Virus record (IMG/VR): IMGVR_UViG_3300043446_005562
Location: 124,001 to 188,000 of that record
DNA length: 64,000 bases
Direction: 5' to 3' (one strand)
Shown here: one piece after another, positions 1 through 64,000 of the stretch
How positions within the stretch are numbered: position 1 is the first letter of the stretch
How the letters are laid out: each line of letters opens with the position of its first letter
Program-made: the position numbers and the translations under genes
The notes under the pieces: model-generated
Seen by the model: the letters and a program-made list of their open reading frames with translations, nothing else
Told to the model about the DNA's origin: nothing
Databases searched by the model: none

Positions 1-2
1 GA

Positions 3-632
3 GCTGAATTCCTAAGAACTCAGCTTTCTCAAAAGTATCCAGATAATGCAGGCCGAGACACCGCAGACCTCTTTGCTGAAAAATCAGCCTTACAGGCAGA
101 ATTTGGCAGAATTGTGTGCATTTCATTCGGTAAGGTCAAATTTAACGAGGATGGAGAGCCAAGCGCACAAATCGTTTCATATACTGGCTCCGAAGAAGAG
201 ATCCTAACAAATGCTTTCAAACTTATTAGCGGTCTAACCAAACAAGGCAGTAAATTACTAGGTCACAATATTAAAAGATTTGATATTCCATTCCTGTGCA
301 AACGAGCCTTCATTAATCGAATTGAGGTTCCAGCTGCTCTTCAGGTCTGGGATCGTAAGCCTTGGGAAATTCCAGTGGTCGATACCTCAGAATTATGGAG
401 CTTTGGCGCATGGCAGGAGGGTTTCACCTCACTTGATCTGCTCTCAGCCGTTTTGGGAATTCCTTCACCAAAGGACGAGATGCAAGGCTCACAGGTTCAT
501 TCCGAGTTTTACGCTGGCAATATTTTAGAGATTCAAAAATACTGTCAAAAAGACGTTATCTCCTTAATAAAGATAATTCTTTCGCTTGCAAACCTAAACC
601 AAGTGGAAGAATCTAATATAATAATCAAGTAA
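3..632 (+). CDS. 3'-5' exonuclease related to the PolB proofreading domain (5'-partial)
   Basis: Frame is open back to the window edge (AEFLRTQ...AEFGRIVCISFG). DEDD-type motifs GHNIKRFDIPFL, DT..W and YCQKDV resemble the stand-alone PolB-exo-like family common in Bacteroidota. Confidence 0.8.
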   Translation, partial: AEFLRTQLSQKYPDNAGRDTADLFAEKSALQAEFGRIVCISFGKVKFNEDGEPSAQIVSYTGSEEEILTNAFKLISGLTKQGSKLLGHNIKRFDIPFLCKRAFINRIEVPAALQVWDRKPWEIPVVDTSELWSFGAWQEGFTSLDLLSAVLGIPSPKDEMQGSQVHSEFYAGNILEIQKYCQKDVISLIKIILSLANLNQVEESNIIIK

Positions 633-646
633 AATAACCAAATTAG

Positions 647-2227
647 ATGAAAGAAATCATTTTTAAGACTGATGCTAGAACTCAGTTAGGTAATGGAATC
701 AATGCTCTAGCTGAAGCCGTTAAAGTGACACTTGGTCCACGTGGCCGCAATGTTGTCATCTCACGCGATAACAGTGTTGCTATAACAAAAGACGGAGTGA
801 CCGTTGCTAGGGAAGTACATTTAGAAAATAACTTAGAGAACGTTGGAGCCCAGATGGTGAAACAGGTCGCAAACAAAGTTGCAATCGAAGCTGGTGACGG
901 TACCACAACTGCGACGGTATTGGCTCATGCTATTTTTAACGAGGGTAATAAACTTGTTGTAGCTGGAACACACCCAATGGAACTTAAAAAGGGAATTGAA
1001 CTTGCCTCAAAGCAAATCATTGAATCTCTAAAATCTCAAGCCATCATGGTTGAAGACTTTGCAACAATCAAACAGGTTGCAACAATCTCAGCCAATAATG
1101 ATGAAGAGATCGGACAAATTATAGCTGACGCAATGGAGGCTGTGGGTTTTGATGGAATCATTACAACCGGTGAGAGTAAAACTGGGGAAACCTATGTTGA
1201 ATTAGTTGAAGGTATGCAATTTACAAGCGGCTATCTTTCGCCGTACTTCATCAATACCGAAAAATCCACAGTTGAATTTGACAAACCTCTTATTCTACTG
1301 TATGACGGCCGTATCACAAATTTACAAGACTGCTTGCAGTACTTGGAACACTCAAACAAATCAATGCGCCCGTTACTAATCATTAGCGAGAGCGTTGATG
1401 GTGAAGCCCTAAATACCCTATTGGTCAATAAGATCAAGGGAACTCTTAGAGTTGCTGCCGTAAAATCACCAGGCTTTGGCGATCAACGTAAATTAAAACT
1501 AGACGATATTGCCGTTTTAACCGGTGCAAAAACCGTATCTGAAATGGAAGGAGATACTCTAAAAGAGTCAATCGCTGCTAATTTTGTTGGTAGTTGTGAT
1601 CGAGTTGTGATTACCAACGATTCAACAATGATTATCGGCGGTCACGGCCAATCTTCTAAAATTGAGGCACACGTTAAAGATCTTGAAGCACAAATTGAGA
1701 ATCAAACGGACGACTCTAAAAAGTTGGTACTAAAGGAGCGCCTTTCTAAATTTAAAGGTGGAGTTGCAATCATCAAGATTGGTGCAACCTCTGAAATTGA
1801 AGCTCGCGAAAAATTCGACAGAATTGATGATGCGCTAGGCGCAACCCGATCAGCTGTGTCAGAGGGAATCATTCCAGGTGGAGGTATCACTCTTGCGCTA
1901 ACCGCCGATTCTTTAACCATTAATTTACCAAATCGCGAACAGCAACTTGGTGTAGAATTATTAAAACGGGCATGCCAGCAACCATTTAGAGTTATTTTAG
2001 AAAATGCAGGTCTTAGCCCAGACGTTGTTTGGAATGAAATTAAAGCCAAGGGCCTAGGTTTCAATGTTAAAAACGAAGAGTACGTTGACATGATCCAGGC
2101 TGGAATTATTGACCCAGTTAAGGTCACAAAAACTGCTCTTGAGAACGCAGTTTCAATTTCAGCTCTGTTATTGACAACTGACTGTTTAATGGTACAAAAA
2201 ACTCAAGTGAACCCACAAGTTCAATAG
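647..2227 (+). CDS. groEL: Group I chaperonin GroEL
   Basis: VKVTLGPRGRNV, ITKDGVTVA, AGDGTTTATVLA, VKSPGFGD, GIIDPVKVT; 526 aa; lacks the GGM tail. Confidence 0.97.
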   Translation: MKEIIFKTDARTQLGNGINALAEAVKVTLGPRGRNVVISRDNSVAITKDGVTVAREVHLENNLENVGAQMVKQVANKVAIEAGDGTTTATVLAHAIFNEGNKLVVAGTHPMELKKGIELASKQIIESLKSQAIMVEDFATIKQVATISANNDEEIGQIIADAMEAVGFDGIITTGESKTGETYVELVEGMQFTSGYLSPYFINTEKSTVEFDKPLILLYDGRITNLQDCLQYLEHSNKSMRPLLIISESVDGEALNTLLVNKIKGTLRVAAVKSPGFGDQRKLKLDDIAVLTGAKTVSEMEGDTLKESIAANFVGSCDRVVITNDSTMIIGGHGQSSKIEAHVKDLEAQIENQTDDSKKLVLKERLSKFKGGVAIIKIGATSEIEAREKFDRIDDALGATRSAVSEGIIPGGGITLALTADSLTINLPNREQQLGVELLKRACQQPFRVILENAGLSPDVVWNEIKAKGLGFNVKNEEYVDMIQAGIIDPVKVTKTALENAVSISALLLTTDCLMVQKTQVNPQVQ

Positions 2228-2242
2228 TCAATAGCCATCGAC

Positions 2243-2288
2243 GAGTAATACGCCTGGGTCAGTAACTTGCCTGGGCGTTTGCTTTTTT
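2243..2288 (+). terminator. Probable intrinsic terminator after groEL
   Basis: Hairpin ACGCCTGGG...CCTGGGCGT (with G-U pairs) followed by TTGCTTTTTT. Confidence 0.55.
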
Positions 2289-2321
2289 AAAGGCGTCGAT
2301 AGATAAAATAAACACAAGTAG

Positions 2322-5300
2322 ATGGCGCAAAATACGCTATTCAAAGAGCTAATAAAACAGGTTTCATGTGAGGCAATCAAGGCCCCAAGCTTTACCCAAG
2401 ATGACCTTGATAAGGTAAAGGCCTGTATTAGTAATGTGACTCCTCCGCCAAGACCTCCGCTTGAAATTCCAGCAGAGTCCGATGAGATAAATTGTGTGCC
2501 AACCGCAACCGAACAGGTCAAACAGATAATTGCAGCAGAGCAGAAAAAAATGCCAATTGCAATTCGAAAATCTATTGTCAAGGCCAAGGTGCAGGAGGTC
2601 AAAGATAATTTAGTACCCATTAAAGCCTACTTTGATGCTCGATACGATTTTTACACAGCAACAATTGAAGCAGTCGAACCTTTTACTCTACAGTATCGAT
2701 ATTGGACAGATGAGTTTAATCGACTAAAGGCTTTAGCTGATTCCAAGTACTTACTAGCACGCAATCAGTATCCAAGCATAACTCCAAGCCAAGAACTTGC
2801 AATCACCGCAATTAGCTCAGCATTTCAATCCCCATCGGCCTACTCCCAGCTCATCATTGATTTAAAGGCAGATCTTTCTAATTTTGACTATTTTTACCAA
2901 TCAGCAACATTCAGCTCTCAAATATTGAATCCAGAGGCTATCGCCTCATTAGCCAGTAACCAGCCCTTTAAAAACTGGCTGGTCTATGTTAAAGCAGCAG
3001 CAGCAGCCTATCTTAAAATGGAAGTTGCAATCTCAGCTGCGGCCAATGCCCAAAATCAAAATATACAAACCCTTGCGCCACTTACCGGAACCGCAACCTC
3101 AATTAAATTACAACTACAACAGGCTTTTCAAAAAATATCAAATCAATTAATCGTTAGTTACTCAAACAATGGAGAAACTATAAATGGATTAACCGTGCCG
3201 GGTCGAACTTTGGGAGTCACACTGCGGCTTATTGACCAACAGGTTGTCAAAACCAAATTGCCAGTCATTCATGATGACGGTACGACCGAACAGGTTGATG
3301 CATTTTTACCAATTAAAGACAGCCAAGATTTAACCGAGAATATTTTTGACAAGCAATTGAGCTGTTTTAAAATATTCAATGTCAATAAGTACGACCCAGA
3401 ATCACCTCTTCAATTTTTGCCAGGAACAGGCGAGCTAGTCACCCAAGAAGAGTCAGACTATGCTGAGATTCCCGGTCTACTCTATAACGGTAAAATAGAT
3501 GGATCTGAATATGACGGCCTCTACAATAAACTGGCAAAGCCAATTACCAAACTGTTCACGCTGGAAGAGAGAGGTTTGACCACCAATCCTAATCAAATAG
3601 ACCCAGTCTTGGCATTAACAAAAGACGCACCGGTCTCAATCAAGCAAGATGAAATTCAATTCTATATAGCAAATCAAAAAACCTATGAAAAGTTCTTTGA
3701 AAATCTAGATACTGAGTATCCAAAGAGACTCAAAAACGAACTCGAAGAAGTCTATCCCGGAGAAATAGCCGGGCCAATCGCAGATCTCAAGTTACTGGCT
3801 CAACGTGAAGCAGCTCAAGTGTTTAGAGCACAGCCCAACACCTTTCTTGGTTTTGCTAGACCGACAAGCTATACATCAAACCCAGGTTCAAATATCTACA
3901 CAACCGCGACCTTTGAATACTCGGAGGTAAATCAATTTCTATCAGAAAGACTTGAATACTACACACGGGCAAAGCAAGAGGTTGATGAACTCTTTGCAAT
4001 GTGTGAAGCTGAATTGGTGCAACTACAAGCGGGTATTGAAGAAAACTCAATGACCGAAGCCAAGCTTTCCAAACTAATCTTGGAAATTCCATGCTTTGCA
4101 GCTAAGAAACCAAAACAAGATCCAGACTGTGAGGCCAAGACCCTTGCAAAACTTGGAAAGGATCCACTTGCAATTAGAACGCTTGGTGGAAATGACGGCT
4201 CATTACCAGATTACACGTCTATGTGCTATTGGCGAGAATTCACAAAATCATTAAATCAAGTTTCGATATTACCATTTCCGGATTTATCTGGCCCGCCGCC
4301 TGCCAATTTAGCATTCAGGTATTGGCCAATTTCCTGTATTCTACCGGTTGGAGTGGGCCTTGCGCTAATTCCATTACCTCAAAAATTTAAACCTCTATTT
4401 GTTTTACCAACGCCATTAGGTACTCTTGTCTGCCTTTTAACAATGCCGGCTGCTCCAATTGGAATACCTTTACCATCGGTTCACCTATTTTATTTTGCGC
4501 CAGACACAAGCAAGTACCTAATTGCGAGTCCAAACTTTCCATTGCTATTTTCAGATCCATCTGCTAAAACTTTAAAATTTGGATTTGAATTAGATGAATC
4601 ACCTGCCTCAATAAATCCGTTGGGCCTAAATCCAGCAAATGCGTATAAAGGTCAATTTGTTAAAGGCTCTATTCAAGTACCAGTTGCTGTGCAGGCTGCA
4701 ATTGAAAAGAGCAAAAGGCTTGCAGAAATAGCCGCTTTGATTGCAAGAGGAGAAATTCCCGATATTTTACCTGGCGCCTATGAAGAGATTTTATCTCTTC
4801 TATCGATTCCTCAAAGTAAAGAATTTTCCCTATTAGTAAAAGAATTTCAAAAAGATGCAAATCGTCAAATCGATAGACTTGGTGATATGCAGACCACTGC
4901 TATTGAAAATTTAAAAATAAAATTACAGCAAATAAAACAGACGGCCCTAGATAAAACTCTAGGTGAAAAGGACCCAGCAACTAGGGAAAAAACCAGAAAT
5001 GAGATCAATGATTTGCTTTTTTACAGTCAATTAACCGTCAATGACGCGGTTGCTGCCGCTCAGGAATCTTTTGAAAAGTGGTTTGACAATATTAAATTTG
5101 GAACCCTAACCTATCCCAAGGACGCTACTAAACACAATCCGGAATTACCAAAATGGGCAAAGGCAACTCTTGATCTAATTGAAGCCTATGCTCGTGGAGA
5201 ATTTGAAATTGAAAGCACCACTCTCAATAAAAAATTAAAAAAGGTAATTAGTCAAATTGACATAAAAAAATTCGTTAAAAAAACCGAATTTAATTTAGAT

Positions 5301-6800
5301 CTTGAGGAGGATTTGCTTGAATTCAAGGAGGCACTAAAGACTCTTGCAAAAAAGGGAATTGATTATTTAAAAGGAGATGATGTTGATACCCAAATAGATG
5401 AGAGTCTATCTAAAGAAGAACAGGAAAAGCAGAGAGCTGCTGCAAAGGCAATTCAAGAAAATGTTGCAAAATACATTAAATTAACAAAGCTCGCAGTCAG
5501 TATTCCAATTCCAGTTCCGACATTTGATCTAGCAAAGCCATGCTGCTCAACTCCACCTCCACCCGAGCCCCTAATTGATCCAGCAATTACTGCAGCCTTT
5601 TTACTCATAACTTCTCTAATTGAGGCTCTAATTGATAGTATGAATGCTGACGATATCATCAAATCTTTGGGTTTGCCAAACGGTAAGGTGAGCGCGCAAA
5701 TAATATTTGATTATCTAGATTCAATACTTGCATCAATGCCAGAGGTTCCATTTCCGGATCCAGCTAGCATAATTGATATTTACAAACATACAGTTTTACC
5801 AGTATTAACTGCAACAAGTTTACCGAAAGCGCCAAATCCATTACATTCGCCGGTTATTCCAATAATTATTCCATTGGATCCAATTCTTAAACCTCTAATA
5901 AAAGTTGCAATTGCGCTGCTACTTGAAGCCATTATTAAGTTGCTGTTTAGAGCCGGCGAAGCCCTAACCGATTCAGCAAAAAGGGCCGCAAACGCAGTCA
6001 GAACTGATTCAAAACTTTTAACTCAAATATTTACAGAAGCCTGTGGAGATAGTGGAATGACCGCAACCTTAACCATGACAACTTCATCGACTACAACAGC
6101 TTCATCCGCAACGGCATCGATATCAATTACAACACCAGACGGATTCAAGTTCACTTTACCTGAAATTCCTCAATTTGCTATTGATATATTCAAATACTTT
6201 GAATTATTGAGCAGCGCTGATCTAATTGAATTCATTAGACTAATGATAAACAAGCTATTTGATCAATTTTTAAATCCAATTGCTACAATTGCAGATACTA
6301 TTTCCGCAATCGCAAAAGCAATAGACTCTTCTAGTTACCAGACAATTGAGGCCGGTATTCCCCAGCTGACAATACTTAAGCTTATAAAAATGAAGTTGGA
6401 GTCAGAGATTCCAAAATTCTTAAAATTAAAAGTTATTAGTCCAGAAATAAATGCACTAATTAAATTGTCAATAATTCCTGCCTTGACCATTGCGGAGCCA
6501 GTATTGGCACCAACTGCATGGATTGGAGTTTTAGCACTATGTGCTTTTGCGCCACCTCCAACCTATAATACTGTGACATTTGCCCGGGCAATTCATCCAA
6601 TCTTGAATCAAGACGATTTGCCTCCTTGGGAAAGACTAACTCACAAAAATCCACTGTTTGCAATTTTTCTAGATGAAATTGCTTGGAGGACATCGATTTA
6701 TTCAACAGGTTCCTTGATATTTCAAACCAAGACACCAGCGGTTCTGCCTTACACACCAATTTTTCCAATTGTTCATATTTCACCGCATTTGGCCGGATAA
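2322..6800 (+). CDS. Large hypothetical protein (1492 aa), possibly virion-associated
   Basis: Long ORF with coiled-coil stretches and Pro-rich hydrophobic blocks; no recognisable catalytic motif; near-consensus late box GATAGATAA at 2298-2306. Confidence 0.6.
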   Translation: MAQNTLFKELIKQVSCEAIKAPSFTQDDLDKVKACISNVTPPPRPPLEIPAESDEINCVPTATEQVKQIIAAEQKKMPIAIRKSIVKAKVQEVKDNLVPIKAYFDARYDFYTATIEAVEPFTLQYRYWTDEFNRLKALADSKYLLARNQYPSITPSQELAITAISSAFQSPSAYSQLIIDLKADLSNFDYFYQSATFSSQILNPEAIASLASNQPFKNWLVYVKAAAAAYLKMEVAISAAANAQNQNIQTLAPLTGTATSIKLQLQQAFQKISNQLIVSYSNNGETINGLTVPGRTLGVTLRLIDQQVVKTKLPVIHDDGTTEQVDAFLPIKDSQDLTENIFDKQLSCFKIFNVNKYDPESPLQFLPGTGELVTQEESDYAEIPGLLYNGKIDGSEYDGLYNKLAKPITKLFTLEERGLTTNPNQIDPVLALTKDAPVSIKQDEIQFYIANQKTYEKFFENLDTEYPKRLKNELEEVYPGEIAGPIADLKLLAQREAAQVFRAQPNTFLGFARPTSYTSNPGSNIYTTATFEYSEVNQFLSERLEYYTRAKQEVDELFAMCEAELVQLQAGIEENSMTEAKLSKLILEIPCFAAKKPKQDPDCEAKTLAKLGKDPLAIRTLGGNDGSLPDYTSMCYWREFTKSLNQVSILPFPDLSGPPPANLAFRYWPISCILPVGVGLALIPLPQKFKPLFVLPTPLGTLVCLLTMPAAPIGIPLPSVHLFYFAPDTSKYLIASPNFPLLFSDPSAKTLKFGFELDESPASINPLGLNPANAYKGQFVKGSIQVPVAVQAAIEKSKRLAEIAALIARGEIPDILPGAYEEILSLLSIPQSKEFSLLVKEFQKDANRQIDRLGDMQTTAIENLKIKLQQIKQTALDKTLGEKDPATREKTRNEINDLLFYSQLTVNDAVAAAQESFEKWFDNIKFGTLTYPKDATKHNPELPKWAKATLDLIEAYARGEFEIESTTLNKKLKKVISQIDIKKFVKKTEFNLDLEEDLLEFKEALKTLAKKGIDYLKGDDVDTQIDESLSKEEQEKQRAAAKAIQENVAKYIKLTKLAVSIPIPVPTFDLAKPCCSTPPPPEPLIDPAITAAFLLITSLIEALIDSMNADDIIKSLGLPNGKVSAQIIFDYLDSILASMPEVPFPDPASIIDIYKHTVLPVLTATSLPKAPNPLHSPVIPIIIPLDPILKPLIKVAIALLLEAIIKLLFRAGEALTDSAKRAANAVRTDSKLLTQIFTEACGDSGMTATLTMTTSSTTTASSATASISITTPDGFKFTLPEIPQFAIDIFKYFELLSSADLIEFIRLMINKLFDQFLNPIATIADTISAIAKAIDSSSYQTIEAGIPQLTILKLIKMKLESEIPKFLKLKVISPEINALIKLSIIPALTIAEPVLAPTAWIGVLALCAFAPPPTYNTVTFARAIHPILNQDDLPPWERLTHKNPLFAIFLDEIAWRTSIYSTGSLIFQTKTPAVLPYTPIFPIVHISPHLAG

Positions 6801-6814
6801 TTAGGCATTTTTTA

Positions 6815-6841
6815 AAACCAGAGGTGAAATCTCTGTATAAT
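6815..6841 (+). promoter_or_regulatory. Early/middle promoter (AAAC-N17-TATAAT) for the S1-like gene
   Basis: One of 7 copies with identical 17-nt spacing upstream of non-structural genes. Confidence 0.7.
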
Positions 6842-6869
6842 TTATTACTTAACACTCAAAAAATACAGA

Positions 6870-8051
6870 ATGGAAAACACCCAATTCACGCCGGAAGAAC
6901 TAGACGCCCTGTTCAACCAATCTACGTCCAAGTACAACACATCAGTTAAAATAACTGAGGCTGATCGTCGAGACGGGGTTAGAGTTCTATGCAAAGAGCC
7001 CTATGCTCAAGAACTTTATGACCTCTATTCAAAATACGATGGAGGCTCCCAATTTACATCCAAGGACTTTACAGTCGGTCAATTATGTTCAGTTATAGCA
7101 AAGAGCATTGACTTTGAAAATAAAGTAATCATTGCTGACGAAAAATTCTCAAAATCAACAATCTTTATTCCTTTCCGTGAATTTACTGAGGAACCATCTC
7201 TGCTACTCCACGATGGAGATCTTAGAGAATTCAAAGTAGTAATCACCAGAGCAGAGGCAGGCGATTATTTGGGTTCAGAAAGACGTTGCGCAGCCATAAC
7301 CTATAGAGATAATCTAAACAGCTTCATGAAAGAAGATAAGTGGTTCTACGTTAAAGTAACAAGCCTAGTAAAAGGAGGCTATCTTGCGCTTTACAAAGGA
7401 ACAGTTAAATGTTTCTTACCAGGTTCGCATGCAGCGGCTAACGTAATCCGAGACTTTAATGATTACTTGAATACTGAAATTCCAGTAATGATTGAGAATT
7501 TCGATGCAGCAAATGATCTATTCATTGTCTCTTACAAGAAATATATCAAACACACTCTACCTCAAAAGGTTTACGAATTGGAATTTGGTAAAGAGTACAC
7601 AGGTATTCTAACCAATAATCCTTATGATTTTGGAATATTTGTTGAGTTTCAAAATTATTACACAGGTCTTATCCACAAAAGCGAATTTGAAAACTATGCA
7701 GACTTTGCAAATGGCCGTAAATCCGGCGATGAAATCAAATTTTACATCAAGGATATCATCATTAAAAAGGGAGAGCCTAGAATTGTTCTGACTGACTCTC
7801 TAGATAAAGTTGATCACGAAAAGGTTCAATGGCAATCTTTAAAAGACCGAGTAGAGGGTCATACTTTAAACTTCACTCTGGACAAAGAGGACTTTGCTCT
7901 TGAATTAGAGATGCCAGATGAAGATTTGATCTTTAGAACTGACGTAAGTCACCTTAAGGGCAGAATTCGAATACCGGAGTCCGGCCAGGTTAAAATTGTG
8001 CGAGTTGACACTTTTAGAAAAAATTTAAAATTTGATTTCCTACAGGCTTAG
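6870..8051 (+). CDS. Ribosomal protein S1-like multi-S1-domain RNA-binding protein
   Basis: Tandem S1/OB repeats: VKGGYLALYKGTVKCFLPGSH...FIVSYK (RpsA D2-like) and DFGIFVEFQNYYTGLIHKSEF (D3-like), preceded by a D1-like domain (IFIPFREF). Confidence 0.8.
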   Translation: MENTQFTPEELDALFNQSTSKYNTSVKITEADRRDGVRVLCKEPYAQELYDLYSKYDGGSQFTSKDFTVGQLCSVIAKSIDFENKVIIADEKFSKSTIFIPFREFTEEPSLLLHDGDLREFKVVITRAEAGDYLGSERRCAAITYRDNLNSFMKEDKWFYVKVTSLVKGGYLALYKGTVKCFLPGSHAAANVIRDFNDYLNTEIPVMIENFDAANDLFIVSYKKYIKHTLPQKVYELEFGKEYTGILTNNPYDFGIFVEFQNYYTGLIHKSEFENYADFANGRKSGDEIKFYIKDIIIKKGEPRIVLTDSLDKVDHEKVQWQSLKDRVEGHTLNFTLDKEDFALELEMPDEDLIFRTDVSHLKGRIRIPESGQVKIVRVDTFRKNLKFDFLQA

Positions 8052-8068
8052 TTATAATTTGGTACTTT

Positions 8069-8077
8069 AATAAATAA
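8069..8077 (+). promoter_or_regulatory. Late promoter box AATAAATAA
   Basis: T4 late-like TAAATA core, 5 nt before the ATG at 8083. Confidence 0.6.
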
Positions 8078-8082
8078 CTAAG

Positions 8083-8226
8083 ATGGGTAAGTCAATATTT
8101 AAAACAGAGCTTTCGGGTCAACAGGTTGGTAAAAATCATACCTTAAAACTAAACACTAACCGCCCTTTAAGCACCAGAACTTATACCCAAAACACAAGTA
8201 TTAACCGTAAAATTTATTTAAACTAA
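8083..8226 (+). CDS. Small basic ORF (47 aa, [14 protein letters not shown]...RKIYLN), absent from the ORF track
   Basis: ATG-TAA frame fills the gap between the S1-like gene and nrdB, directly after a late box. Confidence 0.5.
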
Positions 8227-8230
8227 AGTG

Positions 8231-9190
8231 ATGGAACCTATTCTAGTAGAGAATCCAAATCGATTCGTTGTCTTCCCAATTCAGCACCATGATCTGTGGG
8301 AATTTTATAAGAAATCTGAGGCGAGTTTTTGGACAGCTGAGGAAATTGATCTAGCTGCTGACCTAGTAGACTGGCGTAACAAATTAAACGATGATGAACG
8401 TCATTTCATTAAACACGTTCTTGCCTTTTTTGCAGCAAGTGACGGTATTGTCAATGAAAACCTAGCGGAAAATTTCGTTAAAGAAGTCCAGTACCCAGAG
8501 GCAAAGTTTTTTTATGGATTTCAGATAATGATGGAGAACATACATTCTGAAACCTATTCATTGCTGATCGACACTTATATTACTGATCCGGAGGAAAAAA
8601 TGAAGCTCTTTAGAGCAATCGACACAATTCCAGCTGTTGCCAAGAAGGCAGACTGGGCTCTACGTTGGATCAAGAATTCAACCTTTCAAGAACGACTTGT
8701 TGCATTTGCAGCAGTTGAAGGAATCTTCTTTTCAGGATCCTTTTGTTCCATATTTTGGCTTAAGAAACGCGGCCTAATGCCAGGATTAAGTTTTTCAAAT
8801 GAACTTATCTCTAGGGATGAGGGCTCGCATACGGATTTTGCAGTTCACCTACACAACAATCACATTGTAAATAAAGTTCCTAAAGACAGAATCAAAGAGA
8901 TCTTGTTGTCTGCTCTAGAAATTGAAAAAGAATTTATTATTGATGCCTTACCAGTTAAATTAATTGGTATGAACTCTGAACTAATGGCTCAATACCTAGA
9001 GTTTGTGACAGATCGATTACTACAAGACCTTGGTTGTGAAAAGGTTTTTAACGTGCAGAATCCATTTGATTTTATGGTAAACATCGCATTGAACGGAAAA
9101 ACCAACTTCTTTGAAAAAAGAGTAGGCGAATATCAAAAAGCTGGTGTAAAAACTGGCGATACAGGTTTTTCAATGGATGCAGATTTTTAA
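8231..9190 (+). CDS. nrdB: Ribonucleotide reductase class Ia beta subunit
   Basis: [59 protein letters not shown]. Confidence 0.97.
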
Positions 9191-9214
9191 CAATAAAAAA
9201 CAAGGATTTAAGAA

Positions 9215-11626
9215 ATGAAAGTAATAAAAAGAGATGGCCATGCAGAGACTCTGCGCCTTGACAAAATCACAAACCGAATTAAAAAACAAACCTACGGACT
9301 GGACACAGATCACGTAGATGCACTTGAAGTTGCAACAAAAGTAGTTTCCGGCCTATATGATGGAATCAGTACTGAAAAATTAGACAATTTAGCGGCTGAA
9401 ACCTCTGCTGCTCTAGCGTACATTCACCCAGACTATTCTATTCTAGCAGCCAGAATCGCAATCACGAGACTTCATAAAACAATTACAAAATCGTTCAGCG
9501 ATACGATTGAACACCTTTACAACTACATTGATCCAAAGACTGGCCAAAACGCTGGCTTAATTTCTGATGAAACCTATGCGGCAGTAAAAAAGAACTCAAG
9601 CACTTTGAATGAGGCAATAATTCACGATAGGGATCTTAATTTTGACTATTTTGGATTTAAGACTCTTGAGAGAAGTTATTTGTTAAAAACAAACGGGCAA
9701 CCTGCCGAGTCTCCGCAACACATGTACATGAGAGTTGCAGTTGGTATTTGGGGCACAGATGTTCAAAATGTTTTAAAAACATACGAGTTATTATCAACTC
9801 ATCAAATGACTCATGCAACGCCAACTCTATTCAATGCTGGCACAAAACGTCCACAACTCTCTTCGTGTTTTCTATTGACAATGCACGAAGACTCAATTGC
9901 AGGTATCTACAAAACCCTAACCGACGTTGCAGCAATCTCTCAAAATGCTGGAGGTATCGGCTTATCAATTTCAAATATTAGAGCAACCGGTTCCTATATT
10001 AAAGGCACCAACGGTACCTCAAATGGAATTGTACCAATGCTTAAAGTATTTAATGAAACTGCTCGCTATGTTGATCAAGGCGGTGGCAAACGTAAGGGAT
10101 CATTTGCAATTTATCTAGAGCCATGGCATGCAGACATTGAAGACTTTTTAGAATTAAGAAAAAATCATGGTAAAGAAGAAAGGCGTGCACGCGATCTATT
10201 CTTGGCACTATGGACTCCAGATCTTTTCATGAAACGTGTTGAAGAGGATGCTGATTGGACCCTGTTTTGTCCAGCCGAAATTGACTGTGAGCTTTGGGAA
10301 ATGTACGGCGAAGAATTTGAAAAGAATTATGTTCGCTTGGAAAAAGAGGGCAAGGGTCGGCATACGGTAAAGGCTAGAGTACTTTGGCAAAAAGTATTAG
10401 AGGCACAGGTTGAGACCGGTACGCCGTATATCCTATTCAAGGATGCAGCGAATCTTAAATCAAATCAGAAAAACCTGGGAACAATCAAGTCTTCAAACCT
10501 GTGTACTGAAATTATTGAATACACCTCAACTGATGAGCAGGCTGTCTGTAATTTAGCCTCAATTCCAGTCAATCAATTCATTGATCTTGGTAAGAGGTCA
10601 GGTAAATTAAGAAAGCACACATGTGAATATAACTTTACTGAACTCTATGAAGTTGCCTATCAGACTGCTTTAAATCTCAATAAGGTAATTGATGTAAACT
10701 ATTATCCAACAGTTGAGACCAAAAATTCAAATCTAAAGCATCGACCGATTGGAATCGGCGTTCAAGGATTGGCTGACACCTTTGCAATCATGGGTTATGA
10801 ATTCACGGGCGAAGAGGCCAAGAAATTAAACAGCGATATTTTTGAAACCATCTACTATGCAGCAATGGAGGCCTCAATTGATTTAGCTAAAAAAGAAGGC
10901 GCCTATTCATCGTATGAAGGTTCACCATTAAGTCAAGGCCAATTTCAATTTAATCTATGGGGAGTAAATGAATCTGAACTCTCAGGCCTCTGGGATTGGG
11001 CAGCACTTCGTAAAAAATTAATGAAGTGGGGCGCTAGAAATTCCCTATTACTTGCTCCAATGCCAACTGCCTCAACTGCTCAAATCATGGGCAATAACGA
11101 AGCGTTTGAGCCGTTTACCTCAAATATTGGTACCCGTCGAACCCTAGCAGGCGAATTCATTGTTGTCAACAAGCATCTAGTAAAAGATCTAGTTGAATTA
11201 GACCTATGGAATGAGTCAATGCGAAATAGAATTATTGCAGAAAAGGGATCAATTCAAAATATCCCAGAAATTCCAGTTGAGCTCAAAATGATTTACAAAA
11301 CAGTTTGGGAAATCAAACAAAAGGATCTAATTGACATGTCGGCTGATAGAGGTAAATTCATTTGCCAGTCTCAATCTCTTAATATTTTTATTAGAGACGT
11401 AAACACCGCTAAATTAACATCAGCTCACTTTCATGCATGGCGAAAAGGTTTAAAAACAGGCATGTACTATTTGAGAACTGAAGCTGCCTCTTCTGCAATT
11501 GCCTCATTGGGCTTGGATTTCAGTTCAAATAAGCCAGAAGTTAAAATTGAACCGATTATTGAAAACTTGGAAAATATAACCTGTTCCCTGGATAACCCGG
11601 AGGACTGTATTGCCTGCGGTTCATAA
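9215..11626 (+). CDS. nrdA: Ribonucleotide reductase class Ia alpha subunit with ATP cone
   Basis: [11 protein letters not shown] cone, [44 protein letters not shown]-terminal [14 protein letters not shown]. Confidence 0.97.
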
Positions 11627-11653
11627 TCTGATCAATATTTAGTTAACCAATAC

Positions 11654-11681
11654 AAAGGGAGGAAATTATCCTCCCTTTTTT
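11654..11681 (+). terminator. Intrinsic terminator after nrdA
   Basis: AAAGGGAGGA-aatta-TCCTCCCTTT followed by a T run. Confidence 0.85.
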
Positions 11682-11690
11682 AATAAATAA
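11682..11690 (+). promoter_or_regulatory. Late promoter box AATAAATAA
   Basis: AATAAATAACCTAG; the same extended context recurs on the - strand at 35459 and 59416. Confidence 0.75.
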
Positions 11691-11713
11691 CCTAGTAAAA
11701 ACACGTACAAGTC

Positions 11714-12265
11714 ATGAGAATATTAGAATTTAAAGAATTCAAGCACTTACTATTGGAAGATGATCCTGCGGCACCACCGGCTGATGCTGCGGCTCCGCCG
11801 CCACCGCCTGCTGATGCAGCTGCCCCACCTCCACCGCCACCGCCGCCAATGGATCCAGGCGCGCCGCCTGCTCTACCAGCTGATCCAAATGCTGCACCTG
11901 CCGGCCCAGCCGCGCCAAGTGGCATGAAATTCATTTTTATCCAGGATGCTGAGAATAAAAAATGGCATGGTGCTCACGGAGAAGACGGAGGAACCAAAAG
12001 ATTTACTCAATACGAAGTAACCGCTGACGAATTAACAAAATGGTTAGAAGTTCATAAATTTGACAAGGAAAAGGATGTAGTTTTAGCGGCGCTTGCGGGT
12101 CGTCGACCAATGCCGCAAACTGTGTACACAACCTTCAAGAAAGAGGTTGTAGCTGGCGAATTGGGCACAGACAAGGGAATTTTGGACATTAAATTTGATT
12201 CCGAAGAAAACTTCAGCAATCCATCAACCTCTGATCTTGAAGTAGTTTTCTTAAAATCTAAATAA
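11714..12265 (+). CDS. Hypothetical late protein with Pro/Ala-rich linker; putative head-internal protein
   Basis: N-terminus MRILEFKEFKHLLLE (CTS-like), then a poly-Pro/ADAAAP tract and a globular C-terminus. Confidence 0.65.
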   Translation: MRILEFKEFKHLLLEDDPAAPPADAAAPPPPPADAAAPPPPPPPPMDPGAPPALPADPNAAPAGPAAPSGMKFIFIQDAENKKWHGAHGEDGGTKRFTQYEVTADELTKWLEVHKFDKEKDVVLAALAGRRPMPQTVYTTFKKEVVAGELGTDKGILDIKFDSEENFSNPSTSDLEVVFLKSK

Positions 12266-12999
12266 TGAGAAAATTTAAACGTTTCATATACGAATCAAAA
12301 TTCGATTCGTTCTCTAATATTATTGCAGATGAAATTCTTAGACTTGTAAAGGAGAGCTCTGCAAACAAGAGAACGATAACTCGTGATCTTAATTACGATG
12401 ATCCAGTTTCATTCTTTTTGACTCTGCATATTTCAAGATCCACAACATTTTCACCAGCAAAATCTAAAGCCTTTAAGCAGTTACCTTGGGAAACAATTAA
12501 TTTTGAGAGACGCGGCTTTGTGATTGATGCAAATTCTTATGTGCCAAGCGGCGATGAGGAACCGGAAGTTGAAATGTCAATAATCATTAGTCCAGAGGCT
12601 GAGCCAAATTGCTATCAAGCTCTCTATTTCAAAGTGCTAGACATTATTCGGCATGAAATGGAGCATCTACTTCAAAAGGGAGCCAATCAACAAGACGGCC
12701 ATATTGTTACAACTCGTCAAAAGACTAGATCAGCGGCCGAAGAGTCGTATCGATATTTTTTACTTGCTGACGAAATTCCATCAATGGTCTCAGGCATGCA
12801 CCTAGCTGCAGTTAAAAAGAGAATTCCAATTGATGTGGAATTTGAAGATTACCTATTTCCATTCATTGAATCTGGTTTTATAACAAGAGAAGAGGCGGAT
12901 AAAGTTATTAAAGTTTGGTTAGATTTTGCAGTGCAACATTTTCCGACCGTCAAAGTTAGTAATAATTTTAAATTTTTAAAACCGGGTGAGACTCGTTGA
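12265..12999 (+). CDS. Putative zincin-like metallopeptidase with CTS-like leader
   Basis: IIRHEMEHLLQ (HExxH) plus downstream DEIPS; N-terminus MRKFKRFIYES. Confidence 0.6.
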   Translation: MRKFKRFIYESKFDSFSNIIADEILRLVKESSANKRTITRDLNYDDPVSFFLTLHISRSTTFSPAKSKAFKQLPWETINFERRGFVIDANSYVPSGDEEPEVEMSIIISPEAEPNCYQALYFKVLDIIRHEMEHLLQKGANQQDGHIVTTRQKTRSAAEESYRYFLLADEIPSMVSGMHLAAVKKRIPIDVEFEDYLFPFIESGFITREEADKVIKVWLDFAVQHFPTVKVSNNFKFLKPGETR

Positions 13000-13005
13000 T
13001 ATAAG
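12979..13005 (+). promoter_or_regulatory. Early/middle promoter AAAC-N17-TATAAG
   Basis: Same spacing as the other copies; upstream of the Hc1-like gene. Confidence 0.6.
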
Positions 13006-13025
13006 ATACTAAAAATTGATTGAAA

Positions 13026-13217
13026 ATGAATCCACAATGGTTAGAAGATCTTAAAGCTGCAATGACTCAATTGGAAGCAGAAACCTCTAAGTTCTACGAA
13101 AAGGGTAACAAATCAGCCGGAACACGCGCTCGTAAATCTTTACAAGATATTAAAGCGTTGTGTCAAGCAGGACGTGCTCACATTCAAGAGTCTAAGGTTG
13201 AATCTCCAAAGGCGTAA
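13026..13217 (+). CDS. Histone H1-like (Hc1 family) nucleoid protein
   Basis: KFYEKGNKSAGTRARKSLQDIK signature of the short Hc1-like proteins of Bacteroidota and Chlamydia. Confidence 0.85.
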   Translation: MNPQWLEDLKAAMTQLEAETSKFYEKGNKSAGTRARKSLQDIKALCQAGRAHIQESKVESPKA

Positions 13218-13242
13218 GCTCAAGATTAACAGAATTATCACT

Positions 13243-13275
13243 AGGGGCAAGGTTTTAAAAACTTTGCCCTTTTTT
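13243..13275 (+). terminator. Intrinsic terminator after the Hc1-like gene
   Basis: AGGGGCAAGGTT...AACTTTGCCCT followed by a T run. Confidence 0.8.
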
Positions 13276-13279
13276 ATTG

Positions 13280-13306
13280 AAACTCCACCAACTTTCTTAG
13301 TACAAT
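13280..13306 (+). promoter_or_regulatory. Early/middle promoter AAAC-N17-TACAAT
   Basis: Upstream of the SSB gene; conserved spacing. Confidence 0.65.
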
Positions 13307-13338
13307 TTATAAGTAAACAATAAAAATCATAAAGAACA

Positions 13339-14370
13339 ATGGAAGATCTATTTAATCTCAATCCAGATGATTTCTCAGGTAAATCATCTTCTGCCGCCCG
13401 CAAGATGGACGACAACATTTACAATCCAGGCCCAGACCAAGGCCAAAACGGAATCTACAAATCAGTAGTTCGTTTTATTCCATGGGTAGGAGACCCATCT
13501 AAAAGTAAGTACAAAAAGTACGCAGCTAAATTGGTCAATCCTTTAACAAACGAACGTTTAATCGTGGACTGTCCATCAACCAATGGCGGCCCCTCAATTT
13601 TATGGTCGCTTGATCTTGAATTGAAAAAATTGGCAAACGAGGAGCCAACTGTGGTTGAAGAAATTCGCAAGAATTTTAATCGCTACTACAATTATTACTC
13701 TTGCGTTTACATCAAAAAGGATCCACAATTTCCAGCAAACGAAGGTAAAATCAAAGTTTATTCCTATGGATACACGATTGATAACCTGATTCAGCAAGAA
13801 ATCAATCCGGAAGCAGAGTTAGTCACAACTCAAAAAATCAATCCGTTCTCACTGACTCAAGGAAAAGATTTTGTCCTAGTTATCAAACGTAAGACTAAAG
13901 CCTGGAGAGATTTTAGCTCAAGTAAATTCATGAGTGAAGTAAGTCCGCTTATCATTACTCACAATGGTAAAGAGATTCCAGTTTCAAATGATCCAAAGGT
14001 GATGAGCTTTGTGACTGAGTATTTTAAAAAGAACTCGCCGGATCTAAGCCAATACTTCTACAAAGAGTGGACAGATTACGAATACGAAAAGGTTGCAGAG
14101 TTCATCAAAGCGATTGTGCCTTACAAGCAAATCATTGATAACTTAGTTAGCGGCTTAAAGGATGAAAAGATGAAAAAGTATTTCACCAATTCAAAACCGG
14201 TAAGTCGTACAGCTGCGCCAGCCGGTGAAGACCTAGAATTTACGCCAGCTCCAGCTCAGACAAAGAGCGCAAGCGTATCGGTTGATTTAGACATGGATTT
14301 TGATTCACCTGCTGCAAAAACTTCAGCTAAACCAGCAGACGATCTAGACGATCTTTTTGCAAATCTTTAA
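13339..14370 (+). CDS. gp32: Single-stranded DNA-binding protein, T4 gp32-like
   Basis: VVRFIP, DCPST, NEGKIKVYSYG, NPFSLTQGKDFVL, and acidic tail DDLDDLFANL like gp32. Confidence 0.85.
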   Translation: MEDLFNLNPDDFSGKSSSAARKMDDNIYNPGPDQGQNGIYKSVVRFIPWVGDPSKSKYKKYAAKLVNPLTNERLIVDCPSTNGGPSILWSLDLELKKLANEEPTVVEEIRKNFNRYYNYYSCVYIKKDPQFPANEGKIKVYSYGYTIDNLIQQEINPEAELVTTQKINPFSLTQGKDFVLVIKRKTKAWRDFSSSKFMSEVSPLIITHNGKEIPVSNDPKVMSFVTEYFKKNSPDLSQYFYKEWTDYEYEKVAEFIKAIVPYKQIIDNLVSGLKDEKMKKYFTNSKPVSRTAAPAGEDLEFTPAPAQTKSASVSVDLDMDFDSPAAKTSAKPADDLDDLFANL

Positions 14371-14385
14371 AAATAATTAAGTCGA

Positions 14386-14691
14386 ATGTCAGATAATAAA
14401 GAACAGATCGAGGAAATCAGCGAAACAACTCAACAGGAAGCAACGGCTGACCAAAAAAAGCCGATTGCTACCCTGCTTGGGGCAATAAGCTATGAAAACC
14501 AAAAAGACTATGATAATTTTCTTAATGGTTTAACTCTAGAGCACGCAGCAATTGTTTTAATTACAGCGGCTAATTACGCTCACTCAAAGGGTATATTTAC
14601 TTTAGATGAGTCTGAACTTATTGCAAAAGCAATTAAGCGAATGACAACTAAAGCTGAAGAATCCACCGAAACCTCTAACCCAGAACAATAA
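14386..14691 (+). CDS. Hypothetical protein
   Basis: 101-aa ORF tightly packed in the operon. Confidence 0.6.
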   Translation: MSDNKEQIEEISETTQQEATADQKKPIATLLGAISYENQKDYDNFLNGLTLEHAAIVLITAANYAHSKGIFTLDESELIAKAIKRMTTKAEESTETSNPEQ

Positions 14692-14694
14692 AGC

Positions 14695-15807
14695 ATGAAT
14701 ATAGTAATCGACGGTAATGCCTTCTTAAACGTTGCAACAAGCATTGTTAAGAATATCCTCTCAACGGACAAGCGTATCGGCGAGAAATACTATGTTTCAG
14801 ACTTGATGTCGGACGAAGAGTTTATCTTGAAACAGGCCAGCAAAGATGCATTTAGATCGTTTTCTCTAAACTACCTTGGTAGCATCTTTGCGCCTTTCAA
14901 AGATAATATTTCATCGGTATTCTTTGTATTTGACTCAAAAAGCTGGCGTAAAAAATTTATTAAAGAACACTTTGCTGAACACGGTGAAGGTGACTTTAGT
15001 TACAAAGGCCAGCGCAAATACGACGATAAAATATATCTTTTCTTTGACTACTTTCAAAATGAGATTTTACCAACCCTATCTGACGAATACGGCATTCTAG
15101 CAAATCGTGTTCAAGGCGCAGAAGGCGATGATCTAATTACCTACATTTGTGAAAATCTTAAAGAGGATATCTGTATTTGGTCGGTCGATAAAGATTTGAC
15201 CCAATTGTTGGAAAGCCGTGATCGTAAGGTCATTTTGCTTATGCCAAAGATGATGACTAAATTCAAGAAGATTTTTACAACTGAAGATTTTGATGCAACT
15301 GGCCCAGCGCCGGAAGTTGATCTCTTTAATTTTGAAATGGACTCAATTGACAATTCAACCGTGTCAAATGTGCTAAACGATCTACTTAAAAAGGATTATC
15401 AGCATTTCAAGATTGATCCAACCCTTGATGTTTTGACCAAGGTTATTGCAGGTGATCAGTCAGATAACATTCCAAGAGCTCATCCAAAATTAACTGCAAG
15501 TAAAGTAACAAAGGTTGTTGACACAATCAAGGAAAGAATAGAGTGGACAAACATTAAATCTTTAATTGACCAGAATGACCCGGGTTTCATGAATTCTCTT
15601 AATGAGATAATATGTGAGACCTTGAAAATAGATGAACCTGGTGAAAGCCAGACGATCAGAAACAACATTAACCGTAATCGAACTATAATTAGATTAAGTA
15701 CCTCAGTTTTTCCACAAGAGATTACTGAGGCAATCTCAAAATCAATTAAATTAGAGAATCGTAGACGGTTTAACTATTTTAAATTCAAAAAAACCTATAA
15801 GAGCTAA
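14695..15807 (+). CDS. rnh: 5'-3' exonuclease / T4 RNase H (FEN family)
   Basis: IVIDGN, VFDSKSWRK, YKGQR, AEGDDLI, SVDKDLTQL, GDQSDNIP. Confidence 0.9.
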   Translation: MNIVIDGNAFLNVATSIVKNILSTDKRIGEKYYVSDLMSDEEFILKQASKDAFRSFSLNYLGSIFAPFKDNISSVFFVFDSKSWRKKFIKEHFAEHGEGDFSYKGQRKYDDKIYLFFDYFQNEILPTLSDEYGILANRVQGAEGDDLITYICENLKEDICIWSVDKDLTQLLESRDRKVILLMPKMMTKFKKIFTTEDFDATGPAPEVDLFNFEMDSIDNSTVSNVLNDLLKKDYQHFKIDPTLDVLTKVIAGDQSDNIPRAHPKLTASKVTKVVDTIKERIEWTNIKSLIDQNDPGFMNSLNEIICETLKIDEPGESQTIRNNINRNRTIIRLSTSVFPQEITEAISKSIKLENRRRFNYFKFKKTYKS

Positions 15808-16133
15808 TGAGCGAAAATAAAGAATTTACACCGTTATTCGAACGCGTCCTAATCAAACCAGACAGCGTTGAAACAAAAACAGAGACAGGCATCATTTTAC
15901 CAGTTGAATCACGTAAGCGCCCAAATACCGGCGTCGTTATTTCAATCGGACACCTGGTAGCCGAAAATTCAAAATGTCCAGTAAAAGTAGGGGATAGGGT
16001 TCTCTATCAACGCTATTCCGGACTAGACGTAAAAGTAAATGGTGATTTGCATCACTTAGTTATGGCCAATGATCTTGTTGGCATTATAAATAATACTGCA
16101 AACAGCACAATTGAAATTGCGGACTATGCTTAA
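15807..16133 (+). CDS. groES: Co-chaperonin GroES
   Basis: PLFERVLIKP, KTETGIILP mobile loop, GVVISIG, VKVGDRVLY. Confidence 0.92.
   Translation: MSENKEFTPLFERVLIKPDSVETKTETGIILPVESRKRPNTGVVISIGHLVAENSKCPVKVGDRVLYQRYSGLDVKVNGDLHHLVMANDLVGIINNTANSTIEIADYA
16085..16093 (+). promoter_or_regulatory. Late promoter TATAAATAA inside the groES 3' end
   Basis: Exact T4 late consensus 32 nt upstream of the ATG at 16126. Confidence 0.6.
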
Positions 16134-16704
16134 AAACTTCTCACAATTTATTACTGAAAAACGCGGCGGCACCAAACAGATCTTTTGTGATCTAGACGGT
16201 GTGCTAGTTGATTTCAATCGGGGTTTTAAAAACCTTGAAGCAAACGAGGATAAGTTGACCCCGGAAGAATACAACAAGAAGCACGGAAAACACTCAATAT
16301 GGAAAATAATCGATCCTGAGGGAGAAAAATTCTGGATCAAACTTAAATGGACAAAGGACGGTCGCGAACTATGGGATTACTTAAGTCGCTATAATCCAAT
16401 TATTCTGTCTTCACCAAGCCGTAGTAAGCACTCAATTCCAGGTAAAATGGAATGGGTAAAGCGTAACTTGGGCATAAGTCAAGCAAAGCCAACAACTTCT
16501 GCATCAGATTGGGATCCAGCTAGCCGAATTATCCTAAGTTCAGATAAATTCAAGTTTGCCAGGTCAAAGGACGATATCTTGATTGATGACACTCGTGCTA
16601 AATTAGACAAATGGACTGCTGCTGGCGGAACTGGCGTGTTTCATAATGATGCAACCGATACAATTCGGGTTCTTGAAGAAATATTCACAAGTAAAAAAGA
16701 CTAG
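16126..16704 (+). CDS. HAD-superfamily 5'(3')-nucleotidase-like protein with CTS-like leader
   Basis: FCDLDGVLVDF (motif I), ILSSP, GKMEW, ILIDD (motif IV); N-terminus MLKNFSQFITEK. Confidence 0.8.
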   Translation: MLKNFSQFITEKRGGTKQIFCDLDGVLVDFNRGFKNLEANEDKLTPEEYNKKHGKHSIWKIIDPEGEKFWIKLKWTKDGRELWDYLSRYNPIILSSPSRSKHSIPGKMEWVKRNLGISQAKPTTSASDWDPASRIILSSDKFKFARSKDDILIDDTRAKLDKWTAAGGTGVFHNDATDTIRVLEEIFTSKKD

Positions 16705-16757
16705 TTCTTGGACTTAAACCAAGTGGTGGAATCTGGCCAAATCCGGTCGGCCCTAAC

Positions 16758-16790
16758 AAAAAAGGACTCTTTCGAGTCCTTTTCTTTTTA
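16758..16790. terminator. Bidirectional terminator between the HAD gene and tail sheath
   Basis: AAAAAAGGACTC-tttc-GAGTCCTTTT, flanked by A and T runs, between convergent genes. Confidence 0.85.
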
Positions 16791-16802
16791 TCTAAATTTT
16801 TA

Positions 16803-19800
16803 TTAGAATGATGGAGTAAATCCAGTAGAGTTAGAAGCAAGTTGGCCACCAGCTCTTGTGATAGTGATGCGGTTGATAAATTTGTGAATTCCACGTGGGA
16901 AGTCAACAATAATATCAATGATACCTGCATTGTTCTCAAGAACTTCAACTCCATTATTTGAATCGTCAAATATTACCTCAGCGCTTGCAATACCTCTAGC
17001 ATCTTGAACTGACGCTAAGTAGTTCTTAACTAGGGTTTTAACTCGCATTCTGGTAGTAACATCATTGAAATCGAATAGGAAGTTTAACAAGATTCTTTCA
17101 ATATCTCTTTCAATTGTAACTAGAGCCTCTCTAACGTGGATGTTATTAAGTGCAGATTTTACTCTTTGATAACCTGTGTTATTTGAGAATACCATTACAC
17201 CAAAACCTCTACGTCTAACGATTAGGTTAAAACCGGCTGGCTCTAAGTAGTCACGATCTTCATTTGTTAAATCGTATTCCAATCCAGTAATTTCACCATC
17301 AGTCAAGATACCGCGTTTACCACCAACAATTGAGAAGGTATTACCGCTTGTGTATTTTTTCATGAAAGCATTTGCAACGTACATTGCTGGAGGAATTGAT
17401 TTATTCTTACCATTTTCGTAAATTACAACGTTTGGCATAAAATACGCAGAATAAGATGAGATAGGAATTCCGTTCTTATCGCCAGATGCAAATCCCATTG
17501 TGAAAGCTGGATTTGAACCAAGATCTCCGCCTGTTGAAATTGCTTCAGTTGAAACTAATCGAGTGGTCAAGTCAATAAAGCTTGGATCTACTGATTTTTC
17601 GTATTGTGCAAAAGAGGGTGCATTACAGATAGCCAAGGCTTTTCCGTGATTTGCCGCCAATTGAACAATTTGCTGTTTTGATTGAGATGAAATTTGACCT
17701 TCAAAAGAGTCAATAATGTATCTAAAATCAACAGTCTCATTGTCAGCTAAAGTCGATCCTAAATTACTACCTGTCATTACGTAATCTAGGATAACGTCCT
17801 GACGATCGGCTGTTCCATTAGGATAAAGGTCAACATCTGAAAGATTCATAGCTGGAACAAGGGCTCCTTTAAGATTCTTAACGAAATTCTTGATTCCTTT
17901 GATTGCTCTAATGCTAGAGTTATCAGTATCAAACCAGATTCCTAAATTGTTTTCATCAACTGAAGAGTCAGTTGTGATTGTGTATTTAAGAGTAGTCACC
18001 GTACTGCTAGATGGACCAAATCCAGTTTTTTGAATTTTTTGAGCATATACAGATTTAATTCTTAAAGCACGATTTCTTTCAATTGGATCACCGTTTCCGT
18101 CAACCTTGATTTTTGCTTTAAGGTATTGACCTGGCTTAAAGAAATCGTCAACTAGAGAACGTTTAGTTGCAGAATACGCATATCCAGCAGCAATGTTTGC
18201 AGTGTTAGATTCGCTCTTACTTGGGTTACCGTAAAGAGTTGGATCAACTTCAAAAACAATTTTGTTTGGTGCAAAATAGCTGTATGTAATGAACATGCCA
18301 GTATCAGCTAGGTCGAAATCATGTTTGAATGTTGAAGAGGTTGCATTGGCAATCCAAAGATAATCGCTACCACCGTCTGCTATTGATTCAACGTCTACCT
18401 GATTTGTTCTAGTGATATCTGAGTAAGCTGAGAATACTAAATATTTTACAGAGTTCTGAGTCTTGAATTCGCCATCCGTTCCAAGATACAGCGACTGCGT
18501 ATTGCTTGAAGCGTCTGTGTATTTCAAAAGATCTCCACTCTTGATAAAGCCATTCGAGTATGCATTGTAGAGCTTACTACCCTGAACCGCAATGATTGTG
18601 TCGGTGCCGGTTGTTTTAATGTAAGTTTCACCGCTTGCATAGGTTGCACTATATGTATCCAATGCAAAATAGAAAGTTGAATCGGCTGGCTTAGTATAAG
18701 AAAGAACATCAACTAGTGCAACTGGATTAACTCCAGTAATTCCATCGTCAACAATGTATTGAGTTTTTGAATTGTCAGTTGTGTTTAGTTCGTCAAAACC
18801 ATAACCAACTAGGTCAATTCTTTGTTCAGACATAGCCTCAATTGAAGAACCGCTATCAAATGTTGCATTTGTTAAGTCAATTAAATCAACTTTTTTAGAG
18901 TCAATTGCGCAATAGATTCCAGTTTGAGCAAAAAGGCGATTGAATACGTTATCTATTGAAACTACTGTGCCAGTTAAGTCTCTGAAATCTGGAATAATTG
19001 CACCTTGAGATTTAGCAATTAATTTGACCTCTTTTAGAGAAACGAAATCTCCAATCTTAGAATCAATGATTCCAGCTGCTGTAAAATACTGCTTGTAAAC
19101 AGGGTCGTTTGCTAATTTCAAATAATCTGTCCAATTTCCCTCAACTACAATTAGTTCAACAAAATAGTCAGCAACAATATCGTCAACATTTAAGTATTCA
19201 GGTATTTCAGCCTTATCGCTAAGTAGTCTATAATAATCCTTAACGCTAATGTCATATCCGTTAGTATCAGCTACTCTAACCCAAGCCGTAATATCCTTGC
19301 GAGATAAGTTAACTAGGGTAAAGATCTTGTTTGCGTCTTTGTCAGCTTCTCCATAGGTTCCTGGGCTAACAATATAGTCATCACCAAGATTAATATTTTT
19401 GTACTTACTAACCTGATTACCGTCTGCAAACCATAATTTTTGAGTGTTATAGAAATGCGACATTGAGTCAGAATTGGTGTTTGCTGACCAAGTTGAATTA
19501 TTTGAAGCAGATTCAGTATTAAAAGTTTTAAAATAAGCAATATCTGTATCGCTCACTGGTAAAACGTTCAACGCATAAACTGGTCCAAGTTTCAAACCAA
19601 CATCGATGGTACGATGAAAGTAACTACCATTTTTTTCTAACTTAGTATCAATGTCTCCATATACTGCGTTTAAGGTTCGAGTATCATTTACGAGTACCAC
19701 TGAGTTAATTGGGCCCTTTTTACTTGAACCAATAACTAGTCTGCCAGTTGAAATTGGAAGACTAAGGTTAGTGCTTTCATCAATTTCGATAGTGTATACA

Positions 19801-19841
19801 CCACTGGACTTGAACCTGTTCAGATTTAATTTTTCTGCCAT
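16803..19841 (-). CDS. gp18: Contractile tail sheath protein (gp18-like, 1012 aa with large insertions)
   Basis: N-terminal SSGVYTIEIDES...GSSKKGPIN; C-terminal IPPAMYVA, RDYLEPAGFN, SALNNIHVRE, FDFNDVTTR, FDDSNN. Confidence 0.9.
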   Translation of the reverse strand: MAEKLNLNRFKSSGVYTIEIDESTNLSLPISTGRLVIGSSKKGPINSVVLVNDTRTLNAVYGDIDTKLEKNGSYFHRTIDVGLKLGPVYALNVLPVSDTDIAYFKTFNTESASNNSTWSANTNSDSMSHFYNTQKLWFADGNQVSKYKNINLGDDYIVSPGTYGEADKDANKIFTLVNLSRKDITAWVRVADTNGYDISVKDYYRLLSDKAEIPEYLNVDDIVADYFVELIVVEGNWTDYLKLANDPVYKQYFTAAGIIDSKIGDFVSLKEVKLIAKSQGAIIPDFRDLTGTVVSIDNVFNRLFAQTGIYCAIDSKKVDLIDLTNATFDSGSSIEAMSEQRIDLVGYGFDELNTTDNSKTQYIVDDGITGVNPVALVDVLSYTKPADSTFYFALDTYSATYASGETYIKTTGTDTIIAVQGSKLYNAYSNGFIKSGDLLKYTDASSNTQSLYLGTDGEFKTQNSVKYLVFSAYSDITRTNQVDVESIADGGSDYLWIANATSSTFKHDFDLADTGMFITYSYFAPNKIVFEVDPTLYGNPSKSESNTANIAAGYAYSATKRSLVDDFFKPGQYLKAKIKVDGNGDPIERNRALRIKSVYAQKIQKTGFGPSSSTVTTLKYTITTDSSVDENNLGIWFDTDNSSIRAIKGIKNFVKNLKGALVPAMNLSDVDLYPNGTADRQDVILDYVMTGSNLGSTLADNETVDFRYIIDSFEGQISSQSKQQIVQLAANHGKALAICNAPSFAQYEKSVDPSFIDLTTRLVSTEAISTGGDLGSNPAFTMGFASGDKNGIPISSYSAYFMPNVVIYENGKNKSIPPAMYVANAFMKKYTSGNTFSIVGGKRGILTDGEITGLEYDLTNEDRDYLEPAGFNLIVRRRGFGVMVFSNNTGYQRVKSALNNIHVREALVTIERDIERILLNFLFDFNDVTTRMRVKTLVKNYLASVQDARGIASAEVIFDDSNNGVEVLENNAGIIDIIVDFPRGIHKFINRITITRAGGQLASNSTGFTPSF

Positions 19842-19870
19842 CGCGTGCTATTGTTATTTTTTAAAGTTAT

Positions 19871-19940
19871 TTATTTATCAGTCTATTCCCAAATTTGAGT
19901 TTTTAACAGTTTGATTTTGGCATCGCCAAGGTTATTTATC
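19871..19940 (-). promoter_or_regulatory. Two late promoter boxes (GATAAATAA at 19871-19879 and 19932-19940) for the tail sheath
   Basis: TTATTTATC twice on the + strand upstream of the sheath start. Confidence 0.7.
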
Positions 19941-19961
19941 AATTGTCCAGATGCTAAAGTT

Positions 19962-19988
19962 AAACCTTTTTCATTTTCTGAATAAAAG
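19962..19988 (+). promoter_or_regulatory. Early/middle promoter AAAC-N17-TAAAAG
   Basis: Divergent from the sheath late promoters; upstream of the dCTPase gene. Confidence 0.55.
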
Positions 19989-20009
19989 AGAGTATAAAAC
20001 TGTACAAAT

Positions 20010-20489
20010 ATGGCAAATACTGACAATTCTTGCGCAAACCTCGATATTAAAGACTATTGGAGAGATCGAGTTGACTCAAATCAGGACACTTTAGGTGACA
20101 TTATGACAATTCAGGCTCAAACTCAAAAAAATGCATACGGTTATAATTTCGAAGAGATGACCTTGCGTGATTTAATGAACTTTTGGCACATGAACAATCA
20201 TGCAATGATTGACGAAATTCATGAAGCGACCGACGCGCTAGGCGGAATCAAGGACGGCGACGGCAATGCTATCTGGAAACGTTGGAAAAAAGCCCACGAG
20301 AGCTTTTCTGACAAAAAGTTCTCAGATCTATCTGCTTCTGACCAATTAGAATGTAAATTCGAGATTATTGATATGCTTCATTTCTTTATGAATTATGCAA
20401 TTTCAGTTGGAATGACTGCCCAGGAAATGTATAACATGTACATGGTCAAAAATGAAGAAAATTGGGCTAGGCAACAGAGGGGCTATTAA
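20010..20489 (+). CDS. gp56: dCTP/dUTP pyrophosphatase, T4 gp56-like (all-alpha NTP-PPase)
   Basis: NSCANL, IDEIHEA, AIWKRWK, DQLECKFEIIDMLHFFMN and KNEENWARQQRGY closely parallel T4 gp56. Confidence 0.85.
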   Translation: MANTDNSCANLDIKDYWRDRVDSNQDTLGDIMTIQAQTQKNAYGYNFEEMTLRDLMNFWHMNNHAMIDEIHEATDALGGIKDGDGNAIWKRWKKAHESFSDKKFSDLSASDQLECKFEIIDMLHFFMNYAISVGMTAQEMYNMYMVKNEENWARQQRGY

Positions 20490-20506
20490 TTTAGTATATT
20501 AAACCC

Positions 20507-20863
20507 ATGATACAGGAAATTTTAACCAATAGCTTGGGTTGGCCAGGCCGAATGATATCCGGTAGTAAAAGCGGATATCGTAATACTAATCCAAAAAACT
20601 TTGCAATTTTCAATGCAAATATTTGTACTAGAGCAGGTAAAGTTTGGTTTGGCGACATTGATCTCACTTTACAAAAAGCCAAGCTACAGGAGATTGCCCA
20701 GAGCCTAAATGAAACTCTGTACGTGCTTTATGAAATGGATGCGCGTTTTGAAAATGAGAATTCTCCACTACTTGAAAAGGCTGCCGCTACTTTTCTACCA
20801 GACGGCACAGTTGAAGTAAAACCAGATTTAGTACAATATATTGATAAAAGCTTTTTTGAATGA
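20507..20863 (+). CDS. Hypothetical protein
   Basis: 118-aa ORF; ATGA overlap with the polymerase gene. Confidence 0.6.
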   Translation: MIQEILTNSLGWPGRMISGSKSGYRNTNPKNFAIFNANICTRAGKVWFGDIDLTLQKAKLQEIAQSLNETLYVLYEMDARFENENSPLLEKAAATFLPDGTVEVKPDLVQYIDKSFFE

Positions 20864-22251
20864 TAGTAAGCACAGAATTTAACGGACAAGACTCCACGCT
20901 AGTTGTTTCATATTATGATGAGACTGGTAATATTGCATTTGTAAAAAAACCAATACAGCAAGCAGATCTTTTTAACTGGGCAACCACGCCAAATCCAACT
21001 GAATTTAGAAATTGGGATAACCGATTTCTTAAAAAGGTTCCAAACAAGTGGTTGAGCCGATTTAGGCTTGAAGAATTGACGCAAAGCCGCCTTAACCAAT
21101 CTGAACTAGATTTGATCTATTCGGATCTTAGTCCAAAGAAATACTATCTAGATATTGAGATTCAATTAACTTCTCAAGAATTTCCGGATCCAGCAAAAGC
21201 CTTAATGCCGGTCAATCTAATTACATTTGTTAATGAAGATAACGTATGCTTCATCATGTCAACCATGAAAGATCTGCAGCCAACAGTAATGAAGCAAATG
21301 GAGTCCGAGGTCAATGACTATTTCAAAGCTCACAATCAAACATTTACACTTAAATATCTTTTCTTTGAGAAAGAAGAAGATTTAATGGCAACGTTTTTTC
21401 ACAAAGTTCTTCCAAAAATTCCATTCTTAACTGGCTGGAATGTAATTGGTTTTGACTGGATCTATTTGATAAATCGTTGCAAGCGTTTAAACATTGATCC
21501 AATGGAAACCATGCCGTGCAGCAAATTAATCGGTCAATCAAAAATGCCAGTGCACTTAGGTTTGCTCGATTACATGGAAGTTTTCATGAATACCAAGCCT
21601 TATAAAGTAGTTGAAAATTACAAGCTCGACTATATTGCAAATCTAGTATTGGGTACAACTAAATTACACAGCGAATACGCAACAATGATGGAAGCTCAGC
21701 AAGACATTGAGAACTTCGTCAAGTACAACGTGATTGATACAATTCTAGTCAAACTACTAGAAGACAAACTTGGTCTACTTGATGTTGCCTTTGCAATTTC
21801 AAAATTTGCGAAAGTCGACGTGTCAAAAGTATTCTCAGCAGTATTCATTACCGAAACTCTGATGTGTCGTGAATTCTTAGAGCGCGGCCGTTTTATGGCA
21901 AATGACAAGCGTGATATTGAAAGCGAAGCGACCTATGATGGCGCGTATGTTGCAAAACCTGAACCCGGATATTATAAGTACGTTTCATGTTTCGACTTTG
22001 CATCAATGTATCCAAACATTCAGATTCAATTTAACATTTCGCCAGATGCCTATATGGGTAAAAAGAAGTCAGATTCGCAACTTACCCCGGAAACTATCTT
22101 GACAAAAAATGATACAATATTTACAAAGAAGTTTGATTCGGCAGCTCGAACCATTTTAACAAGATTATACAATGGTCGTGTTGAAACCAAAGGTCAAATG
22201 AAAAAACTAGAAGAACAACTTCAAAGTGAAAAAAATACTAAAAAAGCTTAA
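20860..22251 (+). CDS. gp43: Family B DNA polymerase, N-terminal subunit (exonuclease + motif A); split gp43A-like
   Basis: YLDIE (ExoI), TGWNVIGFDW (ExoII), YKLDYIA, YNVIDT (ExoIII), YDGAYV, FDFASMYP (motif A); ends in the first fingers helix, with no KxxxNSxYG or YGDTDS. Confidence 0.88.
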   Translation: MIVSTEFNGQDSTLVVSYYDETGNIAFVKKPIQQADLFNWATTPNPTEFRNWDNRFLKKVPNKWLSRFRLEELTQSRLNQSELDLIYSDLSPKKYYLDIEIQLTSQEFPDPAKALMPVNLITFVNEDNVCFIMSTMKDLQPTVMKQMESEVNDYFKAHNQTFTLKYLFFEKEEDLMATFFHKVLPKIPFLTGWNVIGFDWIYLINRCKRLNIDPMETMPCSKLIGQSKMPVHLGLLDYMEVFMNTKPYKVVENYKLDYIANLVLGTTKLHSEYATMMEAQQDIENFVKYNVIDTILVKLLEDKLGLLDVAFAISKFAKVDVSKVFSAVFITETLMCREFLERGRFMANDKRDIESEATYDGAYVAKPEPGYYKYVSCFDFASMYPNIQIQFNISPDAYMGKKKSDSQLTPETILTKNDTIFTKKFDSAARTILTRLYNGRVETKGQMKKLEEQLQSEKNTKKA

Positions 22252-22261
22252 GAAAATTATT

Positions 22262-22897
22262 ATGGGTTACGATATAGATGCTCTTATTGCTGTCAAGGAC
22301 AGTTTTCAGGGAAACAACTTTCAATGGATAAAAACAAACGATCGTTCCAAACTTGGAAAGGTGGTTAGAGTGGTTGATGTTGCCCCAGGCAGAAATGGCT
22401 ACATTGCAAAATTATCAGACGGTTCAACCATTCCAACCGATCAATTGACCAGCAATTTAATGATGTTGATGGATGATCAGCCAGCGCTAAGCATGGAAGA
22501 GGTAATGTCAATCAATTATGTGCCTGGTCTTGACGGTGAAGTCAAAGTTGCTGAAACAATCCCAGCTGATTTTAAAGAAGAAATTTTATCGCAGCCTGGA
22601 CCCAAGGCCCAACCTGTTGCAGCTGCTCCTCAGCAAAAATCTCAAGCTGATCCGGGAGATCTATTTGGCATGTTTTCTCTTGAGGATACTGACATGACCC
22701 TAACAGTTTCAGTTAAATTACCTGCAAAGAATCTATTAAAAATGATGTATTCTAACTCGCAGGATCAGGATCAATTCTTAAATCGATTGGCCAGCTATAT
22801 AAATAATAGTGTTACGCCTGATTCAATTAAAGACTCCTTAAAAAAGTCATTGGGTCAAGATAAAAAGAAGAAAACTGATGTACCTTCAGCCCAATAA
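22262..22897 (+). CDS. Hypothetical protein
   Basis: ORF in operon, likely start MGYDID; no polymerase motifs. Confidence 0.6.
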   Translation: MGYDIDALIAVKDSFQGNNFQWIKTNDRSKLGKVVRVVDVAPGRNGYIAKLSDGSTIPTDQLTSNLMMLMDDQPALSMEEVMSINYVPGLDGEVKVAETIPADFKEEILSQPGPKAQPVAAAPQQKSQADPGDLFGMFSLEDTDMTLTVSVKLPAKNLLKMMYSNSQDQDQFLNRLASYINNSVTPDSIKDSLKKSLGQDKKKKTDVPSAQ

Positions 22898-23465
22898 GAT
22901 AAACAAGAGCACTTCTCAATTATTAAATGGAGATTTTGATCTGGTCTCATTGACTCGAGACTCACAAAAGCTTGATAAACTTACCTGCAAGCTCAATTAT
23001 ATTGCAATTTTACCGTTTGAAAGAACTGCAGACGACAGAATTAAAGCAGTGTACGGCTTAAAATTTGAAAATCATGCAACTGGGCAGACCGATACAAGTT
23101 TATTAATTGATATAGTTGATCCAACCAAGGATCAGACCCCATTTGATACAGTTTGTAGAGCTCTACTCGAAGAAGCTGGCGTAAATGTTGAAGAGCTTGG
23201 CGTTGATGAAAATGACATTTTTTATCTGGGCACAATTTCAACCACAACCCCCGTTAATTCTAAATTCAAATGTTATGCAGTTGACCTAACTAATGCTGCA
23301 AACCCGGAGTCCCCAATCGAGTTCGCAAGAACTCTTTCCAAGTCCAATTTTGACAAGGACTCCTCAGAAATAGTTAAAATTGGCTTTCATCAAGTCGTAA
23401 ATGGCGACTTCACCGACTCAACCATTCTTGCCGGCTCATTTTTATTGGTTTCATATTTTAATTGA
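22878..23465 (+). CDS. Nudix-fold protein with degenerate Nudix box
   Basis: IAILPF...TPFDTVCRALLEEAGV...FYLG; TATAAATAA late box at 22798-22806 upstream. Confidence 0.6.
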   Translation: MYLQPNKINKSTSQLLNGDFDLVSLTRDSQKLDKLTCKLNYIAILPFERTADDRIKAVYGLKFENHATGQTDTSLLIDIVDPTKDQTPFDTVCRALLEEAGVNVEELGVDENDIFYLGTISTTTPVNSKFKCYAVDLTNAANPESPIEFARTLSKSNFDKDSSEIVKIGFHQVVNGDFTDSTILAGSFLLVSYFN

Positions 23466-23491
23466 AACTAGGGTAAATCTCAGTGTAAAAG
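23465..23491 (+). promoter_or_regulatory. Early/middle promoter AAAC-N17-TAAAAG
   Basis: Upstream of uvsX; conserved spacing. Confidence 0.55.
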
Positions 23492-23516
23492 AATACTGAA
23501 ATTAAACTCTAATAAA

Positions 23517-24710
23517 ATGGCAAAAACTACAATGGACGCTTTCGCAAAGTTTAACGACTTGCTAGAGAAAAAGGTAAAATCAAAAATTGAAATTCGCGGA
23601 TTTTCGGATATTGAGGAGTACATCCCAACCGGAAACTATTTGTTAAATGCTCAAATGTCGGGCTCTCTATTTGGCGGATACCCAAACACTAGAAGCATTG
23701 GAATCGCTGGTGACTCTGGTGCTGGTAAAACATTCTTGTGCTTAAATGCGGTTCGCGAGCTGCAAAAAAAGGACTACATGGTCATTTACATTGATACCGA
23801 GGGCGCAATTGACTCAACTGACTATGTAAAATTCGGAGTTGATCTAAGCAAATTAAAGTATTTAAGAATGGGTATGATTAGCGAAGTTAAATTCTTTGTT
23901 AATGACCTTATTGAAACAATCAAGGAGAACCCTGGCCTTAAGATTGCTCTTTTTGTTGACTCAGTCGGCATGCTAGACACTGATAAGAGTAAGCGAGATA
24001 TGGAAGCTGGTAAAAATGCAGCTGATATGGGTCTTCGTGCAAAGGAGATGCGCGCACTATTCAAATCTTTGACCCTAGATCTTTCTAACTACAAGGTGCC
24101 TTTTATTTTTACTAATCACACCTATGCGTCAATGGATCAATACACGCCAAAGGGCATGTCAGGCGGAGGCGGTCCAGAATTCTCAGCTTCAATTATTTTG
24201 ATGCTAAGTAAGGGAACTTTACGTGATGAGGCTAAGACAACGACCGGCATCATTGTTAGATCTAAAACCAAAAAGAATCGTCTTGCCAAACCTATCGATA
24301 TTGAATTTCACATTTCATTTCATAAAGGTATGAATCCATTCGTTGGACTAGAGCAATACGTGAATTGGGAAAACTGTGGAGTTGGTCGCGGTAATAAATT
24401 GACCGAAAAAGAATTTTTAAAGCTTAAGTCAGATGAGTCTGAACTGTGCTCAAAATTTGAAGTAAACGGCGAAACTTTTTATTTTCTACCTAAAAAATTA
24501 GGTAAAACCTATATCATTAGACACAATGGAGACGCTGTTCCAGTTAAGGAATTCTTTTCAGCTCGACTTTTCACAAATGAGGTCTTGACTGAACTTGATG
24601 AGAAGATTATTAAACCTACTTTTAAATTCCCAGAAACACAAGACGGAATTGACAGTATGGAAACTGACGAATTAGAAGACTTAACCACAAACGAAGAGCA
24701 TGACCTTTAA
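23517..24710 (+). CDS. uvsX: RecA-like recombinase UvsX
   Basis: IPTGNYLLN, GDSGAGKT (Walker A), YIDTE, FVDSVGML, DMGLRAK, FTNHTY, MSGGGG. Confidence 0.93.
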   Translation: MAKTTMDAFAKFNDLLEKKVKSKIEIRGFSDIEEYIPTGNYLLNAQMSGSLFGGYPNTRSIGIAGDSGAGKTFLCLNAVRELQKKDYMVIYIDTEGAIDSTDYVKFGVDLSKLKYLRMGMISEVKFFVNDLIETIKENPGLKIALFVDSVGMLDTDKSKRDMEAGKNAADMGLRAKEMRALFKSLTLDLSNYKVPFIFTNHTYASMDQYTPKGMSGGGGPEFSASIILMLSKGTLRDEAKTTTGIIVRSKTKKNRLAKPIDIEFHISFHKGMNPFVGLEQYVNWENCGVGRGNKLTEKEFLKLKSDESELCSKFEVNGETFYFLPKKLGKTYIIRHNGDAVPVKEFFSARLFTNEVLTELDEKIIKPTFKFPETQDGIDSMETDELEDLTTNEEHDL

Positions 24711-25038
24711 GATACAAGATGGGTTGCCTATTAAATATTCCCTAGCCCTACACCCAGCTCTACCAGGTTATCCAAGCCAGTCTGATTTCATGTTTGATGT
24801 AGCCTCACATATTGTTAGGGTTACTGAATTAAAGTCAAAGGACTGGGCCTCAAACGATATCAAGTTTTCAACAAAAACTCTTAAGTATGTTTTTGGAGAA
24901 CACATGAAATCTGAAACTTTCAAGGAAAAGATCAAGACCATCCTGAAAGACCTACTTGAATCCGGTAAACTAGTAAAAAAAGGCGAATTTATTTTTATAC
25001 CCGAATCCGAATTTTCTAAGTACTATATAATAGCGTAA
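24700..25038 (+). CDS. Hypothetical protein, possible winged-helix
   Basis: C-terminal ILKDLLESGKLVKKGEFIFI resembles a recognition helix plus wing. Confidence 0.5.
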   Translation: MTFKIQDGLPIKYSLALHPALPGYPSQSDFMFDVASHIVRVTELKSKDWASNDIKFSTKTLKYVFGEHMKSETFKEKIKTILKDLLESGKLVKKGEFIFIPESEFSKYYIIA

Positions 25039-25059
25039 ATACACGCTCACCCAAAAACT

Positions 25060-26601
25060 ATGATGATTGATTTTAAAGAAAATATCGAACTCTTAGAGAA
25101 GATAATTTTCAATTTTATTTTGACAGAGGAAGATAATGAAGTCGTAATTAAACCCAAGAATTACGATTCGTTGGACATGAGAGAAATCATCCCAATGGTA
25201 AAGCCTCACTATTTTAATGATGATAATTTACAGAGACTTTATCGTGAAGCTAAAAAATTCTTTCTAGAATACAAGAAAATTCCAACTCGAAATGAATTGA
25301 AACAGCTTGCAAATCTTGCAAATATGGATATCCCGGATGCAAAATTTAATAGCTATTTTGAAGTTGATTTGGGCAGCTATAATTACGATTTCTTATTTAA
25401 GTACACAAAGGCTTTCATCTTTTACAAGAATCTAAATGAGTCCGTAATTGACGTTTTATCGTTTATTAAGACAACCGACGTCAATCCTGAAAACGTTGAG
25501 ATTATAACAAATCAAGTAAGAGAAAAATTTAATGAGAAGCTCAATGTCTCTTTTACAAGCGCAGAGTCTGGTCTAAACTTCTTTAATTCAATAGATCATA
25601 TTCAGTTGAGTAAAATCGGAAATCCAAGTGGCTTTAAATTCTTTGACAAGACTCTAGGCGGAGGTTGGAACCCCAAAACCCTGGTCGTTTTTCAGGGCAG
25701 ACCAAAGGTTGGTAAATCGATGGTGCTCTCGAATATTGCAGGCCGAGCCTTTATTTCGGGCTGTAATGTTGGTATTGCAACTCTTGAGTTATCCGATCGT
25801 AAATACATGAAGCGATTAGGCTCAATGATTCTAGATATTCCATTCAAGGATTACGATTCAATGCTTGAGCCGGGTCATGTTTCTACAGTTGAGGCAAGAA
25901 TGAAGACCTTAAAAGAAACTGTTACAACGCTTGGTGAATTACAAGTAAAGGAATTTCCAACCGGAACAGCAACGGCAATCGATATTGAAAACTATTTCTT
26001 AAAGGTTCAGCAGAACACTGGTAAAAAATTCACAGTAATTGTTGTGGACTACATCAATCTGATGAGACCTATGCGAGAACAGGGCAATACTTATGAAAAG
26101 ATCAAGGTAATTTCTGAGGAGCTTAGGGCCGTTGCAATTCGAAACGAATGGTGCATTATCACAGCAACTCAAATCAAAAGGGACGCGGTTGACGATCAAG
26201 ATCTTAGTATGTCAGACATTGCCGAATCATTTGGTTTAGTTCATACAGTAGATTCTCTATTCGGTCTTATGCGAGGTCCAATGGAGAAGAGAATGAAGAT
26301 TAAACTGATTGCGAATCGAGATGGAGGCTATAATGAAAGTTTCAAAATGTTTCGTATGAGTTATGAATTCGCAAAATTAATTGAGGAAACCGACCCAGCA
26401 TCAGAATTCTATTCAGACGATGATGACACGCAATCATTAGAAAATCAAATGCGTAATCAATATCAAACCGCCGCAACAACTACATTACCTCCAAATTTAA
26501 TTCCGTATGACGTTGCAATTAGCCCAGACTATCCAGTAAAAGAGGCAATTGCGCCAAAACCTTCAACGAATTACGATGACATATTAAACATGATTCAATA
26601 A
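25060..26601 (+). CDS. gp41: Replicative DnaB-like helicase, T4 gp41-like
   Basis: GRPKVGKS, ATLELS, VKEFPTG, IVVDYINLM, ISEELRAVA, TATQIKR, IAESFG. Confidence 0.92.
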   Translation: MMIDFKENIELLEKIIFNFILTEEDNEVVIKPKNYDSLDMREIIPMVKPHYFNDDNLQRLYREAKKFFLEYKKIPTRNELKQLANLANMDIPDAKFNSYFEVDLGSYNYDFLFKYTKAFIFYKNLNESVIDVLSFIKTTDVNPENVEIITNQVREKFNEKLNVSFTSAESGLNFFNSIDHIQLSKIGNPSGFKFFDKTLGGGWNPKTLVVFQGRPKVGKSMVLSNIAGRAFISGCNVGIATLELSDRKYMKRLGSMILDIPFKDYDSMLEPGHVSTVEARMKTLKETVTTLGELQVKEFPTGTATAIDIENYFLKVQQNTGKKFTVIVVDYINLMRPMREQGNTYEKIKVISEELRAVAIRNEWCIITATQIKRDAVDDQDLSMSDIAESFGLVHTVDSLFGLMRGPMEKRMKIKLIANRDGGYNESFKMFRMSYEFAKLIEETDPASEFYSDDDDTQSLENQMRNQYQTAATTTLPPNLIPYDVAISPDYPVKEAIAPKPSTNYDDILNMIQ

Positions 26602-26616
26602 AAAAACCAGCATATT

Positions 26617-27261
26617 TTGAAAAAGAAGAAAAATGAAGAGCTGTTTGAGGATCTAGGATTCGAAGAACAGGATAATTTAGTAGATGATGATTCGGATTTT
26701 GAGCTGTACGACGTTGATGAAGAAGAAGATCCAGCTGAGTTAGAAAGACGTAGAGTTGAATACGCAAAACTTCGTAAGAACGATAAGATATTCAATAACT
26801 CATACAACATGGGTCAAAATCTCTCAGAAGACGAAGAGGATCTCCGGTCAAGTTCTGAAATTAAGTTGGACGTAAGTTCTCCAGACTATCATCTATACGA
26901 TCGAGATCAATACTCAGATCACATGGACAACAAGATAACACAGTACGATATTGATCAATATGTCATGGAATCCAGTGAAATACAGGGAATCTTGGGTGAC
27001 CAGCCGGACAAACGTAAATTCAGCAAAGCTGAGATAAATCAAATATTCATATTGATTTTAAACGGCGTAAGCCGTGGCCAAACCGCTAGCGTGTTCGTAA
27101 GCCCAATTCACGTGTTGGATGCAATTTCTTCCTTAACAACGATGGAATACAAGAAACTTTTTGACATGTTAACGTATGAACATAAAGAGCTACTGCTGCT
27201 GGAACTAAATAAAAAATATGGATTTTTGGACAAGCCTTCTAAAAATCTAAAAATGTTTTAA
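26617..27261 (+). CDS. Hypothetical acidic protein
   Basis: 214-aa ORF (TTG start) between the helicase and gp47. Confidence 0.6.
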   Translation: MKKKKNEELFEDLGFEEQDNLVDDDSDFELYDVDEEEDPAELERRRVEYAKLRKNDKIFNNSYNMGQNLSEDEEDLRSSSEIKLDVSSPDYHLYDRDQYSDHMDNKITQYDIDQYVMESSEIQGILGDQPDKRKFSKAEINQIFILILNGVSRGQTASVFVSPIHVLDAISSLTTMEYKKLFDMLTYEHKELLLLELNKKYGFLDKPSKNLKMF

Positions 27262-27263
27262 TA

Positions 27264-28379
27264 ATGAAATTAGCTAACATTAGAAAAATAAATCTGGTTG
27301 GAGATTTACATCTTGGTATTAGAAATAACTCAGTTGAGTGGTTAGAGATTCAAAAGGACTTTTTAACAGACTTTTTATTTCAAACAATCGATCAGGACTT
27401 TGATGAAGATCGGGACATTTTAATTCTAGAAGGCGATATTTTTCATTCTAGAGAATCAATCAATGTCAGAATTCAGAACGAAGCTTTTGATATTTTTAAA
27501 AAGCTTGCTGCTAAATTTAAACGTGGAGTCTATATCATAATTGGCAACCATGACGTCTACTATAAGGATAAGAATGAAGTTCACTCGCTAAAATCATTAA
27601 GTTACCTATCGGATAATATTCATGTATTTGAAACGCCTGAGGTCTTGACAATAAATGAATCTCATAATTTTTTGATGTTGCCATGGATTGAAGACGTGTC
27701 TAGGCTATCTAATGTAGTAAATGATTACCGTAATATTTGTCAGTATATTGTCTGCCATGCCGATATCAAGGGTTTAAAATTTAACAAGTGGACTCATGTT
27801 GAACATGGTATTGAGATTGATGCGCTTGACTCCTATAAAAGAGTTTGGGGCGGACACATTCACCATCGTCAAGAAAGTCGTAATGTTCTCTATACCGGTA
27901 CTCCATATCAAATGGATCGTGGCGATATGGGCAATGTCAAAGGCTTTTATCAGTTAAGAGTAGACACGCCAGTCTTGACTGAAGAGTTTATAGAAAATAC
28001 TCAGTCTCCAAGCTTTGTTAAATTTGATATTATGAATGTCTTGGAAATGCCATTAGCCGAAATTCAAGAAAAATTCAATAATAATTTTGTTGATCTAATG
28101 ATTAACGTTAATTTTGCAAACAGATTTTCGGTTACCAGATTTCTAGAAGAGATTTCAGATATCCCACACCGCAAAATAGAATTCTTTACCTATGTTGATC
28201 AGACTCAAGCTGAGGCTGAAATGAACTCTGAGTTCAATCCGGAAGAAGGTTTCAATATTACTGATATTTTCAAAATGTACGTCAAGTCTAGAGACTATTC
28301 TCAAGAATTCAAATCGGATTTGGCTCGTAAATTTGTGGAAATCCATCAACTAGTAAAACAAGATAATTCGTATGCCTAA
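27264..28379 (+). CDS. gp47: Recombination nuclease subunit (gp47/Mre11/SbcD)
   Basis: GDLHLG, GDIFH, GNHD and GHIH metallophosphoesterase motifs; YTGTPYQ. Confidence 0.93.
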   Translation: MKLANIRKINLVGDLHLGIRNNSVEWLEIQKDFLTDFLFQTIDQDFDEDRDILILEGDIFHSRESINVRIQNEAFDIFKKLAAKFKRGVYIIIGNHDVYYKDKNEVHSLKSLSYLSDNIHVFETPEVLTINESHNFLMLPWIEDVSRLSNVVNDYRNICQYIVCHADIKGLKFNKWTHVEHGIEIDALDSYKRVWGGHIHHRQESRNVLYTGTPYQMDRGDMGNVKGFYQLRVDTPVLTEEFIENTQSPSFVKFDIMNVLEMPLAEIQEKFNNNFVDLMINVNFANRFSVTRFLEEISDIPHRKIEFFTYVDQTQAEAEMNSEFNPEEGFNITDIFKMYVKSRDYSQEFKSDLARKFVEIHQLVKQDNSYA

Positions 28380-28863
28380 TCAGCCATTTATTAGTAGGAA
28401 CGTTACCATTGTTGAACGTGGTCGATCTCATGTAGCCATTGCGGCTAATGATATTTTAGAAAACACGGTGATTGAAATTTCGCCAGTTGTGATGCTAACT
28501 GCAAAAACCGCAATTTCAATAATCAATAACACTCAAGATTTTGAGAACCGCCTAATTATGGATGAGGCTGCAGTTGATCGAGAATATGAAATCTTTGCAA
28601 GCCTTGGTGAAATGGAACTTGAAAGAAGATTAAACAGCGGTCAAATAAGTCCAGACGAATATCAAAAAATTCTTAGGTCTAAAATAAATCTCAATGCGCT
28701 CATTAATGCAAAAACTCACGCAATGCCTCTTGGTTACGGGCTATTATATGGGATCAGCGATTTCCCAAATTTGGTTAGAGAATATGATTCTGCTCATAAA
28801 CTTTGTTATTATCGAACAGTACAATACATAACAGCAGGCACGGACTTAACCTATTCTAAATAA
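28372..28863 (+). CDS. SET-domain-like protein (degenerate catalytic motifs)
   Basis: AANDILENTVIEISPV ... PLGYGLLYGISDFPN ... YITAGTDLTY follows the bacterial SET pattern (A..DI..G..IE..PV / LGYGSLYNHS..PN / I..GEELT.Y), but NHS is replaced by GIS. Confidence 0.6.
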   Translation: MPNQPFISRNVTIVERGRSHVAIAANDILENTVIEISPVVMLTAKTAISIINNTQDFENRLIMDEAAVDREYEIFASLGEMELERRLNSGQISPDEYQKILRSKINLNALINAKTHAMPLGYGLLYGISDFPNLVREYDSAHKLCYYRTVQYITAGTDLTYSK

Positions 28864-28869
28864 TAGCGA

Positions 28870-30540
28870 ATGAAGATAACTCAATTCTCCTTTAAGAACA
28901 TTTGTTCATACGGCAATAAATTACAAACTTTTAAATTCTCAGACGATCCTCAGCTTGTTCTAGTTCAGGGTAAAAACGGCAGTGGAAAATCTTCTATCTC
29001 TGATGCCCTAACTGTCGCGCTATACGGAAAATCTTCAATCCGAAAAACCAAAGAGATTCCAAATCGAATCAATAAAAATGCCTATACTCATGTTGAATTT
29101 TTGACAGGTTCAGGTGAGGTTATTGAAATTGAAAGAGGTCTTGAGCCGAATTTTTCCAAGCTCTTGATTAATGGATCCGAGCACAATCTTCCCGATAAAA
29201 GAAGAGTCGATGATTTTATTGAAGAAGAATTGACAAAGATTCCATTCAATGTATTTTCAAATACAATTAGCCTGTCGGTAAATGATTTTAAGAGTTTTGT
29301 AAAATTAAGCCCCCATGACAAGCGCCAGATTATTGATAAAATATTTGGACTAGATATCGTAAATGACATGTCCAGAATAAGTAAAGAAGAGGTTCGAGAA
29401 TTAAAGATCTCAATTCAGTCCCTTGACTCAACTATTTTAAATAATGAGGCCATTTTGGAAAATTCCAAAGACCAGCTAAATAACCTAAAGCAGGATCTGT
29501 CTTCAGCTAAAGAGACTAGAATTTCCGAACTTACTCAAGAGATTTCTGAGCTAAGTAGGGTCAAAGAGTCTCATAAAGCCGAGTATACTGGATTCTCATC
29601 TCAACTTCAAGACTTAGAAAAAGCGGTTAATGAAGCAAAGGAGACGCGTACCACAATTCAATTCAATATCTCAGAGATTCAAAAGAAATTAGATCTCTAT
29701 TCCAAGAACAAGTGTCCACACTGTCTATCTGATTTGACCGATGCGGCTCACTTGAATATCAAAGAGAAACTTTCAAATAAAAAAGAGGAGCAAGCCAGCT
29801 TATTACCTGAGACTGCCGTAAAGATTCAGGATGCAATCCATATTTTGGATAAGGCAAAGGCCGCACAGAGCGCAGCTAGAGACAAATATTTTCAAATAGA
29901 CGGGCTCTTAGCTCCACTAAAAAAGGAATTATCTGACCTGTCAACAACGGACGTTACCACCCAACAGTCGGGAACAGAATACATAAACGGGGTAATTGAA
30001 TCAATAGAGAATGAAATTTCAGACCTAAATTCAAAGCGTGCAAAATTAATGAGTCAGCTCTCAATTTCACAAGAAATGGAAGATATTTTATCTGACAACG
30101 GTATGAAACGTTTGTTAATGAGCCAAATCATTCCAATGTTGAATAAAAAGATCTTAAAGACTTCAAAGCTATTGGAATTCAAATTCGCATTCGAATTTGA
30201 TCTTGAATTCAATCCAATCATTACTCATTTGGGCATGCAGATTTCACCAGATTCACTTTCAGCCGGAGAGCAGAAAAAAATGAATTTGATTGTTTTGCTC
30301 TGTATTCTAGAGCTTTTAAAATTAAAACATCACAAGGTCAATTTATTGTTTCTGGATGAAGTATTTTCATCACTAGACGTTGAATCCATCTATAGAGTGG
30401 TGGATTTATTGAAAACTTTTGCTAAAAAGTACAATATGACGGTCTTTGTAATTTCACACGATCCTCTACCTGAAGAGTTTTTCGATACAAAATTGATGGT
30501 TGAGAACACTGATCACTTCTCCGACATTAAGATTCTGTAA
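28870..30540 (+). CDS. gp46: Recombination ATPase subunit (gp46/Rad50/SbcC)
   Basis: GKNGSGKS, coiled coil with CPHC zinc hook, LSAGE signature, LFLDE, VISH. Confidence 0.94.
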   Translation: MKITQFSFKNICSYGNKLQTFKFSDDPQLVLVQGKNGSGKSSISDALTVALYGKSSIRKTKEIPNRINKNAYTHVEFLTGSGEVIEIERGLEPNFSKLLINGSEHNLPDKRRVDDFIEEELTKIPFNVFSNTISLSVNDFKSFVKLSPHDKRQIIDKIFGLDIVNDMSRISKEEVRELKISIQSLDSTILNNEAILENSKDQLNNLKQDLSSAKETRISELTQEISELSRVKESHKAEYTGFSSQLQDLEKAVNEAKETRTTIQFNISEIQKKLDLYSKNKCPHCLSDLTDAAHLNIKEKLSNKKEEQASLLPETAVKIQDAIHILDKAKAAQSAARDKYFQIDGLLAPLKKELSDLSTTDVTTQQSGTEYINGVIESIENEISDLNSKRAKLMSQLSISQEMEDILSDNGMKRLLMSQIIPMLNKKILKTSKLLEFKFAFEFDLEFNPIITHLGMQISPDSLSAGEQKKMNLIVLLCILELLKLKHHKVNLLFLDEVFSSLDVESIYRVVDLLKTFAKKYNMTVFVISHDPLPEEFFDTKLMVENTDHFSDIKIL

Positions 30541-30565
30541 ACTATTTTCATTTTTTTAGTATATT
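30539..30565 (+). promoter_or_regulatory. Early/middle promoter AAAC-N17-TATATT
   Basis: Immediately upstream of the ATG at 30572 (near-leaderless mRNA). Confidence 0.6.
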
Positions 30566-30571
30566 TTATTT

Positions 30572-31453
30572 ATGATAGTATTTAAAGGCCAGACTTTTGC
30601 AGACTGTTATCGTGATTCATTGATTCACTTATTCAATGAAGGCGCTGAAAACAATGCAAGAGGAACTGTTAGTAAAGAATTATTGGATGTTGCGCTAGTC
30701 GTTGAAGATCCAACTCAGTGCCTGTATCAAAACGACAAGCGAGGCTCTCAAATCAAATACATTGCTGCCGAATTTTTATGGTATTACTCGGGCCGAAATG
30801 ATGTAAAATTCATCTCTAACTGGGCTAAGTTTTGGGAGACTATTCAAAATGAAGACGGTACTGCTAATTCAGCATACGGCAATCTAATTTTTAGGGTTAA
30901 AAATCAGCATAATGTTTCCCAATATCAGTGGGCAATGCAGAGCCTTATTTCAGATGCCAACACTCGACAAGCTGTGATGCATTTCAATATGCCAACTCAT
31001 CAATATTCTGGCAATAAGGATTTTGTTTGTACAATGTATGCAAATTGTCACATTCGAAACAATAAATTCTATATGTCAGTTTACATGAGAAGCAACGATG
31101 CCGTTTGGGGTACACCAACCGACGTTGCCTTTTTCTGTTCTTTACAAATGCAGATGTTTGCTCAATTAAAGAGCTTTTATCCGGACTTGGAATTGGGTAG
31201 CTATACTCACGTTGCAAATTCATATCATGTCTACGATCGTCATTATGAATTGGGTCAAGCCATGTTGCAATCAGAATTCAAAGCTGACTCGCTACCGTCA
31301 ATCGTTGCTGATCTAGTTGATGTTGATGGAACTCCAAGCAGAAATTTACTCATCTTAATGGATGCATTAGAAGCAGATGACGAGCCGTATTTGATTTTCC
31401 AAGACGGTGACGATCTATTGAAATGGATTCATAAAAACATTACAAAGAAATGA
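30572..31453 (+). CDS. Thymidylate synthase-family enzyme, probable dCMP hydroxymethylase/methylase (T4 gp42-like)
   Basis: NSAYG, TRQA, DFVCT (catalytic Cys), MRSNDAVWGTPTD with Asp at the dCMP/dUMP specificity position, SYHVYDRH. Confidence 0.8.
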   Translation: MIVFKGQTFADCYRDSLIHLFNEGAENNARGTVSKELLDVALVVEDPTQCLYQNDKRGSQIKYIAAEFLWYYSGRNDVKFISNWAKFWETIQNEDGTANSAYGNLIFRVKNQHNVSQYQWAMQSLISDANTRQAVMHFNMPTHQYSGNKDFVCTMYANCHIRNNKFYMSVYMRSNDAVWGTPTDVAFFCSLQMQMFAQLKSFYPDLELGSYTHVANSYHVYDRHYELGQAMLQSEFKADSLPSIVADLVDVDGTPSRNLLILMDALEADDEPYLIFQDGDDLLKWIHKNITKK

Positions 31454-31908
31454 TAACGTCTAAACAGCATAAAATTGACGTTGCGTATATCAAAATGGCT
31501 CAAGTTTGGGCAGAACTCTCTCATGCAACTCGTAAAAAAGTTGGCGCTCTAATTGTAAAAAACAACACAATCATTTCAGATGGATTTAATGGAACCCCCT
31601 CGGGTTTTGAAAATGAATGTGAAGAGGCTGTGTGTAATGACGATGGCTCATTTAGGGAATACAAAACAAAATGGTATGTTTTGCATGCCGAGTCAAATGC
31701 CTTAGCTAAGGTTGCTAAATCAACTCAAAGTAGCGAGGGCGCAACTCTCTATATTACCTATTCACCATGTACGGATTGCAGTAAATTAATTTTACAGGCC
31801 GGTATCAAACGCGTTGTCTATCTAGAAGAATACCGCGATACCAATGGATTAGACTTTTTAAGAAGAGCTGGTGTAGAGATCAAAAAAATCAGCCTAGATA
31901 ATGATTGA
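31450..31908 (+). CDS. cd: dCMP deaminase
   Basis: KVGALIV, GFNGTPSG, HAESNA, SPCTDC zinc motifs. Confidence 0.95.
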   Translation: MITSKQHKIDVAYIKMAQVWAELSHATRKKVGALIVKNNTIISDGFNGTPSGFENECEEAVCNDDGSFREYKTKWYVLHAESNALAKVAKSTQSSEGATLYITYSPCTDCSKLILQAGIKRVVYLEEYRDTNGLDFLRRAGVEIKKISLDND

Positions 31909-32299
31909 TAGCAATCGAACTCTTGAGATAGTTTTTGTAAAAGACCAAAAGCAATTTGTCCATGTACTTCAAAAGAAGTGCAAATCTGACTATTTACTCA
32001 ATGTCAACAAAATCATTCGTGAGAAATTTGAGCAGGACATTTTGGTGCCCAATAAGATCCAATCTTTTTTAATAAACTATGAAATTAAGAAATTGATTGA
32101 CAAGGCAGTTAACGTCAGAAACCGAAAATACAATAGAATAATTTACGTTAATTCAAGTCTTTCCGCGAATACTGTTCTAAATACAATAGATTTTCTATCG
32201 AGCGCATACGACGGAGTTAAATTTAGTCCATTAATAATTGATTTAGAAGAGGAATTTTGTAAGGGCCTAAAGATTAAGACAATAAAAAAGGGGCGTTAA
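31901..32299 (+). CDS. Hypothetical protein
   Basis: 132-aa ORF ending at the terminator. Confidence 0.55.
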   Translation: MIDSNRTLEIVFVKDQKQFVHVLQKKCKSDYLLNVNKIIREKFEQDILVPNKIQSFLINYEIKKLIDKAVNVRNRKYNRIIYVNSSLSANTVLNTIDFLSSAYDGVKFSPLIIDLEEEFCKGLKIKTIKKGR

Positions 32300-32307
32300 G
32301 CCCCTTT
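32284..32307. terminator. Terminator at the convergence of the + and - blocks
   Basis: AAAAAAGGGGC-gttaa-GCCCCTTT. Confidence 0.8.
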
Positions 32308-32330
32308 AAAGTATCAAAAGATCAATAAGA

Positions 32331-32975
32331 TTAAACTTCCTCGTTTTGCTCTTCGTCTTCTAATGGCTTTTTACTTTCGTCAGCCATTTTTTCAGAGTCT
32401 TCTTCCTCTTCTTCGGTCTTGCACATCTTTTCGATTGCTGCGCATAATAGATCGCAAACTTCTTCTTTTTCAAGTTCCATCTTTTCGCAAATATTATCAA
32501 TCATTTCTTGAAGATCATCTCCGAATTCTTCAGTTAATTGTTCAAGTAATTCCTCGTCTACTTCGTATCCGAGTTCAACATTTTCGTCATTTTCTAGAGG
32601 TTCTTCAGCTTCATTAAATTCATAGCCGTAGTTTTCATTTACGAATTCTTCGTATCTAGCAATTTTGCCTTCTTCGACTGCTTCTACTGTTGCAATGGTT
32701 GGTTTAGCGTACATTTGTGTATAAGGTTTTTTCTTTGCTGTTCTGTAAACGATATCGCTTGAAAAACCTTTCCAAGCAGAATCATAATTTGGATTGAAAC
32801 GCCCGCCTTCAGCATTGGGGTCGCGCTCAACAATTCTTTGATATCCATCAAGAGATTTTCTCTTTGATTTATCAAAATCTTCTTTTTCAGAAGGACCACC
32901 AAACGCAGGCTTCTTTAAATTAGTCCATCTGTCTAGTGAAGGATTATCTCTGCGTTTTATGTTAAACATGTCCAT
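32331..32975 (-). CDS. Hypothetical late protein (basic N-half, acidic C-half), putative head-internal
   Basis: Follows the tail tube gene; internal KIARYEEFVNE motif. Confidence 0.6.
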   Translation of the reverse strand: MDMFNIKRRDNPSLDRWTNLKKPAFGGPSEKEDFDKSKRKSLDGYQRIVERDPNAEGGRFNPNYDSAWKGFSSDIVYRTAKKKPYTQMYAKPTIATVEAVEEGKIARYEEFVNENYGYEFNEAEEPLENDENVELGYEVDEELLEQLTEEFGDDLQEMIDNICEKMELEKEEVCDLLCAAIEKMCKTEEEEEDSEKMADESKKPLEDEEQNEEV

Positions 32976-32992
32976 GTCTTACTTTAATATTT

Positions 32993-33595
32993 TTATTGAC
33001 CAACTCGAGTTTCAACGTAACGATCTGCTACGAATCCAATAGTAAGATCCGCAATCTTATCGTCAGCGTAACTAAGAGTTTGTTCAGTGAATTTATCCAT
33101 ATCTAAGAAAACTGGTGAAAATACAAATTCCCTAAAGATTACACCTGAACGATTGAATTGAGTTACTTGAACCACTGCTGGATTTGCAACGGTACCTGCA
33201 TAATCTTTCTTTAATCCTTGAGCGCCTGTCATTGGATCATAAATCAAATTAGACCAAGCACGGAATGCATTGTAAATGTAATTATCGTTATCGTCGTTTA
33301 AGTTTAATTCGAATGCAATCTTGAATTTAGCTAAAGTAGTTTGAGGTTTAGCTGCAGCATAAGCTCTTTCAGAGAATTTGAATCTTTGAGTTTGAAGAGC
33401 TCCTCCAGCATTACCGTGAAGTTCTGGAAGTCCCGTAACGGTTTTAACATGCTCTAGAGTTAGATTATTGTTAAATCCAATTTTTCCCGAAACTGCAGGT
33501 GGCGGAGTAATAATTACTTCAAACTGATTTAAGTAAATCGGTTCATATCTTCCAGGACCTGCTGTTGAATTTTTAAAATGTGGTAGACCAGCCAT
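32993..33595 (-). CDS. gp19: Tail tube protein (gp19-like)
   Basis: YLNQFEVII, FRAWSNLIYDPMTG, KKDYAG, VTQFNRSG, LSY, FVADRY; late box at 33615-33623. Confidence 0.85.
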   Translation of the reverse strand: MAGLPHFKNSTAGPGRYEPIYLNQFEVIITPPPAVSGKIGFNNNLTLEHVKTVTGLPELHGNAGGALQTQRFKFSERAYAAAKPQTTLAKFKIAFELNLNDDNDNYIYNAFRAWSNLIYDPMTGAQGLKKDYAGTVANPAVVQVTQFNRSGVIFREFVFSPVFLDMDKFTEQTLSYADDKIADLTIGFVADRYVETRVGQ

Positions 33596-33638
33596 CTTGT
33601 CTTATTTTTTTAGTTTATTTATTCGAGGTATTCTCAGT

Positions 33639-34535
33639 TTATTTTGGAGAGCTTGCCAGTTTTGCTTCAGATTCTTTACGAATTTCATCTCTAACCTCTA
33701 TAAATTCGCGTTCCTTTGCGCCGCTGCCTTTTAAATCTTTAAGGGCTTTGATCAACCAGTCTTCGTCCTCCTGTTCTTTACCGCTTGGCACGACTGTATT
33801 GTCTCCAGGAATAAAGGTTAATTCAATTGATGGAATTACCTGAACCAGCAGATTCGATCCATCTTCTGTTTCAAATTCTCTAAGTCCCAACTCAATAGTT
33901 TCTCCCAGTAAACCTGGCAGTTTAACTAGCGCTTTGATTTTTGAAGAATTATCAACAGTTTCATCACCAACTGCCTTTGTTATGTTGTTAGACATTCTAT
34001 AAGAAATGGTTACTCCACTGCCTCTTTGTGATTGAACATCAATCAATCTAACTCTATCTGCTATAACGGTAACTGTGTACTCCCGGGGTTCACCAGATTC
34101 TTTGGGCTCATCTTTCTTGGGTTCATCATTAACTACTTCATCCTCCAAGTTAGGGCTCTCTGGTTCATCCTGAGACTTATCAGAGATCGTTGCCGGTAAT
34201 CCGGGTTTTTGTGATACGGCTGGTAAATTTGACGAAGGCTCTGAGCCAGCCGGCAGAGCCAGCGTTTCATTAGTCGGCTTTGCCCCAATTAATTTTGAAT
34301 CAATAATTGAGTTAATATCCTTTAATAGACTAATTAGTTTTTCAGCAGATGAGTACTTGTAATATGTTGCTAATGCACTGGCCTGTTTGTAGTCAAGATC
34401 CGGATAGAGATCGGTCGTGTGAAGTTCAATGTATTGCGCATTTTGGTCCCAAATAGGCTGTTCGCCTGCACCAGGATTATTCCAAGTTATCTTGAAACTT
34501 GCATAAGATTCTGCAATTACACCGTCTCCAACCAT
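33639..34535 (-). CDS. Hypothetical late protein
   Basis: 298-aa ORF downstream of the capsid cluster. Confidence 0.6.
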   Translation of the reverse strand: MVGDGVIAESYASFKITWNNPGAGEQPIWDQNAQYIELHTTDLYPDLDYKQASALATYYKYSSAEKLISLLKDINSIIDSKLIGAKPTNETLALPAGSEPSSNLPAVSQKPGLPATISDKSQDEPESPNLEDEVVNDEPKKDEPKESGEPREYTVTVIADRVRLIDVQSQRGSGVTISYRMSNNITKAVGDETVDNSSKIKALVKLPGLLGETIELGLREFETEDGSNLLVQVIPSIELTFIPGDNTVVPSGKEQEDEDWLIKALKDLKGSGAKEREFIEVRDEIRKESEAKLASSPK

Positions 34536-34538
34536 TTA

Positions 34539-35042
34539 TTATCCGATTTCTTTATCACCACGAAATTCTTTTCCGCGGTTTGATTTTTTCTTGTCTGGGT
34601 CAACTGGTTTGTAATTAGCCCAAATTTCATTGTAAATACGGCAAGATGCGCCCATGAAATTAACAATGCCGACGTATTTCTTACGATCGTCACCTTTCAT
34701 TTTTGAAATTCTTTTGCCAATTGTGCGAGCATCATCCAAATCCAATTCTTCATCATCCGACTTTCCAACTAAATCCTTTAGTGAATTTGTTTCAGTCACG
34801 TAAGATTCAAAGGTTGGATGCACATGAGGGCCATGTGGACCCATTGGATCCAAGTCAGTATCTTCTGATTCAAGATCAGCAGATCCGCCCATTCTTTCTA
34901 TTTGAGCAAGGCCTTCTTCCTGAGAGTTTACTGGAATTAAAGTATTTCGACCAACGACATAGTAGCCGTCTTCTCTTTCTTCAATTCTAAGTGGACCCGA
35001 CAGATCGAATTCCATGCCATCACTAAACTTAAGTTTTGACAT
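34539..35042 (-). CDS. Hypothetical late protein with internal CTS-like motif
   Basis: HPTFESYVTET separates two small domains. Confidence 0.6.
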   Translation of the reverse strand: MSKLKFSDGMEFDLSGPLRIEEREDGYYVVGRNTLIPVNSQEEGLAQIERMGGSADLESEDTDLDPMGPHGPHVHPTFESYVTETNSLKDLVGKSDDEELDLDDARTIGKRISKMKGDDRKKYVGIVNFMGASCRIYNEIWANYKPVDPDKKKSNRGKEFRGDKEIG

Positions 35043-35053
35043 GTTAATTTGAT

Positions 35054-35413
35054 TTATTTAGGCATCTTTGCCATAGAAGGATCAACCTTCTTGTTAAGGG
35101 CTTTTCCTTTGATAACTAATTTAGAAATCTTTGGATCAACTTCTTTTTTAGAAGCAGTTCCGCGACCCTTTGGCAAATCAGCAATACCGGTTTTTACCAT
35201 TTTCTTAGGCTCAGAACCACGACCCTTTGGCAAATCTGCCATTTCAGGTTTAACAGTTTTGCTGATAGACTTGCCCTTTCCAGCAGGAAGGTCAGAAGTT
35301 TCATCATCAACTTGTTTGGTGATCTTTTTACCTTTAGCAGGAGCACCCTTAGAAAGATCTTGATTCATTTTCTTTTCGAAAAGATACTCTTCGTAGCTTA
35401 AAACTGATTTCAT
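35054..35413 (-). CDS. Lys-rich repeat protein with CTS-like leader; putative DNA-condensing internal protein
   Basis: MKSVLSYEEYLFEKK, then 19-aa repeats around DLP(K/A)G(R/K)G; late box at 35459-35467. Confidence 0.7.
   Translation of the reverse strand: MKSVLSYEEYLFEKKMNQDLSKGAPAKGKKITKQVDDETSDLPAGKGKSISKTVKPEMADLPKGRGSEPKKMVKTGIADLPKGRGTASKKEVDPKISKLVIKGKALNKKVDPSMAKMPK
35164..35300 (-). repeat. 57-bp period coding repeat (DLPKGRG units)
   Basis: GACCCTTTGGCAAATC at 35164 and 35221, with a diverged third copy near 35275. Confidence 0.75.
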
Positions 35414-35481
35414 GTGAACTTTGTTTTTTTAAATATTTTTTTGCTAATCCTAGCTAGGTTATTTATTAGCGAATCTTTACT

Positions 35482-35515
35482 AAAAAAGAAAAGGCTCCCT
35501 TTTGAGGAGCCTTTT
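35482..35515 (-). terminator. Intrinsic terminator after the major capsid gene
   Basis: AAAAGGCTCC...GGAGCCTTTT stem with a T-rich tail on the - strand. Confidence 0.85.
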
Positions 35516-35537
35516 ACTATGATTAACCTAGTTAAGA

Positions 35538-37250
35538 TTAATATGCAGTTGAAGGAGCTACAGAACCTGTCAATACTCCTAGTCCTGTTACAGACATTGT
35601 GATGTATTGAGTTTCTGGGTGCCATCCTGCTTCTGTAATAGCATAACGAGATTTCATACCTAATTTTGGAGAGAAAGTACCCTCTGCGATAGTTTGAAGA
35701 CTCTCAGCCATGATATATGGAAGGAATTTAACACCTGGTTCTTCATCAGCACCTTTACGACCGATGTGGATACGGTTATCAGTGAACTTCAAGTTAGGAT
35801 CAACGTATACAGTTAGACCGTGTACTTTACCAGCTGGGTAAAGTTGGCCAGGACCTGAAGGAAGATCGTTATTGAATGGAGCGAAAGAATAACCAGCAAC
35901 ATCAGCAAGAGCTGAAGCTACACGACCGTTAGTAACGATGTATGTACCAGCACCGAAACGACCTCTGTGATAAATCAAGTTAGCCATTTCAAGGATTTTA
36001 GTAACAACACGACGTTGTAGAGTTGAGATGTTTTCGAAACCAGAACCTACAGTAAGATCTAAAGTAGTGATTCCTGAACCTTCAACTGAGTTAACGCTAG
36101 TTGCGTGAGTAGCACCTAAGTTCAATACTCTGTCAACTAATTTTTTGTTGATACCTTGTGCAAGTTCGTTAACCGCAACGTTTTCCAACATAGAGATTAC
36201 GTCGAAATTCCAAACACGGTTAAGATCTTGGATTTGCTCAACAGTTGCAGAGATTGCTACTTGGTCACCTTTTGCTTCGATGAACTTAGTGAACATACGA
36301 AGACCCATTTGACGGAATTTAGAAACTTCAGCAACTTCACGTTTCATACCGTCGAAGTTAACTTGCGAACCGTTTGAACCTAAGAAAGGACCATCGAATG
36401 CAGTTGAAGCATAGTCAGAATCGCTTACTGAAGTGAAACCTGAAATGTGATTTTCTAGAGCAGATACTAAAGTAGCTGTCATACCGTTAGCACCACCGAA
36501 ACCTTTCCAAGGTTCAGCTGAAGTACCAGCAGCAGAGTTACCTGTATCGGTACGTGAACCTGTGTAAGTAACGTTATCAAGAGCAGCAACTGCGTCAGCT
36601 ACAGTAGTAGTAGATGAATCAGTAGTACCACCTTGGATTACTTTTAGGATAGGTAAACCGTCGATACGAGATTTTCCAACGTATTGGAATTTGAAAGCAG
36701 CGCCAGTGTTACCAGTATCACCTTGGATATAGTCACCAATTGTAATACCTGCATTAAGAGCAGAAGACAATTTAACCATATAAGGTTCGTACTGAGTATC
36801 TAAGTTACCACCTTGGTATACGTAGTCCAAGTAAGGTAAGAAACCTACTGGAGAATCCATAGGAACTACACCAACTAGGTCGAAACCGATAGTTTTAGCA
36901 GCTACTTGGATAGCTACTGGAAGAAGGCTTGGGAATTTATCACCAGAACCAGATACAGAAGCACCGTAACCATTTTTTACACCAGCTGTGAATGGTGTCA
37001 TTGAGCTAGTTGGAGCAGAGATTGCACCAATTGAGCTGATAGAACCAGGTTGTTGTAAGAACAAACCAGGAGCTGAACCTGAAGCCAAAGCTTCGTTCAA
37101 TGAGCCTGCGTTATCGAAGATAGCGTGGTTGTGAGCGTAGTCAACTAACCAAGGGCGAGCTTTGATGTCTGCACCGTAACCTTCTAATACTGGAGCCCAA
37201 GTTTCAGTAACTGAAGCGTCATTCAGTCTTTTGAAAATTTTTGTTGCCAT
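35538..37250 (-). CDS. gp23: Major capsid protein (gp23-like)
   Basis: TWAPVLEG, IGFDLVGVVPM, TVEQIQDL, ELAQGINK, GRFGAGTYIV, FLPYI, TFSPKLGMKSRYA; SLNEA probable maturation site; strongly biased codons; TATAAATAA late box at 37389-37397. Confidence 0.93.
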   Translation of the reverse strand: MATKIFKRLNDASVTETWAPVLEGYGADIKARPWLVDYAHNHAIFDNAGSLNEALASGSAPGLFLQQPGSISSIGAISAPTSSMTPFTAGVKNGYGASVSGSGDKFPSLLPVAIQVAAKTIGFDLVGVVPMDSPVGFLPYLDYVYQGGNLDTQYEPYMVKLSSALNAGITIGDYIQGDTGNTGAAFKFQYVGKSRIDGLPILKVIQGGTTDSSTTTVADAVAALDNVTYTGSRTDTGNSAAGTSAEPWKGFGGANGMTATLVSALENHISGFTSVSDSDYASTAFDGPFLGSNGSQVNFDGMKREVAEVSKFRQMGLRMFTKFIEAKGDQVAISATVEQIQDLNRVWNFDVISMLENVAVNELAQGINKKLVDRVLNLGATHATSVNSVEGSGITTLDLTVGSGFENISTLQRRVVTKILEMANLIYHRGRFGAGTYIVTNGRVASALADVAGYSFAPFNNDLPSGPGQLYPAGKVHGLTVYVDPNLKFTDNRIHIGRKGADEEPGVKFLPYIMAESLQTIAEGTFSPKLGMKSRYAITEAGWHPETQYITMSVTGLGVLTGSVAPSTAY

Positions 37251-37267
37251 TTTATTAAAATGTTTTT

Positions 37268-38545
37268 TTAATTTTGTGCTCTTCTTTTGAGAGCGTCTAA
37301 ATAGTTACTTGAGTAACCTCTTAGACTTTCGTGTACTTGTGTTAACGAAACATAGCCCTCTTTACCTTGGCTTTCGTTAATTGTTTGATTATTTATATTG
37401 TTTGCTTGCGCAATTCTTTCGCTGATTGCTCTAAGATCACGTGAATCCCAGAAAGCTTTTGCTTGGTAAGGAGTGTTGATCACTTGAGTAGAGGCCTGTG
37501 CCGCAATCCAGTTACGCTCATTATCTGTCATACCTTCAAACACTGATTTGTATTTTTCTGGCATGAAACGAACGTAGGCTGGGGTGTTTTCTACCTGTTT
37601 GTTCAATACTGCTTCCATGATATTGATAACTTCACCTTCAGTAAAGAAGATAGCGCCTTTCATCGTTTCAACGATTGCAGATTTAGTTTCAGTATCTAAA
37701 GCATAGAATTTTTGTTTATTAGATTCGCTAAGAAGTTTTAGGAATGGATACTTGTTCTCAAGAACAGCATTTGCTGAATTTGATTTAATGTGAGCAAGAA
37801 TTCCGTCAACTGCATTAGTTAATTCATCAACACCAGAGGCATCATTAACTTCGTAGCTTGCATTTTCATTAAGTTTCTTAACGTCAGCTAATAGTCTACG
37901 AGCTTTGATGTTGGTATTTGGAGTGATCTTTTCGTTCATTGTTTCAGCAATGTACTCAGAATAGGCAATACCTTTTTGTAAGTTTTCGCCTAAATACTCA
38001 GAATATTTAATAGCTGCATCAAGATTTTCAGCTAAGTAATTTGCAAATTTGATACCCTTTTCAGCATTTTCTGCAACGTATTCAGCGTATTGAATACCCT
38101 TGTCAACGTTTTGAGCTAGATAGTTTGAATAGGCAATATTCTTTTCAACGTTTTCAGCAATGTATTCGCCGTAATTGATGGATTGATTTACCTTTTCGCC
38201 TAAGTAGTCAGAGTATTGAATATTCTTCTCAATTTTTTCTGCTAAGTAATCGCCGTAATCGATCACGTTGTTTACCTTTTCAGCAACGTGTTCAGTATAA
38301 CCAATACCCTTATTCAACATGGTTGAAAGGTAATTAGAATACTCCACCATTTTTTCCATTTCACCAGCTAGGTAATTTACATACTCAACTAGTTTTCCAG
38401 TTTCTGGTGATTCGTTACTATTTTCGTTAAGAGCACGTAGACCAGCGTTATTTTTCGAAAGGTTTTCTTGAAGAGCGTCGAATTTCTTCTTTACCAATTG
38501 CGAATACTGGTTCATTTCTTCTCTTGATACAAAGTCATTAGCCAT
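37268..38545 (-). CDS. Nested in-frame scaffold/core protein (425 aa, starts MANDFVSREE)
   Basis: Internal late box AATAAATAA at 38583-38591 and an A-rich leader (AAACAACAAAATAACAATAAGCAA) precede the in-frame ATG (codon 236). Confidence 0.6.
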   Translation of the reverse strand: MANDFVSREEMNQYSQLVKKKFDALQENLSKNNAGLRALNENSNESPETGKLVEYVNYLAGEMEKMVEYSNYLSTMLNKGIGYTEHVAEKVNNVIDYGDYLAEKIEKNIQYSDYLGEKVNQSINYGEYIAENVEKNIAYSNYLAQNVDKGIQYAEYVAENAEKGIKFANYLAENLDAAIKYSEYLGENLQKGIAYSEYIAETMNEKITPNTNIKARRLLADVKKLNENASYEVNDASGVDELTNAVDGILAHIKSNSANAVLENKYPFLKLLSESNKQKFYALDTETKSAIVETMKGAIFFTEGEVINIMEAVLNKQVENTPAYVRFMPEKYKSVFEGMTDNERNWIAAQASTQVINTPYQAKAFWDSRDLRAISERIAQANNINNQTINESQGKEGYVSLTQVHESLRGYSSNYLDALKRRAQN

Positions 38546-39250
38546 TTGCTTATTGTTATTTTGTTGTTTAGGAATTTCAGAATTATTTATTCTATAGATC
38601 TTCACAGAATCTTCAAAAGAGAAGCTTTCTGATATATCTGTTAATTTATTTGTGATTGAAGCAGTCTTTAAAGTATCCAAAGACTCAAACAGAACTGAGA
38701 AATTGTCCTTAAGGCTTTCAGATACCTGAGTTAGGGATGCTTGCGAGAAACCAGGTTCAGCAACAATATCGTAGGTAAAGATTTTTTGAATCTTAACAAC
38801 ACCGCTCTCATTTACATTACCTGCAGCTCTTGATGAGGTTGAGATAGTACAGCCTGACTCAACTAGGGTCTTTGCAATACGACCGCATGGAGTATCAAGT
38901 ACTCTTAATTTGATACGAACAGTATTTGAAGGCTCGTCATAGTTAAGAGATTCAACCACGTGAGATACGTTCTTTAAGGAAACGTCAAAGCTTTGTGGAT
39001 GATCAAGCTCTCCAAATAACTGACCCTTTTTGATTTTTTCGTTTAGATAGGAAAGATGAGGCAAGTACTCTTGCTTCTCATAGATACGATTGTTTTCGTT
39101 CTTTTGTCCAAAGACTGCGCAAATACCTTCAAGGATAATTGAACCGTCATTTGATTTTGAAACATTTAATGCTTCATTAACTCGTTCAATGATGAATAAT
39201 TGACTTTCATCAAAGCCGGTCTTTAGTAAGTTTGTTTTAGCGCTAGTCAA
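37268..39250 (-). CDS. gp21: Prohead protease (gp21-like) fused to core/scaffold domain
   Basis: LEGICA, NENNRIY, GELDHP, NVSH, LDTPCG, STSSRAAG, TYDIVAEPGF; long helical repeat C-terminus; TTG start; late boxes at 39269-39277 and 39316-39324. Confidence 0.88.
   Translation of the reverse strand: MTSAKTNLLKTGFDESQLFIIERVNEALNVSKSNDGSIILEGICAVFGQKNENNRIYEKQEYLPHLSYLNEKIKKGQLFGELDHPQSFDVSLKNVSHVVESLNYDEPSNTVRIKLRVLDTPCGRIAKTLVESGCTISTSSRAAGNVNESGVVKIQKIFTYDIVAEPGFSQASLTQVSESLKDNFSVLFESLDTLKTASITNKLTDISESFSFEDSVKIYRINNSEIPKQQNNNKQMANDFVSREEMNQYSQLVKKKFDALQENLSKNNAGLRALNENSNESPETGKLVEYVNYLAGEMEKMVEYSNYLSTMLNKGIGYTEHVAEKVNNVIDYGDYLAEKIEKNIQYSDYLGEKVNQSINYGEYIAENVEKNIAYSNYLAQNVDKGIQYAEYVAENAEKGIKFANYLAENLDAAIKYSEYLGENLQKGIAYSEYIAETMNEKITPNTNIKARRLLADVKKLNENASYEVNDASGVDELTNAVDGILAHIKSNSANAVLENKYPFLKLLSESNKQKFYALDTETKSAIVETMKGAIFFTEGEVINIMEAVLNKQVENTPAYVRFMPEKYKSVFEGMTDNERNWIAAQASTQVINTPYQAKAFWDSRDLRAISERIAQANNINNQTINESQGKEGYVSLTQVHESLRGYSSNYLDALKRRAQN
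37934..38395 (-). repeat. Eleven tandem 14-aa repeats in the scaffold domain (K.I.Y..Y[LIV]AE...)
   Basis: KLVEYVNYLAGEME / KMVEYSNYLSTMLN / ... / KGIAYSEYIAETMN; 42-bp periodicity. Confidence 0.85.
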
Positions 39251-39315
39251 CTTTGTAAGACTTTTTTATTATTTATATAGCGATCTATCTGCTAAAATAG
39301 ATGGCTATACTAACA

Positions 39316-40194
39316 TTATTTATCAAAGTCTTTTAGCAATTCTCTAAGAGTTGAGAGGTTTTGTTCTGATTGATTGGTGAGATCAGGTTTATTTACCTTG
39401 ACTTCAAAAATAAAAGCTCCACGATGGCCAAGCGGTGAGACTAGACCCTGGTCGGGAATGCGCACTCTAATATCTGATAGATTAGTAACATTAAGCGATT
39501 TTATGCGATATTTTTTACCCAGAGGATTCTCCAGGATGATTTCTTCAGCAAAAAGAACATCATGTAGGCTTAAATTAACAGTCTGTATAAGATCAATTTC
39601 CCTGATTTCAAGACCGACTTTGTCAATTATTACCCTAATTATTAGGTCTCCAACCGCACTTGCCTGTCGAGCCCGGCCAAAAAAGTCAGATCTTTCAAAT
39701 ATTTGACTTGAGCCAGCTCCCCTAATCCTGAGCGTAATTACTTCGTTTGAGCCAACTTGGGTAATCGGATAGGCTGTCTTACTTAGGTCAAGCCGAATAC
39801 GATAAGTTTTATTCTCAAAGCTCGACCGGTCCAATCCAATCTTGGATATTTGATAGTCCACAACAAATTCAACGCCAGCCATTAGTTCAGTAAGAGAGAA
39901 CTTTCTATCCCTAATCACATGCAAATGGGTAGGAGTCTCAAAACTACCAAATGAAAAGTCATGAAAAGAGGTAAAATGGTCCTGAAACTGAGGGCCCATT
40001 TGTGCACGATCGTATTCAGCGCGCTTGGCCGGATCACTAAGCGTGTTATAGGCATCCGCTATCTGTTTGAAGAGTTCCTCGCCATCCGGATTTTTATCAG
40101 GGTGGTATATCTTAGTTAATTTTCGATATGCCTTTTTTATCTCGTCAGGAGTTGCCTCTTGCGAAATCTCAAGAATTTCATAATAATTTTTCAA
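39316..40194 (-). CDS. dnaJ: DnaJ-family co-chaperone
   Basis: [23 protein letters not shown]-domain; C-terminal GDLIIRV and GAFIFEV; no zinc finger. Confidence 0.9.
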
Positions 40195-40224
40195 AATAGA
40201 TAGATCTAAACCGGTCTTTCTAGT

Positions 40225-40251
40225 ATAATACTACGATATCGGCTCGAGTTT
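40225..40251 (-). promoter_or_regulatory. Early/middle promoter AAAC-N17-TATTAT for dnaJ
   Basis: Same motif and spacing on the - strand; overlaps a + strand TATAAT (40224-40229) facing the glycosylation island. Confidence 0.6.
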
Positions 40252-40281
40252 ATAAAGAACCGTTATAAAAAATCCAATTAG

Positions 40282-42648
40282 GTGGCAGCAATCATTTTTA
40301 CCTACTATTCAGAAACAGTATCTCATTCATTTTTAACTAACATTGAGTCCTTTCTAGCAAATGGCGAAAAATACGACTCTTTGGTAATTTGTTCGGATTT
40401 AGAAATTCCCAGAAAAATCGTAAATAAGTTAACTGAGGTAATTAAGGTTCAGCGAATATTGCCAGCTCAAATGACAAAGGACGTTAGAAAACGGTCAAAT
40501 CGAGCAGTCTCTTGGCACGTAAATCCATCAATCCTGACAGCTTTTTCATATTCATTAGCTGATTCAATAACGGTCTTTGACCCAAATCTATTCATCATAA
40601 AGCCAATTGACTTTGCAAAAACCGATAGCGTTTTCTTTAAATCTCATGCTGGATTTGTTTCTCCAAATCTTTTCAAGTTTAAATACAGCCCTGCTCTAGA
40701 AAAGGCAGTTAGTCAGCTTTTGGCAAAAATAGATTTTCAATCAGCTTCGAGCGATTTGATGTTTAGTCAATTTGTCACTCAATGCACATTCTTCGGCACA
40801 AAAACCTTTTCATCAAGCTCTTTTATTTTTTCAAAACCAGAAAGGGGCCACAAGCTACTGGAGTCAAAATTATTTGCAATAGATTTTTCAAATATCGCAG
40901 AAGTCTCAAGATTCAAAGAGCTATTGGCAATAAAGGAACTTCATACATCAAAGCGAAAAACCAATTTTTTGACAAGAATTCGAAAGTCCCTTCATGAATT
41001 CATTGATTCAGTCAATCTAACTCCAAATCAATTATTGACGACCGTGCCGGTCCTTGCCTCAAATTATGAGAAATACAAGGACGCAAAGATTAAAAATTTT
41101 CCAATAACAATAATCCATACCAAGCAGGTCGCAAATCACGCAAAGAGACTTGAAGAAATACTAAAGTCTTATGGTTTTGACATAACTAATCGATTAATGA
41201 ATCCAAATTCGCCAATTGGAAAAGAGTCAAAGGATTTACACATAATCATGTGCCCAAACGTATTCTATGACTTTCCTCAAAATTATATAGCGTATCAATT
41301 TGAACAGGCTCATTCTAAATGGTTTACTCCCGATTACATCAACAAATTAAACAATTCAATTGAGATTTGGGAATACTCAGAATACAATATTCAATATTTT
41401 AACGGGTCATTCAAAAAGCCGCATGTGTATGTGCCGATTGGGGATTTAGGAGTCGGCGAACAGGACCTCTCTCAAACTCGTGATATTGATATTCTGTTCT
41501 ATGGAGAATTCATGAACAGCCCACGTAGAAAGCAGTTCTTAGAAGAGATCAAAAAATATAAAGACATAAAGATTGTTGACGGTTTTTCAAGTAATAATAC
41601 GTTCGGTAGTTCAATAACAGATCTTCTTAAAAGAACCAAAGTAGTATTGAATCATCACTTCTATGAGAACGGTCAGCTTGAAGTAGTTAGGCTGTATGAA
41701 GCTCTAAGTTATGGCTGTAAAGTTGTATCTGAAGTATCGATAGATGACAATTTCCATAATTTACCGATTTTAAAATATTCAAATATAGATCAGGCAATAA
41801 TTTCATTAGATCAAGCACTTGACGGTGAAGCTCCCGAAAAATTTGTTAGAGACTCAGCGGTTCACATAAAAAATGCTCTTGGTAGATTGGGTTTTAATTT
41901 TACAAAATCAACAATAACCGTCGATAATCTTAGCACAGTACTAACCTCTCCCAGAAAAAAAAGAGTTGCCGTTTATTTACACCTTTATTACACGGATTTA
42001 TGGCAAGAGCTTGATTCGTATTTACAAAATATTCCGGAAGAGTTTGATCTATATGTAAATTTTGTTGAGGATACTTATGACCAAAAAATAGCGTATCAAA
42101 TAATTGATCAGTACCCTCACGCTAAAATTTTCAAATCTAAAAATGCAGGTAGGGATTTTGGCGGATTCTATACGATGCTACGCTATTCAACTTCAGGTCA
42201 GAGCGATGTTTCTATTTTAATTCACAGCAAAAAAAGTAAAACCAGCAACGTTAAGAATGGAGATCAGTGGCGAAGGGATCTGCTTGAACCAATACTTGGT
42301 TCTAGAGAAATTGCTGCAAACACGCTTGCTAAAATCCGTCTTGAAAACGCTGGAGTAGTTTCAGCAAAGCGGTGGAGAAAAACAGATCCATCGCAAATAG
42401 GTTCAAATGCCAATAATCTATCAGTACTAAGCGCTAGACTCGGTTATGACTATTCAAAATATGCACTGGACTTTACAGCAGGTTCAATTATTGCCGTGAA
42501 TACAATACTGCTAGAAGACATTTTCAAATCATTGAATTATTCCGATTTTATTGAAGGGGATTACATTGATGGTACAATGGCTCATGCACTAGAGAGATTC
42601 ATTCCAAATTACGCAGTTCACAAAAAATATAAATTAGAGTATGTCTAA
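40282..42648 (+). CDS. Multidomain glycosyltransferase (degenerate GT-A-like + GT-B-like + RgpF rhamnan-synthesis-like)
   Basis: RDIDILFYG...KVVLNHHFYE...VVRLYEALSYGCKVVSE; VYLHLYYTDLW, NAGRDFGGF, IHSKKS, GDQWRRDL, DGTMAHALER (RgpF-like). Confidence 0.78.
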   Translation: MAAIIFTYYSETVSHSFLTNIESFLANGEKYDSLVICSDLEIPRKIVNKLTEVIKVQRILPAQMTKDVRKRSNRAVSWHVNPSILTAFSYSLADSITVFDPNLFIIKPIDFAKTDSVFFKSHAGFVSPNLFKFKYSPALEKAVSQLLAKIDFQSASSDLMFSQFVTQCTFFGTKTFSSSSFIFSKPERGHKLLESKLFAIDFSNIAEVSRFKELLAIKELHTSKRKTNFLTRIRKSLHEFIDSVNLTPNQLLTTVPVLASNYEKYKDAKIKNFPITIIHTKQVANHAKRLEEILKSYGFDITNRLMNPNSPIGKESKDLHIIMCPNVFYDFPQNYIAYQFEQAHSKWFTPDYINKLNNSIEIWEYSEYNIQYFNGSFKKPHVYVPIGDLGVGEQDLSQTRDIDILFYGEFMNSPRRKQFLEEIKKYKDIKIVDGFSSNNTFGSSITDLLKRTKVVLNHHFYENGQLEVVRLYEALSYGCKVVSEVSIDDNFHNLPILKYSNIDQAIISLDQALDGEAPEKFVRDSAVHIKNALGRLGFNFTKSTITVDNLSTVLTSPRKKRVAVYLHLYYTDLWQELDSYLQNIPEEFDLYVNFVEDTYDQKIAYQIIDQYPHAKIFKSKNAGRDFGGFYTMLRYSTSGQSDVSILIHSKKSKTSNVKNGDQWRRDLLEPILGSREIAANTLAKIRLENAGVVSAKRWRKTDPSQIGSNANNLSVLSARLGYDYSKYALDFTAGSIIAVNTILLEDIFKSLNYSDFIEGDYIDGTMAHALERFIPNYAVHKKYKLEYV

Positions 42649-43726
42649 ACCCAAAGTACTGGCTTTTTATTTACCGCAGTTTTATCCAATTCCAGAGAAT
42701 GATGCCAATTGGGGCGTCGGTTTTACAGAATGGACAAATTTGACCAGAGCAAAGCCTAGATTTGAAAATCACGTGATTCGAAAAGAGTCTCTTGAATTTG
42801 GTCAATACGATCTTCGCAGTTATCAAGTCAGAAAAAGACATGCAGACTTAGCAAAGGATCATGGAGTTTACGGTTTCGTCTATTATCACTATTGGTTTTA
42901 TGGAAATTCTCCAGAAAAAGTGATGTACGAACCGCTAGAGAGAATGCTGATTGACGGCGAACCTGATTTACCATTTTGTTTTGAATGGGCCAATGAGCCA
43001 TGGACAAAAACCTGGGATGGATCCGAAAAAAATGTACTACTTCCGCAAACGTACGGCACACCAGCCGAATGGAAAAAGCATTTTGAGTATTTGCTTCCAT
43101 TCTTCAAGCACAAAAATTACATATTGGTCGACAATAAACCAGTATTTATGATATACAGAATAGGTCATTTCAAACAGTTTAATCAATTTAAAAATTTTGT
43201 AAATGAGCTTGCCATCAAAGAGGGTTTTTCAGGAATCCACTTTGTTCAACTGTTAAATCATTTTAGCGATTCTGAGGATTTGTTTGACCTAAGCGTCGAT
43301 GCCTATGCAGAATATCATCCAATGTACGTGAACCGGTTCATTAATCCTATTGTTATGGATAGCGAACAATTTACCCTACATGATGCTGTGCAAAAATGGC
43401 AAAAAATACCGGAAATACCGTTGCCAACTCATTTGCTCAGGGATAAACACTACTATCGAGGTTATTACAGCGGCTGGGACGCATCCCCTCGAGGTTTAAA
43501 TCGAAAATTTTCAATTGATGTAAATAATACACCGGATAATTTTAAAAAGAATTTGGGCAAACAGCTAGACCTAGTCGTGAATGACAAATTTAATCCGGAA
43601 AATTTTCTTTTTATTTTTGCCTGGAATGAATGGGGCGAGGGCGCAATACTTGAACCAGACACAGTGTTTAAATACGAATATTTGAATGCAATAAGAGATA
43701 GCGTTAAAAAATATACCAGTACATGA
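42641..43726 (+). CDS. WbsX-like glycosyltransferase / GH99-like domain protein
   Basis: LAFYLPQFYPIPEND, GFTEWTN, YYHYWF, WANEPW, GWDASPR, AWNEWGEGAILEPD. Confidence 0.88.
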   Translation: MSKPKVLAFYLPQFYPIPENDANWGVGFTEWTNLTRAKPRFENHVIRKESLEFGQYDLRSYQVRKRHADLAKDHGVYGFVYYHYWFYGNSPEKVMYEPLERMLIDGEPDLPFCFEWANEPWTKTWDGSEKNVLLPQTYGTPAEWKKHFEYLLPFFKHKNYILVDNKPVFMIYRIGHFKQFNQFKNFVNELAIKEGFSGIHFVQLLNHFSDSEDLFDLSVDAYAEYHPMYVNRFINPIVMDSEQFTLHDAVQKWQKIPEIPLPTHLLRDKHYYRGYYSGWDASPRGLNRKFSIDVNNTPDNFKKNLGKQLDLVVNDKFNPENFLFIFAWNEWGEGAILEPDTVFKYEYLNAIRDSVKKYTST

Positions 43727-44514
43727 AAGTTGGAATAGTTGCTATCGCTAAAGACGAGGAAAGATATTTAGCTGAATGGTTGCAGTATCATTCGCTGCTT
43801 GGCTTTGATAATTTTTACATATACGATAATTCCTCAAATAATCGATTAATGAATTTTGCAACAGATAAAATCAAAATAATTTATTATCCTGGGCGAGTTA
43901 AGCAGATTGAGGCGTACAACGATTTTATTCAAAACTTTTCAAATGAAATAGACTATGTTATTGCGCTAGATATCGATGAATTTCTAGTAATTCACAATGG
44001 TTTAACTTTGCAAAATTTCATAAAAAAGTATGTACTTTCTTCTGGTGTATGTATTAATTGGAGATTTTTTGGCGCAAATGGCCATAAATACTTTAAGGAC
44101 CAGTCGGTGTTAGAAAGATTCACAATGAGGCAACCTGATTTTGATCACAATGTAAAAACTCTGGTCAAAACTGAGACCCTATTGAGATATTCAAATCCAC
44201 ACTGCCCGGATCTGATAACAGTCGGTCAAATTACAGATCTGTTGGGTAATCCAATAAATCTTAATGATCCAGTCTCCGAGGTAGATACCATTGGAATTGC
44301 TCAAATAAATCACTATTTCTGTAAATCTTGGCAGGAATTCAACTGGAAAATAAATAGAGGTAGAGCAACAACTATGAAAGAAAAGAGATCAACCGACGAT
44401 TTTGTTTGGTCAAATAGAAACGATGTACTTGACCTCAGTGCAATTAAATTTAGAGATAAAAAAAATAATCATATAAACAATGTACTTACCGATTCCTTAC
44501 AAAATTCAGTATGA
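43723..44514 (+). CDS. Glycosyltransferase family 2/92-like
   Basis: AIAKDEERYLAEWLQYH, GFDNFYIYDN, LDIDEF (DxD), INHYFCKS. Confidence 0.82.
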   Translation: MKVGIVAIAKDEERYLAEWLQYHSLLGFDNFYIYDNSSNNRLMNFATDKIKIIYYPGRVKQIEAYNDFIQNFSNEIDYVIALDIDEFLVIHNGLTLQNFIKKYVLSSGVCINWRFFGANGHKYFKDQSVLERFTMRQPDFDHNVKTLVKTETLLRYSNPHCPDLITVGQITDLLGNPINLNDPVSEVDTIGIAQINHYFCKSWQEFNWKINRGRATTMKEKRSTDDFVWSNRNDVLDLSAIKFRDKKNNHINNVLTDSLQNSV

Positions 44515-45118
44515 CACCAAAAAATTCAATTTCAAGGAGATTGTTGAAAATATGTTGGGTGTGACCGATCTTTATCAGTTACATCAACTTAAAGATTATG
44601 AATTCTTTTCAAGAGAAAAGGATCAGTCAACCGAATGGCATAAATCGTATTATTCAAAATTTGAAACCGAGTTTTATCCAACCTATCTTGAGTTGATTAA
44701 ATTTCTGGCAAAACAATTTGATTATAACGAACTCATATATCAAAAAATTCCAACCTTTAGAACTCAACTGGTCAATAATCTAGGAGTTGGTGAATGGCAC
44801 CGGGACAGAACCTACAACCACGGAATAACTGAGGTCAATTTTTGGATGCCGTTTACTGATACTAACGAAACCAATACCATTTGGATGGAGAGCCGAGAAG
44901 GCAATGAGGACTTTATGCCCTATACTGTAAAATACGGAGAAATCCTAGTCTTTGATGGCGCTAACCTACTACACGGTAATAAAACAAACATGTCAGACAC
45001 AACCAGGGTCTCGGTTGACTTTAGGCTAGTTGATCCAGAGCTCTTTATTCCAAATCAGGCTGGCTCAATTAACATGAATGCACCATTCGATCTAGGTGGT
45101 TACTTTGAAAAAATTTAG
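44480..45118 (+). CDS. Fe(II)/2-oxoglutarate dioxygenase-like protein (StrG/PhyH-like)
   Basis: QKIPTFR, WHRD (HxD), NFWMPFTD, LLHGN, TRVSVDFR. Confidence 0.72.
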   Translation: MYLPIPYKIQYDTKKFNFKEIVENMLGVTDLYQLHQLKDYEFFSREKDQSTEWHKSYYSKFETEFYPTYLELIKFLAKQFDYNELIYQKIPTFRTQLVNNLGVGEWHRDRTYNHGITEVNFWMPFTDTNETNTIWMESREGNEDFMPYTVKYGEILVFDGANLLHGNKTNMSDTTRVSVDFRLVDPELFIPNQAGSINMNAPFDLGGYFEKI

Positions 45119-45121
45119 TAA

Positions 45122-45949
45122 ATGAAATTAGCCGCAGGTTATGTTGTATTCGATGGCCTTGAGACTCTTGGCGCGTCCCTGAAGTCAATCAGAAATCAGG
45201 TTAATATAATCATTGTCTCATATCAAACTGTTTCCTGGGGAGGAACCAGTGCGAAACCTGGGCTTGTGCAAGAGCTCAATGAGTTAAAGGCACAAGGCCT
45301 AATTGATCACATAATTGAGTTTAAAAATTTTAGACCCAGCACATTAAAAACGCCAGAATCGGTCATTCAGGCCAAGGCGTTTGAGCTCAATAAAAGACAG
45401 GGCTGTCTAAACCTGGCTAGGGAATTGGGGGCAACTCATTATCTATCAATTGATGCTGATGAGTGCTATCGAGAAAAAGAATTTGCTTGGGCCAAATCCG
45501 AAATTGAAAAAAATTCGCTGGACGCAACCGCTCTGCACTACATTAATTACGTTACTCCAACTCTACATCGGGGTTATTCGCGTTGGAAAATTCCTTTTAT
45601 TTACAGAATCACGCCGAGCTGTCGACACCATAATCTGCAGCAGATATTTTCAGGAGTAGATCCAACTCGTGGCCTGCTTGACGAAGATTATCGAAAGAGC
45701 CGAGTTTTTGAAAGAGAGCTAATCTCAATGCATCACATGGAAATGGTTCGCCATGACATTGGTGAAAAGTATCGGGCATCAAGCCGCTACTTTCCGAATC
45801 GCGAAAAAATTCCAATGCTGGAACAGGACATTGTGACCGCTCAACAGACCGGCGCTCTTAAATTTACAGGACCCCATTTGGGAGATGATGACCCAAAGAA
45901 GAGCACCCAATTGATCAAGTGTGATAACGAATTTGGAATAGATTTTTAA
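45122..45949 (+). CDS. GT-A fold glycosyltransferase-like protein
   Basis: ELNKRQGCL, HYLSIDADE (DxD), MHHMEMVR. Confidence 0.65.
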   Translation: MKLAAGYVVFDGLETLGASLKSIRNQVNIIIVSYQTVSWGGTSAKPGLVQELNELKAQGLIDHIIEFKNFRPSTLKTPESVIQAKAFELNKRQGCLNLARELGATHYLSIDADECYREKEFAWAKSEIEKNSLDATALHYINYVTPTLHRGYSRWKIPFIYRITPSCRHHNLQQIFSGVDPTRGLLDEDYRKSRVFERELISMHHMEMVRHDIGEKYRASSRYFPNREKIPMLEQDIVTAQQTGALKFTGPHLGDDDPKKSTQLIKCDNEFGIDF

Positions 45950-46746
45950 TTGCCCTTGGCAATTATGACATCGGTACTAAGTGCATTACCCATACCTATT
46001 TGTACAGCGTTTGTTGCTGCACCCGCTCCGCCTGGAGCCTTTGAATCAATTATTGCTGCAAGCTGAGTTAATAGAGCCTTTAACGGCTCGCCAAGTACAG
46101 CTGAGTGCTTTGTACCGTCCTTGCCTACCTGTACTCGGCCGCCCAAGAGCTTAATCATTGGGCTGTCAACCGTCACAGCCGACCCGGTTGTAACATTGAC
46201 TTGGGAATTTGCATTGATTCGAATAATATTGTTCTCGAAAGAGATTTGAGACTGGTGATCCTTATGCTCAATTAAGATATTTGAGGTTTTATTGTCAATT
46301 CGAATGAACGATTTCTTTAGCTCCATTTGTAGACCAATCTCACGATCAAACCAAAATCTAATCTGCTCATCGCCGTCAAACAGGATAAAATGAGCCCCTT
46401 CGTATTTTGCACCGCCCTTTTTAAGTTCTTCCTTGATATCCTCGCCGACCTCCTGGGGTTGCATGTACTCGGGTGAATAGATATCGCCATGATTGAACTT
46501 TACTTGCACAACCGCACCGACCTTGGGTATTGATAATGAACCGCCTCTAGCGTGCTTACCAAAGAACATTGGCTTGTTGGCAGGTACCGCCCATGGTAAA
46601 TCTTCTACTGCAATATCATCAAACAGCGAAAAAACTCGAATTCGACAGCGACCCTCAAATTTCGGGTCCATAATGTCTTCCACCTTTCCAAGGTATACAT
46701 CTGAAAATTCTTCAGACTCAGCGTTTGTTTTAATTGAAGTTGCCAT
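45946..46746 (-). CDS. Baseplate central spike, gp5/VgrG-like OB-fold (no lysozyme domain)
   Basis: GKVEDIMDPKFEGRCRIRV, LPWA, IPKVGAVVQVKF, followed by beta-strand repeats. Confidence 0.8.
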   Translation of the reverse strand: MATSIKTNAESEEFSDVYLGKVEDIMDPKFEGRCRIRVFSLFDDIAVEDLPWAVPANKPMFFGKHARGGSLSIPKVGAVVQVKFNHGDIYSPEYMQPQEVGEDIKEELKKGGAKYEGAHFILFDGDEQIRFWFDREIGLQMELKKSFIRIDNKTSNILIEHKDHQSQISFENNIIRINANSQVNVTTGSAVTVDSPMIKLLGGRVQVGKDGTKHSAVLGEPLKALLTQLAAIIDSKAPGGAGAATNAVQIGMGNALSTDVIIAKGN

Positions 46747-46778
46747 ACTCTATTTTATACTCTAGATTTATTGATTGG

Positions 46779-47993
46779 TTATGGATAAACATCACCAAGG
46801 TTACCCAACACAATTGGAGTTTCTTCAGGATTGGGCAGCGCTCGCGTGCCGGTTAGATCAGCGATCGGCGGGCCGACTGGCGCCTGTCTACCTGTGATTG
46901 ATGCTCCAAACTTATTGATTGCTCCGCTTATTCCATTCAGGCCGCCTTCCTCATACACATTACCTAACGCGGTGCCCTCTATGCCAGTCTGTATGTCATT
47001 CAGCACAGAACCTGCGATTGCGCCAGGCAGTCTAGTGATAGAACTTAGCACATTACTCAATCGATTGCTCAGTGCATTAAAAGCGCCCGTTAATAAACCC
47101 GACTTGTGTACATCATTTGCCTCTGACGCGGGTACCGCAACCTGTTCAACCCAACCAACATTTACCTTGAAGCTAGGCGAAAATGGCTTGTCCTCAGTAG
47201 AGGCTTTAAATTCAGTCTGGCCGGTTCCACCCAAGAATTCAGCAAAATCAAATTCGCACTGTTTGAGTCTAAATCTAATTGTTTTTAGACCCCTTACTAG
47301 ATTTTTACTGGAATCGTATTGATAAAAATCATTTTCGGTATCGCTGAACAGCCCCTTTGTGCCGTGATCAACGATATCCCGAATCTCAATCAACCAAATT
47401 TCCATGTCAAACCAGCGCAAGTTATCCGGCAGACGATACGCTAATCTGTCGTTATCGTATACCGCATACCTGTAATTTTCAGCAATATCGGTTAGAGGTT
47501 GTCTAATTGATTCCAGACAGTTAAAGGTCAGAGTTGCCTTTTTGTTTCCTTCTTTTACACGATGAGTGGTTTTCCATAAATCGGAGATTCCTTGCACTGA
47601 CTGAAAATACCATGGCGAAGACTGCAGATCAAGCAGGCCGGTAATGCAGTTTGCAAGGCACAGGCTTGGCGTAAGATTTGAACCAATCGTGGCTGGGACC
47701 GTGTAGCCCCCGTAATAGTCTGTGAGCCATTGGTATGCAGAGTACTCAACCAGTCTGTTGGTTGGGCCGTTATCGGGCTCCTCTATGAATCTATCGGCTG
47801 AGATATTTGACTCTGTGCCAAACAGCGCAGCTGGCCCCATTAATAAATTATCATTGTAAATACCGTCGTTTTGAAAGGTTGTTCTGACTGGAAAAAAGTC
47901 AAGATGAAAAGTCAAAAAGACCGGATCGTTAAAATCCGCAACTGACGATTTTATAAAACTATCTACTTTGGTTGGTTGGCCGAATCTTCTCAT
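46779..47993 (-). CDS. Probable baseplate/tail-tube-associated structural protein
   Basis: Position within the baseplate operon; beta-rich pattern suggestive of a tube-like fold. Confidence 0.45.
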   Translation of the reverse strand: MRRFGQPTKVDSFIKSSVADFNDPVFLTFHLDFFPVRTTFQNDGIYNDNLLMGPAALFGTESNISADRFIEEPDNGPTNRLVEYSAYQWLTDYYGGYTVPATIGSNLTPSLCLANCITGLLDLQSSPWYFQSVQGISDLWKTTHRVKEGNKKATLTFNCLESIRQPLTDIAENYRYAVYDNDRLAYRLPDNLRWFDMEIWLIEIRDIVDHGTKGLFSDTENDFYQYDSSKNLVRGLKTIRFRLKQCEFDFAEFLGGTGQTEFKASTEDKPFSPSFKVNVGWVEQVAVPASEANDVHKSGLLTGAFNALSNRLSNVLSSITRLPGAIAGSVLNDIQTGIEGTALGNVYEEGGLNGISGAINKFGASITGRQAPVGPPIADLTGTRALPNPEETPIVLGNLGDVYP

Positions 47994-47995
47994 TT

Positions 47996-49528
47996 TTATG
48001 TACCTTTAATTTCATTTTTTGGACTTGGTAATAACCAGTGGCGTCTGGCCAAGTACATGGTTGTTTCAAACTCGCCATCATTGTATGCATAGTTAACAGA
48101 AGACACATAGTAAAAACCCGTCAAGGCCTTGTCTAAAAAATGAGAATCTGCGTAACTATCATAAGCGTCATTACCGCTACTAATTTCATTTTTCTGGTCG
48201 ATTACATCGCCTAATTCGCGTCTTGCCTTGGCCGCGGCCATTGCGGCTTCTCTCTCCAGAAAGATTGCAACAGCCACCCTTGAACCCCGCAGTACTGTCG
48301 TGTTAAATCCGCTCAATTTTATCTTGAGCTGGTTTTTGTAGGTCTCCTTTAGGTTATGATCATTTAATAAATTAGCGTATTTGTACTCAGCGTGAGCATT
48401 GCCGTAATCAACACCCTTCCACACGCCGACGACCGTATCCGAATTGGAATATTCGTCAATCGTAACGGTTTGCGGCGCGGTGCCGTCATTGCCGGGTAAA
48501 GTTATTAGGGGCTCGACCGGATGATTTATGAAATTCACATCGTCCGATTTGGAATTGGGTGAATCGTTACCGCCGTGATCGTACCAATAGATCTCCTTCT
48601 TTAAACTGTTTTCTAAAAGTATTTCACCGTGATTGCTGATCATTGAAAAGTCTTTGATGAATGTCTCGGAACCCTTTAATTGTCGATAGTTGCTAAGCAC
48701 CAAATCAACCTCAGCATCGTTCGCCTCCTCCTTATCCAATTCAACCCTGGTCTTGTTGATTGCGTTTTGCACAAGCGCAATGACTGTTGTGTCGGTCTCC
48801 GGATCCTGCGAAAACATTTTTTCTACGTTTATGAAGTTTAGAGTGTAGTATCGATCTATGAAACAGTCAAAGAAAGATTCTTCGCCCGAATACGCCATTT
48901 TTTTGACGTGATTTATGAAAGATTTGTAAGAGTAGTTTGGCATCAGCCAGGTCATTTCGTCCTTAGTATCTTCCGGTTGATTGTCTGCAAAGCCCAACTG
49001 CAATTCATCAGCCACTTTTTTTAGAGTTGCAAGTGAAGTTGATTTTGAGAATGATTTTGAGAATTGACCGTTTAGTTTTGGCACATGGAGCTCACCGCTA
49101 ATCGTGTAGACTGAGGTGTTGCTGCCAGGTAGAGAGATTGAATTTATTGAGGTAATTATGTAGTCGCCGGAAAAACTTTTTAGCTTTGAGTGTTGAGATT
49201 GAATGTAAACGCTCGCAATAATGTTGGTTAGAGGATAACCGCCCGCACCAAACACAGAATTTTCATCAATTAGGGTAATTGAAACCCTAGGCACAAGCTC
49301 ATCATACCAAACGCTAAGGCTCTTTATCATGTCTTCGGACAGGAGTAGTGTTCCCAATTTAACGATGGGTCTCATCAAACCCTTTCGCTGAGCAAATCCG
49401 GTCGGGCTAAGATTCTTGCTGAAAAGAAGACGACCGTCTTCGTTCTTTAGAGTATCGGTATCCAGCACAGTGATGAGGCTGGGCGTGATCTTTGGAGTTG
49501 ATCTAATTAAAATTTTATCAACAGCCAT
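47996..49528 (-). CDS. Probable baseplate hub protein (gp27-like)
   Basis: SITLID, SKSFSKSTSLATLKKVA, FFDCFID..YTLNFINV, C-terminal LTGFYYVSSVNY...TTMYLAR typical of hub proteins; lies next to the gp5 and gp53 homologs. Confidence 0.6.
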   Translation of the reverse strand: MAVDKILIRSTPKITPSLITVLDTDTLKNEDGRLLFSKNLSPTGFAQRKGLMRPIVKLGTLLLSEDMIKSLSVWYDELVPRVSITLIDENSVFGAGGYPLTNIIASVYIQSQHSKLKSFSGDYIITSINSISLPGSNTSVYTISGELHVPKLNGQFSKSFSKSTSLATLKKVADELQLGFADNQPEDTKDEMTWLMPNYSYKSFINHVKKMAYSGEESFFDCFIDRYYTLNFINVEKMFSQDPETDTTVIALVQNAINKTRVELDKEEANDAEVDLVLSNYRQLKGSETFIKDFSMISNHGEILLENSLKKEIYWYDHGGNDSPNSKSDDVNFINHPVEPLITLPGNDGTAPQTVTIDEYSNSDTVVGVWKGVDYGNAHAEYKYANLLNDHNLKETYKNQLKIKLSGFNTTVLRGSRVAVAIFLEREAAMAAAKARRELGDVIDQKNEISSGNDAYDSYADSHFLDKALTGFYYVSSVNYAYNDGEFETTMYLARRHWLLPSPKNEIKGT

Positions 49529-49530
49529 GG

Positions 49531-50112
49531 TTATTTAGCGTTTTTATTTTTAATCAAGGTCTCCATTAACTTTGCTCTCGAAATTGGAATTGCACAATCC
49601 TCCTTTTTAACCGAAGTCACATCCGCGCCAAACACAATTTTTCCATTTGCAATTTTAACGCTGGCATCAAGCGCAACGTTTGGAGCAACTGGCGGAACCG
49701 AGCCGGCCTTATTGAGCAGAAACTCGACTCTGCGCTTGTCCTTTTTCTTGGTTGGATTGAGCTTAACGTTTGATGCCTTTTTTCGAGCGGGATACTCTGC
49801 GAGTTTAGGCTTTGCCCCAAATTTAAGAATGGTCTCGCCGTCGGGTATTCTGATGACATCTCCGATATTTAGAGAAAATGGATTGGAATAGCCATTGTAT
49901 TTTAAAATCAGGTCCGCAAAATCCGTTCTCTGATAAAAAATATTTGAAATAAGATCAGGTCTCATGCAAGTATCCTCAGTAACAATATAGGCCTTACCGC
50001 CATTTATTCGGATATTGAGATAGGCCACCGCTCTGCGAATGAGATCAATGACAGTATCGCCATTTGATTTTGTATAAGTATCCTTGTTTAGTAGAGAAGT
50101 TAAATTAAGCAT
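49531..50112 (-). CDS. Baseplate wedge protein with LysM-like domain (gp53-like)
   Basis: RPDLISNIFY...DLILKYNGYSNPFSLNIGDVIRIP. Confidence 0.75.
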   Translation of the reverse strand: MLNLTSLLNKDTYTKSNGDTVIDLIRRAVAYLNIRINGGKAYIVTEDTCMRPDLISNIFYQRTDFADLILKYNGYSNPFSLNIGDVIRIPDGETILKFGAKPKLAEYPARKKASNVKLNPTKKKDKRRVEFLLNKAGSVPPVAPNVALDASVKIANGKIVFGADVTSVKKEDCAIPISRAKLMETLIKNKNAK

Positions 50113-50121
50113 GCCAATTAA

Positions 50122-52137
50122 TTATTGTTTATGTTGACGTCTATCGTAGTACATGTACAGGATAGAATCATTTATTTTAGCAGGGTTTAATGGATCCTGC
50201 TTAGCCTGATCGGTTGCATTGCCCGCGTATCCGTACGCGCGTCTAACCCTATCCCTGTATTTTTCAAAGGTGCCTCCGCCCAAACCTTTCTTGATTGATT
50301 CAATCTCGTCCGATGTAAATTGTTTTGTCAATTGAGCGTACATTGTATTGTTGCTCTCTCCAAAACTATCGTCAGCTGAAGAAAATCCTCTGAGTTTTGA
50401 GTCCATCATTTTGGTTTCGCCCAAGTTGAACATTCTTTCAATTGCAACCTTGTCCCTGGGCTTGCCCTGTTTTAGCTTCACATCGAAAGTTACGCCGGTC
50501 GGAAAATCGTCTGGGCCCATCTCTTCATCGAACGCCATATCACAGCCTGTACACACCAGGTCGCCCATTACCATTATTGGATTTAGTGGATTGCCCACGA
50601 CCAGGTGCCATTCACCGACCGGTCTGTCTGATTGGGCCGCCTTAATTGACAAGAGATTGGGTACAGCATTAGCTAATTCTGCAATCGCGGCAGTCTGTGC
50701 GACTCGAAGAGCCTTCTCCTTTAGTTTTGTAGGGTCGCCCTTTGCAGCATCCTTTGCAATTGCCAAACCCTCTGAGGCTGTTGCCTTGAGCGCGTCCATT
50801 ACTTTGGATGAAAGCGCCATGATATCAGCAGTATTGTCCCCAGTAAAGCTTGTTGCCCAGCTTGTTAAGATATCTCCAATCTGTTGAGTTGTCGTCTGAT
50901 CAAATTTAACACCAAGTCTTGGGAAATAACGCCCCAGTTGGCCTAAAAATTCGGCGTCATTATAGGTTAAGTTTAAAAATGAAGCAATTAGGTCAAGCGC
51001 AACTATTTTTGGGCTTAATCCGCTGAACGATCTAAACGAATAGTGAAATTTAATAGTGAACGGCGTGCTCCAACCGTCTTGCATGCCGCGTTCTCGTCTG
51101 GTGGTCTGGTGTATCCGATTGACTGGTCCGTATATTCTGTTCCAATAAGGGCCGCTTGTTGTGTATAGATTTTTAAGGTATTCCTGCATTTTGCCCTCCA
51201 TTCCACTAAGCTCCTGTAATTGTTTGTCATTGCCAGCCAAGCCAACTCCAATTTTCTTTAATTGTTCGCCCAGTTTTTCCAAACCCTTTATTTTTGAAAA
51301 TGCTCCAGCCAAATCGTCAACCGTTACCTCATTACCCGTAATGGTTTGTTCGCTTACAGTAAGGTCTCCCCATTTAAGATTCCACTTCATTACGCCGATT
51401 GAAGACAGCTTATTATCGGTGCCGTCTCCCCACCAGGTCACAGCCTGTGCAACCGGAATGAGAGCCCTTTGCCCACCGGCTATCCTGAGCTGATCCTCAA
51501 CTGGAAATGGGTATCTACGTAGGGTTATTAAACGATTATTTGGAATTTTTCCGTAGTTTTTACAGAACATAAAATCCGTCATTGAATAGGGCTGAAAACC
51601 CATCACCGATTGGCTGGACTGCTCTGCACCCCATTTGATGATATTAGCCGCGGTCGGATTTGCAAGAGTCGAGGCATTCCTAACCAAAAAATTAGCAGCG
51701 TCCTGTTTTTTCTGTTCAATTGCGGTTAGGGCATCCTGGATTGTTTGTTTTGATTTGGCTATATCAGCGTCAACCGATTGGCCGGCCGTGCTTTTTTTAC
51801 CCAAGGTTCTTAAATTCTGTTTTTCCCTAATGATCCTATCCTGAATCTTTTGATTCTGCTGCTGGTTGAATTCATCAGCTGTTTTGGTGTTTTTGGCATG
51901 GTAGCCGATAAAATGAGCAGCCGGCTCGTATGAGGAACCGTTAATGAATTTGGAATACTTAAAAATTGAGAATTTATTGAAAATGGACTCAGCTGCATTC
52001 TCAGTAATTGAGGCTTCCGGATTACCTTCCGCAATTTTTGCAGCAATTTCATCAAGGCTACTTACGTCCTTGAGGAATTCCAAGTACTGTGTACCTGCGA
52101 ATGCGCGTTCAACTGTTAAACCAGCCTGTGATGCCAT
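50122..52137 (-). CDS. Probable baseplate tail-tube cap/initiator (gp48/gp54-like)
   Basis: C-terminal GDLVCTGCDMAFD...DDFPTGVTFDVKL pattern; first gene of the baseplate operon after the late box at 52159-52167. Confidence 0.5.
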   Translation of the reverse strand: MASQAGLTVERAFAGTQYLEFLKDVSSLDEIAAKIAEGNPEASITENAAESIFNKFSIFKYSKFINGSSYEPAAHFIGYHAKNTKTADEFNQQQNQKIQDRIIREKQNLRTLGKKSTAGQSVDADIAKSKQTIQDALTAIEQKKQDAANFLVRNASTLANPTAANIIKWGAEQSSQSVMGFQPYSMTDFMFCKNYGKIPNNRLITLRRYPFPVEDQLRIAGGQRALIPVAQAVTWWGDGTDNKLSSIGVMKWNLKWGDLTVSEQTITGNEVTVDDLAGAFSKIKGLEKLGEQLKKIGVGLAGNDKQLQELSGMEGKMQEYLKNLYTTSGPYWNRIYGPVNRIHQTTRRERGMQDGWSTPFTIKFHYSFRSFSGLSPKIVALDLIASFLNLTYNDAEFLGQLGRYFPRLGVKFDQTTTQQIGDILTSWATSFTGDNTADIMALSSKVMDALKATASEGLAIAKDAAKGDPTKLKEKALRVAQTAAIAELANAVPNLLSIKAAQSDRPVGEWHLVVGNPLNPIMVMGDLVCTGCDMAFDEEMGPDDFPTGVTFDVKLKQGKPRDKVAIERMFNLGETKMMDSKLRGFSSADDSFGESNNTMYAQLTKQFTSDEIESIKKGLGGGTFEKYRDRVRRAYGYAGNATDQAKQDPLNPAKINDSILYMYYDRRQHKQ

Positions 52138-52203
52138 TAATTATCCGGTTATTTCTTATTATTTATCAACGCGGATGAGAGTTACGAAAATAGGAATCTG
52201 AGC

Positions 52204-52659
52204 CTAGGAATAGGGATCAAGGTCCCGATTGGGAATATTCTTCCAGCGTTTTTCAGCATTACCGGTACCTCCTCTTGCAAGCTGAACCTCCTCAGCCGTG
52301 TCCTTTATGAATCTAAGAGCGCCCTCGTAATCGCCATCCGTTAACATATCATCAACCATGCCAGCGGCTGCCTCTGAAAGCTTGACCCTATAGACAACTG
52401 GATGGCGCTGATCATTAAATCTGCACCGCATTATCATCATGTTCAGGTTTCCACCAAACGCCTTTTTATCTGGGTCGTCCTTGCCGCTAACGTCGCTTAG
52501 ACCAAGACCGTGAAGTCTGTCCAGGTTCTGTGATCTAGCTAGGGAAGGTTCCTTGATAAAGGACTCTATGCCGTTACAGTCGGCGATACCGTAATACCAA
52601 TGAGATTCGCCAGTACCACGTGACTCGTTGAATGATTTGAATGAATTTGCGTACTTCAT
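52204..52659 (-). CDS. Hypothetical late protein with CTS-like leader
   Basis: MKYANSFKSFNES; late box at 52681-52689. Confidence 0.65.
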   Translation of the reverse strand: MKYANSFKSFNESRGTGESHWYYGIADCNGIESFIKEPSLARSQNLDRLHGLGLSDVSGKDDPDKKAFGGNLNMMIMRCRFNDQRHPVVYRVKLSEAAAGMVDDMLTDGDYEGALRFIKDTAEEVQLARGGTGNAEKRWKNIPNRDLDPYS

Positions 52660-52745
52660 AAGGTTAAAATTATTATACCTTTATTTATTCTGGTCAGGAT
52701 TACCCGTTTATGGTATAATATAATTAAGATTAAATGTTCAATTCT

Positions 52746-53297
52746 ATGAAAAAAATATTCATTCTACTAGTTTCATTATCATCTATCTTCACTACTAGCT
52801 TTGCTCAAAGTATTGAAAATGCAATTATCAAACAAATCAATCAACTAAGACTTCAAAAAGGCGGCCCAGATAGCGGATTATCGCCATTTGTTAGAAATTC
52901 TGCGCTGGATTCCGCGGCAATGTACCACGCACGATGGGTCGTTGCAAGTGGTCTTAGGAGTCATACTGAAACTCGAGAGGCTGGGTCAATAAAGCCTCTG
53001 CCTGGCTTTTGGGATAGATCTGCAAAATATGGTGCAACTTCAATTGCGGAAAATTTAATTCAATACTGTCAGTACGTCAAATCGGGCGAGACAGTTGATA
53101 CATTCAAGACTGCAACCGTTGCGTTTACTTCTTGGAAAAACTCGCCGGGTCACTTGGCTAATATGTTAATAACAATGCCCAAGCAGGTTCAGGCTAGAAT
53201 AGGTCTTGCGATTGTACCTTATTCTGATGGAAATTACTTTTGTATCGTAATGGTGGTTGGCGCAAATATTGATACAAATGGCCAATTAATTAAGTAG
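52746..53297 (+). CDS. Secreted CAP/SCP-domain protein
   Basis: Signal peptide MKKIFILL...SFA|Q; INQLR, AAMYHA, AENL, WKNSPGHLANML; TGGTCA-N17-TATAAT upstream (52691-52719). Confidence 0.82.
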   Translation: MKKIFILLVSLSSIFTTSFAQSIENAIIKQINQLRLQKGGPDSGLSPFVRNSALDSAAMYHARWVVASGLRSHTETREAGSIKPLPGFWDRSAKYGATSIAENLIQYCQYVKSGETVDTFKTATVAFTSWKNSPGHLANMLITMPKQVQARIGLAIVPYSDGNYFCIVMVVGANIDTNGQLIK

Positions 53298-54435
53298 TCT
53301 TTCCAGGAGAACACACCGACGAGATTGAGAAACTTGTTCCAGCAAGAGGTGAGAATACTCGAATTGTTAAATTGTCAAGATCAAAGCCTTTAGTTATCGC
53401 GAATGTAAAATTTACATTTTTTGCGCCCTGTTGATTTGGACCCGGCTGAACCTCAAATCTATTATTTACATATCCTCCATTTTTAGCCAGAGCAGTTTCG
53501 ACAGTCAATTTACCCCCGACTGCTGCAATCTCCTTGTTTATTGCATCCTTTAGGCCTGGACATTTTGCCGGATCATTCAATTCCTTTTCAAAATCTCTAT
53601 ATCGCGGGTCCGACGCATCGATTGTTGAATTTTTTCCAGTGGTCGCATCGTATACTGTTGTTCGAGTGGTTGATCCCAACCATGGGCTTAGGAATTCGGT
53701 TTCCTTATATTTAAAATACACCATATCCGGAACAGTCATTGGATCAAATGTTAAAGTTACAAGGTTTCCAACTGGGACGACCACAATCTGATCTTGATTG
53801 TATCCAACGTAATTGTTTGACTGATTCGCCTGGCCACCCTGTCGAGAGGCTGGCTTCATGTTGCACGTAATTTTTTGATTGTCCGGAATCGCATCGCCTG
53901 TTTGAGTTAGTGACATCGACACATATTGATATTTCTTGCGTTCTTCATCTGACGCATTTGCCTCACCTCCTGAATTTGGCCGAGAGACCTGTTTAATTTC
54001 AATCTTCTTTTTTAATTCTTCAGGTGAACAGCCTAGCCTTTCACAAAAATAAGAAACAGTAATTGACTCAAGCGTTTTTAATCTGGCTTGGCAAAGAGCC
54101 GCATTTCCATTGCCTGTGATTTGATAGCCGGCTGCCTGCAATTTAGCCTTAAGGTCTTGACCGAGTCCAAGTTTAGAAGTTGACGCAACCAGTGTAAGAG
54201 TGGTCTTTTGATTCAAGTATTTAGGGACGCGAATTAAACCAATAGGTTTATTCAAATCTGTTTTTAGTTGAGTCAGAGATGCTGCTGGAATGTCAGCTTG
54301 TTCATATTTACCTGATTCAAAATTAAAATTAAATTTTACTTCAGCACTCAAATCTCCAGGATTTGCTGCAGAAGAGTCTTCATTCAAAACATCCTTTAAA
54401 AATCCTAAAAAGTTTTTTATTATCGGGTCATTCAT
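53290..54435 (-). CDS. Hypothetical late protein with CTS-like leader and possible OmpA-like domain
   Basis: MNDPIIKNFLGFLKDVLNED; FNFESGKY...LVASTS...NAALCQARL resembles an OmpA_C pattern; late box at 54457-54465. Confidence 0.55.
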   Translation of the reverse strand: MNDPIIKNFLGFLKDVLNEDSSAANPGDLSAEVKFNFNFESGKYEQADIPAASLTQLKTDLNKPIGLIRVPKYLNQKTTLTLVASTSKLGLGQDLKAKLQAAGYQITGNGNAALCQARLKTLESITVSYFCERLGCSPEELKKKIEIKQVSRPNSGGEANASDEERKKYQYVSMSLTQTGDAIPDNQKITCNMKPASRQGGQANQSNNYVGYNQDQIVVVPVGNLVTLTFDPMTVPDMVYFKYKETEFLSPWLGSTTRTTVYDATTGKNSTIDASDPRYRDFEKELNDPAKCPGLKDAINKEIAAVGGKLTVETALAKNGGYVNNRFEVQPGPNQQGAKNVNFTFAITKGFDLDNLTIRVFSPLAGTSFSISSVCSPGKTT

Positions 54436-54522
54436 GATTGGCTTAGTATATTTGAATTATTTATCTTGCCAGCTGACAAGTTTATAGGTATATTATAATT
54501 AAGCAACTAAAAGCTATACGAT

Positions 54523-54966
54523 ATGAAAAAGTTAATGTTAATTGCACTAAGTCTCATAAGCCTAAACGCCGGAGCACAAAACCTTAAAAAGTTCTACAGA
54601 GTCGAATTAGACACAATCCAGCACATCAACTGGAGTCCAACCTTGACTCTTGATCAGGCACTGTCCCTGAATATGGTTAAGTACCCCTACTACTGGACCG
54701 ATCATGTGGTTTGGGAATTCGACCTTGTTAAAATGACCGCTACTTGGATCGGTGGTCCATCACAAAAAGTATTCACCATCCGCAAAGCCTCAAATCAGAA
54801 TGGAGTTTTAAGATTTGAAGTAGGTAATGAGAGCGCAACCGGCTGGGTGGATAGTTTCAAAACTCTCGCAAACGGTCAAATTCTATTAACTAGCGAAAAT
54901 GTTGATCTTGTGAATGGCATGAAGGACGGAAGCTTTACACGTAATGTCAAACTTACCAGCAAATAA
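54523..54966 (+). CDS. Secreted hypothetical protein
   Basis: Signal peptide MKKLMLIALSLISLNAGA|Q; beta-rich; TTGCCA-N17-TATATT upstream (54466-54494). Confidence 0.65.
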   Translation: MKKLMLIALSLISLNAGAQNLKKFYRVELDTIQHINWSPTLTLDQALSLNMVKYPYYWTDHVVWEFDLVKMTATWIGGPSQKVFTIRKASNQNGVLRFEVGNESATGWVDSFKTLANGQILLTSENVDLVNGMKDGSFTRNVKLTSK

Positions 54967-54983
54967 TCAAAACAGGCTAAACG

Positions 54984-55015
54984 AAAAAAGGAGGACTTGA
55001 TCCTCCTTTTTTTTT
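54984..55015. terminator. Bidirectional terminator
   Basis: AAAAAAGGAGGA-cttga-TCCTCCTTTTTTTTT between convergent genes. Confidence 0.88.
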
Positions 55016-55031
55016 GTATAATTGAATACGG

Positions 55032-55637
55032 TTAAGCCGTTGCAAGATTCGATAAACCGGCCTTAGTCAATTGCTCCTTCCAAATTATTGGAAAATTCTT
55101 GTTCCACTCAGCAACTCGACCTTTTCTATCCAGCTTGTCGCTGTCATTTAAAACGGAATACATGTTCTTAAGAGCCGTAACTTCAAGATTGGTATCGCCG
55201 GCTGCTTGCATAGCGTTCATTTGTTCAAGCGAGTAGGCTTTTTTCCAACCCAGTTTTGCGTGAAGTTCTAATGCATCTTCCACCGAATCTAAAATCATTC
55301 TGCCGAACATTTTTTTACCTGGATTATTTGGATCATTGCTCACAACCGGCTGAGCCGCTTGACTAGGCATAATCTTTTTAAGAGCCGCTTGCATTGAGGC
55401 CTGATCTTTACTAGCGCCGGTGTCGGTAACGGATCCCTCAGTTGCGTCCCAATAGGCATACATGCTGTGTGCTTTATCATCAGCGAATGGATACTTATAG
55501 GCAACTCCATTTGATTTTAGAGTGTAACCCTCAGGTTTTGCGCCCGGACCAGAAGTGCCGGCTGTTGCTGCTGGATTTGTTGGTGCGGCCGCTGCTTCCT
55601 CGTTCAACCACTGTGTATAACCTTTAATAATTTTCAT
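55032..55637 (-). CDS. Hypothetical late protein with CTS-like leader
   Basis: MKIIKGYTQWLNEE followed by an Ala/Pro linker; late box at 55661-55669. Confidence 0.65.
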   Translation of the reverse strand: MKIIKGYTQWLNEEAAAAPTNPAATAGTSGPGAKPEGYTLKSNGVAYKYPFADDKAHSMYAYWDATEGSVTDTGASKDQASMQAALKKIMPSQAAQPVVSNDPNNPGKKMFGRMILDSVEDALELHAKLGWKKAYSLEQMNAMQAAGDTNLEVTALKNMYSVLNDSDKLDRKGRVAEWNKNFPIIWKEQLTKAGLSNLATA

Positions 55638-55674
55638 AGAGTCTGTTTCTTTTTGTAATATTATTTATCTCTGC

Positions 55675-56007
55675 CTAGTTGACAAGTCGTCTTTCCTGAA
55701 TACGGTTCCAGCGATTAAATCGATTCACAGCAAGGCCGGAAAACCATTTACTCCGCCTGTTCTCGTTAACCTGATCAATTTTTTCCAAATTATCAACGTA
55801 GAGACCAGGCACAGTCTGGATTCTTTCACCATGTAACTCGATAGGCGTGTCCAGCTCAATCTCAATTCGAAAAACACCGGGTTCATAGGCATGTTGGTAT
55901 ACCTCGCTAACGGTTGCAGTTGCACCGTCTATTTCTTGAAATAGTGCGTTTTGCATCTCTTCAGCTTCCGCTCTAACGATTACTCTGTCCCCGATTCTAA
56001 ATTTCAT
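55675..56007 (-). CDS. Hypothetical protein (SH3/KOW-like N-terminus)
   Basis: MKFRIGDRVIV...ATVSEV; ATGA coupling to the upstream gene. Confidence 0.55.
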   Translation of the reverse strand: MKFRIGDRVIVRAEAEEMQNALFQEIDGATATVSEVYQHAYEPGVFRIEIELDTPIELHGERIQTVPGLYVDNLEKIDQVNENRRSKWFSGLAVNRFNRWNRIQERRLVN

Positions 56008-56282
56008 ACTGGCAATTTTGTGATTTTTAAGGTTAACTCGCCTGACCCCTTAATTAGTCGGTGCCACTCGTGTCTATTAATATTTATTGCGTGATCTATT
56101 GCAAAAGGCAAGCGATCTTCAAGCTGAATTTGCCAGTCAGTTTCGCCGACCGGCTCAATGACTCTAGACTCATCGTCTCGGTGCCACATAAGCTCAATCG
56201 GATCCAGGGTCTCATCGAATGTTCGAATGACCTGATTTTGGGAAATTAGAGTTTCGGAGTAGGGTAGTTTTACGGAGACCAT
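56004..56282 (-). CDS. Small cupin-like protein
   Basis: ELMWHRD...WQIQL...HEWHRLIKG; TAATG coupling to the upstream gene. Confidence 0.6.
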   Translation of the reverse strand: MVSVKLPYSETLISQNQVIRTFDETLDPIELMWHRDDESRVIEPVGETDWQIQLEDRLPFAIDHAININRHEWHRLIKGSGELTLKITKLPV

Positions 56283-56836
56283 TACCAAAATCCTGGGTAA
56301 GTTTTACCTCCCCATAGATGCGCGTAGCGGTTAATGCGACAGGCCCAATAACCCGCTTTGGTCTTGTCCTTTTTTTGACTGCACTGGTGTCTTGCAGCAA
56401 AAGAGGCTCTGGCCTTGGGATTGCTCACCTTTGCGGTCAACCCGCCGTGAACATCGCCAAATGAAATCTTTTTTACATTACCTGTTTTGGGATTCTTAAC
56501 GTAGACATGATACTTCTTTTCTCCACCGCGCTGTGGATATCCAAGCCTAACCTCCTTACCATGATACTTGGCCTCATTGAGCTCAAGCTCTTCGATTGGA
56601 AAGTCTAGCGGCACGATTTGACCCTCATAAAGATCAGTTTTACCCAAATCGGTCTCAATAAAAAGAATCTTATCGACACCGGTGAAATTCATTTCGCCAG
56701 CATCGAATCGGGTACGTGCCTCAACCAGCAGTTGAATATGAGCTTTGCTGCCGGGTCTAAAAATTGACTCGGTCACAGACATTCCTCGGTCGAGGTGATA
56801 CTGTAGATTCTCAGATATTAGGGTTGGATTTACCAT
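56282..56836 (-). CDS. Conserved phage protein with His/Cys-containing basic C-terminal domain
   Basis: LNEAKY, KKISFGD, ARASFAARHQC and KAGYWACR, a pattern seen in aquatic myovirus hypothetical proteins. Confidence 0.65.
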   Translation of the reverse strand: MVNPTLISENLQYHLDRGMSVTESIFRPGSKAHIQLLVEARTRFDAGEMNFTGVDKILFIETDLGKTDLYEGQIVPLDFPIEELELNEAKYHGKEVRLGYPQRGGEKKYHVYVKNPKTGNVKKISFGDVHGGLTAKVSNPKARASFAARHQCSQKKDKTKAGYWACRINRYAHLWGGKTYPGFW

Positions 56837-57279
56837 GCTTCATTCATTGGAACAATTTGACCGCCACACTCGCAAGTCATGTCTTCGTTGCACTCATAGG
56901 CTTCATAGGTCATATTACACTCATTACAAGTGTACGCGCCAGCCGATTCGTCAAGCTCATCACCAAATTTTTTGATTGGACCCTCGGCTCCAGCCTCAGG
57001 TGCTTCGGTCATTTCATTTATCAAGAAGTTTGCAACCTCCTCAATATCGTCCTTTGATGTTGCAATATGATCAGCTGCCCAGTCGTGACCATTGTGCAAT
57101 AGTTCATCAACTTTAGCTGGATCCATTTTTAACATGGCATCAACGTGACGTTTAATCGTTTCAAGATTACCAAAGAACATGTAGTGATCAGCTTCATGAT
57201 TGCCAGCTTGATCAACTTCAGGATTTGACATTTCTGGATCCTGTTCAAAGGCTTCAAATGTTTTTACTAGGTTTTTCAT
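56830..57279 (-). CDS. Hypothetical late protein with CTS-like leader and C-terminal zinc ribbon
   Basis: MKNLVKTFEAFEQ; HDWAADHI; CNEC...CECGG. Confidence 0.6.
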   Translation of the reverse strand: MKNLVKTFEAFEQDPEMSNPEVDQAGNHEADHYMFFGNLETIKRHVDAMLKMDPAKVDELLHNGHDWAADHIATSKDDIEEVANFLINEMTEAPEAGAEGPIKKFGDELDESAGAYTCNECNMTYEAYECNEDMTCECGGQIVPMNEAW

Positions 57280-57287
57280 CTATTCTA

Positions 57288-58799
57288 TTAGTTATTTTGG
57301 TTTATAAAATCTGAGAATTCCAAGATGTGACTTGTCTTCTTCTTTTTTTTCTTTTTGGTTGGATTAAAATTATCACCGGAACCCAGCGTAGTTGCGGTTG
57401 GCGGCGTGATTGGGCCCATAGCACCAATTGAGCCGGGCACTTGAATCGCCATGCCGGGTGCTGAGCCAGCCTCTTCAAAAGCCGCTTCCTTTTTAGTGTC
57501 CAACGCCGCTGTGCCGGGAATGAACATGCGACTTAGCGCATCCGCTTTCATCTCGCCCTCACGACCCTTTATCGCTTTACCGACAAGCTTGGCCGTGTTA
57601 TTTAGAGTTTTTGCGTATATGTTATGAATGTGTGAGCCAAAGTTAGCAAAGGCTTCGCCGGCTGGTGTCAGAGGCTTGCTTCCAGTTCCCAATAGAAAAT
57701 CCATTAATGATTGTAGACCTCTACGAAACTTCATTACTGCGCTCTCATCCGCGATCTGTTTGCCAGTCACAGGCAAAGAAACCTTTTCATAGAGTTTAAG
57801 TCGCTTGTTGAAATCAAAATGAATTCCCTTGGCCCTGTCCAGTTGCAGATCTTTGTTTTTCAACTTTGCAATCAGCGCAATCTCAGCCTTGTCCAGCATC
57901 TTTGATAATTCAGAAATGGTGTCCTCCTTGGATTGGCCCTGTAGAGCATTTATTTTTGCTCTGATTTGAGAAATTTCGGTTGTTAATTCCTTTTCGCTCT
58001 TGAAATCTGTGTACTTTAATTTGATAATTCTTTCCAGGACCTTGAGCTCTTCTCTGGAATAGGGTCTTTCGCCCATAAATCTTTCAAAGCGGTCTTCGCC
58101 GATCTGCTCCTTAACCTTGTCCTCGGTGTAGTCTTTTGCTCTGGCCAATTGATCCTTATCTTCATCGTTAAAGTCCTCAGTAATCTCATCTATTACGATC
58201 CATGAATCAATAATGTCTTCCGCAATCTGTTCCTTTTCTTGAGGGTCTTGACTCTTTTCGATTGAACTAAGATTTCTTTGATTTTGTTGAGCAGCCACCG
58301 TGATGAGAGTCACATAAGACTCCTGTAAGGTTCGCTGAACATCCTCAATCTTTTTTGAAATGTCTTCCGCCACTTTTTTAATCTGGGCGCTCTCCTTGGA
58401 TTTTAATTGACCGTATAGCTGATCCAATACGCTAATTCTCTTTGCGATTTGGCTCTGTTGAGCTGTCAAGCTCTTAAGTCTCTTCTTGTTTGCTTTACTG
58501 CCGCTGGCCAAAGCCTCTTTTATCTGATCGGTTATCTTTTGCAGGCGCTTCTTTGAATAGTCAAGATAGAACTCAACCGCCTGTTTGGTCTTGACAATAT
58601 CCGACTCTCTCCAAGAATCAACCTTGATTGATTTATCAATCATGCTGTCCAGGAATTTTTCCATTTCAGAGATTGCATTGAGCTGGTCTTGGGTCAATTG
58701 ATTAGAGTCCACATTGGGTTCTCCCGAGCTCGTCTGGATAAGATTTGCCTCGGTCAATAAATCTTCAATGTGCTTAAATCGTTTTACCTTTAGGAACAT
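57288..58799 (-). CDS. Coiled-coil late protein with CTS-like motifs at both ends
   Basis: MFLKVKRFKHIEDLLTE; C-terminus K8-TSHILEFSDFINQNN. Confidence 0.6.
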   Translation of the reverse strand: MFLKVKRFKHIEDLLTEANLIQTSSGEPNVDSNQLTQDQLNAISEMEKFLDSMIDKSIKVDSWRESDIVKTKQAVEFYLDYSKKRLQKITDQIKEALASGSKANKKRLKSLTAQQSQIAKRISVLDQLYGQLKSKESAQIKKVAEDISKKIEDVQRTLQESYVTLITVAAQQNQRNLSSIEKSQDPQEKEQIAEDIIDSWIVIDEITEDFNDEDKDQLARAKDYTEDKVKEQIGEDRFERFMGERPYSREELKVLERIIKLKYTDFKSEKELTTEISQIRAKINALQGQSKEDTISELSKMLDKAEIALIAKLKNKDLQLDRAKGIHFDFNKRLKLYEKVSLPVTGKQIADESAVMKFRRGLQSLMDFLLGTGSKPLTPAGEAFANFGSHIHNIYAKTLNNTAKLVGKAIKGREGEMKADALSRMFIPGTAALDTKKEAAFEEAGSAPGMAIQVPGSIGAMGPITPPTATTLGSGDNFNPTKKKKKKKTSHILEFSDFINQNN

Positions 58800-58804
58800 G
58801 TGAT

Positions 58805-59227
58805 TTACTTTTGTTGTAATAGATATTGAGTTTTATTGCTTAGGTCTAGAATCTCATCTACTAGATTATAGAGTTCAGAATCATCGTCCTTATCAAAGAT
58901 TTGTCTGAATGTTCCGCGTAGAGCGTCATTCACCAAGTCAAAGAAAACTGGCATTGCCATTTCATAATCATAGATCATGACAGCGGCTTCACCAAATTTA
59001 AGGTGTTGTGAACCGTATTTACCCGCGATTGCCTCAACCAGGGTGTCCATTTGATCAATGAAACCCTCATAGAACATGCCGAAATGACGATGTTCAGTAT
59101 CTAGGCCTGTTTGCCAGTGAATTATTTTTGCCTGATCGGCAATCTGCATTAACGAAAGCATGAAATAGCTGATTGTTGCTTTTTCTTGCATTTCTTGAGG
59201 TTCGGTTAAATCTTCCATTCCAAACAT
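58805..59227 (-). CDS. Ferritin/Dps-like four-helix bundle protein
   Basis: IIHWQT...EHRHFG.FYE..IDQMDTLVE..AGKYG...NLVDEIL...KTQYLL. Confidence 0.72.
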   Translation of the reverse strand: MFGMEDLTEPQEMQEKATISYFMLSLMQIADQAKIIHWQTGLDTEHRHFGMFYEGFIDQMDTLVEAIAGKYGSQHLKFGEAAVMIYDYEMAMPVFFDLVNDALRGTFRQIFDKDDDSELYNLVDEILDLSNKTQYLLQQK

Positions 59228-59409
59228 TATGATTTACGTAATTTTTGTCTCTTTTCCCAAGAACTAAACGGGGTCACCCAGAAGTTTCTTTCTACCTTTT
59301 TTTGTAGATAATCATATACATCATTGCCTTCCGGATGCTGCATTATGGCATTTTTTAGGGGTTCTTTACCCTTACGCCAATTGTCAACGTTCTTGTGAGT
59401 CTTTTCCAT
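59227..59409 (-). CDS. Small hypothetical late protein
   Basis: 60 aa; late box at 59416-59424, 6 nt upstream; TAATG coupling to the next gene. Confidence 0.6.
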   Translation of the reverse strand: MEKTHKNVDNWRKGKEPLKNAIMQHPEGNDVYDYLQKKVERNFWVTPFSSWEKRQKLRKS

Positions 59410-59424
59410 ACTAGGTTATTTATT

Positions 59425-59458
59425 AAAGCAAGAAGGGCCGCTTTTGGCGACCCTTTCT
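59425..59458 (-). terminator. Probable terminator after the 984-aa gene
   Basis: - strand AGGGTCGC-caaaa-GCGGCCCT followed by TCTTGCTTT. Confidence 0.65.
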
Positions 59459-59475
59459 AATAATGAGATTGGCTC

Positions 59476-62430
59476 TTACTTTATAACTATGCTAAAACGA
59501 TTGTGATTTTGCGGATCTGGCCAGTCCGGCCCGCCTGTACAGCGTAAATGCTTCTGGAATTCCTCAAAGCCCGAATCAACTTTAAAATAGGCAATTTTTG
59601 AGGTTTCTTTATCAACCACCATAAGTATCTTGAAGTCATCAACCTTTGCATAATACAGAAGAGAATGCCAGGCTAAAAAATCAATAAAATTTTGATACTC
59701 AATTTTTGTAGGAGTGTCGTTTTGAAAAAAATCCGAGATTCCTTTGCGCAAATTAGCTTTATGGCCGCAACCTTTTTCCCAAATTCCACCTGAAAAAATT
59801 TCTGAAAACCATTCAAAAAAGTCGTCCGGTTTTAGAGCAGACTCCTCAGAAATAATCTTGAAAAGAGGTTTCCATGTGTTAAGAAATCCTTTCTGTCTAA
59901 TATTGAACGCATTTAAACCATCTTTTGCAAAGCATTGATCCAAGAAGTTACTGACTTTCTGATTATTATTGACAAGACCGGCGAGTTCCGCTAATTTTGT
60001 TTCTATTATAAACTTACCGTTTGTAAAACCACCCTGCTTCGACGATACCAATCTTCCGCCGTTTCCTTTAACCTCAATGTTAATTTCACCAGCCGCAATA
60101 TCTCCTTCTCCAGATTTCTTCACACCATCTTGAAATAATATTGAAATCAATTCGCCAATACCTTTACCCTGAGTAGTTCCGGATTTAGTTGTTATCGAAA
60201 AATTTAGGATCTCACTAAATATCGTTGGATCAATTTCAGGAAAATCGGATTCATCTAATTTTCCTGAATTCTTCAGTCCTGAAATGTCATAACCACTAGA
60301 TTTTTCAATGTAGTCATACAGCTTATCTAGAGTCGGTTCGTGTCCGTGTGAAACCTCTGCGCATATTTGACTAAAACGATCAGCGTCAGTTTTTAGATAT
60401 CCACGATTTACAATTTCAGTGGATATGTTGTTCAACACCCCTGATGATTTATGAGTTGCAATAGATCTTTTGATTTGAGCTATTATTTTTTTGTAATCTT
60501 CTGGCGAGGATTGCCTTAGCGCAGCTAATTCTTGTTCAAACTCATCATCCATATTTAGAGGTGGAACCTCATTTGCGAATGTTGCCTCAACTGATTCATT
60601 TAATTTTGGCGAGGCCAACTCATTGATGTCTCGATTCATGTTAAAAAATTCGGAATGAATCGCGCCGGGAGCAGCCGCTTTGAAATTCTGATAGTCTTCG
60701 GATCTTAGAGAATTCATAATGGAATCCTTGACCCCAGCGATCGGTAATTCAATTAGAGCAACGTCATTTCTAAAATTAAGATTTCTTGAGCGTCTTTTTG
60801 CCAATTCCATCTGTAGTGCCAGATCCTTTATTCTACTCTTTGTACCTGAGATGATTACTGGTTCAAAATCCGGCTTTATTGCTCTTAATAGATTTTCAAC
60901 CTCGCCGTCCGGTACCATTCGATGACCGGTAACAAAACTTGGATGGTGGGTTGCTACTTTGTCCAAATAGCCCTTAACCGTTTCTTTTTTAAAGGGTTTC
61001 GTCTTGTTTACGGAGCCGTCGTGAATGCACACAAATAGGCATGGGAAACCATTCATATCAAACAGTTTCTGTGCGGATTTAAGATGACCTGGGTGAAATG
61101 GTTGAAAATCTGAAATGATTAGATTAACTCTTTTAGACTTTCTTTCCTCTTCTGGCACCTCCGCGAAAGTTTCAAAATAGCCGGGTTCAAGATCCTCTCC
61201 AACAAATTCACCAAATGTTGGAAAGTAATTTTCGTAAACCGCATCGCCTAATAACACATTACTAATCTTTTCAATTTGAGAAACAAGATTCGCGCGCATT
61301 GGCTTGGTAAAAAATGTTGAGCTCACCCTAATTGTCTTTTTTCTAAACATGTTCAAAAAGACACGATAGATCTCCTTGTAATTTGGGTTTGACTCAATTA
61401 GGTTTGTGACCTTTTTATTATGAATTAGGTTGTAATTAACGTTAAAGTCTTCTCTTTGTAAAAATTCTGGAATTTGAATGTCCAAATCAATGTACTTCTC
61501 TCCAAACTCAGCAATGAAATCAAGATAGATATGATTCACCAATGAGATATAGCGTTGCTCATAAGAATCGCCGCTTAGTTTAATATCACGTAATTCGCTT
61601 AATGAATATCTCTCAATGAAATTCATCAAGTCAATCACAATGATCCAAATGTAATCGTCCGATTTCTTTTGAACACGGTCCTGTGCCTTTTGTTTTGCGT
61701 TTGCCTGAAATACTGGATCAACCAACTTTGCCAAAAAGACAGAGTCTTCGGATTTATTTGCAGGATCGTAGAATCTAAATACTAGACCCTCAATGTCTTT
61801 GTCCAGCGTATCGCGTAAAAAAGTTGTTCCAAGCTCAGGATTTAGAACTGATACAATATATTTTGTGAATGATGTTGTCTTAAATTTATCAACCAATTCC
61901 TCAAACGGAGTATAGATGAACTCTTGAATTTTCTCCTTTTGATCTGGCGACAATTTGCCCTCAAATACAATCGGAGGTCTCTCAATCATGAGCAGGTCGG
62001 CCCATTTGTCAAGGGTCGCCTTGTCCTGAATGGTCTCTTTCATTTCGCCCTTATCATCAAGCACATGAATGTAGCTTAGGATAAGTCCATTTTTGGGCAA
62101 TCGGTCGTAGGCAATGGTCTGGGCTTTTGGGCTGGTAAACCATTCCATGCCAAAATGATAGTTTTCTGGAATCTGGGCTATGGTATCAGCCCCAAGGTTC
62201 TCAAAATGTCTAATAGCCGGTTCAAAGTAACGACTGAGTACTCGATCGATGTACGTAATTTCAGCGTTCCTTTTAAAGAAGCGGAACTTACTCGTATTAG
62301 GATCTTTTTGGGCGCCAAAGAAGGCCCCATCCATTTTTTCATTTACAATTACAGTTTTGTTTAAAAGGCCATCTAAGAAGTCCTTTCCGCGTTTGTCATA
62401 AACGTCTCTTAAGTGTGATAGTCCTGGCAT
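59476..62430 (-). CDS. Three-domain protein: ATP-dependent (RNA) ligase-like + HxGH nucleotidyltransferase-like + PD-(D/E)xK nuclease-like
   Basis: EKMDG (K32), GMEWF, DIEGLVFR and LAKLVD ligase motifs; FQPFHPGH at about aa 446; GKGIGE...GEGDI...IEVKG in the C-terminal third. Confidence 0.7.
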   Translation of the reverse strand: MPGLSHLRDVYDKRGKDFLDGLLNKTVIVNEKMDGAFFGAQKDPNTSKFRFFKRNAEITYIDRVLSRYFEPAIRHFENLGADTIAQIPENYHFGMEWFTSPKAQTIAYDRLPKNGLILSYIHVLDDKGEMKETIQDKATLDKWADLLMIERPPIVFEGKLSPDQKEKIQEFIYTPFEELVDKFKTTSFTKYIVSVLNPELGTTFLRDTLDKDIEGLVFRFYDPANKSEDSVFLAKLVDPVFQANAKQKAQDRVQKKSDDYIWIIVIDLMNFIERYSLSELRDIKLSGDSYEQRYISLVNHIYLDFIAEFGEKYIDLDIQIPEFLQREDFNVNYNLIHNKKVTNLIESNPNYKEIYRVFLNMFRKKTIRVSSTFFTKPMRANLVSQIEKISNVLLGDAVYENYFPTFGEFVGEDLEPGYFETFAEVPEEERKSKRVNLIISDFQPFHPGHLKSAQKLFDMNGFPCLFVCIHDGSVNKTKPFKKETVKGYLDKVATHHPSFVTGHRMVPDGEVENLLRAIKPDFEPVIISGTKSRIKDLALQMELAKRRSRNLNFRNDVALIELPIAGVKDSIMNSLRSEDYQNFKAAAPGAIHSEFFNMNRDINELASPKLNESVEATFANEVPPLNMDDEFEQELAALRQSSPEDYKKIIAQIKRSIATHKSSGVLNNISTEIVNRGYLKTDADRFSQICAEVSHGHEPTLDKLYDYIEKSSGYDISGLKNSGKLDESDFPEIDPTIFSEILNFSITTKSGTTQGKGIGELISILFQDGVKKSGEGDIAAGEINIEVKGNGGRLVSSKQGGFTNGKFIIETKLAELAGLVNNNQKVSNFLDQCFAKDGLNAFNIRQKGFLNTWKPLFKIISEESALKPDDFFEWFSEIFSGGIWEKGCGHKANLRKGISDFFQNDTPTKIEYQNFIDFLAWHSLLYYAKVDDFKILMVVDKETSKIAYFKVDSGFEEFQKHLRCTGGPDWPDPQNHNRFSIVIK

Positions 62431-62435
62431 AGTAT

Positions 62436-63023
62436 TTAGTCTAGTGAACCGAAATCGCCTCTGCTCATAGCTGCGGCAAATTCTCTATCGGCTTTTGAAT
62501 CTTTAGCGATATTAAGCCCGATAACGCGCTCGGCAATTTCCGGATTTTGTTTTAAAAATTTAATTAGGGCTCCTGTATCAATGTCCTGGTATTCTCCAGA
62601 TCCACCAAATTCAACAAGCTCTTTTTCTAACCTAAACATTGGCGATCTATTAGTCAGCTCAAGGTGCCAAATGCTAAACGTTATGATTTGACCGTTGCGC
62701 TCCATGTGATCGGCCATATCTGTCAAATCTTTGACTACGTCAGCTAACGCGTATTCCTTGTCCATTGCCCTGTCCCATTCGTTCCATTGCTTTCCATCAA
62801 CCTTTATGTTGATTGGAGTAGATGCGTTGGAGAATCCGGGCACCAATACAGTTTCCAGATTTGGGCACAGTTCAAATATTTCAGCCAGATCCACTGCAAA
62901 ATCCTCAATAGTTTCGCCCCTTAGACCGTGATCAGGTAGAAGACCCTTTGCTTTTAACCAGGCTCTGCGCTGTCTGTGAGCTGATTCGGCTATAAATTCG
63001 GTGAATCCTTTAAGATTTTTCAT
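62436..63023 (-). CDS. Hypothetical late protein with near-perfect T4-type capsid targeting sequence
   Basis: MKNLKGFTEFIAES compared with T4 MKTYQEFIAE; late box at 63040-63048. Confidence 0.7.
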   Translation of the reverse strand: MKNLKGFTEFIAESAHRQRRAWLKAKGLLPDHGLRGETIEDFAVDLAEIFELCPNLETVLVPGFSNASTPINIKVDGKQWNEWDRAMDKEYALADVVKDLTDMADHMERNGQIITFSIWHLELTNRSPMFRLEKELVEFGGSGEYQDIDTGALIKFLKQNPEIAERVIGLNIAKDSKADREFAAAMSRGDFGSLD

Positions 63024-63039
63024 GCAAGACACTTTCTTG

Positions 63040-63648
63040 TTATTTATTAGGCTCGATGCCTAAAAGTCTGTAACACTCAGCATTAAAGCTCTGGGCTGAT
63101 GCTGAATCAAAATGATTGAATGAAATGCTTAGGCCGTTATTTGAGCTTGAATTTGCAAGCCAGGTATTGCCAATATCCAATAGATGTGCCATGGTCGACT
63201 GTTCTTCTTGGGTTGAATGAGCTCCATCCCAAGTGTCCTTGGCTCTAGCTGAATCGCCGGTTTGGCCTGCAACCGATACGACCAGAGTTTTGCAATTTTT
63301 AAATAGATCAGAACTTAAGAGCGAAAAGTACTCTAACTCGGCTTTAGTTTTAGACAATCTGCCTCTAAGAATTGCCCATGTGTATGCTGAAACAATCGCT
63401 CGATCAAATATCCAAATCTTATCTTTGTATTCGGGCCGCTGATTCATTTCCATAATGGTCATGATGTTGCCAAGGCTAAAGTAGTGTAGGCTCGGACTCT
63501 TTTCATCGGAGACCATATCAAGAGTCTTGATGTGATTTGCGAAATAGAACTTGTAATACTCTAACCTTGGATCAGAGCACTCTTTTAAAAAGTTATTGAT
63601 TAAAAATGTTTTGCCCGAGTGTCTTGGGCCCTCAATGAATAATATCAT
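63040..63648 (-). CDS. P-loop deoxynucleoside monophosphate (thymidylate-like) kinase
   Basis: ILFIEGPRHSGKT; IFDRAIVSAY (DR..S motif of dTMP kinases). Confidence 0.75.
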   Translation of the reverse strand: MILFIEGPRHSGKTFLINNFLKECSDPRLEYYKFYFANHIKTLDMVSDEKSPSLHYFSLGNIMTIMEMNQRPEYKDKIWIFDRAIVSAYTWAILRGRLSKTKAELEYFSLLSSDLFKNCKTLVVSVAGQTGDSARAKDTWDGAHSTQEEQSTMAHLLDIGNTWLANSSSNNGLSISFNHFDSASAQSFNAECYRLLGIEPNK

Positions 63649-63998
63649 ACAATTCTAAGACGATCGGTCTCAGCAAATTCTTCAAGTGAACGCGCTGTAT
63701 CCCAATCAATTTTAATTATTTTACTCTTATCTACGAAAATAAAGTCGATATCGATGTTCAAGCCGGCGTCTAGGAACCAGGCTGTGTACTTTATGATCTC
63801 ATACAGGGAATCCTCAAAGATTGTAATTGAGGTGGCTTCATTTTGCCGAATCAAATCAATCGCTAATTCAGCCTTTTCGCCTTCCCGGCCCAAAAAGAAG
63901 GTTTTTTCAAATCTAATCTTGTGCTCGGCCAACAGCTCAATCACCCTTGGCTGACAAGCTTTCACTCGATGGGTTATCAAGTAGTTTAGGGCGTCATC
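63645..63998 (-). CDS. HAD-superfamily phosphatase (5'-partial)
   Basis: YLITHR (motif II), K, ITIFEDS (motif IV); frame is open to the window edge. Confidence 0.65.
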   Translation of the reverse strand, partial: DDALNYLITHRVKACQPRVIELLAEHKIRFEKTFFLGREGEKAELAIDLIRQNEATSITIFEDSLYEIIKYTAWFLDAGLNIDIDFIFVDKSKIIKIDWDTARSLEEFAETDRLRIV

Positions 63999-64000
63999 TT

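What the first reader, a model, noticed from the sequence alone, without database searches (positions are those of the whole stretch)
37268..39250. Nested gene: scaffold expressed from an internal late promoter within the protease-scaffold fusion
Seen in sequence: the 660-aa ORF starts with a weak TTG. At 38583-38591 it contains a consensus late box, followed by an A-rich leader that translates as low-complexity KQQNNNKQ, and then an in-frame ATG (38545). Established: T4 encodes gp21 and gp22 separately, whereas lambda C/Nu3 and herpesvirus UL26/UL26.5 use nested protease/scaffold genes. Inference: a T4-like phage has converged on the nested design, giving abundant 425-aa scaffold and a little scaffold-tethered protease.
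Basis: partly seen in the sequence, partly recalled or inferred. Interest (0 to 1): 0.65.

Follow-up and report, generated by a model that had tools for sequence, protein, structure and literature searches.

The report
Scaffold gene nested inside phage protease gene
A 253-kb uncultured jumbo phage fuses its T4-type head protease to its scaffold protein, and comparison with relatives indicates that an internal promoter and ATG also make the scaffold on its own, as herpesviruses and phage lambda do.

Summary
ORF 39250..37268 (-) encodes 660 aa from a TTG. Its N-terminus is a T4 gp21-type prohead protease. A perfect copy of the phage's own gene-start motif, ATAAATAAT, lies at 38582-38590, and the first in-frame ATG (38545, Met236) follows 36 nt later.

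The motif is real. Its 8-mer core occurs 68 times in the 252.6-kb genome. Fifty-two copies are intergenic, all point toward a gene, and none lies antisense inside a coding sequence (11 expected). The genome also encodes a gp55-like late sigma factor.

All 85 related loci carry the fusion. Among 37 non-redundant relatives (46-94% identity), Met236 is invariant. Ile221 is always ATA, which is 14% of Ile codons in this family, and Asn222 is always AAT. Synonymous diversity drops at only two places in the gene: box-to-ATG, and a stretch upstream of the capsid gene. The full-length ORF starts with TTG or GTG in almost all of these relatives.

T4 has late promoters at the matching positions, before gene 22 and inside the end of gene 22. 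The architecture is therefore T4's with genes 21 and 22 fused in frame.

No transcript or protein data could be obtained. Whether the design is convergent or inherited is unresolved. I rate it a new variant of a known kind, well supported by comparative evidence.

The parts
37268..39250 (-). Full-length protease-scaffold ORF, 660 aa, TTG start at 39250, stop at 37270-37268
   Evidence: Fused in 85/85 related loci. TTG or GTG start in almost all of 37 non-redundant relatives.
39268..39276 (-). P1: ATAAATAAT box (with the preceding T it is an exact TATAAATA), 17 nt upstream of the TTG start
   Evidence: Conserved at the same spacing in relatives.
38651..39193 (-). Prohead protease domain, about aa 20-200. 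His84 (39001-38999) and Ser139 (38836-38834) align with T4 gp21 His85 and Ser140.
   Evidence: Pfam PF03420 at 35.2 bits (cut-off 27), phrog_207 E=4e-38. hhalign to T4 gp21, probability 90.5%. H84, S139 and S140 are invariant.
38627..38635 (-). Ile-Ser-Glu 206-208, candidate self-cleavage site (T4-type L/I-x-E then cut) that would free the protease from the scaffold
   Evidence: Conserved in 34/37 relatives. An equivalent (I/L/V)-x-E-(S/A) follows the protease domain in PTm1, Lak-A1 and the megaphages. Cleavage itself is inferred.
38516..38620 (-). First of only two troughs of synonymous diversity in the gene (aa 211-245). It spans box, leader, ATG and the first codons of the nested ORF, in a linker modelled as unstructured.
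   Evidence: Observed/expected falls to 0.22 against a gene mean of 0.82. AF2 models residues 210-242 as coil with pLDDT about 30.
38582..38590 (-). P2: internal ATAAATAAT box, encoded by Ile221-Asn222-Asn223
   Evidence: ATA in 37/37, AAT in 37/37. The other eight conserved Ile columns use mixed codons.
38546..38581 (-). A-rich 36-nt stretch between box and ATG. It has no Shine-Dalgarno sequence and no other start codon. The CAAAATAA element (Gln230-Asn231-Asn232) is conserved.
37268..38545 (-). Nested in-frame ORF from ATG 38545: 425-aa scaffold (Met236-Asn660)
   Evidence: Met236 invariant. It sits immediately before the first long helix, 243-276.
37931..38392 (-). Eleven in-register 14-residue repeats (aa 287-440) forming long helices, many carrying an L/I-x-E motif
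   Evidence: L/I-x-E in the scaffold part: 15 found, 6.1 expected, P=0.0005.
37388..37831 (-). C-terminal helical domain of the scaffold (aa 474-621), the best-modelled part
   Evidence: pLDDT 70-83 over aa 560-610. Similar C-terminal motifs occur in Lak-A1 and the megaphages.
37388..37396 (-). P3: third ATAAATAAT box, inside the scaffold 3' end, 137 nt upstream of the capsid gene ATG
   Evidence: Present in roughly half of the relatives. T4 has TATAAATA inside gene 22, 135 nt before gene 23.
35538..37250 (-). gp23-type major capsid protein gene. Only 17 nt separate it from the scaffold stop, with no box between, so it depends on P1, P2 and P3.
   Evidence: Pfam PF07068 E=1.5e-40

Best explanation
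One reading frame gives two proteins.

The long form is made from promoter P1 and a weak TTG start. It is a 660-aa T4 gp21-type serine protease tethered through a disordered linker to a coiled-coil scaffold, and it is made in small amounts.

The short form comes from a second promoter, P2. P2 is written into the Ile-Asn-Asn codons of the linker. It starts an mRNA whose first AUG is Met236, which yields the 425-aa scaffold alone in large amounts. That mRNA also carries the capsid gene.

The shared scaffold part would co-assemble both forms into the procapsid core. This places a few protease molecules inside the shell. The protease then frees itself, probably at Ile-Ser-Glu208, and cuts the scaffold at its many L/I-x-E sites.

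The layout matches T4 (gene 21, late promoter, gene 22, late promoter inside the end of gene 22, gene 23) with the 21|22 boundary read through in frame.

Shown here: the anatomy, the genome-wide behaviour of the motif, and the conservation of box, Met and start codons. Inferred: transcription from P2, initiation at Met236, late timing, stoichiometry and the cleavage sites.
For: Protease and context:
- The protease is identified with its catalytic His and Ser.
- A gp23-type capsid gene follows directly.

The motif as a gene-start signal:
- ATAAATAA occurs 68 times in the genome; 52 copies are intergenic in a genome that is 95% coding.
- Every copy is sense to the next gene.
- Distances to the start codon cluster at 4-8 nt and 15-26 nt.
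- No information lies upstream of the box, so there is no -35 element.
- Antisense copies inside coding sequences: 0 found, 11.0 +/- 2.8 expected. This points to an orientation-dependent DNA signal.
- A gp55-like late sigma factor is encoded (phrog_234, E=1.6e-18).
- Genes behind the motif include a baseplate wedge protein and an endolysin-like protein.

The internal box P2:
- It is a 9/9 match, and the only copy deep inside a gene that is followed by an in-frame ATG.
- The fusion is present in 85/85 loci.
- Met236 is 37/37; Ile221 is ATA in 37/37 although ATA is 14% of Ile codons; Asn222 is AAT in 37/37.
- Only two synonymous-diversity troughs exist in 660 codons, and one covers box to ATG to codon 245.

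Start codons:
- The long form starts with TTG or GTG in almost all of 37 relatives.
- Starts associated with the motif genome-wide are ATG 52, TTG 3, GTG 1.

Structure and cleavage motifs:
- Met236 lies in an unstructured linker just before the first scaffold helix.
- L/I-x-E motifs are enriched in the scaffold part.

Parallels:
- T4 has TATAAATA at the 21/22 junction and inside the gene 22 3' end.
- Serratia phage BF has TATAAATA between its separate protease and scaffold genes.
Against: - There is no transcript, 5'-end, ribosome or peptide evidence.
- P2 lies 36-37 nt from its ATG, at the long end of the usual spacing. In the most distant subclade it lies 60-66 nt away.
- One database homolog (P0014) has Leu in place of Met236, and its DNA could not be read.
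- The scaffold role of the C-terminal part rests on position, helical repeats, cleavage motifs and a weak match to the BF scaffolding protein (E=2e-4). No family hit supports it.
- Tenacibaculum phage PTm1 has the fusion without a junction Met, so a fusion can exist without a nested start.
- The AF2 model is of low confidence (mean pLDDT 53).
Confidence: 0.75

Rival explanations
1. Lambda-type nesting without an internal promoter. Met236 is used as an internal translation start on the P1 mRNA. The conserved box has another role, for example an RNA-level translation enhancer.
For: Met236 and the first codons after it are conserved. The A-rich leader without a Shine-Dalgarno sequence resembles other gene starts in this genome. 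In lambda and the archaeal virus HFTV1 the nested scaffold is made by internal translation initiation (bioRxiv 10.64898/2026.09.13.751334).
Against: The box is identical to the motif found in front of about 50 genes. That motif is completely avoided on the antisense strand of coding sequences, which an RNA-level signal would not require. Several copies sit 4-5 nt before an ATG, which fits a promoter for leaderless mRNA. The motif resembles the gp55-dependent TATAAATA, and a gp55 homolog is present. The two mechanisms can act together.
Confidence: 0.12
2. A single fusion polyprotein only, as with P2 gpO. The scaffold domain is always made attached to the protease and released by cleavage. Met236 and Ile-Asn-Asn are conserved for protein reasons.
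For: Fused protease-scaffold proteins without an obvious junction Met exist, for example PTm1 ORF-300. A conserved L/I-x-E site follows the protease domain.
Against: Protein constraint cannot explain the invariant use of a rare Ile codon, or the loss of synonymous variation across a linker that is modelled as disordered and varies in amino-acid sequence. A 1:1 protease:scaffold ratio is unlike T4, which has 100 gp21 to 576 gp22 (PMC5694885). It does not explain the conserved weak start of the long form.
Confidence: 0.06
3. P2 is a real promoter but exists to raise capsid-gene transcription. Initiation at Met236 is incidental or unused.
For: The capsid gene has no box in its 17-nt upstream spacer, and P3 is missing from about half of the relatives. 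In those phages the capsid gene must be transcribed from P2 or P1.
Against: Met236 is the first AUG of a P2 transcript and is invariant. Synonymous constraint continues into codons 237-245. A promoter needed only for the capsid gene would not have to sit exactly at the protease/scaffold domain boundary.
Confidence: 0.05

Closest known systems
Herpes simplex virus 1 UL26 / UL26.5 (assemblin protease-scaffold and nested scaffold)
   Same: The protease is N-terminal and the scaffold C-terminal in one ORF. The abundant scaffold is made in frame from its own promoter inside the long gene, and the shared C-terminus brings both forms into the procapsid (established knowledge; summarised in bioRxiv 10.64898/2026.09.13.751334). 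T4 gp21-type proteases are homologs of the herpesvirus protease (Cheng et al. 2004 and Liu & Mushegian 2004, as cited in PMC5694885).
   Different: This is a bacterial virus. The promoter is a T4-late-like -10-only box for a gp55-type sigma factor. Nothing here has been shown experimentally. The scaffold is built of 14-residue repeats with no detectable similarity to herpesvirus scaffolds.
Phage lambda C / Nu3, Mu I / Z, archaeal virus HFTV1 gp17 / gp17.5
   Same: The scaffold is nested in frame within the C-terminal part of the protease gene. The short form is in excess over the long form (PMC4378225 listed).
   Different: In those systems the short form arises from internal translation initiation on the same mRNA. 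Here an internal promoter is indicated as well. Lambda C is a ClpP/SppA-type protease rather than the assemblin/S77 type (from my own knowledge).
Phage T4 genes 21, 22 and 23 with their late promoters
   Same: The protease family is the same, the capsid protein is gp23-type, and a gp55-type sigma factor is present. The order is also the same: protease, promoter, scaffold, promoter inside the scaffold 3' end about 135 nt before the capsid gene. T4 itself makes in-frame shorter products from internal starts in genes 17 and 21 (annotation; PMC9026906).
   Different: In T4, genes 21 and 22 are separate ORFs, so the protease is not tethered to the scaffold. Here they are one ORF, and the 'gene 22' promoter and start codon lie in coding sequence. 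The long form also has a conserved TTG or GTG start.
P2 gpO and Tenacibaculum phage PTm1 ORF-300 (protease-scaffold fusions)
   Same: A single polypeptide carries an N-terminal protease and a C-terminal scaffold. PTm1 ORF-300 is a homolog, is followed by the capsid gene, and comes from a cultured Bacteroidota jumbo phage.
   Different: No conserved junction Met or internal box is evident in PTm1. gpO is described as made only as the full-length protein.

Membership tests
Peptidase S77 (T4 gp21 prohead protease; assemblin-like fold) | Sequence match to the family model above the curated threshold | tested here: met
   PF03420 at 35.2 bits against a cut-off of 27. phrog_207 'head maturation protease' E=4e-38. 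hhalign to T4 gp21, probability 90.5%.
Peptidase S77 (T4 gp21 prohead protease; assemblin-like fold) | Catalytic His and Ser present at the positions of T4 His85 and Ser140 (residue roles recalled from the literature) | tested here: met
   His84 and Ser139 align with T4 His85 and Ser140. Both are invariant in 38 sequences.
Peptidase S77 (T4 gp21 prohead protease; assemblin-like fold) | Cleaves head proteins after Glu in L/I-x-E | not testable with these tools
   Only indirect evidence. L/I-x-E is enriched in the scaffold part (15 found, 6.1 expected, P=0.0005), with conserved sites at 206-208 and 624-626.
Nested protease/scaffold genes (lambda C/Nu3, HSV UL26/UL26.5, HFTV1 gp17/17.5) | Protease domain and scaffold domain in one ORF, protease N-terminal | tested here: met
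   Fused in 85/85 related loci.
Nested protease/scaffold genes (lambda C/Nu3, HSV UL26/UL26.5, HFTV1 gp17/17.5) | In-frame internal start codon at the domain boundary, maintained by selection | tested here: met
   Met236 in 37/37 non-redundant relatives and 117/118 homologs, plus the megaphages. Synonymous constraint surrounds it.
Nested protease/scaffold genes (lambda C/Nu3, HSV UL26/UL26.5, HFTV1 gp17/17.5) | Two protein products actually made, with the short one in excess | not testable with these tools
No cultured member of the clade is known.
T4-type late promoter (gp55-dependent, -10-only TATAAATA) | Motif TATAAATA, no -35 element, close upstream of late genes | tested here: inconclusive
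   P1 has an exact TATAAATA. P2 matches 7 of 8, but 9 of 9 to the phage's own ATAAATAAT. Position -1 in the phage's sites is mostly A. No information lies upstream of the box. Genes behind the motif include baseplate, endolysin-like and head genes, but also a deoxyribonucleotidase.
T4-type late promoter (gp55-dependent, -10-only TATAAATA) | Phage encodes a gp55-type sigma factor | tested here: met
   A 147-aa ORF at genome 122546-122989 (-): T4 gp55 search E=1.3e-5, phrog_234 'late sigma transcription factor' E=1.6e-18.
T4-type late promoter (gp55-dependent, -10-only TATAAATA) | Transcription start a few bases downstream, active late in infection | not testable with these tools
   No RNA data.
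T4 gp22-type scaffolding (prohead core) protein | Detectable homology to gp22 or annotated scaffolds | tested here: inconclusive
   No Pfam, PHROG or PDB family hit for aa 236-660. Weak BLASTP match to the Serratia phage BF scaffolding protein (E=2e-4, 29% over 96 aa). None to PAU gp152.

The most novel reading that the evidence does not exclude
The nested protease-scaffold gene with an internal promoter may not be a convergence. It could be the ancestral arrangement of the assemblin-type (T4 gp21 / herpesvirus) head-maturation module, retained in this jumbo-phage, megaphage and Lak lineage and in herpesviruses, and split into separate genes 21 and 22 in T4-like phages. Promoter and start codon stay in place in both states.
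Probability: 0.1. Interest if true: 0.85.

Novelty: new variant of a known kind. Interest (0 to 1): 0.62.

Why it matters
Nested protease/scaffold genes are textbook for lambda and herpesviruses but have been described for only a few viruses. I found none described for the T4-type protease lineage in the literature I searched.

Here the design appears throughout a large, abundant and wholly uncultured clade of 250-kb freshwater-type phages. More than 4,000 long homologs were scored. With a conserved junction Met, it also appears in the largest known phages (462-735 kb).

It gives a simple genetic account of how these phages set the protease:scaffold:capsid ratio. Promoters are stacked (P1, P2, P3) and a weak TTG or GTG start is paired with a strong ATG start.

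It is also a clean example of a promoter held inside coding sequence by codon choice. The protease fold is homologous to herpesvirus assemblin, so the shared gene architecture bears on the common origin of tailed-phage and herpesvirus capsid assembly.

For annotation, one ORF here should carry two CDS features. The motif ATAAATAA can also be used to place gene starts in this clade.

Tried and rejected
- Exact T4 consensus. TATAAATA is not enriched in the window (4 found, 3.99 expected). Taken alone this would have made the box look like chance. The phage's own 8- and 9-mer overturned that.
- PDB sequence searches. The protease part gave no hit and the scaffold part only noise.
- DNA tandem repeats. 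Tandem Repeats Finder sees none under the 14-aa protein repeats.
- Repeat number as a capsid-size ruler. Rejected: 11-12 repeats occur in phages from 253 kb to 735 kb.
- An RNA hairpin for the invariant block at aa 625-629. A 9-bp stem exists in the window sequence. The alignment of 37 relatives supports only 3 pairs, so this is not supported.
- The one homolog with Leu at position 236 (P0014). Its contigs gave no DNA.
- Foldseek against viral models. It returned relatives, including the PTm1 and pT24 fusions, but TM-scores are low because the model is mostly long, poorly placed helices. I used it only as a pointer.
- An overlapping ORF as the cause of the synonymous troughs. None of 40 aa or more overlaps either trough.
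- Another genetic code. Not needed: all genes read open under table 11.
Full report
**1. What is there**

On the minus strand, 39250..37268 is a 660-codon ORF that begins with TTG. Two in-frame TAA codons lie five codons upstream. No other ATG, GTG or TTG occurs before the conserved protease core, so the TTG start is essentially forced.

Residues about 20-200 are a T4 gp21-type prohead protease:
- Pfam PF03420 scores 35.2 bits against a cut-off of 27.
- phrog_207 matches at E=4e-38.
- A profile alignment to T4 gp21 has 90.5% probability. It puts His84 and Ser139 on T4 His85 and Ser140.
- Both residues are invariant in 38 homologs.

The next gene, 17 nt downstream, is a gp23-type major capsid protein (PF07068, E=1.5e-40). 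The gene upstream is a DnaJ homolog.

That is 7 of 8 against T4's TATAAATA. It is followed by an A-rich stretch coding KQQNNNKQ, then by ATG 38545 (Met236). Met236 is in frame and is the first ATG of the ORF. It opens a 425-aa product. The coordinates and the description are correct.

**2. Is the box more than chance?**

Exact TATAAATA is not enriched in the window (4 found, 3.99 expected). The string actually shared by P1 (in front of the TTG), the internal site and a third site is ATAAATAAT. It occurs 9 times in the window against 2.0 expected, and 0 of 100 shuffles reach 9.

The window lies in a single 252,618-bp phage contig. In that genome the 8-mer ATAAATAA behaves as follows:
- It occurs 68 times. 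Fifty-two copies are intergenic although about 95% of the genome is coding, and 52 lie within 60 nt upstream of an ORF start.
- Every copy points toward the next gene.
- Distances to the start codon cluster at 4-8 nt and 15-26 nt. There is no information upstream of the box, so no -35 element, and an A-rich tract follows it.
- Inside coding sequences there are 16 sense copies and no antisense copy. Synonymous-codon shuffles expect 11.0 +/- 2.8 antisense copies, with a minimum of 5 in 100 shuffles.

Avoidance on the non-coding strand is what one expects of a directional DNA signal such as a promoter. It is not expected of a signal read in mRNA. The 4-5-nt class fits a promoter that starts transcription at the A of the ATG.

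The genome encodes a 147-aa homolog of the T4 late sigma factor gp55 (E=1.3e-5 to T4 gp55; phrog_234 E=1.6e-18). Genes behind the motif include a baseplate wedge protein, an endolysin-like protein and this head gene. They also include a deoxyribonucleotidase. So 'late' is likely but not shown.

Nearly all of the 16 sense copies within ORF calls sit in the first 30 or so codons of an over-extended ORF call, or in the last 40 or so codons of an upstream gene. The internal box, at codon 221 of 660, is the only copy deep in a gene that is followed by an in-frame ATG. Synonymous shuffles of this gene give 0.076 copies against 2 observed (P=0.001).

**3. Relatives**

The closest records in the phage collection are uncultured megaphages of 462-735 kb (LR756500-504, LR745206). 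Next come the Lak phages.

The protein database holds more than 4,000 long homologs. The best 120 (58-96% identity, 593-677 aa apart from a few fragments) are all fusions. IMG/VR gave 80 loci at 46-94% identity. In all 85 loci examined, protease and scaffold are one open frame.

Met236 is present in 117 of 118 database homologs. P0014 has Leu, and its DNA was not retrievable. Met236 is present in 37 of 37 loci after removing pairs above 95% identity. A Met also sits at the same junction in all five megaphage loci.

At the DNA level the box is invariant:
- Ile221 is ATA in 37/37, although ATA is only 14% of Ile codons in this family. The eight other conserved Ile columns use mixed codons.
- Asn222 is AAT in 37/37.
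- Position 223 is AAT, or AAA when the residue changes to Lys, so ATAAATAA is preserved.

A scan of synonymous diversity (observed/expected, 9-codon windows) averages 0.82 and is near 1 over most of the gene, so synonymous sites are saturated. It falls in only two places:
- aa 211-245, minimum 0.22: box, leader, ATG and the first codons of the nested ORF.
- aa 600-632, minimum 0.09: upstream of the capsid gene.

No alternative-frame ORF overlaps either place.

The long form starts with TTG or GTG in almost all of the 37 relatives, with P1 at a fixed 17-18 nt upstream. Starts behind the motif genome-wide are ATG 52, TTG 3, GTG 1. A weak start for the long form and ATG for the short form are therefore both maintained.

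**4. Protein anatomy**

The AF2 model built from 38 sequences is poor overall (mean pLDDT 53), but its layout is clear:

| Residues | Modelled as |
|---|---|
| 26-165 | beta-rich protease domain |
| to 209 | helices |
| 210-242 | coil, pLDDT about 30; holds the box codons and Met236 |
| 243-440 | very long helices |
| 474-621 | helical domain, pLDDT up to 83 |

The long helices are eleven in-register 14-residue repeats (aa 287-440).

L/I-x-E is the T4 gp21 cleavage motif (PMC9026906). It occurs 15 times in the scaffold part against 6.1 expected (P=0.0005). The best-conserved sites include Ile-Ser-Glu 206-208, just after the protease domain, and Ile-Asn-Glu 624-626. An equivalent site follows the protease domain in PTm1, Lak-A1 and the megaphages.

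The scaffold assignment of aa 236-660 rests on these features, on its position between protease and capsid genes, and on a weak match to the annotated scaffolding protein of Serratia phage BF (E=2e-4). No family model hits it.

**5. Comparison with T4 and others**

In T4, genes 21, 22 and 23 are separate. TATAAATA lies at the 21/22 junction, 28 nt before the gene 22 ATG. It also lies inside the gene 22 3' end, 135 nt before the gene 23 ATG.

The window has boxes at the corresponding places. P2 lies before the scaffold start. P3 lies inside the scaffold 3' end, 137 nt before the capsid ATG.

In Serratia phage BF the protease and scaffold genes are separate. They are in the same frame, 69 nt apart, with a TATAAATA between them. 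The window therefore looks like the T4 layout with the 21|22 boundary read through, and with the scaffold's promoter and start codon kept.

T4 itself makes shorter in-frame products from internal starts in genes 17 and 21 (PMC9026906).

Nested protease/scaffold genes are known from lambda, HSV-1 and, by Ribo-seq and proteomics, the archaeal virus HFTV1 (bioRxiv 10.64898/2026.09.13.751334). [quoted passage not shown] My searches found no description of it for T4-type proteases or jumbo phages.

Fusions as such are wider. Lak-A1 has a 584-aa fusion. The cultured Tenacibaculum phage PTm1 has a 564-aa fusion followed by its capsid gene, but without a junction Met. So fusion does not by itself bring a nested start. 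The conserved Met and box are an added feature of this clade.

**6. Mechanism proposed**

P1 plus TTG gives a little protease-scaffold. P2 plus ATG gives much scaffold, and the P2 transcript continues into the capsid gene. P3, where present, adds further capsid mRNA.

The graded output would match the needs known from T4: about 100 gp21, 576 gp22 and 960 gp23 per head (PMC5694885).

The shared scaffold part would carry the protease into the core. Self-cleavage at residue 208 and cuts at the repeat motifs would then clear the core.

The anatomy and the conservation are shown. Transcription from P2, initiation at Met236, the timing, the ratios and the cleavages are inferred.

**7. Limits**

There are no expression data. 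No member of the clade is cultured. The host is unknown; the absence of Shine-Dalgarno sequences and the kinship to Lak and Tenacibaculum phages hint at Bacteroidota.

The direction of evolution (fusion or split) is unresolved. I did not build a rooted tree.

**8. Verdict**

It is a new variant of a known kind. Interest is 0.62.

Noticed in passing
window 37364-37378 (-), aa 625-629 of the ORF; wider trough 37355-37453: A 15-nt block (Asn-Glu-Ser-Gln-Gly codons) about 128 nt upstream of the capsid ATG is nearly invariant at the DNA level in all 37 relatives (AAC 37/37, AGC 28/29, CAA 35/35). This holds even where the P3 box is absent. It is the deepest synonymous trough in the gene (0.09). It contains a conserved Ile-Asn-Glu cleavage-type motif, but that does not explain the codon invariance. 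A hairpin seen in the window sequence is not conserved.
   Followed up: partly
whole genome (G000, 252,618 bp); window copies e.g. 52159-52166, 54457-54464, 55661-55668 (-): ATAAATAA is the dominant gene-start motif of this phage. There are 68 copies, 52 of them intergenic, and none antisense in coding sequence. About ten copies lie only 4-8 nt before an ATG, which suggests leaderless mRNAs.
   Followed up: yes
genome 122546-122989 (-), about 1 kb before the window start (L099:1441-1884): A 147-aa homolog of the T4 late sigma factor gp55 (phrog_234, E=1.6e-18), next to a RuvC-like resolvase gene.
   Followed up: partly
window 39315-39323 (-) and 39278-39314: A further ATAAATAAT overlaps the stop codon of the DnaJ gene, 65 nt before the TTG. 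An inverted repeat follows it, and then P1. The box is conserved in many relatives at this position. Its role (a second promoter, or simply the conserved end of DnaJ) is unclear.
   Followed up: no
window 39316-40194 (-): A phage-encoded DnaJ (J domain plus DnaJ C-terminal domain) sits directly upstream of the head-assembly genes. The neighbourhood is conserved in relatives (DnaJ_C was seen next to the homolog).
   Followed up: no
window 35054-35413 (-): A 119-aa lysine-rich protein just downstream of the capsid gene carries three copies of a motif like Asp-Leu-Pro-Lys-Gly-Arg-Gly. An ATAAATAA box lies 45 nt upstream of it (35459-35466). It may be an internal head or decoration protein.
   Followed up: no
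window 37931-38392 (-): The scaffold holds eleven exactly in-register 14-residue repeats. The megaphage homologs have 11-12 such repeats despite genomes up to three times larger, so repeat number does not track genome size.
   Followed up: yes
L102:2507-4201 (Tenacibaculum phage PTm1 ORF-300); L101:3447-5201 (Lak-A1): Cultured and Lak relatives also have protease fused to a long C-terminal part. PTm1 lacks a Met at the junction. Lak-A1 replaces the 14-aa repeats with an acidic low-complexity stretch.
   Followed up: partly
window 16111-16704 (+): A 5'-3' deoxyribonucleotidase homolog is the only other motif-associated gene in the window with a TTG start. Its box (16086-16094) lies inside the end of the preceding gene.
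   Followed up: no

What the first reader, a model, noticed from the sequence alone, without database searches (positions are those of the whole stretch)
37934..38395. The scaffold's eleven 14-aa repeats are themselves tandem copies of the cargo-targeting motif
Seen in sequence: the scaffold repeats contain YGEYIAE, YSEYIAE, YAEYVAE, YGDYLAE, YSEYLGE and FANYLAE. This is the same [YF]-x-x-[YF]-[ILV]-x-E consensus as the cargo leaders and the T4 CTS (YQEFIAE). Inference: cargo leaders may mimic one scaffold repeat and co-assemble into the helical prohead core. Each repeat would also supply a gp21-type (I/L)xE cut site for core destruction. This would give a concrete mechanism for capsid targeting.
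Basis: partly seen in the sequence, partly recalled or inferred. Interest (0 to 1): 0.75.

Follow-up and report, generated by a model that had tools for sequence, protein, structure and literature searches.

The report
Scaffold repeats resembling capsid-targeting leaders
A jumbo phage's head-scaffold protein, fused to its T4-type maturation protease, contains eleven 14-residue helical repeats that share an aromatic-pair-plus-cut-site layout with short leaders on at least 16 of its other proteins, which suggests but does not prove how cargo is recruited into the capsid.

Summary
Window 37934-38395 (minus strand) encodes residues 286-439 of a 660-aa protein. Its N-terminal part is a T4 gp21-type prohead protease and the rest is a scaffold. 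The stretch is eleven 14-residue units in perfect register. Seven fit [YF]xx[YF][ILV]xE and eight carry an in-register [ILV]xE.

The array is old. There is no DNA-level repeat, and the units are kept one-for-one in hundreds of metagenomic relatives, including 635-735 kb huge phages.

The cargo leaders are also real. Sixteen genes of this 253-kb genome, five of them in the window, start with M-K-x-x-K-x-F-x-x-F-[ILV]-x-E; about 1.7 are expected by chance. Two repeat-bearing huge phages have 23-26 such genes. Lak-A1 and PAU, which lack the array, have none above chance.

In T4, published mutagenesis assigns the two aromatics of the capsid targeting sequence to targeting and I/E to cleavage. The shared layout is therefore meaningful.

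Leaders are not copies of a repeat. A repeat profile does not detect them. They differ consistently (F vs Y, N vs A, K vs I), and always at the heptad a/d positions. They do not co-vary with the repeats between lineages. T4 has leaders but no such array.

Co-assembly of leaders with the repeats remains an untested inference.

The parts
37268..39250 (-). 660-aa protease-scaffold fusion gene (TTG start)
   Evidence: ORF. Homologues of 640-677 aa have the same architecture. Pfam Peptidase_S77 35.2 bits against a cut-off of 27, and phrog_207 head maturation protease at 3.9e-38.
38651..39196 (-). gp21-type prohead protease domain (about aa 19-200)
   Evidence: The AF2 model matches T4 gp21 (5JBL) at E 1e-8, TM 0.70-0.72 by target. 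The ELDHP and SSR motifs align with T4 gp21 ELNHP and SSR and are invariant in 47-52 relatives.
38396..38650 (-). linker and first scaffold helix (aa 201-285)
   Evidence: AF2 predicts disorder at 198-242 and a helix at 243-276, at low confidence.
37934..38395 (-). eleven 14-aa repeats (aa 286-439), consensus K-G-I-x-Y-[SGA]-[EDN]-Y-[LIV]-[AG]-E-N-[VL]-[DE]
   Evidence: Folded alone, the best model predicts one continuous helix (residues 5-165 of 168, pLDDT 69); the other four models score 34-42.
37268..37933 (-). conserved helical C-terminal domain of the scaffold part (aa 440-660)
   Evidence: pLDDT is 57-84 for aa 490-620. The domain is present in 118 of 149 family representatives. Its function was not tested.
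35538..37250 (-). major capsid protein, gp23 family, directly downstream
   Evidence: Pfam Gp23 at 1.5e-40.
35375..35413 (-). leader MKSVLSYEEYLFE of a 119-aa ORFan next to the capsid gene
12265..12294 (+). leader MRKFKRFIYE of a 244-aa ORFan
16126..16158 (+). leader MLKNFSQFITE of a 192-aa ORFan
55599..55637 (-). leader MKIIKGYTQWLNE of a 201-aa ORFan
62985..63023 (-). leader MKNLKGFTEFIAE of a 195-aa ORFan

Best explanation
Residues 286-439 are the helical rod of the scaffold half of a gp21-type protease-scaffold fusion. Each 14-residue unit is two heptads and carries two things. The first is an a/d stripe (Ile P9, small P6, Ala/Gly P2, Val/Leu P2') that would build the rod or coiled coil. 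The second is a patch on another face, Tyr(P7)-x-x-Tyr(P4)-aliphatic(P3), followed by x-Glu(P1). That patch has the two-part layout of the T4 capsid targeting sequence: an aromatic pair for affinity to the core, then aliphatic-x-Glu for cutting by the prohead protease. The N-terminal leaders on at least 16 otherwise unrelated proteins carry only this second part and lack the a/d stripe. Inferred mechanism: leaders form short one-faced amphipathic helices. These pack against or among the periodic Tyr patches of the scaffold rods, the same contacts the rods probably use laterally, so cargo is built into the core. The fused protease then cuts after Glu in leaders and in most repeats. This releases the cargo and reduces the scaffold to peptides of about 14-39 residues that can leave the shell. 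Shown here: the domain identity, the repeat anatomy, the leader family, the shared and differing positions, and the clade-wide conservation. Inferred: helix packing, leader-repeat contact, and cleavage after Glu in this phage. My separate estimates are about 0.8 that this is a scaffold rod studded with protease sites, and about 0.35 that leaders dock directly on the repeats.
For: The gene sits directly upstream of the gp23-type capsid gene. The repeats show weak homology to the annotated scaffold of Serratia phage BF (E 2e-4). They are predicted all-helical. Family-wide unit statistics over 149 representatives: P9 I 64%; P7 Y/H/F 70/17/13%; P4 Y 86%; P3 L/I/V 97%; P2 A 64%; P1 E 84%; P2' L/V/I 78%. 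The 11 units are conserved position by position down to 53% identity, and near-perfect DKNIAYSEYIAENL arrays occur in 635-735 kb phages. Leader enrichment is and Glu enrichment at P1, without requiring it. Leaders and repeats are both hydrophobic at P7, P4 and P3. Only repeats are hydrophobic or small at P9, P6, P2 and P2'. T4 mutagenesis maps targeting to CTS residues 4 and 7 and processing to 8 and 10, and the internal proteins co-purify with gp22 (PMC9026906). Predicted [LIV]xE cuts leave no scaffold fragment longer than 39 aa. The cargo set is diverse, mostly ORFans plus one CHAP-domain protein, like the T4 internal proteins.
Against: There is no binding or cleavage data. The AF2 models are low in confidence over the repeats (pLDDT 30-45 in the full protein), and only one of five models of the repeat segment alone reaches 69. 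A repeat HMM and PSSM do not recognise leaders. Tyr in repeats versus Phe in leaders is a stable difference across lineages, and no co-variation is seen. T4 has the leader, and its gp22 has no aromatic motif and no detectable homology to this region. The co-occurrence of array and leader expansion rests on one clade, so on roughly one or two independent events.
Confidence: 0.5

Rival explanations
1. The shared motif reflects only a shared protease. Repeats and leaders are both substrates of the gp21-type enzyme, and the aromatic positions belong to an extended recognition site or to a helix that presents the site. Leaders reach the core through some other partner.
For: P3 aliphatic and P1 Glu are the best-shared positions. 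The T4 gp23 maturation site FGSFLTE also fits the aromatic motif. Glu at P1 is 84% conserved across the repeat family.
Against: The gp21 site is described as short, L/I-x-E. In the T4 CTS the aromatics affect targeting rather than processing, and Asp at position 10 blocks cutting but not targeting (PMC9026906). The likely capsid-protein cut site in this window (GSLNE) has no aromatics. Many T4 cut sites lack them.
Confidence: 0.2
2. Leaders and repeats bind a common third partner, such as the inner face or N-terminal arm of the capsid protein or the portal. The scaffold binds it multivalently and cargo binds it once, so there is mimicry without leader-repeat contact.
For: The layout is shared while residue preferences differ. 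In phages with a separate scaffold gene, the scaffold itself begins with a leader-like peptide: PAU gp152 MKTLTQLYE, BF MSKLDKFLNE, T4 gp22 MLKEQLIAE. The LR756500 capsid protein starts MIKLINE.
Against: No partner has been identified. T4 internal proteins co-purify with gp22. T4 cores assemble with internal proteins before the shell is added, according to the reviews read.
Confidence: 0.15
3. Coincidence. The array is an ordinary heptad-based scaffold repeat with Tyr, and its resemblance to the leaders is a post-hoc match to a four-position degenerate motif.
For: Profiles of the whole unit do not detect leaders. Differences at P9, P4 and P2 are consistent. Upstream spacing differs: the aliphatic residue is at P10 in leaders and at P9 in repeats.
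Against: The chance that a random 14-residue unit fits the motif is about 0.005 (rates). The match falls in the one protein where core affinity is expected. Aromatic pairs are unusual in coiled-coil scaffolds, and Tyr P4 is 86% conserved family-wide. Array and leader expansion co-occur.
Confidence: 0.15

Closest known systems
T4 capsid targeting sequence (MKTYQEFIAE of IPII and IPIII; Mullaney and Black 1996, as summarised in PMC9026906)
   Same: The leaders here have the same length, N-terminal position and layout: Lys near the start, aromatic-x-x-aromatic, aliphatic-x-Glu. They sit on unrelated small proteins. The repeats contain the same seven-residue core.
   Different: This genome has 16 leader genes against two confirmed in T4 plus one look-alike (gp61.1). 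The repeats are internal and tandem, use Tyr-Tyr rather than Tyr-Phe, and carry an extra a/d hydrophobic stripe. Targeting has not been tested here.
T4 gp22 scaffolding core protein with gp21 protease
   Same: A helical protein encoded between protease and capsid gene, with many aliphatic-x-Glu sites, presumably destroyed by the protease. The protease domain has the gp21 fold.
   Different: Here it is fused to the protease in one chain. It shows no detectable sequence homology to gp22 (hhalign probability 0.5%). gp22 has 16 L/I-x-E sites but no aromatic motif and no 14-residue array.
Protease-scaffold fusions of huge phages LR756500-LR756504 and LR745206 (genomes of Al-Shayeb et al. 2020, unannotated records)
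   Same: True homologues at 32-38% identity, with the same three-part architecture, 10-13 well-formed 14-residue units, and many MK..KKFNDFLNE-type leaders.
   Different: Their units are more uniform. LR756500 has His in place of many Tyr. The records carry no annotation, and I found no paper describing the repeats.
Propeptides of phiKZ and SPN3US head proteins cut by a gp21-like protease
   Same: N-terminal propeptides are thought to target inner-head proteins and are removed after Glu (PMC5694885).
   Different: Those propeptides are mostly over 100 residues, with an A/S-x-E site. No short shared leader and no scaffold counterpart has been defined there.

Membership tests
T4 gp21-type prohead protease (Pfam Peptidase_S77) | Profile match above the curated cut-off | tested here: met
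   35.2 bits against a cut-off of 27, aa 37-149. phrog_207 at 3.9e-38.
T4 gp21-type prohead protease (Pfam Peptidase_S77) | gp21 fold | tested here: met
   Foldseek match to 5JBL at E 1e-8, TM 0.70-0.72 by target.
T4 gp21-type prohead protease (Pfam Peptidase_S77) | Conserved His and Ser motifs (T4 ELNHP and SSR; assigning them to catalysis is my recollection of the gp21 structure paper) | tested here: met
   ELDHP (H84) and SSR (S139-S140) are invariant in 47-52 homologues and line up with the T4 sequence.
T4 gp21-type prohead protease (Pfam Peptidase_S77) | Cleaves after Glu in L/I-x-E | not testable with these tools
   Indirect evidence only: Glu is enriched at P1 of leaders and is 84% at P1 of repeats.
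gp22-type scaffolding core protein | Encoded between protease and major capsid gene | tested here: met
   Fused to the protease, with the capsid gene starting 18 nt downstream.
gp22-type scaffolding core protein | Sequence homology to T4 gp22 | tested here: not met
   hhalign probability 0.5%. There is weak similarity to the annotated scaffold of Serratia phage BF, E 2e-4.
gp22-type scaffolding core protein | Helical, with many protease sites | tested here: met
   All-helical AF2 predictions. There are 21 [LIV]xE sites after aa 230 and the largest fragment is 39 aa.
T4-type capsid targeting sequence (leaders) | About 10-13 N-terminal residues with aromatic, x, x, aromatic, aliphatic, x, Glu on unrelated proteins | tested here: met
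   16 genes against 1.7 expected. The proteins are unrelated ORFans.
T4-type capsid targeting sequence (leaders) | Sufficient to target a protein into the prohead and removed by the protease | not testable with these tools
   Needs packaging assays and mass spectrometry.
T4-type capsid targeting sequence (the scaffold repeats as copies of it) | N-terminal position | tested here: not met
   The repeats are internal, aa 286-439.
T4-type capsid targeting sequence (the scaffold repeats as copies of it) | Core seven-residue motif | tested here: met
   7 of 11 units match strictly. The family-wide consensus is Y-x-x-Y-[LIV]-A-E.
T4-type capsid targeting sequence (the scaffold repeats as copies of it) | Profile-level similarity between repeats and leaders | tested here: not met
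   The repeat HMM scores leaders at -0.9 to -1.2 bits, within noise. The best leader ranks 34th with the PSSM. Residue preferences differ significantly at P9, P4 and P2.

The most novel reading that the evidence does not exclude
The periodic Tyr-x-x-Tyr-aliphatic patches on the scaffold rod are the physical receptor for capsid-targeting leaders. They would form a multivalent docking array in which each unit holds one leader helix until the fused protease cuts both. That would name the so-far unidentified binding partner of T4-type capsid targeting sequences. It would also explain how huge phages load dozens of different proteins into the head.
Probability: 0.3. Interest if true: 0.8.

Novelty: new variant of a known kind. 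Interest (0 to 1): 0.6.

Why it matters
[quoted passage not shown] In this clade both sides of the problem are written plainly in the sequence. One side is a scaffold made of about 11 near-identical units. The other is 16-28 cargo genes per genome with a uniform leader. That gives a simple, repetitive system for peptide-binding, structural and mutational tests of targeting. It would also give a means of predicting the packaged, probably injected, protein set of uncultured huge phages from sequence alone. The leader could be tried as a packaging tag, as the T4 CTS already is.

Tried and rejected
Negative or rejected lines:
- Tandem Repeats Finder on the DNA found nothing, because the repeat exists only at protein level.
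- A PSSM from the 11 units and an HMM from 374 units, scanned over the proteome, did not rank leaders above noise. I therefore rejected the claim that leaders are copies of a repeat.
- hhalign of the family against T4 gp22 showed no homology.
- A PDB sequence search with aa 240-475 gave nothing below E 0.5.
- AF2 of the full protein gave pLDDT 30-45 over the repeats. For the repeat segment alone one model shows a single long helix at pLDDT 69 and the other four score 34-42. No oligomeric or hairpin model can be trusted.
- Molecular ruler idea: counts by eye suggested more units in larger genomes. An objective HMM count gave 10-13 well-formed units regardless of genome size (253-735 kb), so this is not supported.
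- Co-variation of leader and repeat consensus across three genomes: none seen.
- Stand-alone scaffold-like representatives showed no MK-type leader at their N-termini.
- Pfam on 19 leader-bearing or neighbouring proteins gave one CHAP domain and otherwise nothing above cut-off.

Procedural and literature points:
- Literature searches found no description of these repeats or of the leader family in huge phages. The searched library is incomplete.

Full report
WHAT IS THERE. The window is bases 124001-188000 of a 252,618-bp IMG/VR phage record, 41% G+C, rated 93% complete. ORF 37268-39250 on the minus strand encodes 660 aa. Residues 37-149 match Pfam Peptidase_S77 above its cut-off, and phrog_207 (head maturation protease) matches at 3.9e-38. 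An AlphaFold2 model of the whole protein matches the T4 gp21 structure 5JBL at E 1e-8, TM 0.70-0.72 by target. The ELDHP and SSR motifs line up with ELNHP and SSR of T4 gp21 and are invariant in relatives. The gp23-family major capsid gene follows directly at 35538-37250. The protein is therefore a gp21-type prohead protease fused to what occupies the place of the scaffold.

THE REPEATS. The finding's coordinates translate to residues 286-439. These are eleven 14-residue units with no indel. Seven fit [YF]xx[YF][ILV]xE. A profile built from 374 homologous units finds exactly these 11 units (12-19 bits), and nothing else in the proteome scores above 4.4 bits. There is no DNA-level tandem repeat. 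Units are 57% identical in DNA, 38% at third codon positions and 40% in protein. The array is therefore old and held in place by selection on the protein.

The protein has more than 3,500 relatives in metagenomes. The 120 closest (53-95% identity over the scaffold part searched, aa 230-660) are almost all 640-677 aa with the same protease domain; a few are shorter, apparently truncated entries. In the relatives inspected, down to 53% identity, the 11 units keep their register and their individual quirks. For example, unit 3 is always YTEHVAE. An exhaustive profile search finds 603 cluster representatives. Of the best 149, 109 have the protease domain and 118 the C-terminal domain. Their units give P9 I 64%, P7 Y/H/F 70/17/13%, P4 Y 86%, P3 L/I/V 97%, P2 A 64%, P1 E 84%, P2' L/V/I 78%.

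The nearest database phages are the huge phages LR756500-LR756504 and LR745206 (462-735 kb), at 32-38% identity. Four of them carry near-perfect arrays of DKNIAYSEYIAENL. LR756500 carries a His-rich variant.

Folded alone, the repeat segment is predicted in the best of five models as one continuous helix at pLDDT 69; the other four models score 34-42. In the full-length model it is helical but of low confidence. The region has no detectable homology to T4 gp22 or to any solved structure. It has weak similarity to the annotated scaffolding protein of Serratia phage BF, E 2e-4.

THE LEADERS. A scan of my own ORF calls for the whole genome finds 16 genes that begin with a T4-like leader, for example MKHLKQFSQFISE, MKTFSQFINE and MKNLKGFTEFIAE. 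Five lie in the window, with the leader-coding bases starting at 12265(+), 16126(+), 35413(-), 55637(-) and 63023(-). From the internal rate of the motif 1.7 are expected, P 4e-11. When Glu is not required by the search, 15 of 25 N-terminal matches to the aromatic-x-x-aromatic-aliphatic-x core still have Glu next, against 15% internally. The proteins are unrelated ORFans; one has a CHAP domain.

I then fetched whole genomes of relatives and controls. LR756500 has 23 such genes against 3.1 expected, with consensus MKYIKEYEEFLNE. LR756504 has 26 against 5.2, with consensus MKxIKKFNDFLNE. T4 has 4 against 1.0; these include ipII and ipIII (MKTYQEFIAE) and gp61.1.

Prevotella phage Lak-A1 has a related protease fusion (about 47% identity over the protease domain) that carries an acidic low-complexity linker instead of the repeats. 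It shows no enrichment (2 against 2.2). Sphingomonas phage PAU (1 against 1.4) uses a different leader, MKT[LI]xQL[YF]E. Serratia phage BF shows no enrichment by pattern tallies. Sinorhizobium phage Phosso has a handful.

HOW ALIKE ARE LEADERS AND REPEATS? The two sets were aligned on the motif, using 68 leaders and 37 repeats from three genomes. Both are hydrophobic at P7, P4 and P3 and have Glu at P1. P6 is mostly small or polar and P5 acidic or polar in both. They differ sharply elsewhere:
- P4: F in leaders, Y in repeats (53:8 against 2:29, P 2e-14).
- P2: N against A (P 4e-16).
- P9: K against I (P 7e-15).
- P2': polar against V/L.
- Leaders are aliphatic at P10, repeats at P9.

Read as heptads with P9 = a, all repeat-only hydrophobic or small positions (P9, P6, P2, P2') are a/d positions. 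The shared ones (P7, P4, P3) are c, f and g. My inference is that the repeat is a two-faced helix: an a/d stripe that makes the rod, plus a Tyr-Tyr-aliphatic patch every 14 residues, which is about 2.1 nm. The leader is a one-faced helix that carries only the patch-type face.

This agrees with published T4 genetics. In MKTYQEFIAE, residues 4 and 7 (the aromatics) matter for targeting and residues 8 and 10 for processing. Asp at position 10 blocks cutting but not targeting. The internal proteins co-purify with gp22 (PMC9026906).

Leaders are not copies of a repeat. Neither a PSSM nor an HMM of the unit ranks them above noise. The F/Y, N/A and K/I differences are stable over lineages that share only about a third of their residues. 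There is no co-variation: LR756500 leaders have Y at P7 while its repeats drift to His, and the other two genomes keep F in leaders and Y in repeats. T4 keeps the leader, yet gp22 has 16 L/I-x-E sites and no aromatic motif. A tandem array is therefore not a general requirement for CTS function. 'Each repeat gives a cut site' holds for 8 of 11 units. Even so, predicted [LIV]xE cuts would leave no scaffold fragment longer than 39 aa. The co-occurrence of array and leader expansion is phylogenetically close to a single event. No tool here could model a complex or test binding.

VERDICT. Repeats and leaders share the two-part 'core-affinity plus release' code of the T4 CTS, and they share it in the protein where that is most meaningful. 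They remain distinct sequence classes. The most likely reading, at about 0.5 overall, is a scaffold rod studded with periodic Tyr patches and protease sites, with cargo leaders using the same kind of contact. Direct leader-repeat docking is about 0.35 likely. Rivals are a shared protease site only, a common third partner, and coincidence.

I found no published description of the repeats or of this leader family in huge phages, within the limits of the searched library. The question it bears on is described as open in a recent review (PMC9958956).

Noticed in passing
window 39316-40194 (-): A DnaJ-like gene sits directly upstream of the protease-scaffold gene. It has a J domain (2.4e-24) and a weak DnaJ C-terminal domain below cut-off. 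It could be a phage co-chaperone placed next to the head module.
   Followed up: partly
G000:C1:15656-19387 (outside the window); LR756500 313382-317720: Leader-bearing genes come in runs. Five consecutive genes carry the leader in this genome, and a paralogous run in LR756500 starts MKYILEYEEFLLE. This resembles the variable internal-protein loci of T-even phages.
   Followed up: partly
window 34791-34811 (-) and 32634-32654 (-): Two ORFans beside the capsid gene contain internal copies of the motif: FESYVTE at aa 78-84 of the 167-aa ORF and YEEFVNE at aa 108-114 of the 214-aa ORF. These may be cut sites ending long propeptides.
   Followed up: no
window 59476-62430 (-): A 984-aa protein with a weak RNA-ligase-like N-terminus (phrog_548, 6.4e-07) contains two internal motif copies (YLDFIAE, FGEFVGE). 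It lies next to the leader gene at 62436-63023.
   Followed up: no
window 37218-37250 (-); L001:21914-21934: The capsid protein here starts MATKIFKRLND, and its LR756500 homologue starts MIKLINE. This is a leader-like N-terminus, with Asp here where the relative has Glu.
   Followed up: no
L134:67-231 (T4 18966-19130, gene 61.1): The 54-aa T4 hypothetical protein gp61.1 begins MKTFKEFIKE, a close look-alike of the ipII/ipIII capsid targeting sequence.
   Followed up: no
L015:2728-5744 (Sphingomonas phage PAU gp149-gp154): Four head-module proteins start MKT[LI]xQL[YF]E (gp149, gp150, gp152, gp153) and a fifth, gp154, starts MKTISKLYE. They include the annotated scaffold (gp152) and the 'internal capsid protein' (gp154). 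This is a different leader dialect, and it is carried by the scaffold itself.
   Followed up: partly
L014:3447-5201 (Prevotella phage Lak-A1): The Lak protease fusion keeps the protease and the C-terminal domain. In place of the Tyr repeats it has about 200 residues of Asp/Glu/Ser-rich low-complexity sequence. The genome has no enrichment of aromatic leaders.
   Followed up: partly
P0160, P0175 (family representatives without a protease domain): Some apparently stand-alone scaffolds begin with D-F-N-K-Y-[ST]-E-Y-L-K, a motif-like element at residues 10-18. It corresponds to NQYSQLVKKKF just after the protease domain in the window protein.
   Followed up: no
window 16803-19841 (-), 9215-11626 (+), 28870-30540 (+): Context genes: tail sheath (1.6e-82), ribonucleotide reductase large subunit (5.8e-206) and an SbcC-like nuclease subunit (1.5e-80). 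The portal-like gene lies outside the window at G000 196381-198072.
   Followed up: partly

What the first reader, a model, noticed from the sequence alone, without database searches (positions are those of the whole stretch)
40282..45949. Five-gene glycosylation island inserted antisense between the head and baseplate modules
Seen in sequence: overlapping or abutting genes for a tri-domain GT/RgpF fusion, a WbsX/GH99-like protein, a GT2/92-like protein, an Fe/2OG dioxygenase-like protein and a GT-A protein. None has an obvious signal peptide. The first three look more AT-rich than the flanks. Established: RgpF and WbsX families act in rhamnan and O-antigen synthesis, not in T4-type DNA glucosylation. 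Inference: a cytoplasmic glycan-building pathway for virion glycosylation, host surface remodelling, or hypermodification of the predicted modified cytosine, with the dioxygenase tailoring a sugar or base.
Basis: partly seen in the sequence, partly recalled or inferred. Interest (0 to 1): 0.6.

Follow-up and report, generated by a model that had tools for sequence, protein, structure and literature searches.

The report
Variable glycan-building island in jumbo phage
A large uncultured freshwater phage carries five soluble sugar-transfer and sugar-tailoring genes between its head and baseplate genes, at a site where its relatives keep different sugar genes, so it probably builds a strain-specific glycan, most likely on the virus particle, though the target is not shown.

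Summary
Five overlapping or abutting + strand genes (40282-45949) lie between - strand head genes (MCP, prohead protease, DnaJ homolog) and the baseplate hub gene.

- G1 has a GT8-like GT-A domain, a weak GT-B-half-like middle and an RgpF-C GT-A domain.
- G2 is a full-length WbsX.
- G3 is GT2/GT92-like.
- G4 is a 2OG-Fe(II) oxygenase of a carbohydrate-cluster type.
- G5 is a phage-only GT-A with an invariant DxD.

All five are soluble. G1-G4 are among the most AT-rich 1% of the 252.6-kb genome.

The DnaJ|baseplate-hub site carries an opposite-strand cluster in 33 of 42 distinct relatives. In the 14 surveyed it holds changing glycan genes: GT2, GT8, GT10, RgpF, methyl-, acetyl-, pyruvyl- and sulfotransferases, aminotransferases and CMP-sugar synthetases. 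One nested clade lost the island. Another relative keeps only a G5 remnant.

The predicted dCMP hydroxymethylase, a basic GT2 and a GalE-like epimerase persist in island-less relatives. The island is therefore probably not the DNA-glycosylation set.

My best explanation (about 0.4) is cytoplasmic glycosylation of virion proteins. The capsid protein's hypervariable loop is Ser/Thr-rich only in island-bearing close relatives. Host-glycan remodelling and DNA hypermodification remain open. I rate it a new variant of a known kind.

The parts
40221..40233 (.). Palindromic TAGTATAATACTA element in the 87-nt divergent intergenic region. Read on + it gives a perfect TATAAT 53 nt before the G1 start. 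Read on - it gives TAGTATTAT 31 nt before the DnaJ start.
   Evidence: Sequence. TAGTAT[AT]AT occurs 18 times in the genome, 11 of them within 60 nt upstream of a same-strand gene. The element is conserved upstream of DnaJ in island-bearing and island-less relatives. Promoter function is inferred. The generic sigma-70 scan showed no enrichment.
40282..40971 (+). G1 domain 1 (aa 1-230): GT8-like GT-A glycosyltransferase domain. D100 is invariant, but the motif reads D-P-N rather than DxD.
   Evidence: AF2 model, pLDDT about 85 in this part. Foldseek: glycogenin 3e-6, LARGE1 and GlyE. VIA: GlyE Z 14.4, glycogenin 14.2, LgtC 13.3, WbbM GT8 domain 12.1. The domain is shared by the first island gene of relatives L011, L016, L018, L023 and L032, more weakly by L050; L048's first gene was not matched.
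40999..41916 (+). G1 domain 2 (aa 240-545): strongly conserved middle domain, possibly a single GT-B-type Rossmann half (Glyco_trans_1_2 / CgeB-like).
   Evidence: Weak only. PF13524 E 0.12. 17 of 30 Atlas feature hits carry PF13524. Many invariant columns in A3. The model is poor here (pLDDT 30-65).
41950..42648 (+). G1 domain 3 (aa 557-788, plus stop): C-terminal half of the RgpF family, with a GT2-like GT-A fold.
   Evidence: PF05045 85.8 bits, profile positions 258-502 of 503. VIA: ArnC 12.2, WrtF 12.2, hyaluronan synthases 11.8-11.9. Homologous stand-alone or fused domains lie next to WbsX in other viral contigs L002-L009.
42641..43726 (+). G2: WbsX-family protein, full length.
   Evidence: PF14307 E 1.5e-99, profile 1-350 of 350. 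It is 57-59% identical to proteins in 8 other viral contigs. Bacterial relatives found reach only 34-35% (Pedobacter, Parabacteroides, SR1, Peribacteria).
43723..44514 (+). G3: GT-A glycosyltransferase of the GT2_4/GT92 type, with a D-I-D motif.
   Evidence: PF13704 3.5e-14 and PF01697 6.7e-12. phrog_13126 'beta-1,4-glycosyltransferase' 1.3e-7. Sequence.
44480..45118 (+). G4: 2OG-Fe(II) oxygenase with H107-x-D109 ... H165, of a type found in carbohydrate gene clusters.
   Evidence: PhyH 27.7 bits (cut-off 22). TIGR04324 E 1.2e-13 but below its cut-off. Sequence. It is 78% identical in L018 and 63% in L002, where it again follows WbsX.
45122..45949 (+). G5: phage-lineage-specific GT-A glycosyltransferase with invariant D111-A-D113-E114. 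It is the last gene wherever the island's end is mapped, and the most widely kept.
   Evidence: 97 relatives, none with a Pfam domain or a name. Alignment A1. pLDDT 93. PDB: SunS 6e-8, TarS, TarP, SpsA, COLGALT1. BFVD: 'Fringe-like' Myoviridae protein 9e-21. Present in 10 of 16 related records. A remnant is left in L033.
39316..40194 (-). Left border: DnaJ homolog (J domain plus DnaJ_C), transcribed divergently from the island.
   Evidence: PF00226 2.4e-24 and PF01556 5.7e-5.
45946..46746 (-). Right border: baseplate hub / OB-fold (gp5/VgrG-like) gene, convergent with G5.
   Evidence: phrog_430 and phrog_37871. PF04717 E 1e-4. It abuts DnaJ directly in the island-less relatives.
36471..36773 (-). 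Candidate acceptor (inferred): the hypervariable Ser/Thr-rich loop of the major capsid protein (aa about 160-260).
   Evidence: This stretch is the least conserved part of the MCP alignment. It does not align to T4 gp23 residues 133-246. Its S+T fraction is 0.21-0.31 in 14 island-bearing close relatives and 0.13-0.18 in the 6 island-less ones.

Best explanation
**Shown**
- The five genes form one tightly packed operon of soluble cytoplasmic enzymes.
- It holds five predicted glycosyltransferase modules and a possible sixth. G1 supplies two GT-A domains (GT8-like, RgpF-C) plus a weakly GT-B-half-like middle domain. G2 is the WbsX module, G3 the GT2/GT92-like one and G5 a GT-A.
- It also holds one 2OG-Fe(II) oxygenase of a carbohydrate-cluster type (G4).
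- The operon occupies an old, hypervariable glycan-synthesis locus of an uncultured freshwater jumbo-phage lineage. The locus lies between the DnaJ/protease/MCP genes and the baseplate hub gene.
- In close relatives the first gene keeps a GT8-like domain, and G5 is the last gene in those whose locus end is mapped. The genes in between are exchanged.

**Inferred mechanism**
- The enzymes use host nucleotide sugars. No nucleotidyltransferase is encoded.
- A second AT-rich phage sugar cluster lies at genome 228.8-234.5 kb. It holds a NeuD/PglB/VioB-type acetyltransferase, an FkbM methyltransferase and an aminotransferase-like gene, and it probably helps to tailor the sugars.
- The conserved GT-A enzymes prime a conserved phage acceptor. 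The variable enzymes then extend and decorate an oligo- or polysaccharide.
- The acceptor I think most likely is a virion protein, above all the Ser/Thr-rich hypervariable surface loop of the major capsid protein.
- The result would be a strain-specific glycan coat on the particle, as in mycobacteriophages, chloroviruses and mimiviruses.
For: **Enzymology.** The catalytic motifs are intact: G5 D-A-D-E is invariant in 44 sequences, G3 has D-I-D, and G4 has HxD...H. None of the proteins has a TM segment.

**Old variable locus.**
- Of 42 distinct MCP relatives, 33 have at least 1.5 kb at this site. Where ORFs were listed (14 loci) they all lie on the opposite strand.
- Pfam censuses of 37 ORFs (7 close loci) and 54 ORFs (7 distant loci) found almost only glycan enzymes.
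- The six island-less phages form one nested clade (support 100/99), so the island was lost there.
- L033 keeps a 54-aa remnant of the G5 C-terminus next to the hub gene.

**Conserved ends, variable middle.** G5's family is known only from unnamed metagenome proteins on phage-sized contigs. The WbsX gene is far closer to other viral copies (57-59%) than to the bacterial copies found (34-35%). This argues for a conserved phage acceptor, not a host glycan.

**Position.** The locus sits inside the morphogenesis module.

**Capsid loop.** Its S+T fraction is 0.21-0.31 (n=14) with the island and 0.13-0.18 (n=6) without it. The rest of the MCP is 0.14-0.17 in all. In L033, where the island has decayed, the same loop is cut from about 100 to 63 residues.

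**Nearest solved folds.** For the two conserved GT-A modules these include protein- or peptide-directed enzymes: SunS, GlyE, glycogenin, the Skp1 galactosyltransferase and UGGT.

**Link to the second sugar cluster.** In viral contig L002 one array runs RgpF-C, WbsX, a G4 homolog and a G3-like gene. It continues with homologs of genome genes 233915-234544 (82%) and 232348-233325.

**A separate candidate DNA-glycosylation set exists.** The hydroxymethylase homolog, a GT2 with R..DAD..EDW and pI 9.6, and a GalE-like epimerase survive in island-less relatives.

**Occurrence.** Near-identical DNA is present in at least 14 runs from 7 studies. Contig pieces at least 99% identical (one piece of a more divergent variant aside) lie over all five genes in four riverine metatranscriptome libraries.
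Against: - There is no direct evidence for any acceptor.
- The capsid-loop correlation rests on essentially one loss event, plus one anecdotal deletion. It is not seen in the distant clade: L070 lost most of the island and keeps S+T at 0.22.
- The island lacks the ATAAATAA motif that precedes most structural operons. It sits behind a TATAAT-type element instead, so it may not be expressed with the late genes.
- GT-A folds do not predict the acceptor. TarP and TarS, which also match G5, are the top PDB hits of known phage DNA glycosyltransferases.
- RNA libraries can contain DNA, and Logan contigs show neither strand nor level.
- The G1 N-domain lacks a canonical DxD. The G1 middle domain is poorly modelled.
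Confidence: 0.4

Rival explanations
1. Host envelope remodelling. The soluble glycosyltransferases work at the cytoplasmic face of the membrane on the host's own undecaprenyl-linked O-antigen, capsule or cell-wall polysaccharide intermediates. The altered glycan is exported by host machinery. That changes the infected cell's surface, for example to block superinfection or to keep progeny from re-adsorbing.
For: - RgpF, WbsX, GT2, GT10, FkbM, pyruvyl transferase and WbqC are families typical of O-antigen, rhamnan and capsule loci.
- Bacterial WbsX homologs sit in polysaccharide clusters.
- G1's architecture matches bifunctional glycan polymerases such as WbbM, LARGE1 and chondroitin synthases.
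- The promoter-like element is of the TATAAT type, not the late type.
- Large cyanomyoviruses carry similar unexplained 'cell-wall' gene sets (PMC12801897).
Against: - The hydropathy scan flagged only two proteins with three or more hydrophobic segments: a 235-aa protein with three and the 1492-aa giant. Neither looks like a 10-12-helix flippase, polymerase or permease, so no priming phosphoglycosyl transferase, flippase, polymerase or ABC permease is evident.
- The conserved anchor enzymes are phage-specific and old, not recent host acquisitions.
- This explanation gives no reason for the fixed position inside the virion module across a deep phage lineage.
Confidence: 0.2
2. DNA hypermodification. 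The phage replaces cytosine with 5-hydroxymethylcytosine. The island's glycosyltransferases then build a mono- to oligosaccharide on it, and variable content gives strain-specific protection from restriction.
For: - A divergent ThyA homolog lies 9 kb away (30572-31453). It matches CMP and dCMP hydroxymethylases (2e-20, 2.5e-15) better than thymidylate synthases (5e-11). It has Asp at the E. coli N177 position.
- The genome also has a canonical ThyA.
- Phage DNA is known to carry up to tri-saccharides made by several phage glycosyltransferases with phage sugar-nucleotide enzymes (PMC13326640; bioRxiv 10.1101/2023.12.21.572611).
- Known GT-A DNA transferases also hit TarP in the PDB, as G5 does.
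- The proteins are soluble and sit behind a non-late promoter-like element.
Against: - The hydroxymethylase and the dCMP deaminase are kept at 67-71% identity in every island-less close relative.
- Those relatives also keep a basic GT2 with the R..D(A)D..ED(W) pattern and a GalE-like epimerase. That is the 'GT plus epimerase' layout already shown to glycosylate 5hmC.
- The island is not clustered with the base-modification genes, whereas known pathways usually are.
- Five predicted transferase modules (a possible sixth), plus methyl-, acetyl-, pyruvyl- and sulfotransferases and CMP-sugar synthetases at this site in relatives, exceed any DNA glycan described.
- None of the top-listed fold matches was T4 alpha- or beta-glucosyltransferase.
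Confidence: 0.15
3. Another acceptor, or none. The cluster might make a soluble or lipid-linked glycoconjugate used during infection. Or it might be largely dispensable cargo that persists at a recombination hot spot without a virion-, DNA- or envelope-directed role.
For: - The island is dispensable in one clade and decayed in L033.
- Its composition departs from the genome.
- The MCP and its neighbours show discordant identities that suggest frequent recombination here.
Against: - Reading frames and catalytic motifs are intact across many divergent relatives.
- The locus has been kept over a deep lineage (MCP identity down to 61%).
- The genes are tightly packed and overlapping.
- The island DNA is near-identical across many environments.
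Confidence: 0.1

Closest known systems
Mycobacteriophage virion glycosylation (Freeman et al. 2023, cited in PMC12619734 as ref. 45; details from my own knowledge, the paper is not held)
   Same: Phage-encoded cytoplasmic glycosyltransferases, in some phages with methyltransferases, decorate capsid and tail-tube subunits. The gene sets differ between related phages.
   Different: - Those are small siphoviruses and myoviruses of Actinobacteria with 1-4 GT genes, and the glycans sit at protein C-termini.
- Here the phage is a 252-kb myovirus-like jumbo phage with five predicted GT modules (a possible sixth) and a second sugar cluster.
- The families are unrelated to those (RgpF-C, WbsX, GT8-like, and a new GT-A family).
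- The acceptor is unproven.
Chlorovirus (PBCV-1) and mimivirus virion glycosylation machinery (own knowledge: A064R and A111/114R multi-domain transferases; viosamine/bacillosamine/rhamnose clusters)
   Same: - Virus-encoded, cytoplasmic and independent of ER or periplasm.
- Uses multi-domain glycosyltransferase fusions that include rhamnosyl-type and GT-A domains.
- Includes sugar methyl- and acetyltransferases and aminotransferases.
- The gene sets vary by strain.
   Different: Those are eukaryotic giant viruses. No sequence relationship was tested here beyond generic GT-A fold hits in BFVD.
Phage DNA glycosylation pathways (T-even glucosylation; RB69/DLP3 arabinosyl-5hoC, PMC13326640; 5mYOX/ThyS-linked GT-A and GT-B clusters, bioRxiv 10.1101/2023.12.21.572611)
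   Same: Soluble phage glycosyltransferases, sometimes several in a row and sometimes with an epimerase. The sets vary among relatives. This phage does encode a hydroxymethylase-like ThyA homolog.
   Different: - Known pathways cluster with the base-modifying enzyme and a nucleotide kinase.
- They add at most about three sugars.
- Here the island is separate, it is far richer in tailoring enzymes across relatives, and it is dispensable while the hydroxymethylase is not.
Bacterial rhamnan / O-antigen loci (RgpF of streptococcal rhamnose polysaccharide; WbsX of E. coli O-antigen clusters; bifunctional polymerases such as WbbM)
   Same: The Pfam families are shared. G1's fusion of a GT8-like and a GT2-like GT-A domain resembles the polymerising transferases of ABC-transporter-dependent pathways.
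   Different: - Only the C-terminal half of RgpF is present.
- No priming transferase, export, polymerase, ligase or dTDP-rhamnose genes are present.
- Sequence identity to the bacterial WbsX copies found is only 34-35%.
'Moraphages' (PMC12619734): freshwater jumbo phages of 200-307 kb, distantly related to Lak phages, with DnaJ/DnaK homologs, four glycosyltransferase orthogroups in the core genome and unexamined variable islands
   Same: Habitat, genome size, a T4/Lak-like MCP (31-36% to Lak and huge phages), a DnaJ homolog and several glycosyltransferases.
   Different: - Membership could not be tested because no sequences or names are shared with my tools. No DnaK was found.
- The paper does not describe this locus. 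It only says the variable islands deserve study.

Membership tests
RgpF (PF05045, rhamnan synthesis protein F) | Match to the whole 503-position family profile | tested here: not met
   Only profile positions 258-502 match (aa 546-782), at 85.8 bits against a cut-off of 25. G1 therefore contains an RgpF C-terminal domain. It is not an RgpF orthologue.
RgpF (PF05045, rhamnan synthesis protein F) | Rhamnosyl transfer from dTDP-L-rhamnose to a lipid-linked rhamnan | not testable with these tools
   The fold is GT2-like GT-A. Donor and acceptor are unknown. No Rml-type nucleotidyltransferase is in the genome.
WbsX (PF14307) | Full-length match above the curated cut-off | tested here: met
   334 bits against a cut-off of 25.1, profile 1-350 of 350.
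   No solved homolog by sequence. Both structure-prediction jobs went to G5 and G1.
GT-A glycosyltransferases (GT2-like), for G5 | Rossmann-like GT-A fold with a conserved DxD metal/nucleotide-sugar motif | tested here: met
   pLDDT 93. SunS, TarS, TarP and SpsA at 6e-8 to 5e-6. D111 and D113 are invariant in 44 sequences.
GT8 (retaining GT-A), for the G1 N-domain | GT8 fold | tested here: met
   GlyE Z 14.4, glycogenin Z 14.2, LgtC Z 13.3. Foldseek 3e-6.
GT8 (retaining GT-A), for the G1 N-domain | Canonical DxD and a Pfam PF01501 match | tested here: not met
   No Pfam hit even at E 10. The motif is D100-P-N102 with only D100 invariant. Distant relatives do carry true PF01501 domains at this locus.
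2OG-Fe(II) oxygenases | PhyH/DSBH domain and the HxD...H iron triad | tested here: met
   PhyH 27.7 bits against a cut-off of 22. H107-R-D109 and H165 are in the sequence.
TIGR04324 sporadic carbohydrate cluster 2OG-Fe(II) oxygenase | Score above the curated cut-off (150 bits) | tested here: not met
   51.2 bits, E 1.2e-13. G4 is related to this family, not a member.
T4-type DNA glucosyltransferases / known phage DNA glycosylation clusters | Similarity to alpha- or beta-GT, or clustering with the base-modifying enzyme, and co-inheritance with it | tested here: not met
   No alpha- or beta-GT among the top-listed fold matches. The island is 9 kb from the hydroxymethylase, on the far side of the head genes. 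It is absent from relatives that keep the hydroxymethylase.
Complete O-antigen / cell-wall polysaccharide locus | Priming phosphoglycosyl transferase plus flippase/polymerase or ABC transporter | tested here: not met
   The hydropathy scan of all 249 ORFs flagged only a 235-aa protein with three segments and the 1492-aa giant. None of the island proteins has a TM segment. This was a scan, not a family search.
Genomic island / moron | Presence/absence polymorphism at a fixed site, deviant composition, own orientation and promoter | tested here: met
   Empty sites with only 59-98 nt between the hub gene and DnaJ. GC 0.356, in the lowest 1% of windows. Opposite strand with its own TATAAT element. 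The tree nevertheless favours old presence with later loss.
Virion glycosylation systems (functional class) | Glycan demonstrated on a virion protein and dependent on the phage transferases | not testable with these tools
   Indirect support only: position, conserved ends, the capsid-loop Ser/Thr pattern.

The most novel reading that the evidence does not exclude
A widespread lineage of freshwater jumbo phages keeps an 'O-antigen-like' hypervariable locus inside its morphogenesis module. The locus would build strain-specific complex glycans, with rhamnose-type and amino sugars and methyl, acetyl, pyruvyl or sulfate decorations, on the Ser/Thr-rich hypervariable loop of the T4-like capsid protein. 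If so, a giant-virus-style, virus-encoded, cytoplasmic capsid glycosylation system would exist in tailed phages outside the Actinobacteria, separate from and alongside a conventional 5hmC DNA-glycosylation set.
Probability: 0.3. Interest if true: 0.75.

Novelty: new variant of a known kind. Interest (0 to 1): 0.55.

Why it matters
Phage-encoded glycosyltransferases are usually filed under DNA glucosylation or lysogenic serotype conversion. Virion glycosylation has been shown in only a few phages.

This locus is a defined and comparable test case:
- It sits at a fixed site in the virion module.
- Its end genes are conserved in close relatives and its middle is interchangeable.
- Natural 'knock-outs' exist in the island-less clade.
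- A candidate acceptor loop in the capsid protein varies with it.

It also answers a question left open in the description of the moraphage lineage, namely what its variable islands encode. If capsid glycosylation is confirmed, it would bear on phage stability, adsorption, grazing or decoy avoidance in lakes, and on how capsid surfaces diversify. If the target is instead DNA or the host envelope, the locus would be the most elaborate example of either.

Tried and rejected
**Searches that found nothing or little**
- Megablast of the island against 50,697 phage records: no match.
- PHROGs: a hit for G3 only.
- NCBIfam: G4 only.
- PDB sequence searches for G1, G5, G4, G2 and G3: nothing useful.
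- Pfam at E 10 on G1 pieces: only a weak PF13524 lead for the middle domain and nothing for the N-domain.
- Generic sigma-70 and terminator scan of 39200-47000: 21 promoter-like sites against 24.7 expected and one weak terminator-like site, so no support.
- Genome scan for bacterial WbsX relatives: only four distant loci. This is pattern-limited and not a census.

**Ideas rejected or weakened**
- The MptE-like (Maf-type) hits in the distant clade are short and below the cut-off. I do not use them as evidence for protein glycosylation.
- 'Recent insertion' is rejected in favour of old presence with loss.
- 'AT-richness proves foreign origin' is rejected. GC3 and codon-usage distance are unremarkable, and the protease gene is equally AT-rich.

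**Steps not run or not possible**
- Freeman et al. 2023 is not held.
- No DnaK was found, so that moraphage trait could not be used.
- The large representative-protein search was not used. No claim here rests on absence of relatives.
- Only table 11 was used.
- Read laying was given 5,901 letters.

Full report
**What is there**

The window is bases 124001-188000 of a 252,618-bp IMG/VR virus record, estimated 93% complete, with GC 41%. Five + strand ORFs lie at the stated coordinates: G1 40282-42648, G2 42641-43726, G3 43723-44514, G4 44480-45118 and G5 45122-45949. They overlap by 8, 4 and 35 nt, then leave a 3-nt gap.

Everything around them is on the - strand:
- On one side are the T4-like major capsid protein (35538-37250), a prohead protease (37268-39250) and a DnaJ homolog (39316-40194).
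- On the other side are a baseplate hub / OB-fold gene (45946-46746, overlapping the G5 stop) and further baseplate and tail genes.

The MCP is only 31-36% identical to the nearest deposited phages, which are uncultured huge phages and the Lak megaphages. The island has no nucleotide match among 50,697 phage records.

**The five proteins**

G1 (788 aa) has three parts.
- Residues 1-230 fold as a GT8-like GT-A domain: GlyE Z 14.4, glycogenin Z 14.2, LgtC Z 13.3, and the GT8 domain of the polymerase WbbM Z 12.1 (Foldseek 3e-6 for glycogenin). This domain has no Pfam match, and its motif reads D100-P-N instead of DxD.
- Residues 240-545 are the most conserved stretch in 14 full-length relatives, yet they are poorly modelled. 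The only leads are a Pfam hit to Glyco_trans_1_2 at E 0.12 and 17 of 30 Atlas feature neighbours carrying that family.
- Residues 546-782 match only the C-terminal half of the RgpF profile (85.8 bits) and fold as a GT2-like GT-A domain (ArnC and WrtF Z 12.2).

G2 is a full-length WbsX protein (334 bits). G3 matches Glyco_tranf_2_4 and GT92 and has a D-I-D motif.

G4 is a 2OG-Fe(II) oxygenase with an HxD...H triad (PhyH 27.7 bits). Its best named relative is TIGR04324, the 'sporadic carbohydrate cluster' oxygenase (E 1e-13, below that family's cut-off). It did not match a TET/JBP-type base oxygenase.

G5 has no family hit. It has 97 unnamed relatives, all from metagenomes and many on contigs of 50-290 kb. 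D111-A-D113-E114 is invariant among them. It folds at pLDDT 93 as GT-A:
- In the PDB it matches the SunS peptide S-glycosyltransferase (6e-8), TarS, TarP, SpsA and COLGALT1.
- In BFVD its best match is a 'Fringe-like' Myoviridae protein (9e-21).

None of the five has a hydrophobic segment.

G1-G4 have GC 0.33-0.375. Only 1% of equal-sized genome windows are as AT-rich. G5 (0.43) is ordinary. GC3 and codon-usage distance are not extreme.

**Comparison with relatives**

The MCP recovered 80 related viral loci. A tblastn matrix of island and flank proteins and ORF maps show that the gap between DnaJ and the hub gene is a variable site.
- Of 42 distinct MCP relatives, 33 have at least 1.5 kb of extra DNA there. 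In the 14 loci where I listed ORFs, the genes all lie on the opposite strand.
- In close relatives the first gene usually shares G1's GT8-like N-domain. This was seen in L011, L016, L018, L023 and L032, and weakly in L050.
- G5 is the last gene in all five relatives whose locus end lies within the fetched DNA (L018, L023, L032, L048, L050). It lies just beyond the fetched end in two more, the records holding L011 and L016.
- The genes in between differ from phage to phage.

A Pfam census of 37 such ORFs from seven close relatives found:
- GT2 (6)
- DUF5672 (2)
- FkbM methyltransferases (2)
- GT10 fucosyltransferase domains (2)
- hexapeptide acetyltransferases (2)
- single examples of RgpF, Glyco_trans_1_2, Rhamno_transf, GT92, PhyH, GT1, GT-D-like and DUF6395

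In a deeper clade (MCP 61-65% identical) 54 ORFs at the same site gave:
- GT2 (8)
- CMP-sugar-type cytidylyltransferases (5)
- SAM methyltransferases
- hexapeptide acetyltransferases (3)
- DegT aminotransferases (2)
- GT8 (2)
- polysaccharide pyruvyl transferases (2)
- Rhamno_transf (2)
- WbqC, RgpF, a GFO/IDH/MocA oxidoreductase, a PIG-L deacetylase, FkbM and a sulfotransferase

So this is an old, hypervariable glycan-synthesis locus. Its logic resembles that of an O-antigen locus.

On an MCP tree the six phages with an empty site (59-98 nt between the hub gene and DnaJ) form a single clade with 100/99 support. That clade is nested among island-bearers. In L033 the locus has shrunk to 739 bp and still holds a 54-aa remnant of the G5 C-terminus. 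Loss, not recent insertion, explains the polymorphism.

**Links elsewhere in the genome (outside the window)**
- A second AT-rich cluster lies at genome 228824-234544. It encodes a NeuD/PglB/VioB-type sugar N-acetyltransferase (173 bits, above its cut-off), an FkbM methyltransferase, a short PseC/LegC-like aminotransferase homolog and four unassigned proteins.
- It is tied to the island by viral contig L002. There one array runs RgpF-C, WbsX, a G4 homolog (63%) and a G3-like gene. It is followed by homologs of genome genes 233915-234544 (82%) and 232348-233325.
- The genome also has a GalE-like epimerase/dehydratase directly after the T4-like portal gene, and a GT2 next to a helicase.
- No sugar nucleotidyltransferase was found.
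- The hydropathy scan flagged only two proteins with three or more hydrophobic segments. Neither resembles a flippase, polymerase, priming transferase or ABC permease.

**Which target?**

The ThyA homolog at 30572-31453 matches CMP hydroxymethylase MilA (2e-20) and T4 dCMP hydroxymethylase (2.5e-15) better than thymidylate synthases (5e-11). It has Asp where E. coli ThyA has N177, and it keeps D169 (residue logic from PMC13326640). A canonical ThyA also exists.

Three findings speak against the island as the DNA-glycosylation set:
- This gene and the adjacent dCMP deaminase are kept at 67-87% identity in every close relative, including all island-less ones.
- Among the island-less records, the GT2 (pI 9.6, pattern R..DAD..EDW) is kept in one (the record holding L031). 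The GalE-like enzyme is kept in two, those holding L031 and L039.
- A GT-A plus epimerase pair is exactly a layout shown to glycosylate 5hmC (bioRxiv 10.1101/2023.12.21.572611).

Known DNA pathways also cluster with the base-modifying enzyme and add at most about three sugars. I therefore think any DNA glycosylation is done by that conserved core, and the island has another target.

*Host envelope.* The families fit, and G1 resembles polymerising transferases. Three points weigh against it:
- No priming or export function is encoded.
- The conserved anchor enzymes are phage-specific.
- The WbsX gene is far closer to other viral copies (57-59%) than to the bacterial ones found (34-35%).

These points argue for a conserved phage acceptor, not ever-changing host glycans. 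The fixed position inside the virion module is also left unexplained.

*Virion proteins.* This reading fits the position, the conserved-ends and variable-middle layout, and the number of modules. It also fits one new observation about the capsid protein.
- The MCP is highly conserved except for a loop at about aa 160-260. That loop does not align to T4 gp23 residues 133-246, roughly where I recall gp23 carrying its surface insertion domain.
- In 14 island-bearing close relatives the loop has S+T at 0.21-0.31. In the six island-less ones it has 0.13-0.18. The rest of the protein is 0.14-0.17 in all.
- In L033, with its decayed island, the loop is cut to 63 residues.

This is suggestive only. 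It is essentially one loss event plus one anecdote, and the distant clade shows no clear pattern.

**Expression**

A motif ATAAATAA, like the T4 late promoter TATAAATA, occurs 68 times in the genome. Fifty copies lie within 60 nt upstream of a same-strand gene start, mostly 19-25 nt away. They include the protease/MCP and baseplate operons.

The island has none. Instead a palindrome TAGTATAATACTA (40221-40233) gives a perfect TATAAT 53 nt before G1. Read on the other strand, it is an element conserved upstream of DnaJ in all close relatives. The island may therefore be expressed in a different temporal class from the late genes. This is inference, and the generic promoter scan was uninformative.

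Near-identical island DNA occurs in at least 14 DNA runs from seven studies of freshwater, reservoir, estuary and wastewater samples. Contig pieces lie over all five genes in four riverine metatranscriptome libraries. All but one piece, which belongs to a more divergent variant, are at least 99% identical. This is compatible with transcription but does not prove it.

**Comparison with the literature**

A 2025 paper describes 'moraphages': freshwater jumbo phages of 200-307 kb, related to Lak phages, with predicted Bacteroidota hosts and DnaJ/DnaK homologs. It lists four glycosyltransferase orthogroups in the core genome and states that the variable islands remain to be examined (PMC12619734).

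This phage fits that description in habitat, size, MCP affinity and DnaJ. It has no DnaK, and membership could not be tested. Large cyanomyoviruses also carry many unexplained glycosyltransferases (PMC12801897). Virion glycosylation is established for mycobacteriophages and, from my own knowledge, for chloroviruses and mimiviruses.

**Verdict**
- The thing is a real, functional-looking glycan-assembly operon at an old hypervariable locus.
- Its target is unproven. I put virion-protein glycosylation at about 0.4, host-glycan remodelling at about 0.2, DNA hypermodification at about 0.15 and another or no acceptor at about 0.1; the remainder is unassigned.
- I rate it a new variant of a known kind, with moderate to good interest (0.55).

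Noticed in passing
window 20860-22251 (+), and genome 192630-194087 (outside the window, = window coordinate 68630-70087): The family-B DNA polymerase appears split into two genes 46 kb apart. The first carries the exonuclease domain and PolB profile positions 16-145. The second carries PolB positions 144-450.
   Followed up: no
whole genome; in the window e.g. 39269 (protease), 52159, 52681, 54457, 55661: The motif ATAAATAA (like the T4 late promoter TATAAATA) occurs 68 times. Fifty copies lie within 60 nt upstream of a same-strand gene start, mostly 19-25 nt away. It is absent from the island.
   Followed up: partly
window 30572-31453 (+) and 31450-31908 (+): A divergent ThyA homolog is closer to CMP/dCMP hydroxymethylases than to thymidylate synthases. 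It has Asp at the N177-equivalent position and overlaps a dCMP deaminase gene. A canonical ThyA lies at genome 28190-29389. This suggests 5hmC DNA.
   Followed up: partly
window 36471-36773 (-), MCP aa about 160-260: The capsid protein has a hypervariable loop. It is Ser/Thr-rich in island-bearing close relatives (0.21-0.31), not in the island-less clade (0.13-0.18), and truncated in L033.
   Followed up: partly
window 35538-39250 compared with L023 and L011: MCP identity is discordant with its neighbours. In L023 the protease is 94% and a nearby ORF 96% identical but the MCP only 76%. In L011 the MCP is 90% but the protease 70%. This points to recombination within the head module.
   Followed up: no
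genome 228824-234544 (-), outside the window: A second AT-rich sugar cluster holds a NeuD/PglB/VioB-type acetyltransferase, an FkbM methyltransferase, a short aminotransferase-like gene and four unassigned proteins. In viral contig L002 its homologs are contiguous with island homologs.
   Followed up: partly
genome 198091-199002 (+) and 215026-215739 (-), outside the window: A GalE-like epimerase/dehydratase follows the portal gene directly, and a basic GT2 (pI 9.6) lies next to a helicase. Both are kept in island-less relatives, which makes them candidates for a DNA-glycosylation pair.
   Followed up: partly
window 39316-40194 (-): A phage DnaJ homolog (J domain plus DnaJ_C) lies next to the prohead protease, with a conserved palindromic promoter-like element upstream. 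No DnaK is in the genome.
   Followed up: partly
genome 195207-195713 (+), outside the window: A protein with a TnsA-like endonuclease N-terminal domain lies two genes upstream of the portal gene.
   Followed up: no
L033:6358-6522 (-): A 54-aa ORF is a remnant of the G5 C-terminus, in a relative whose island has shrunk to 739 bp.
   Followed up: yes
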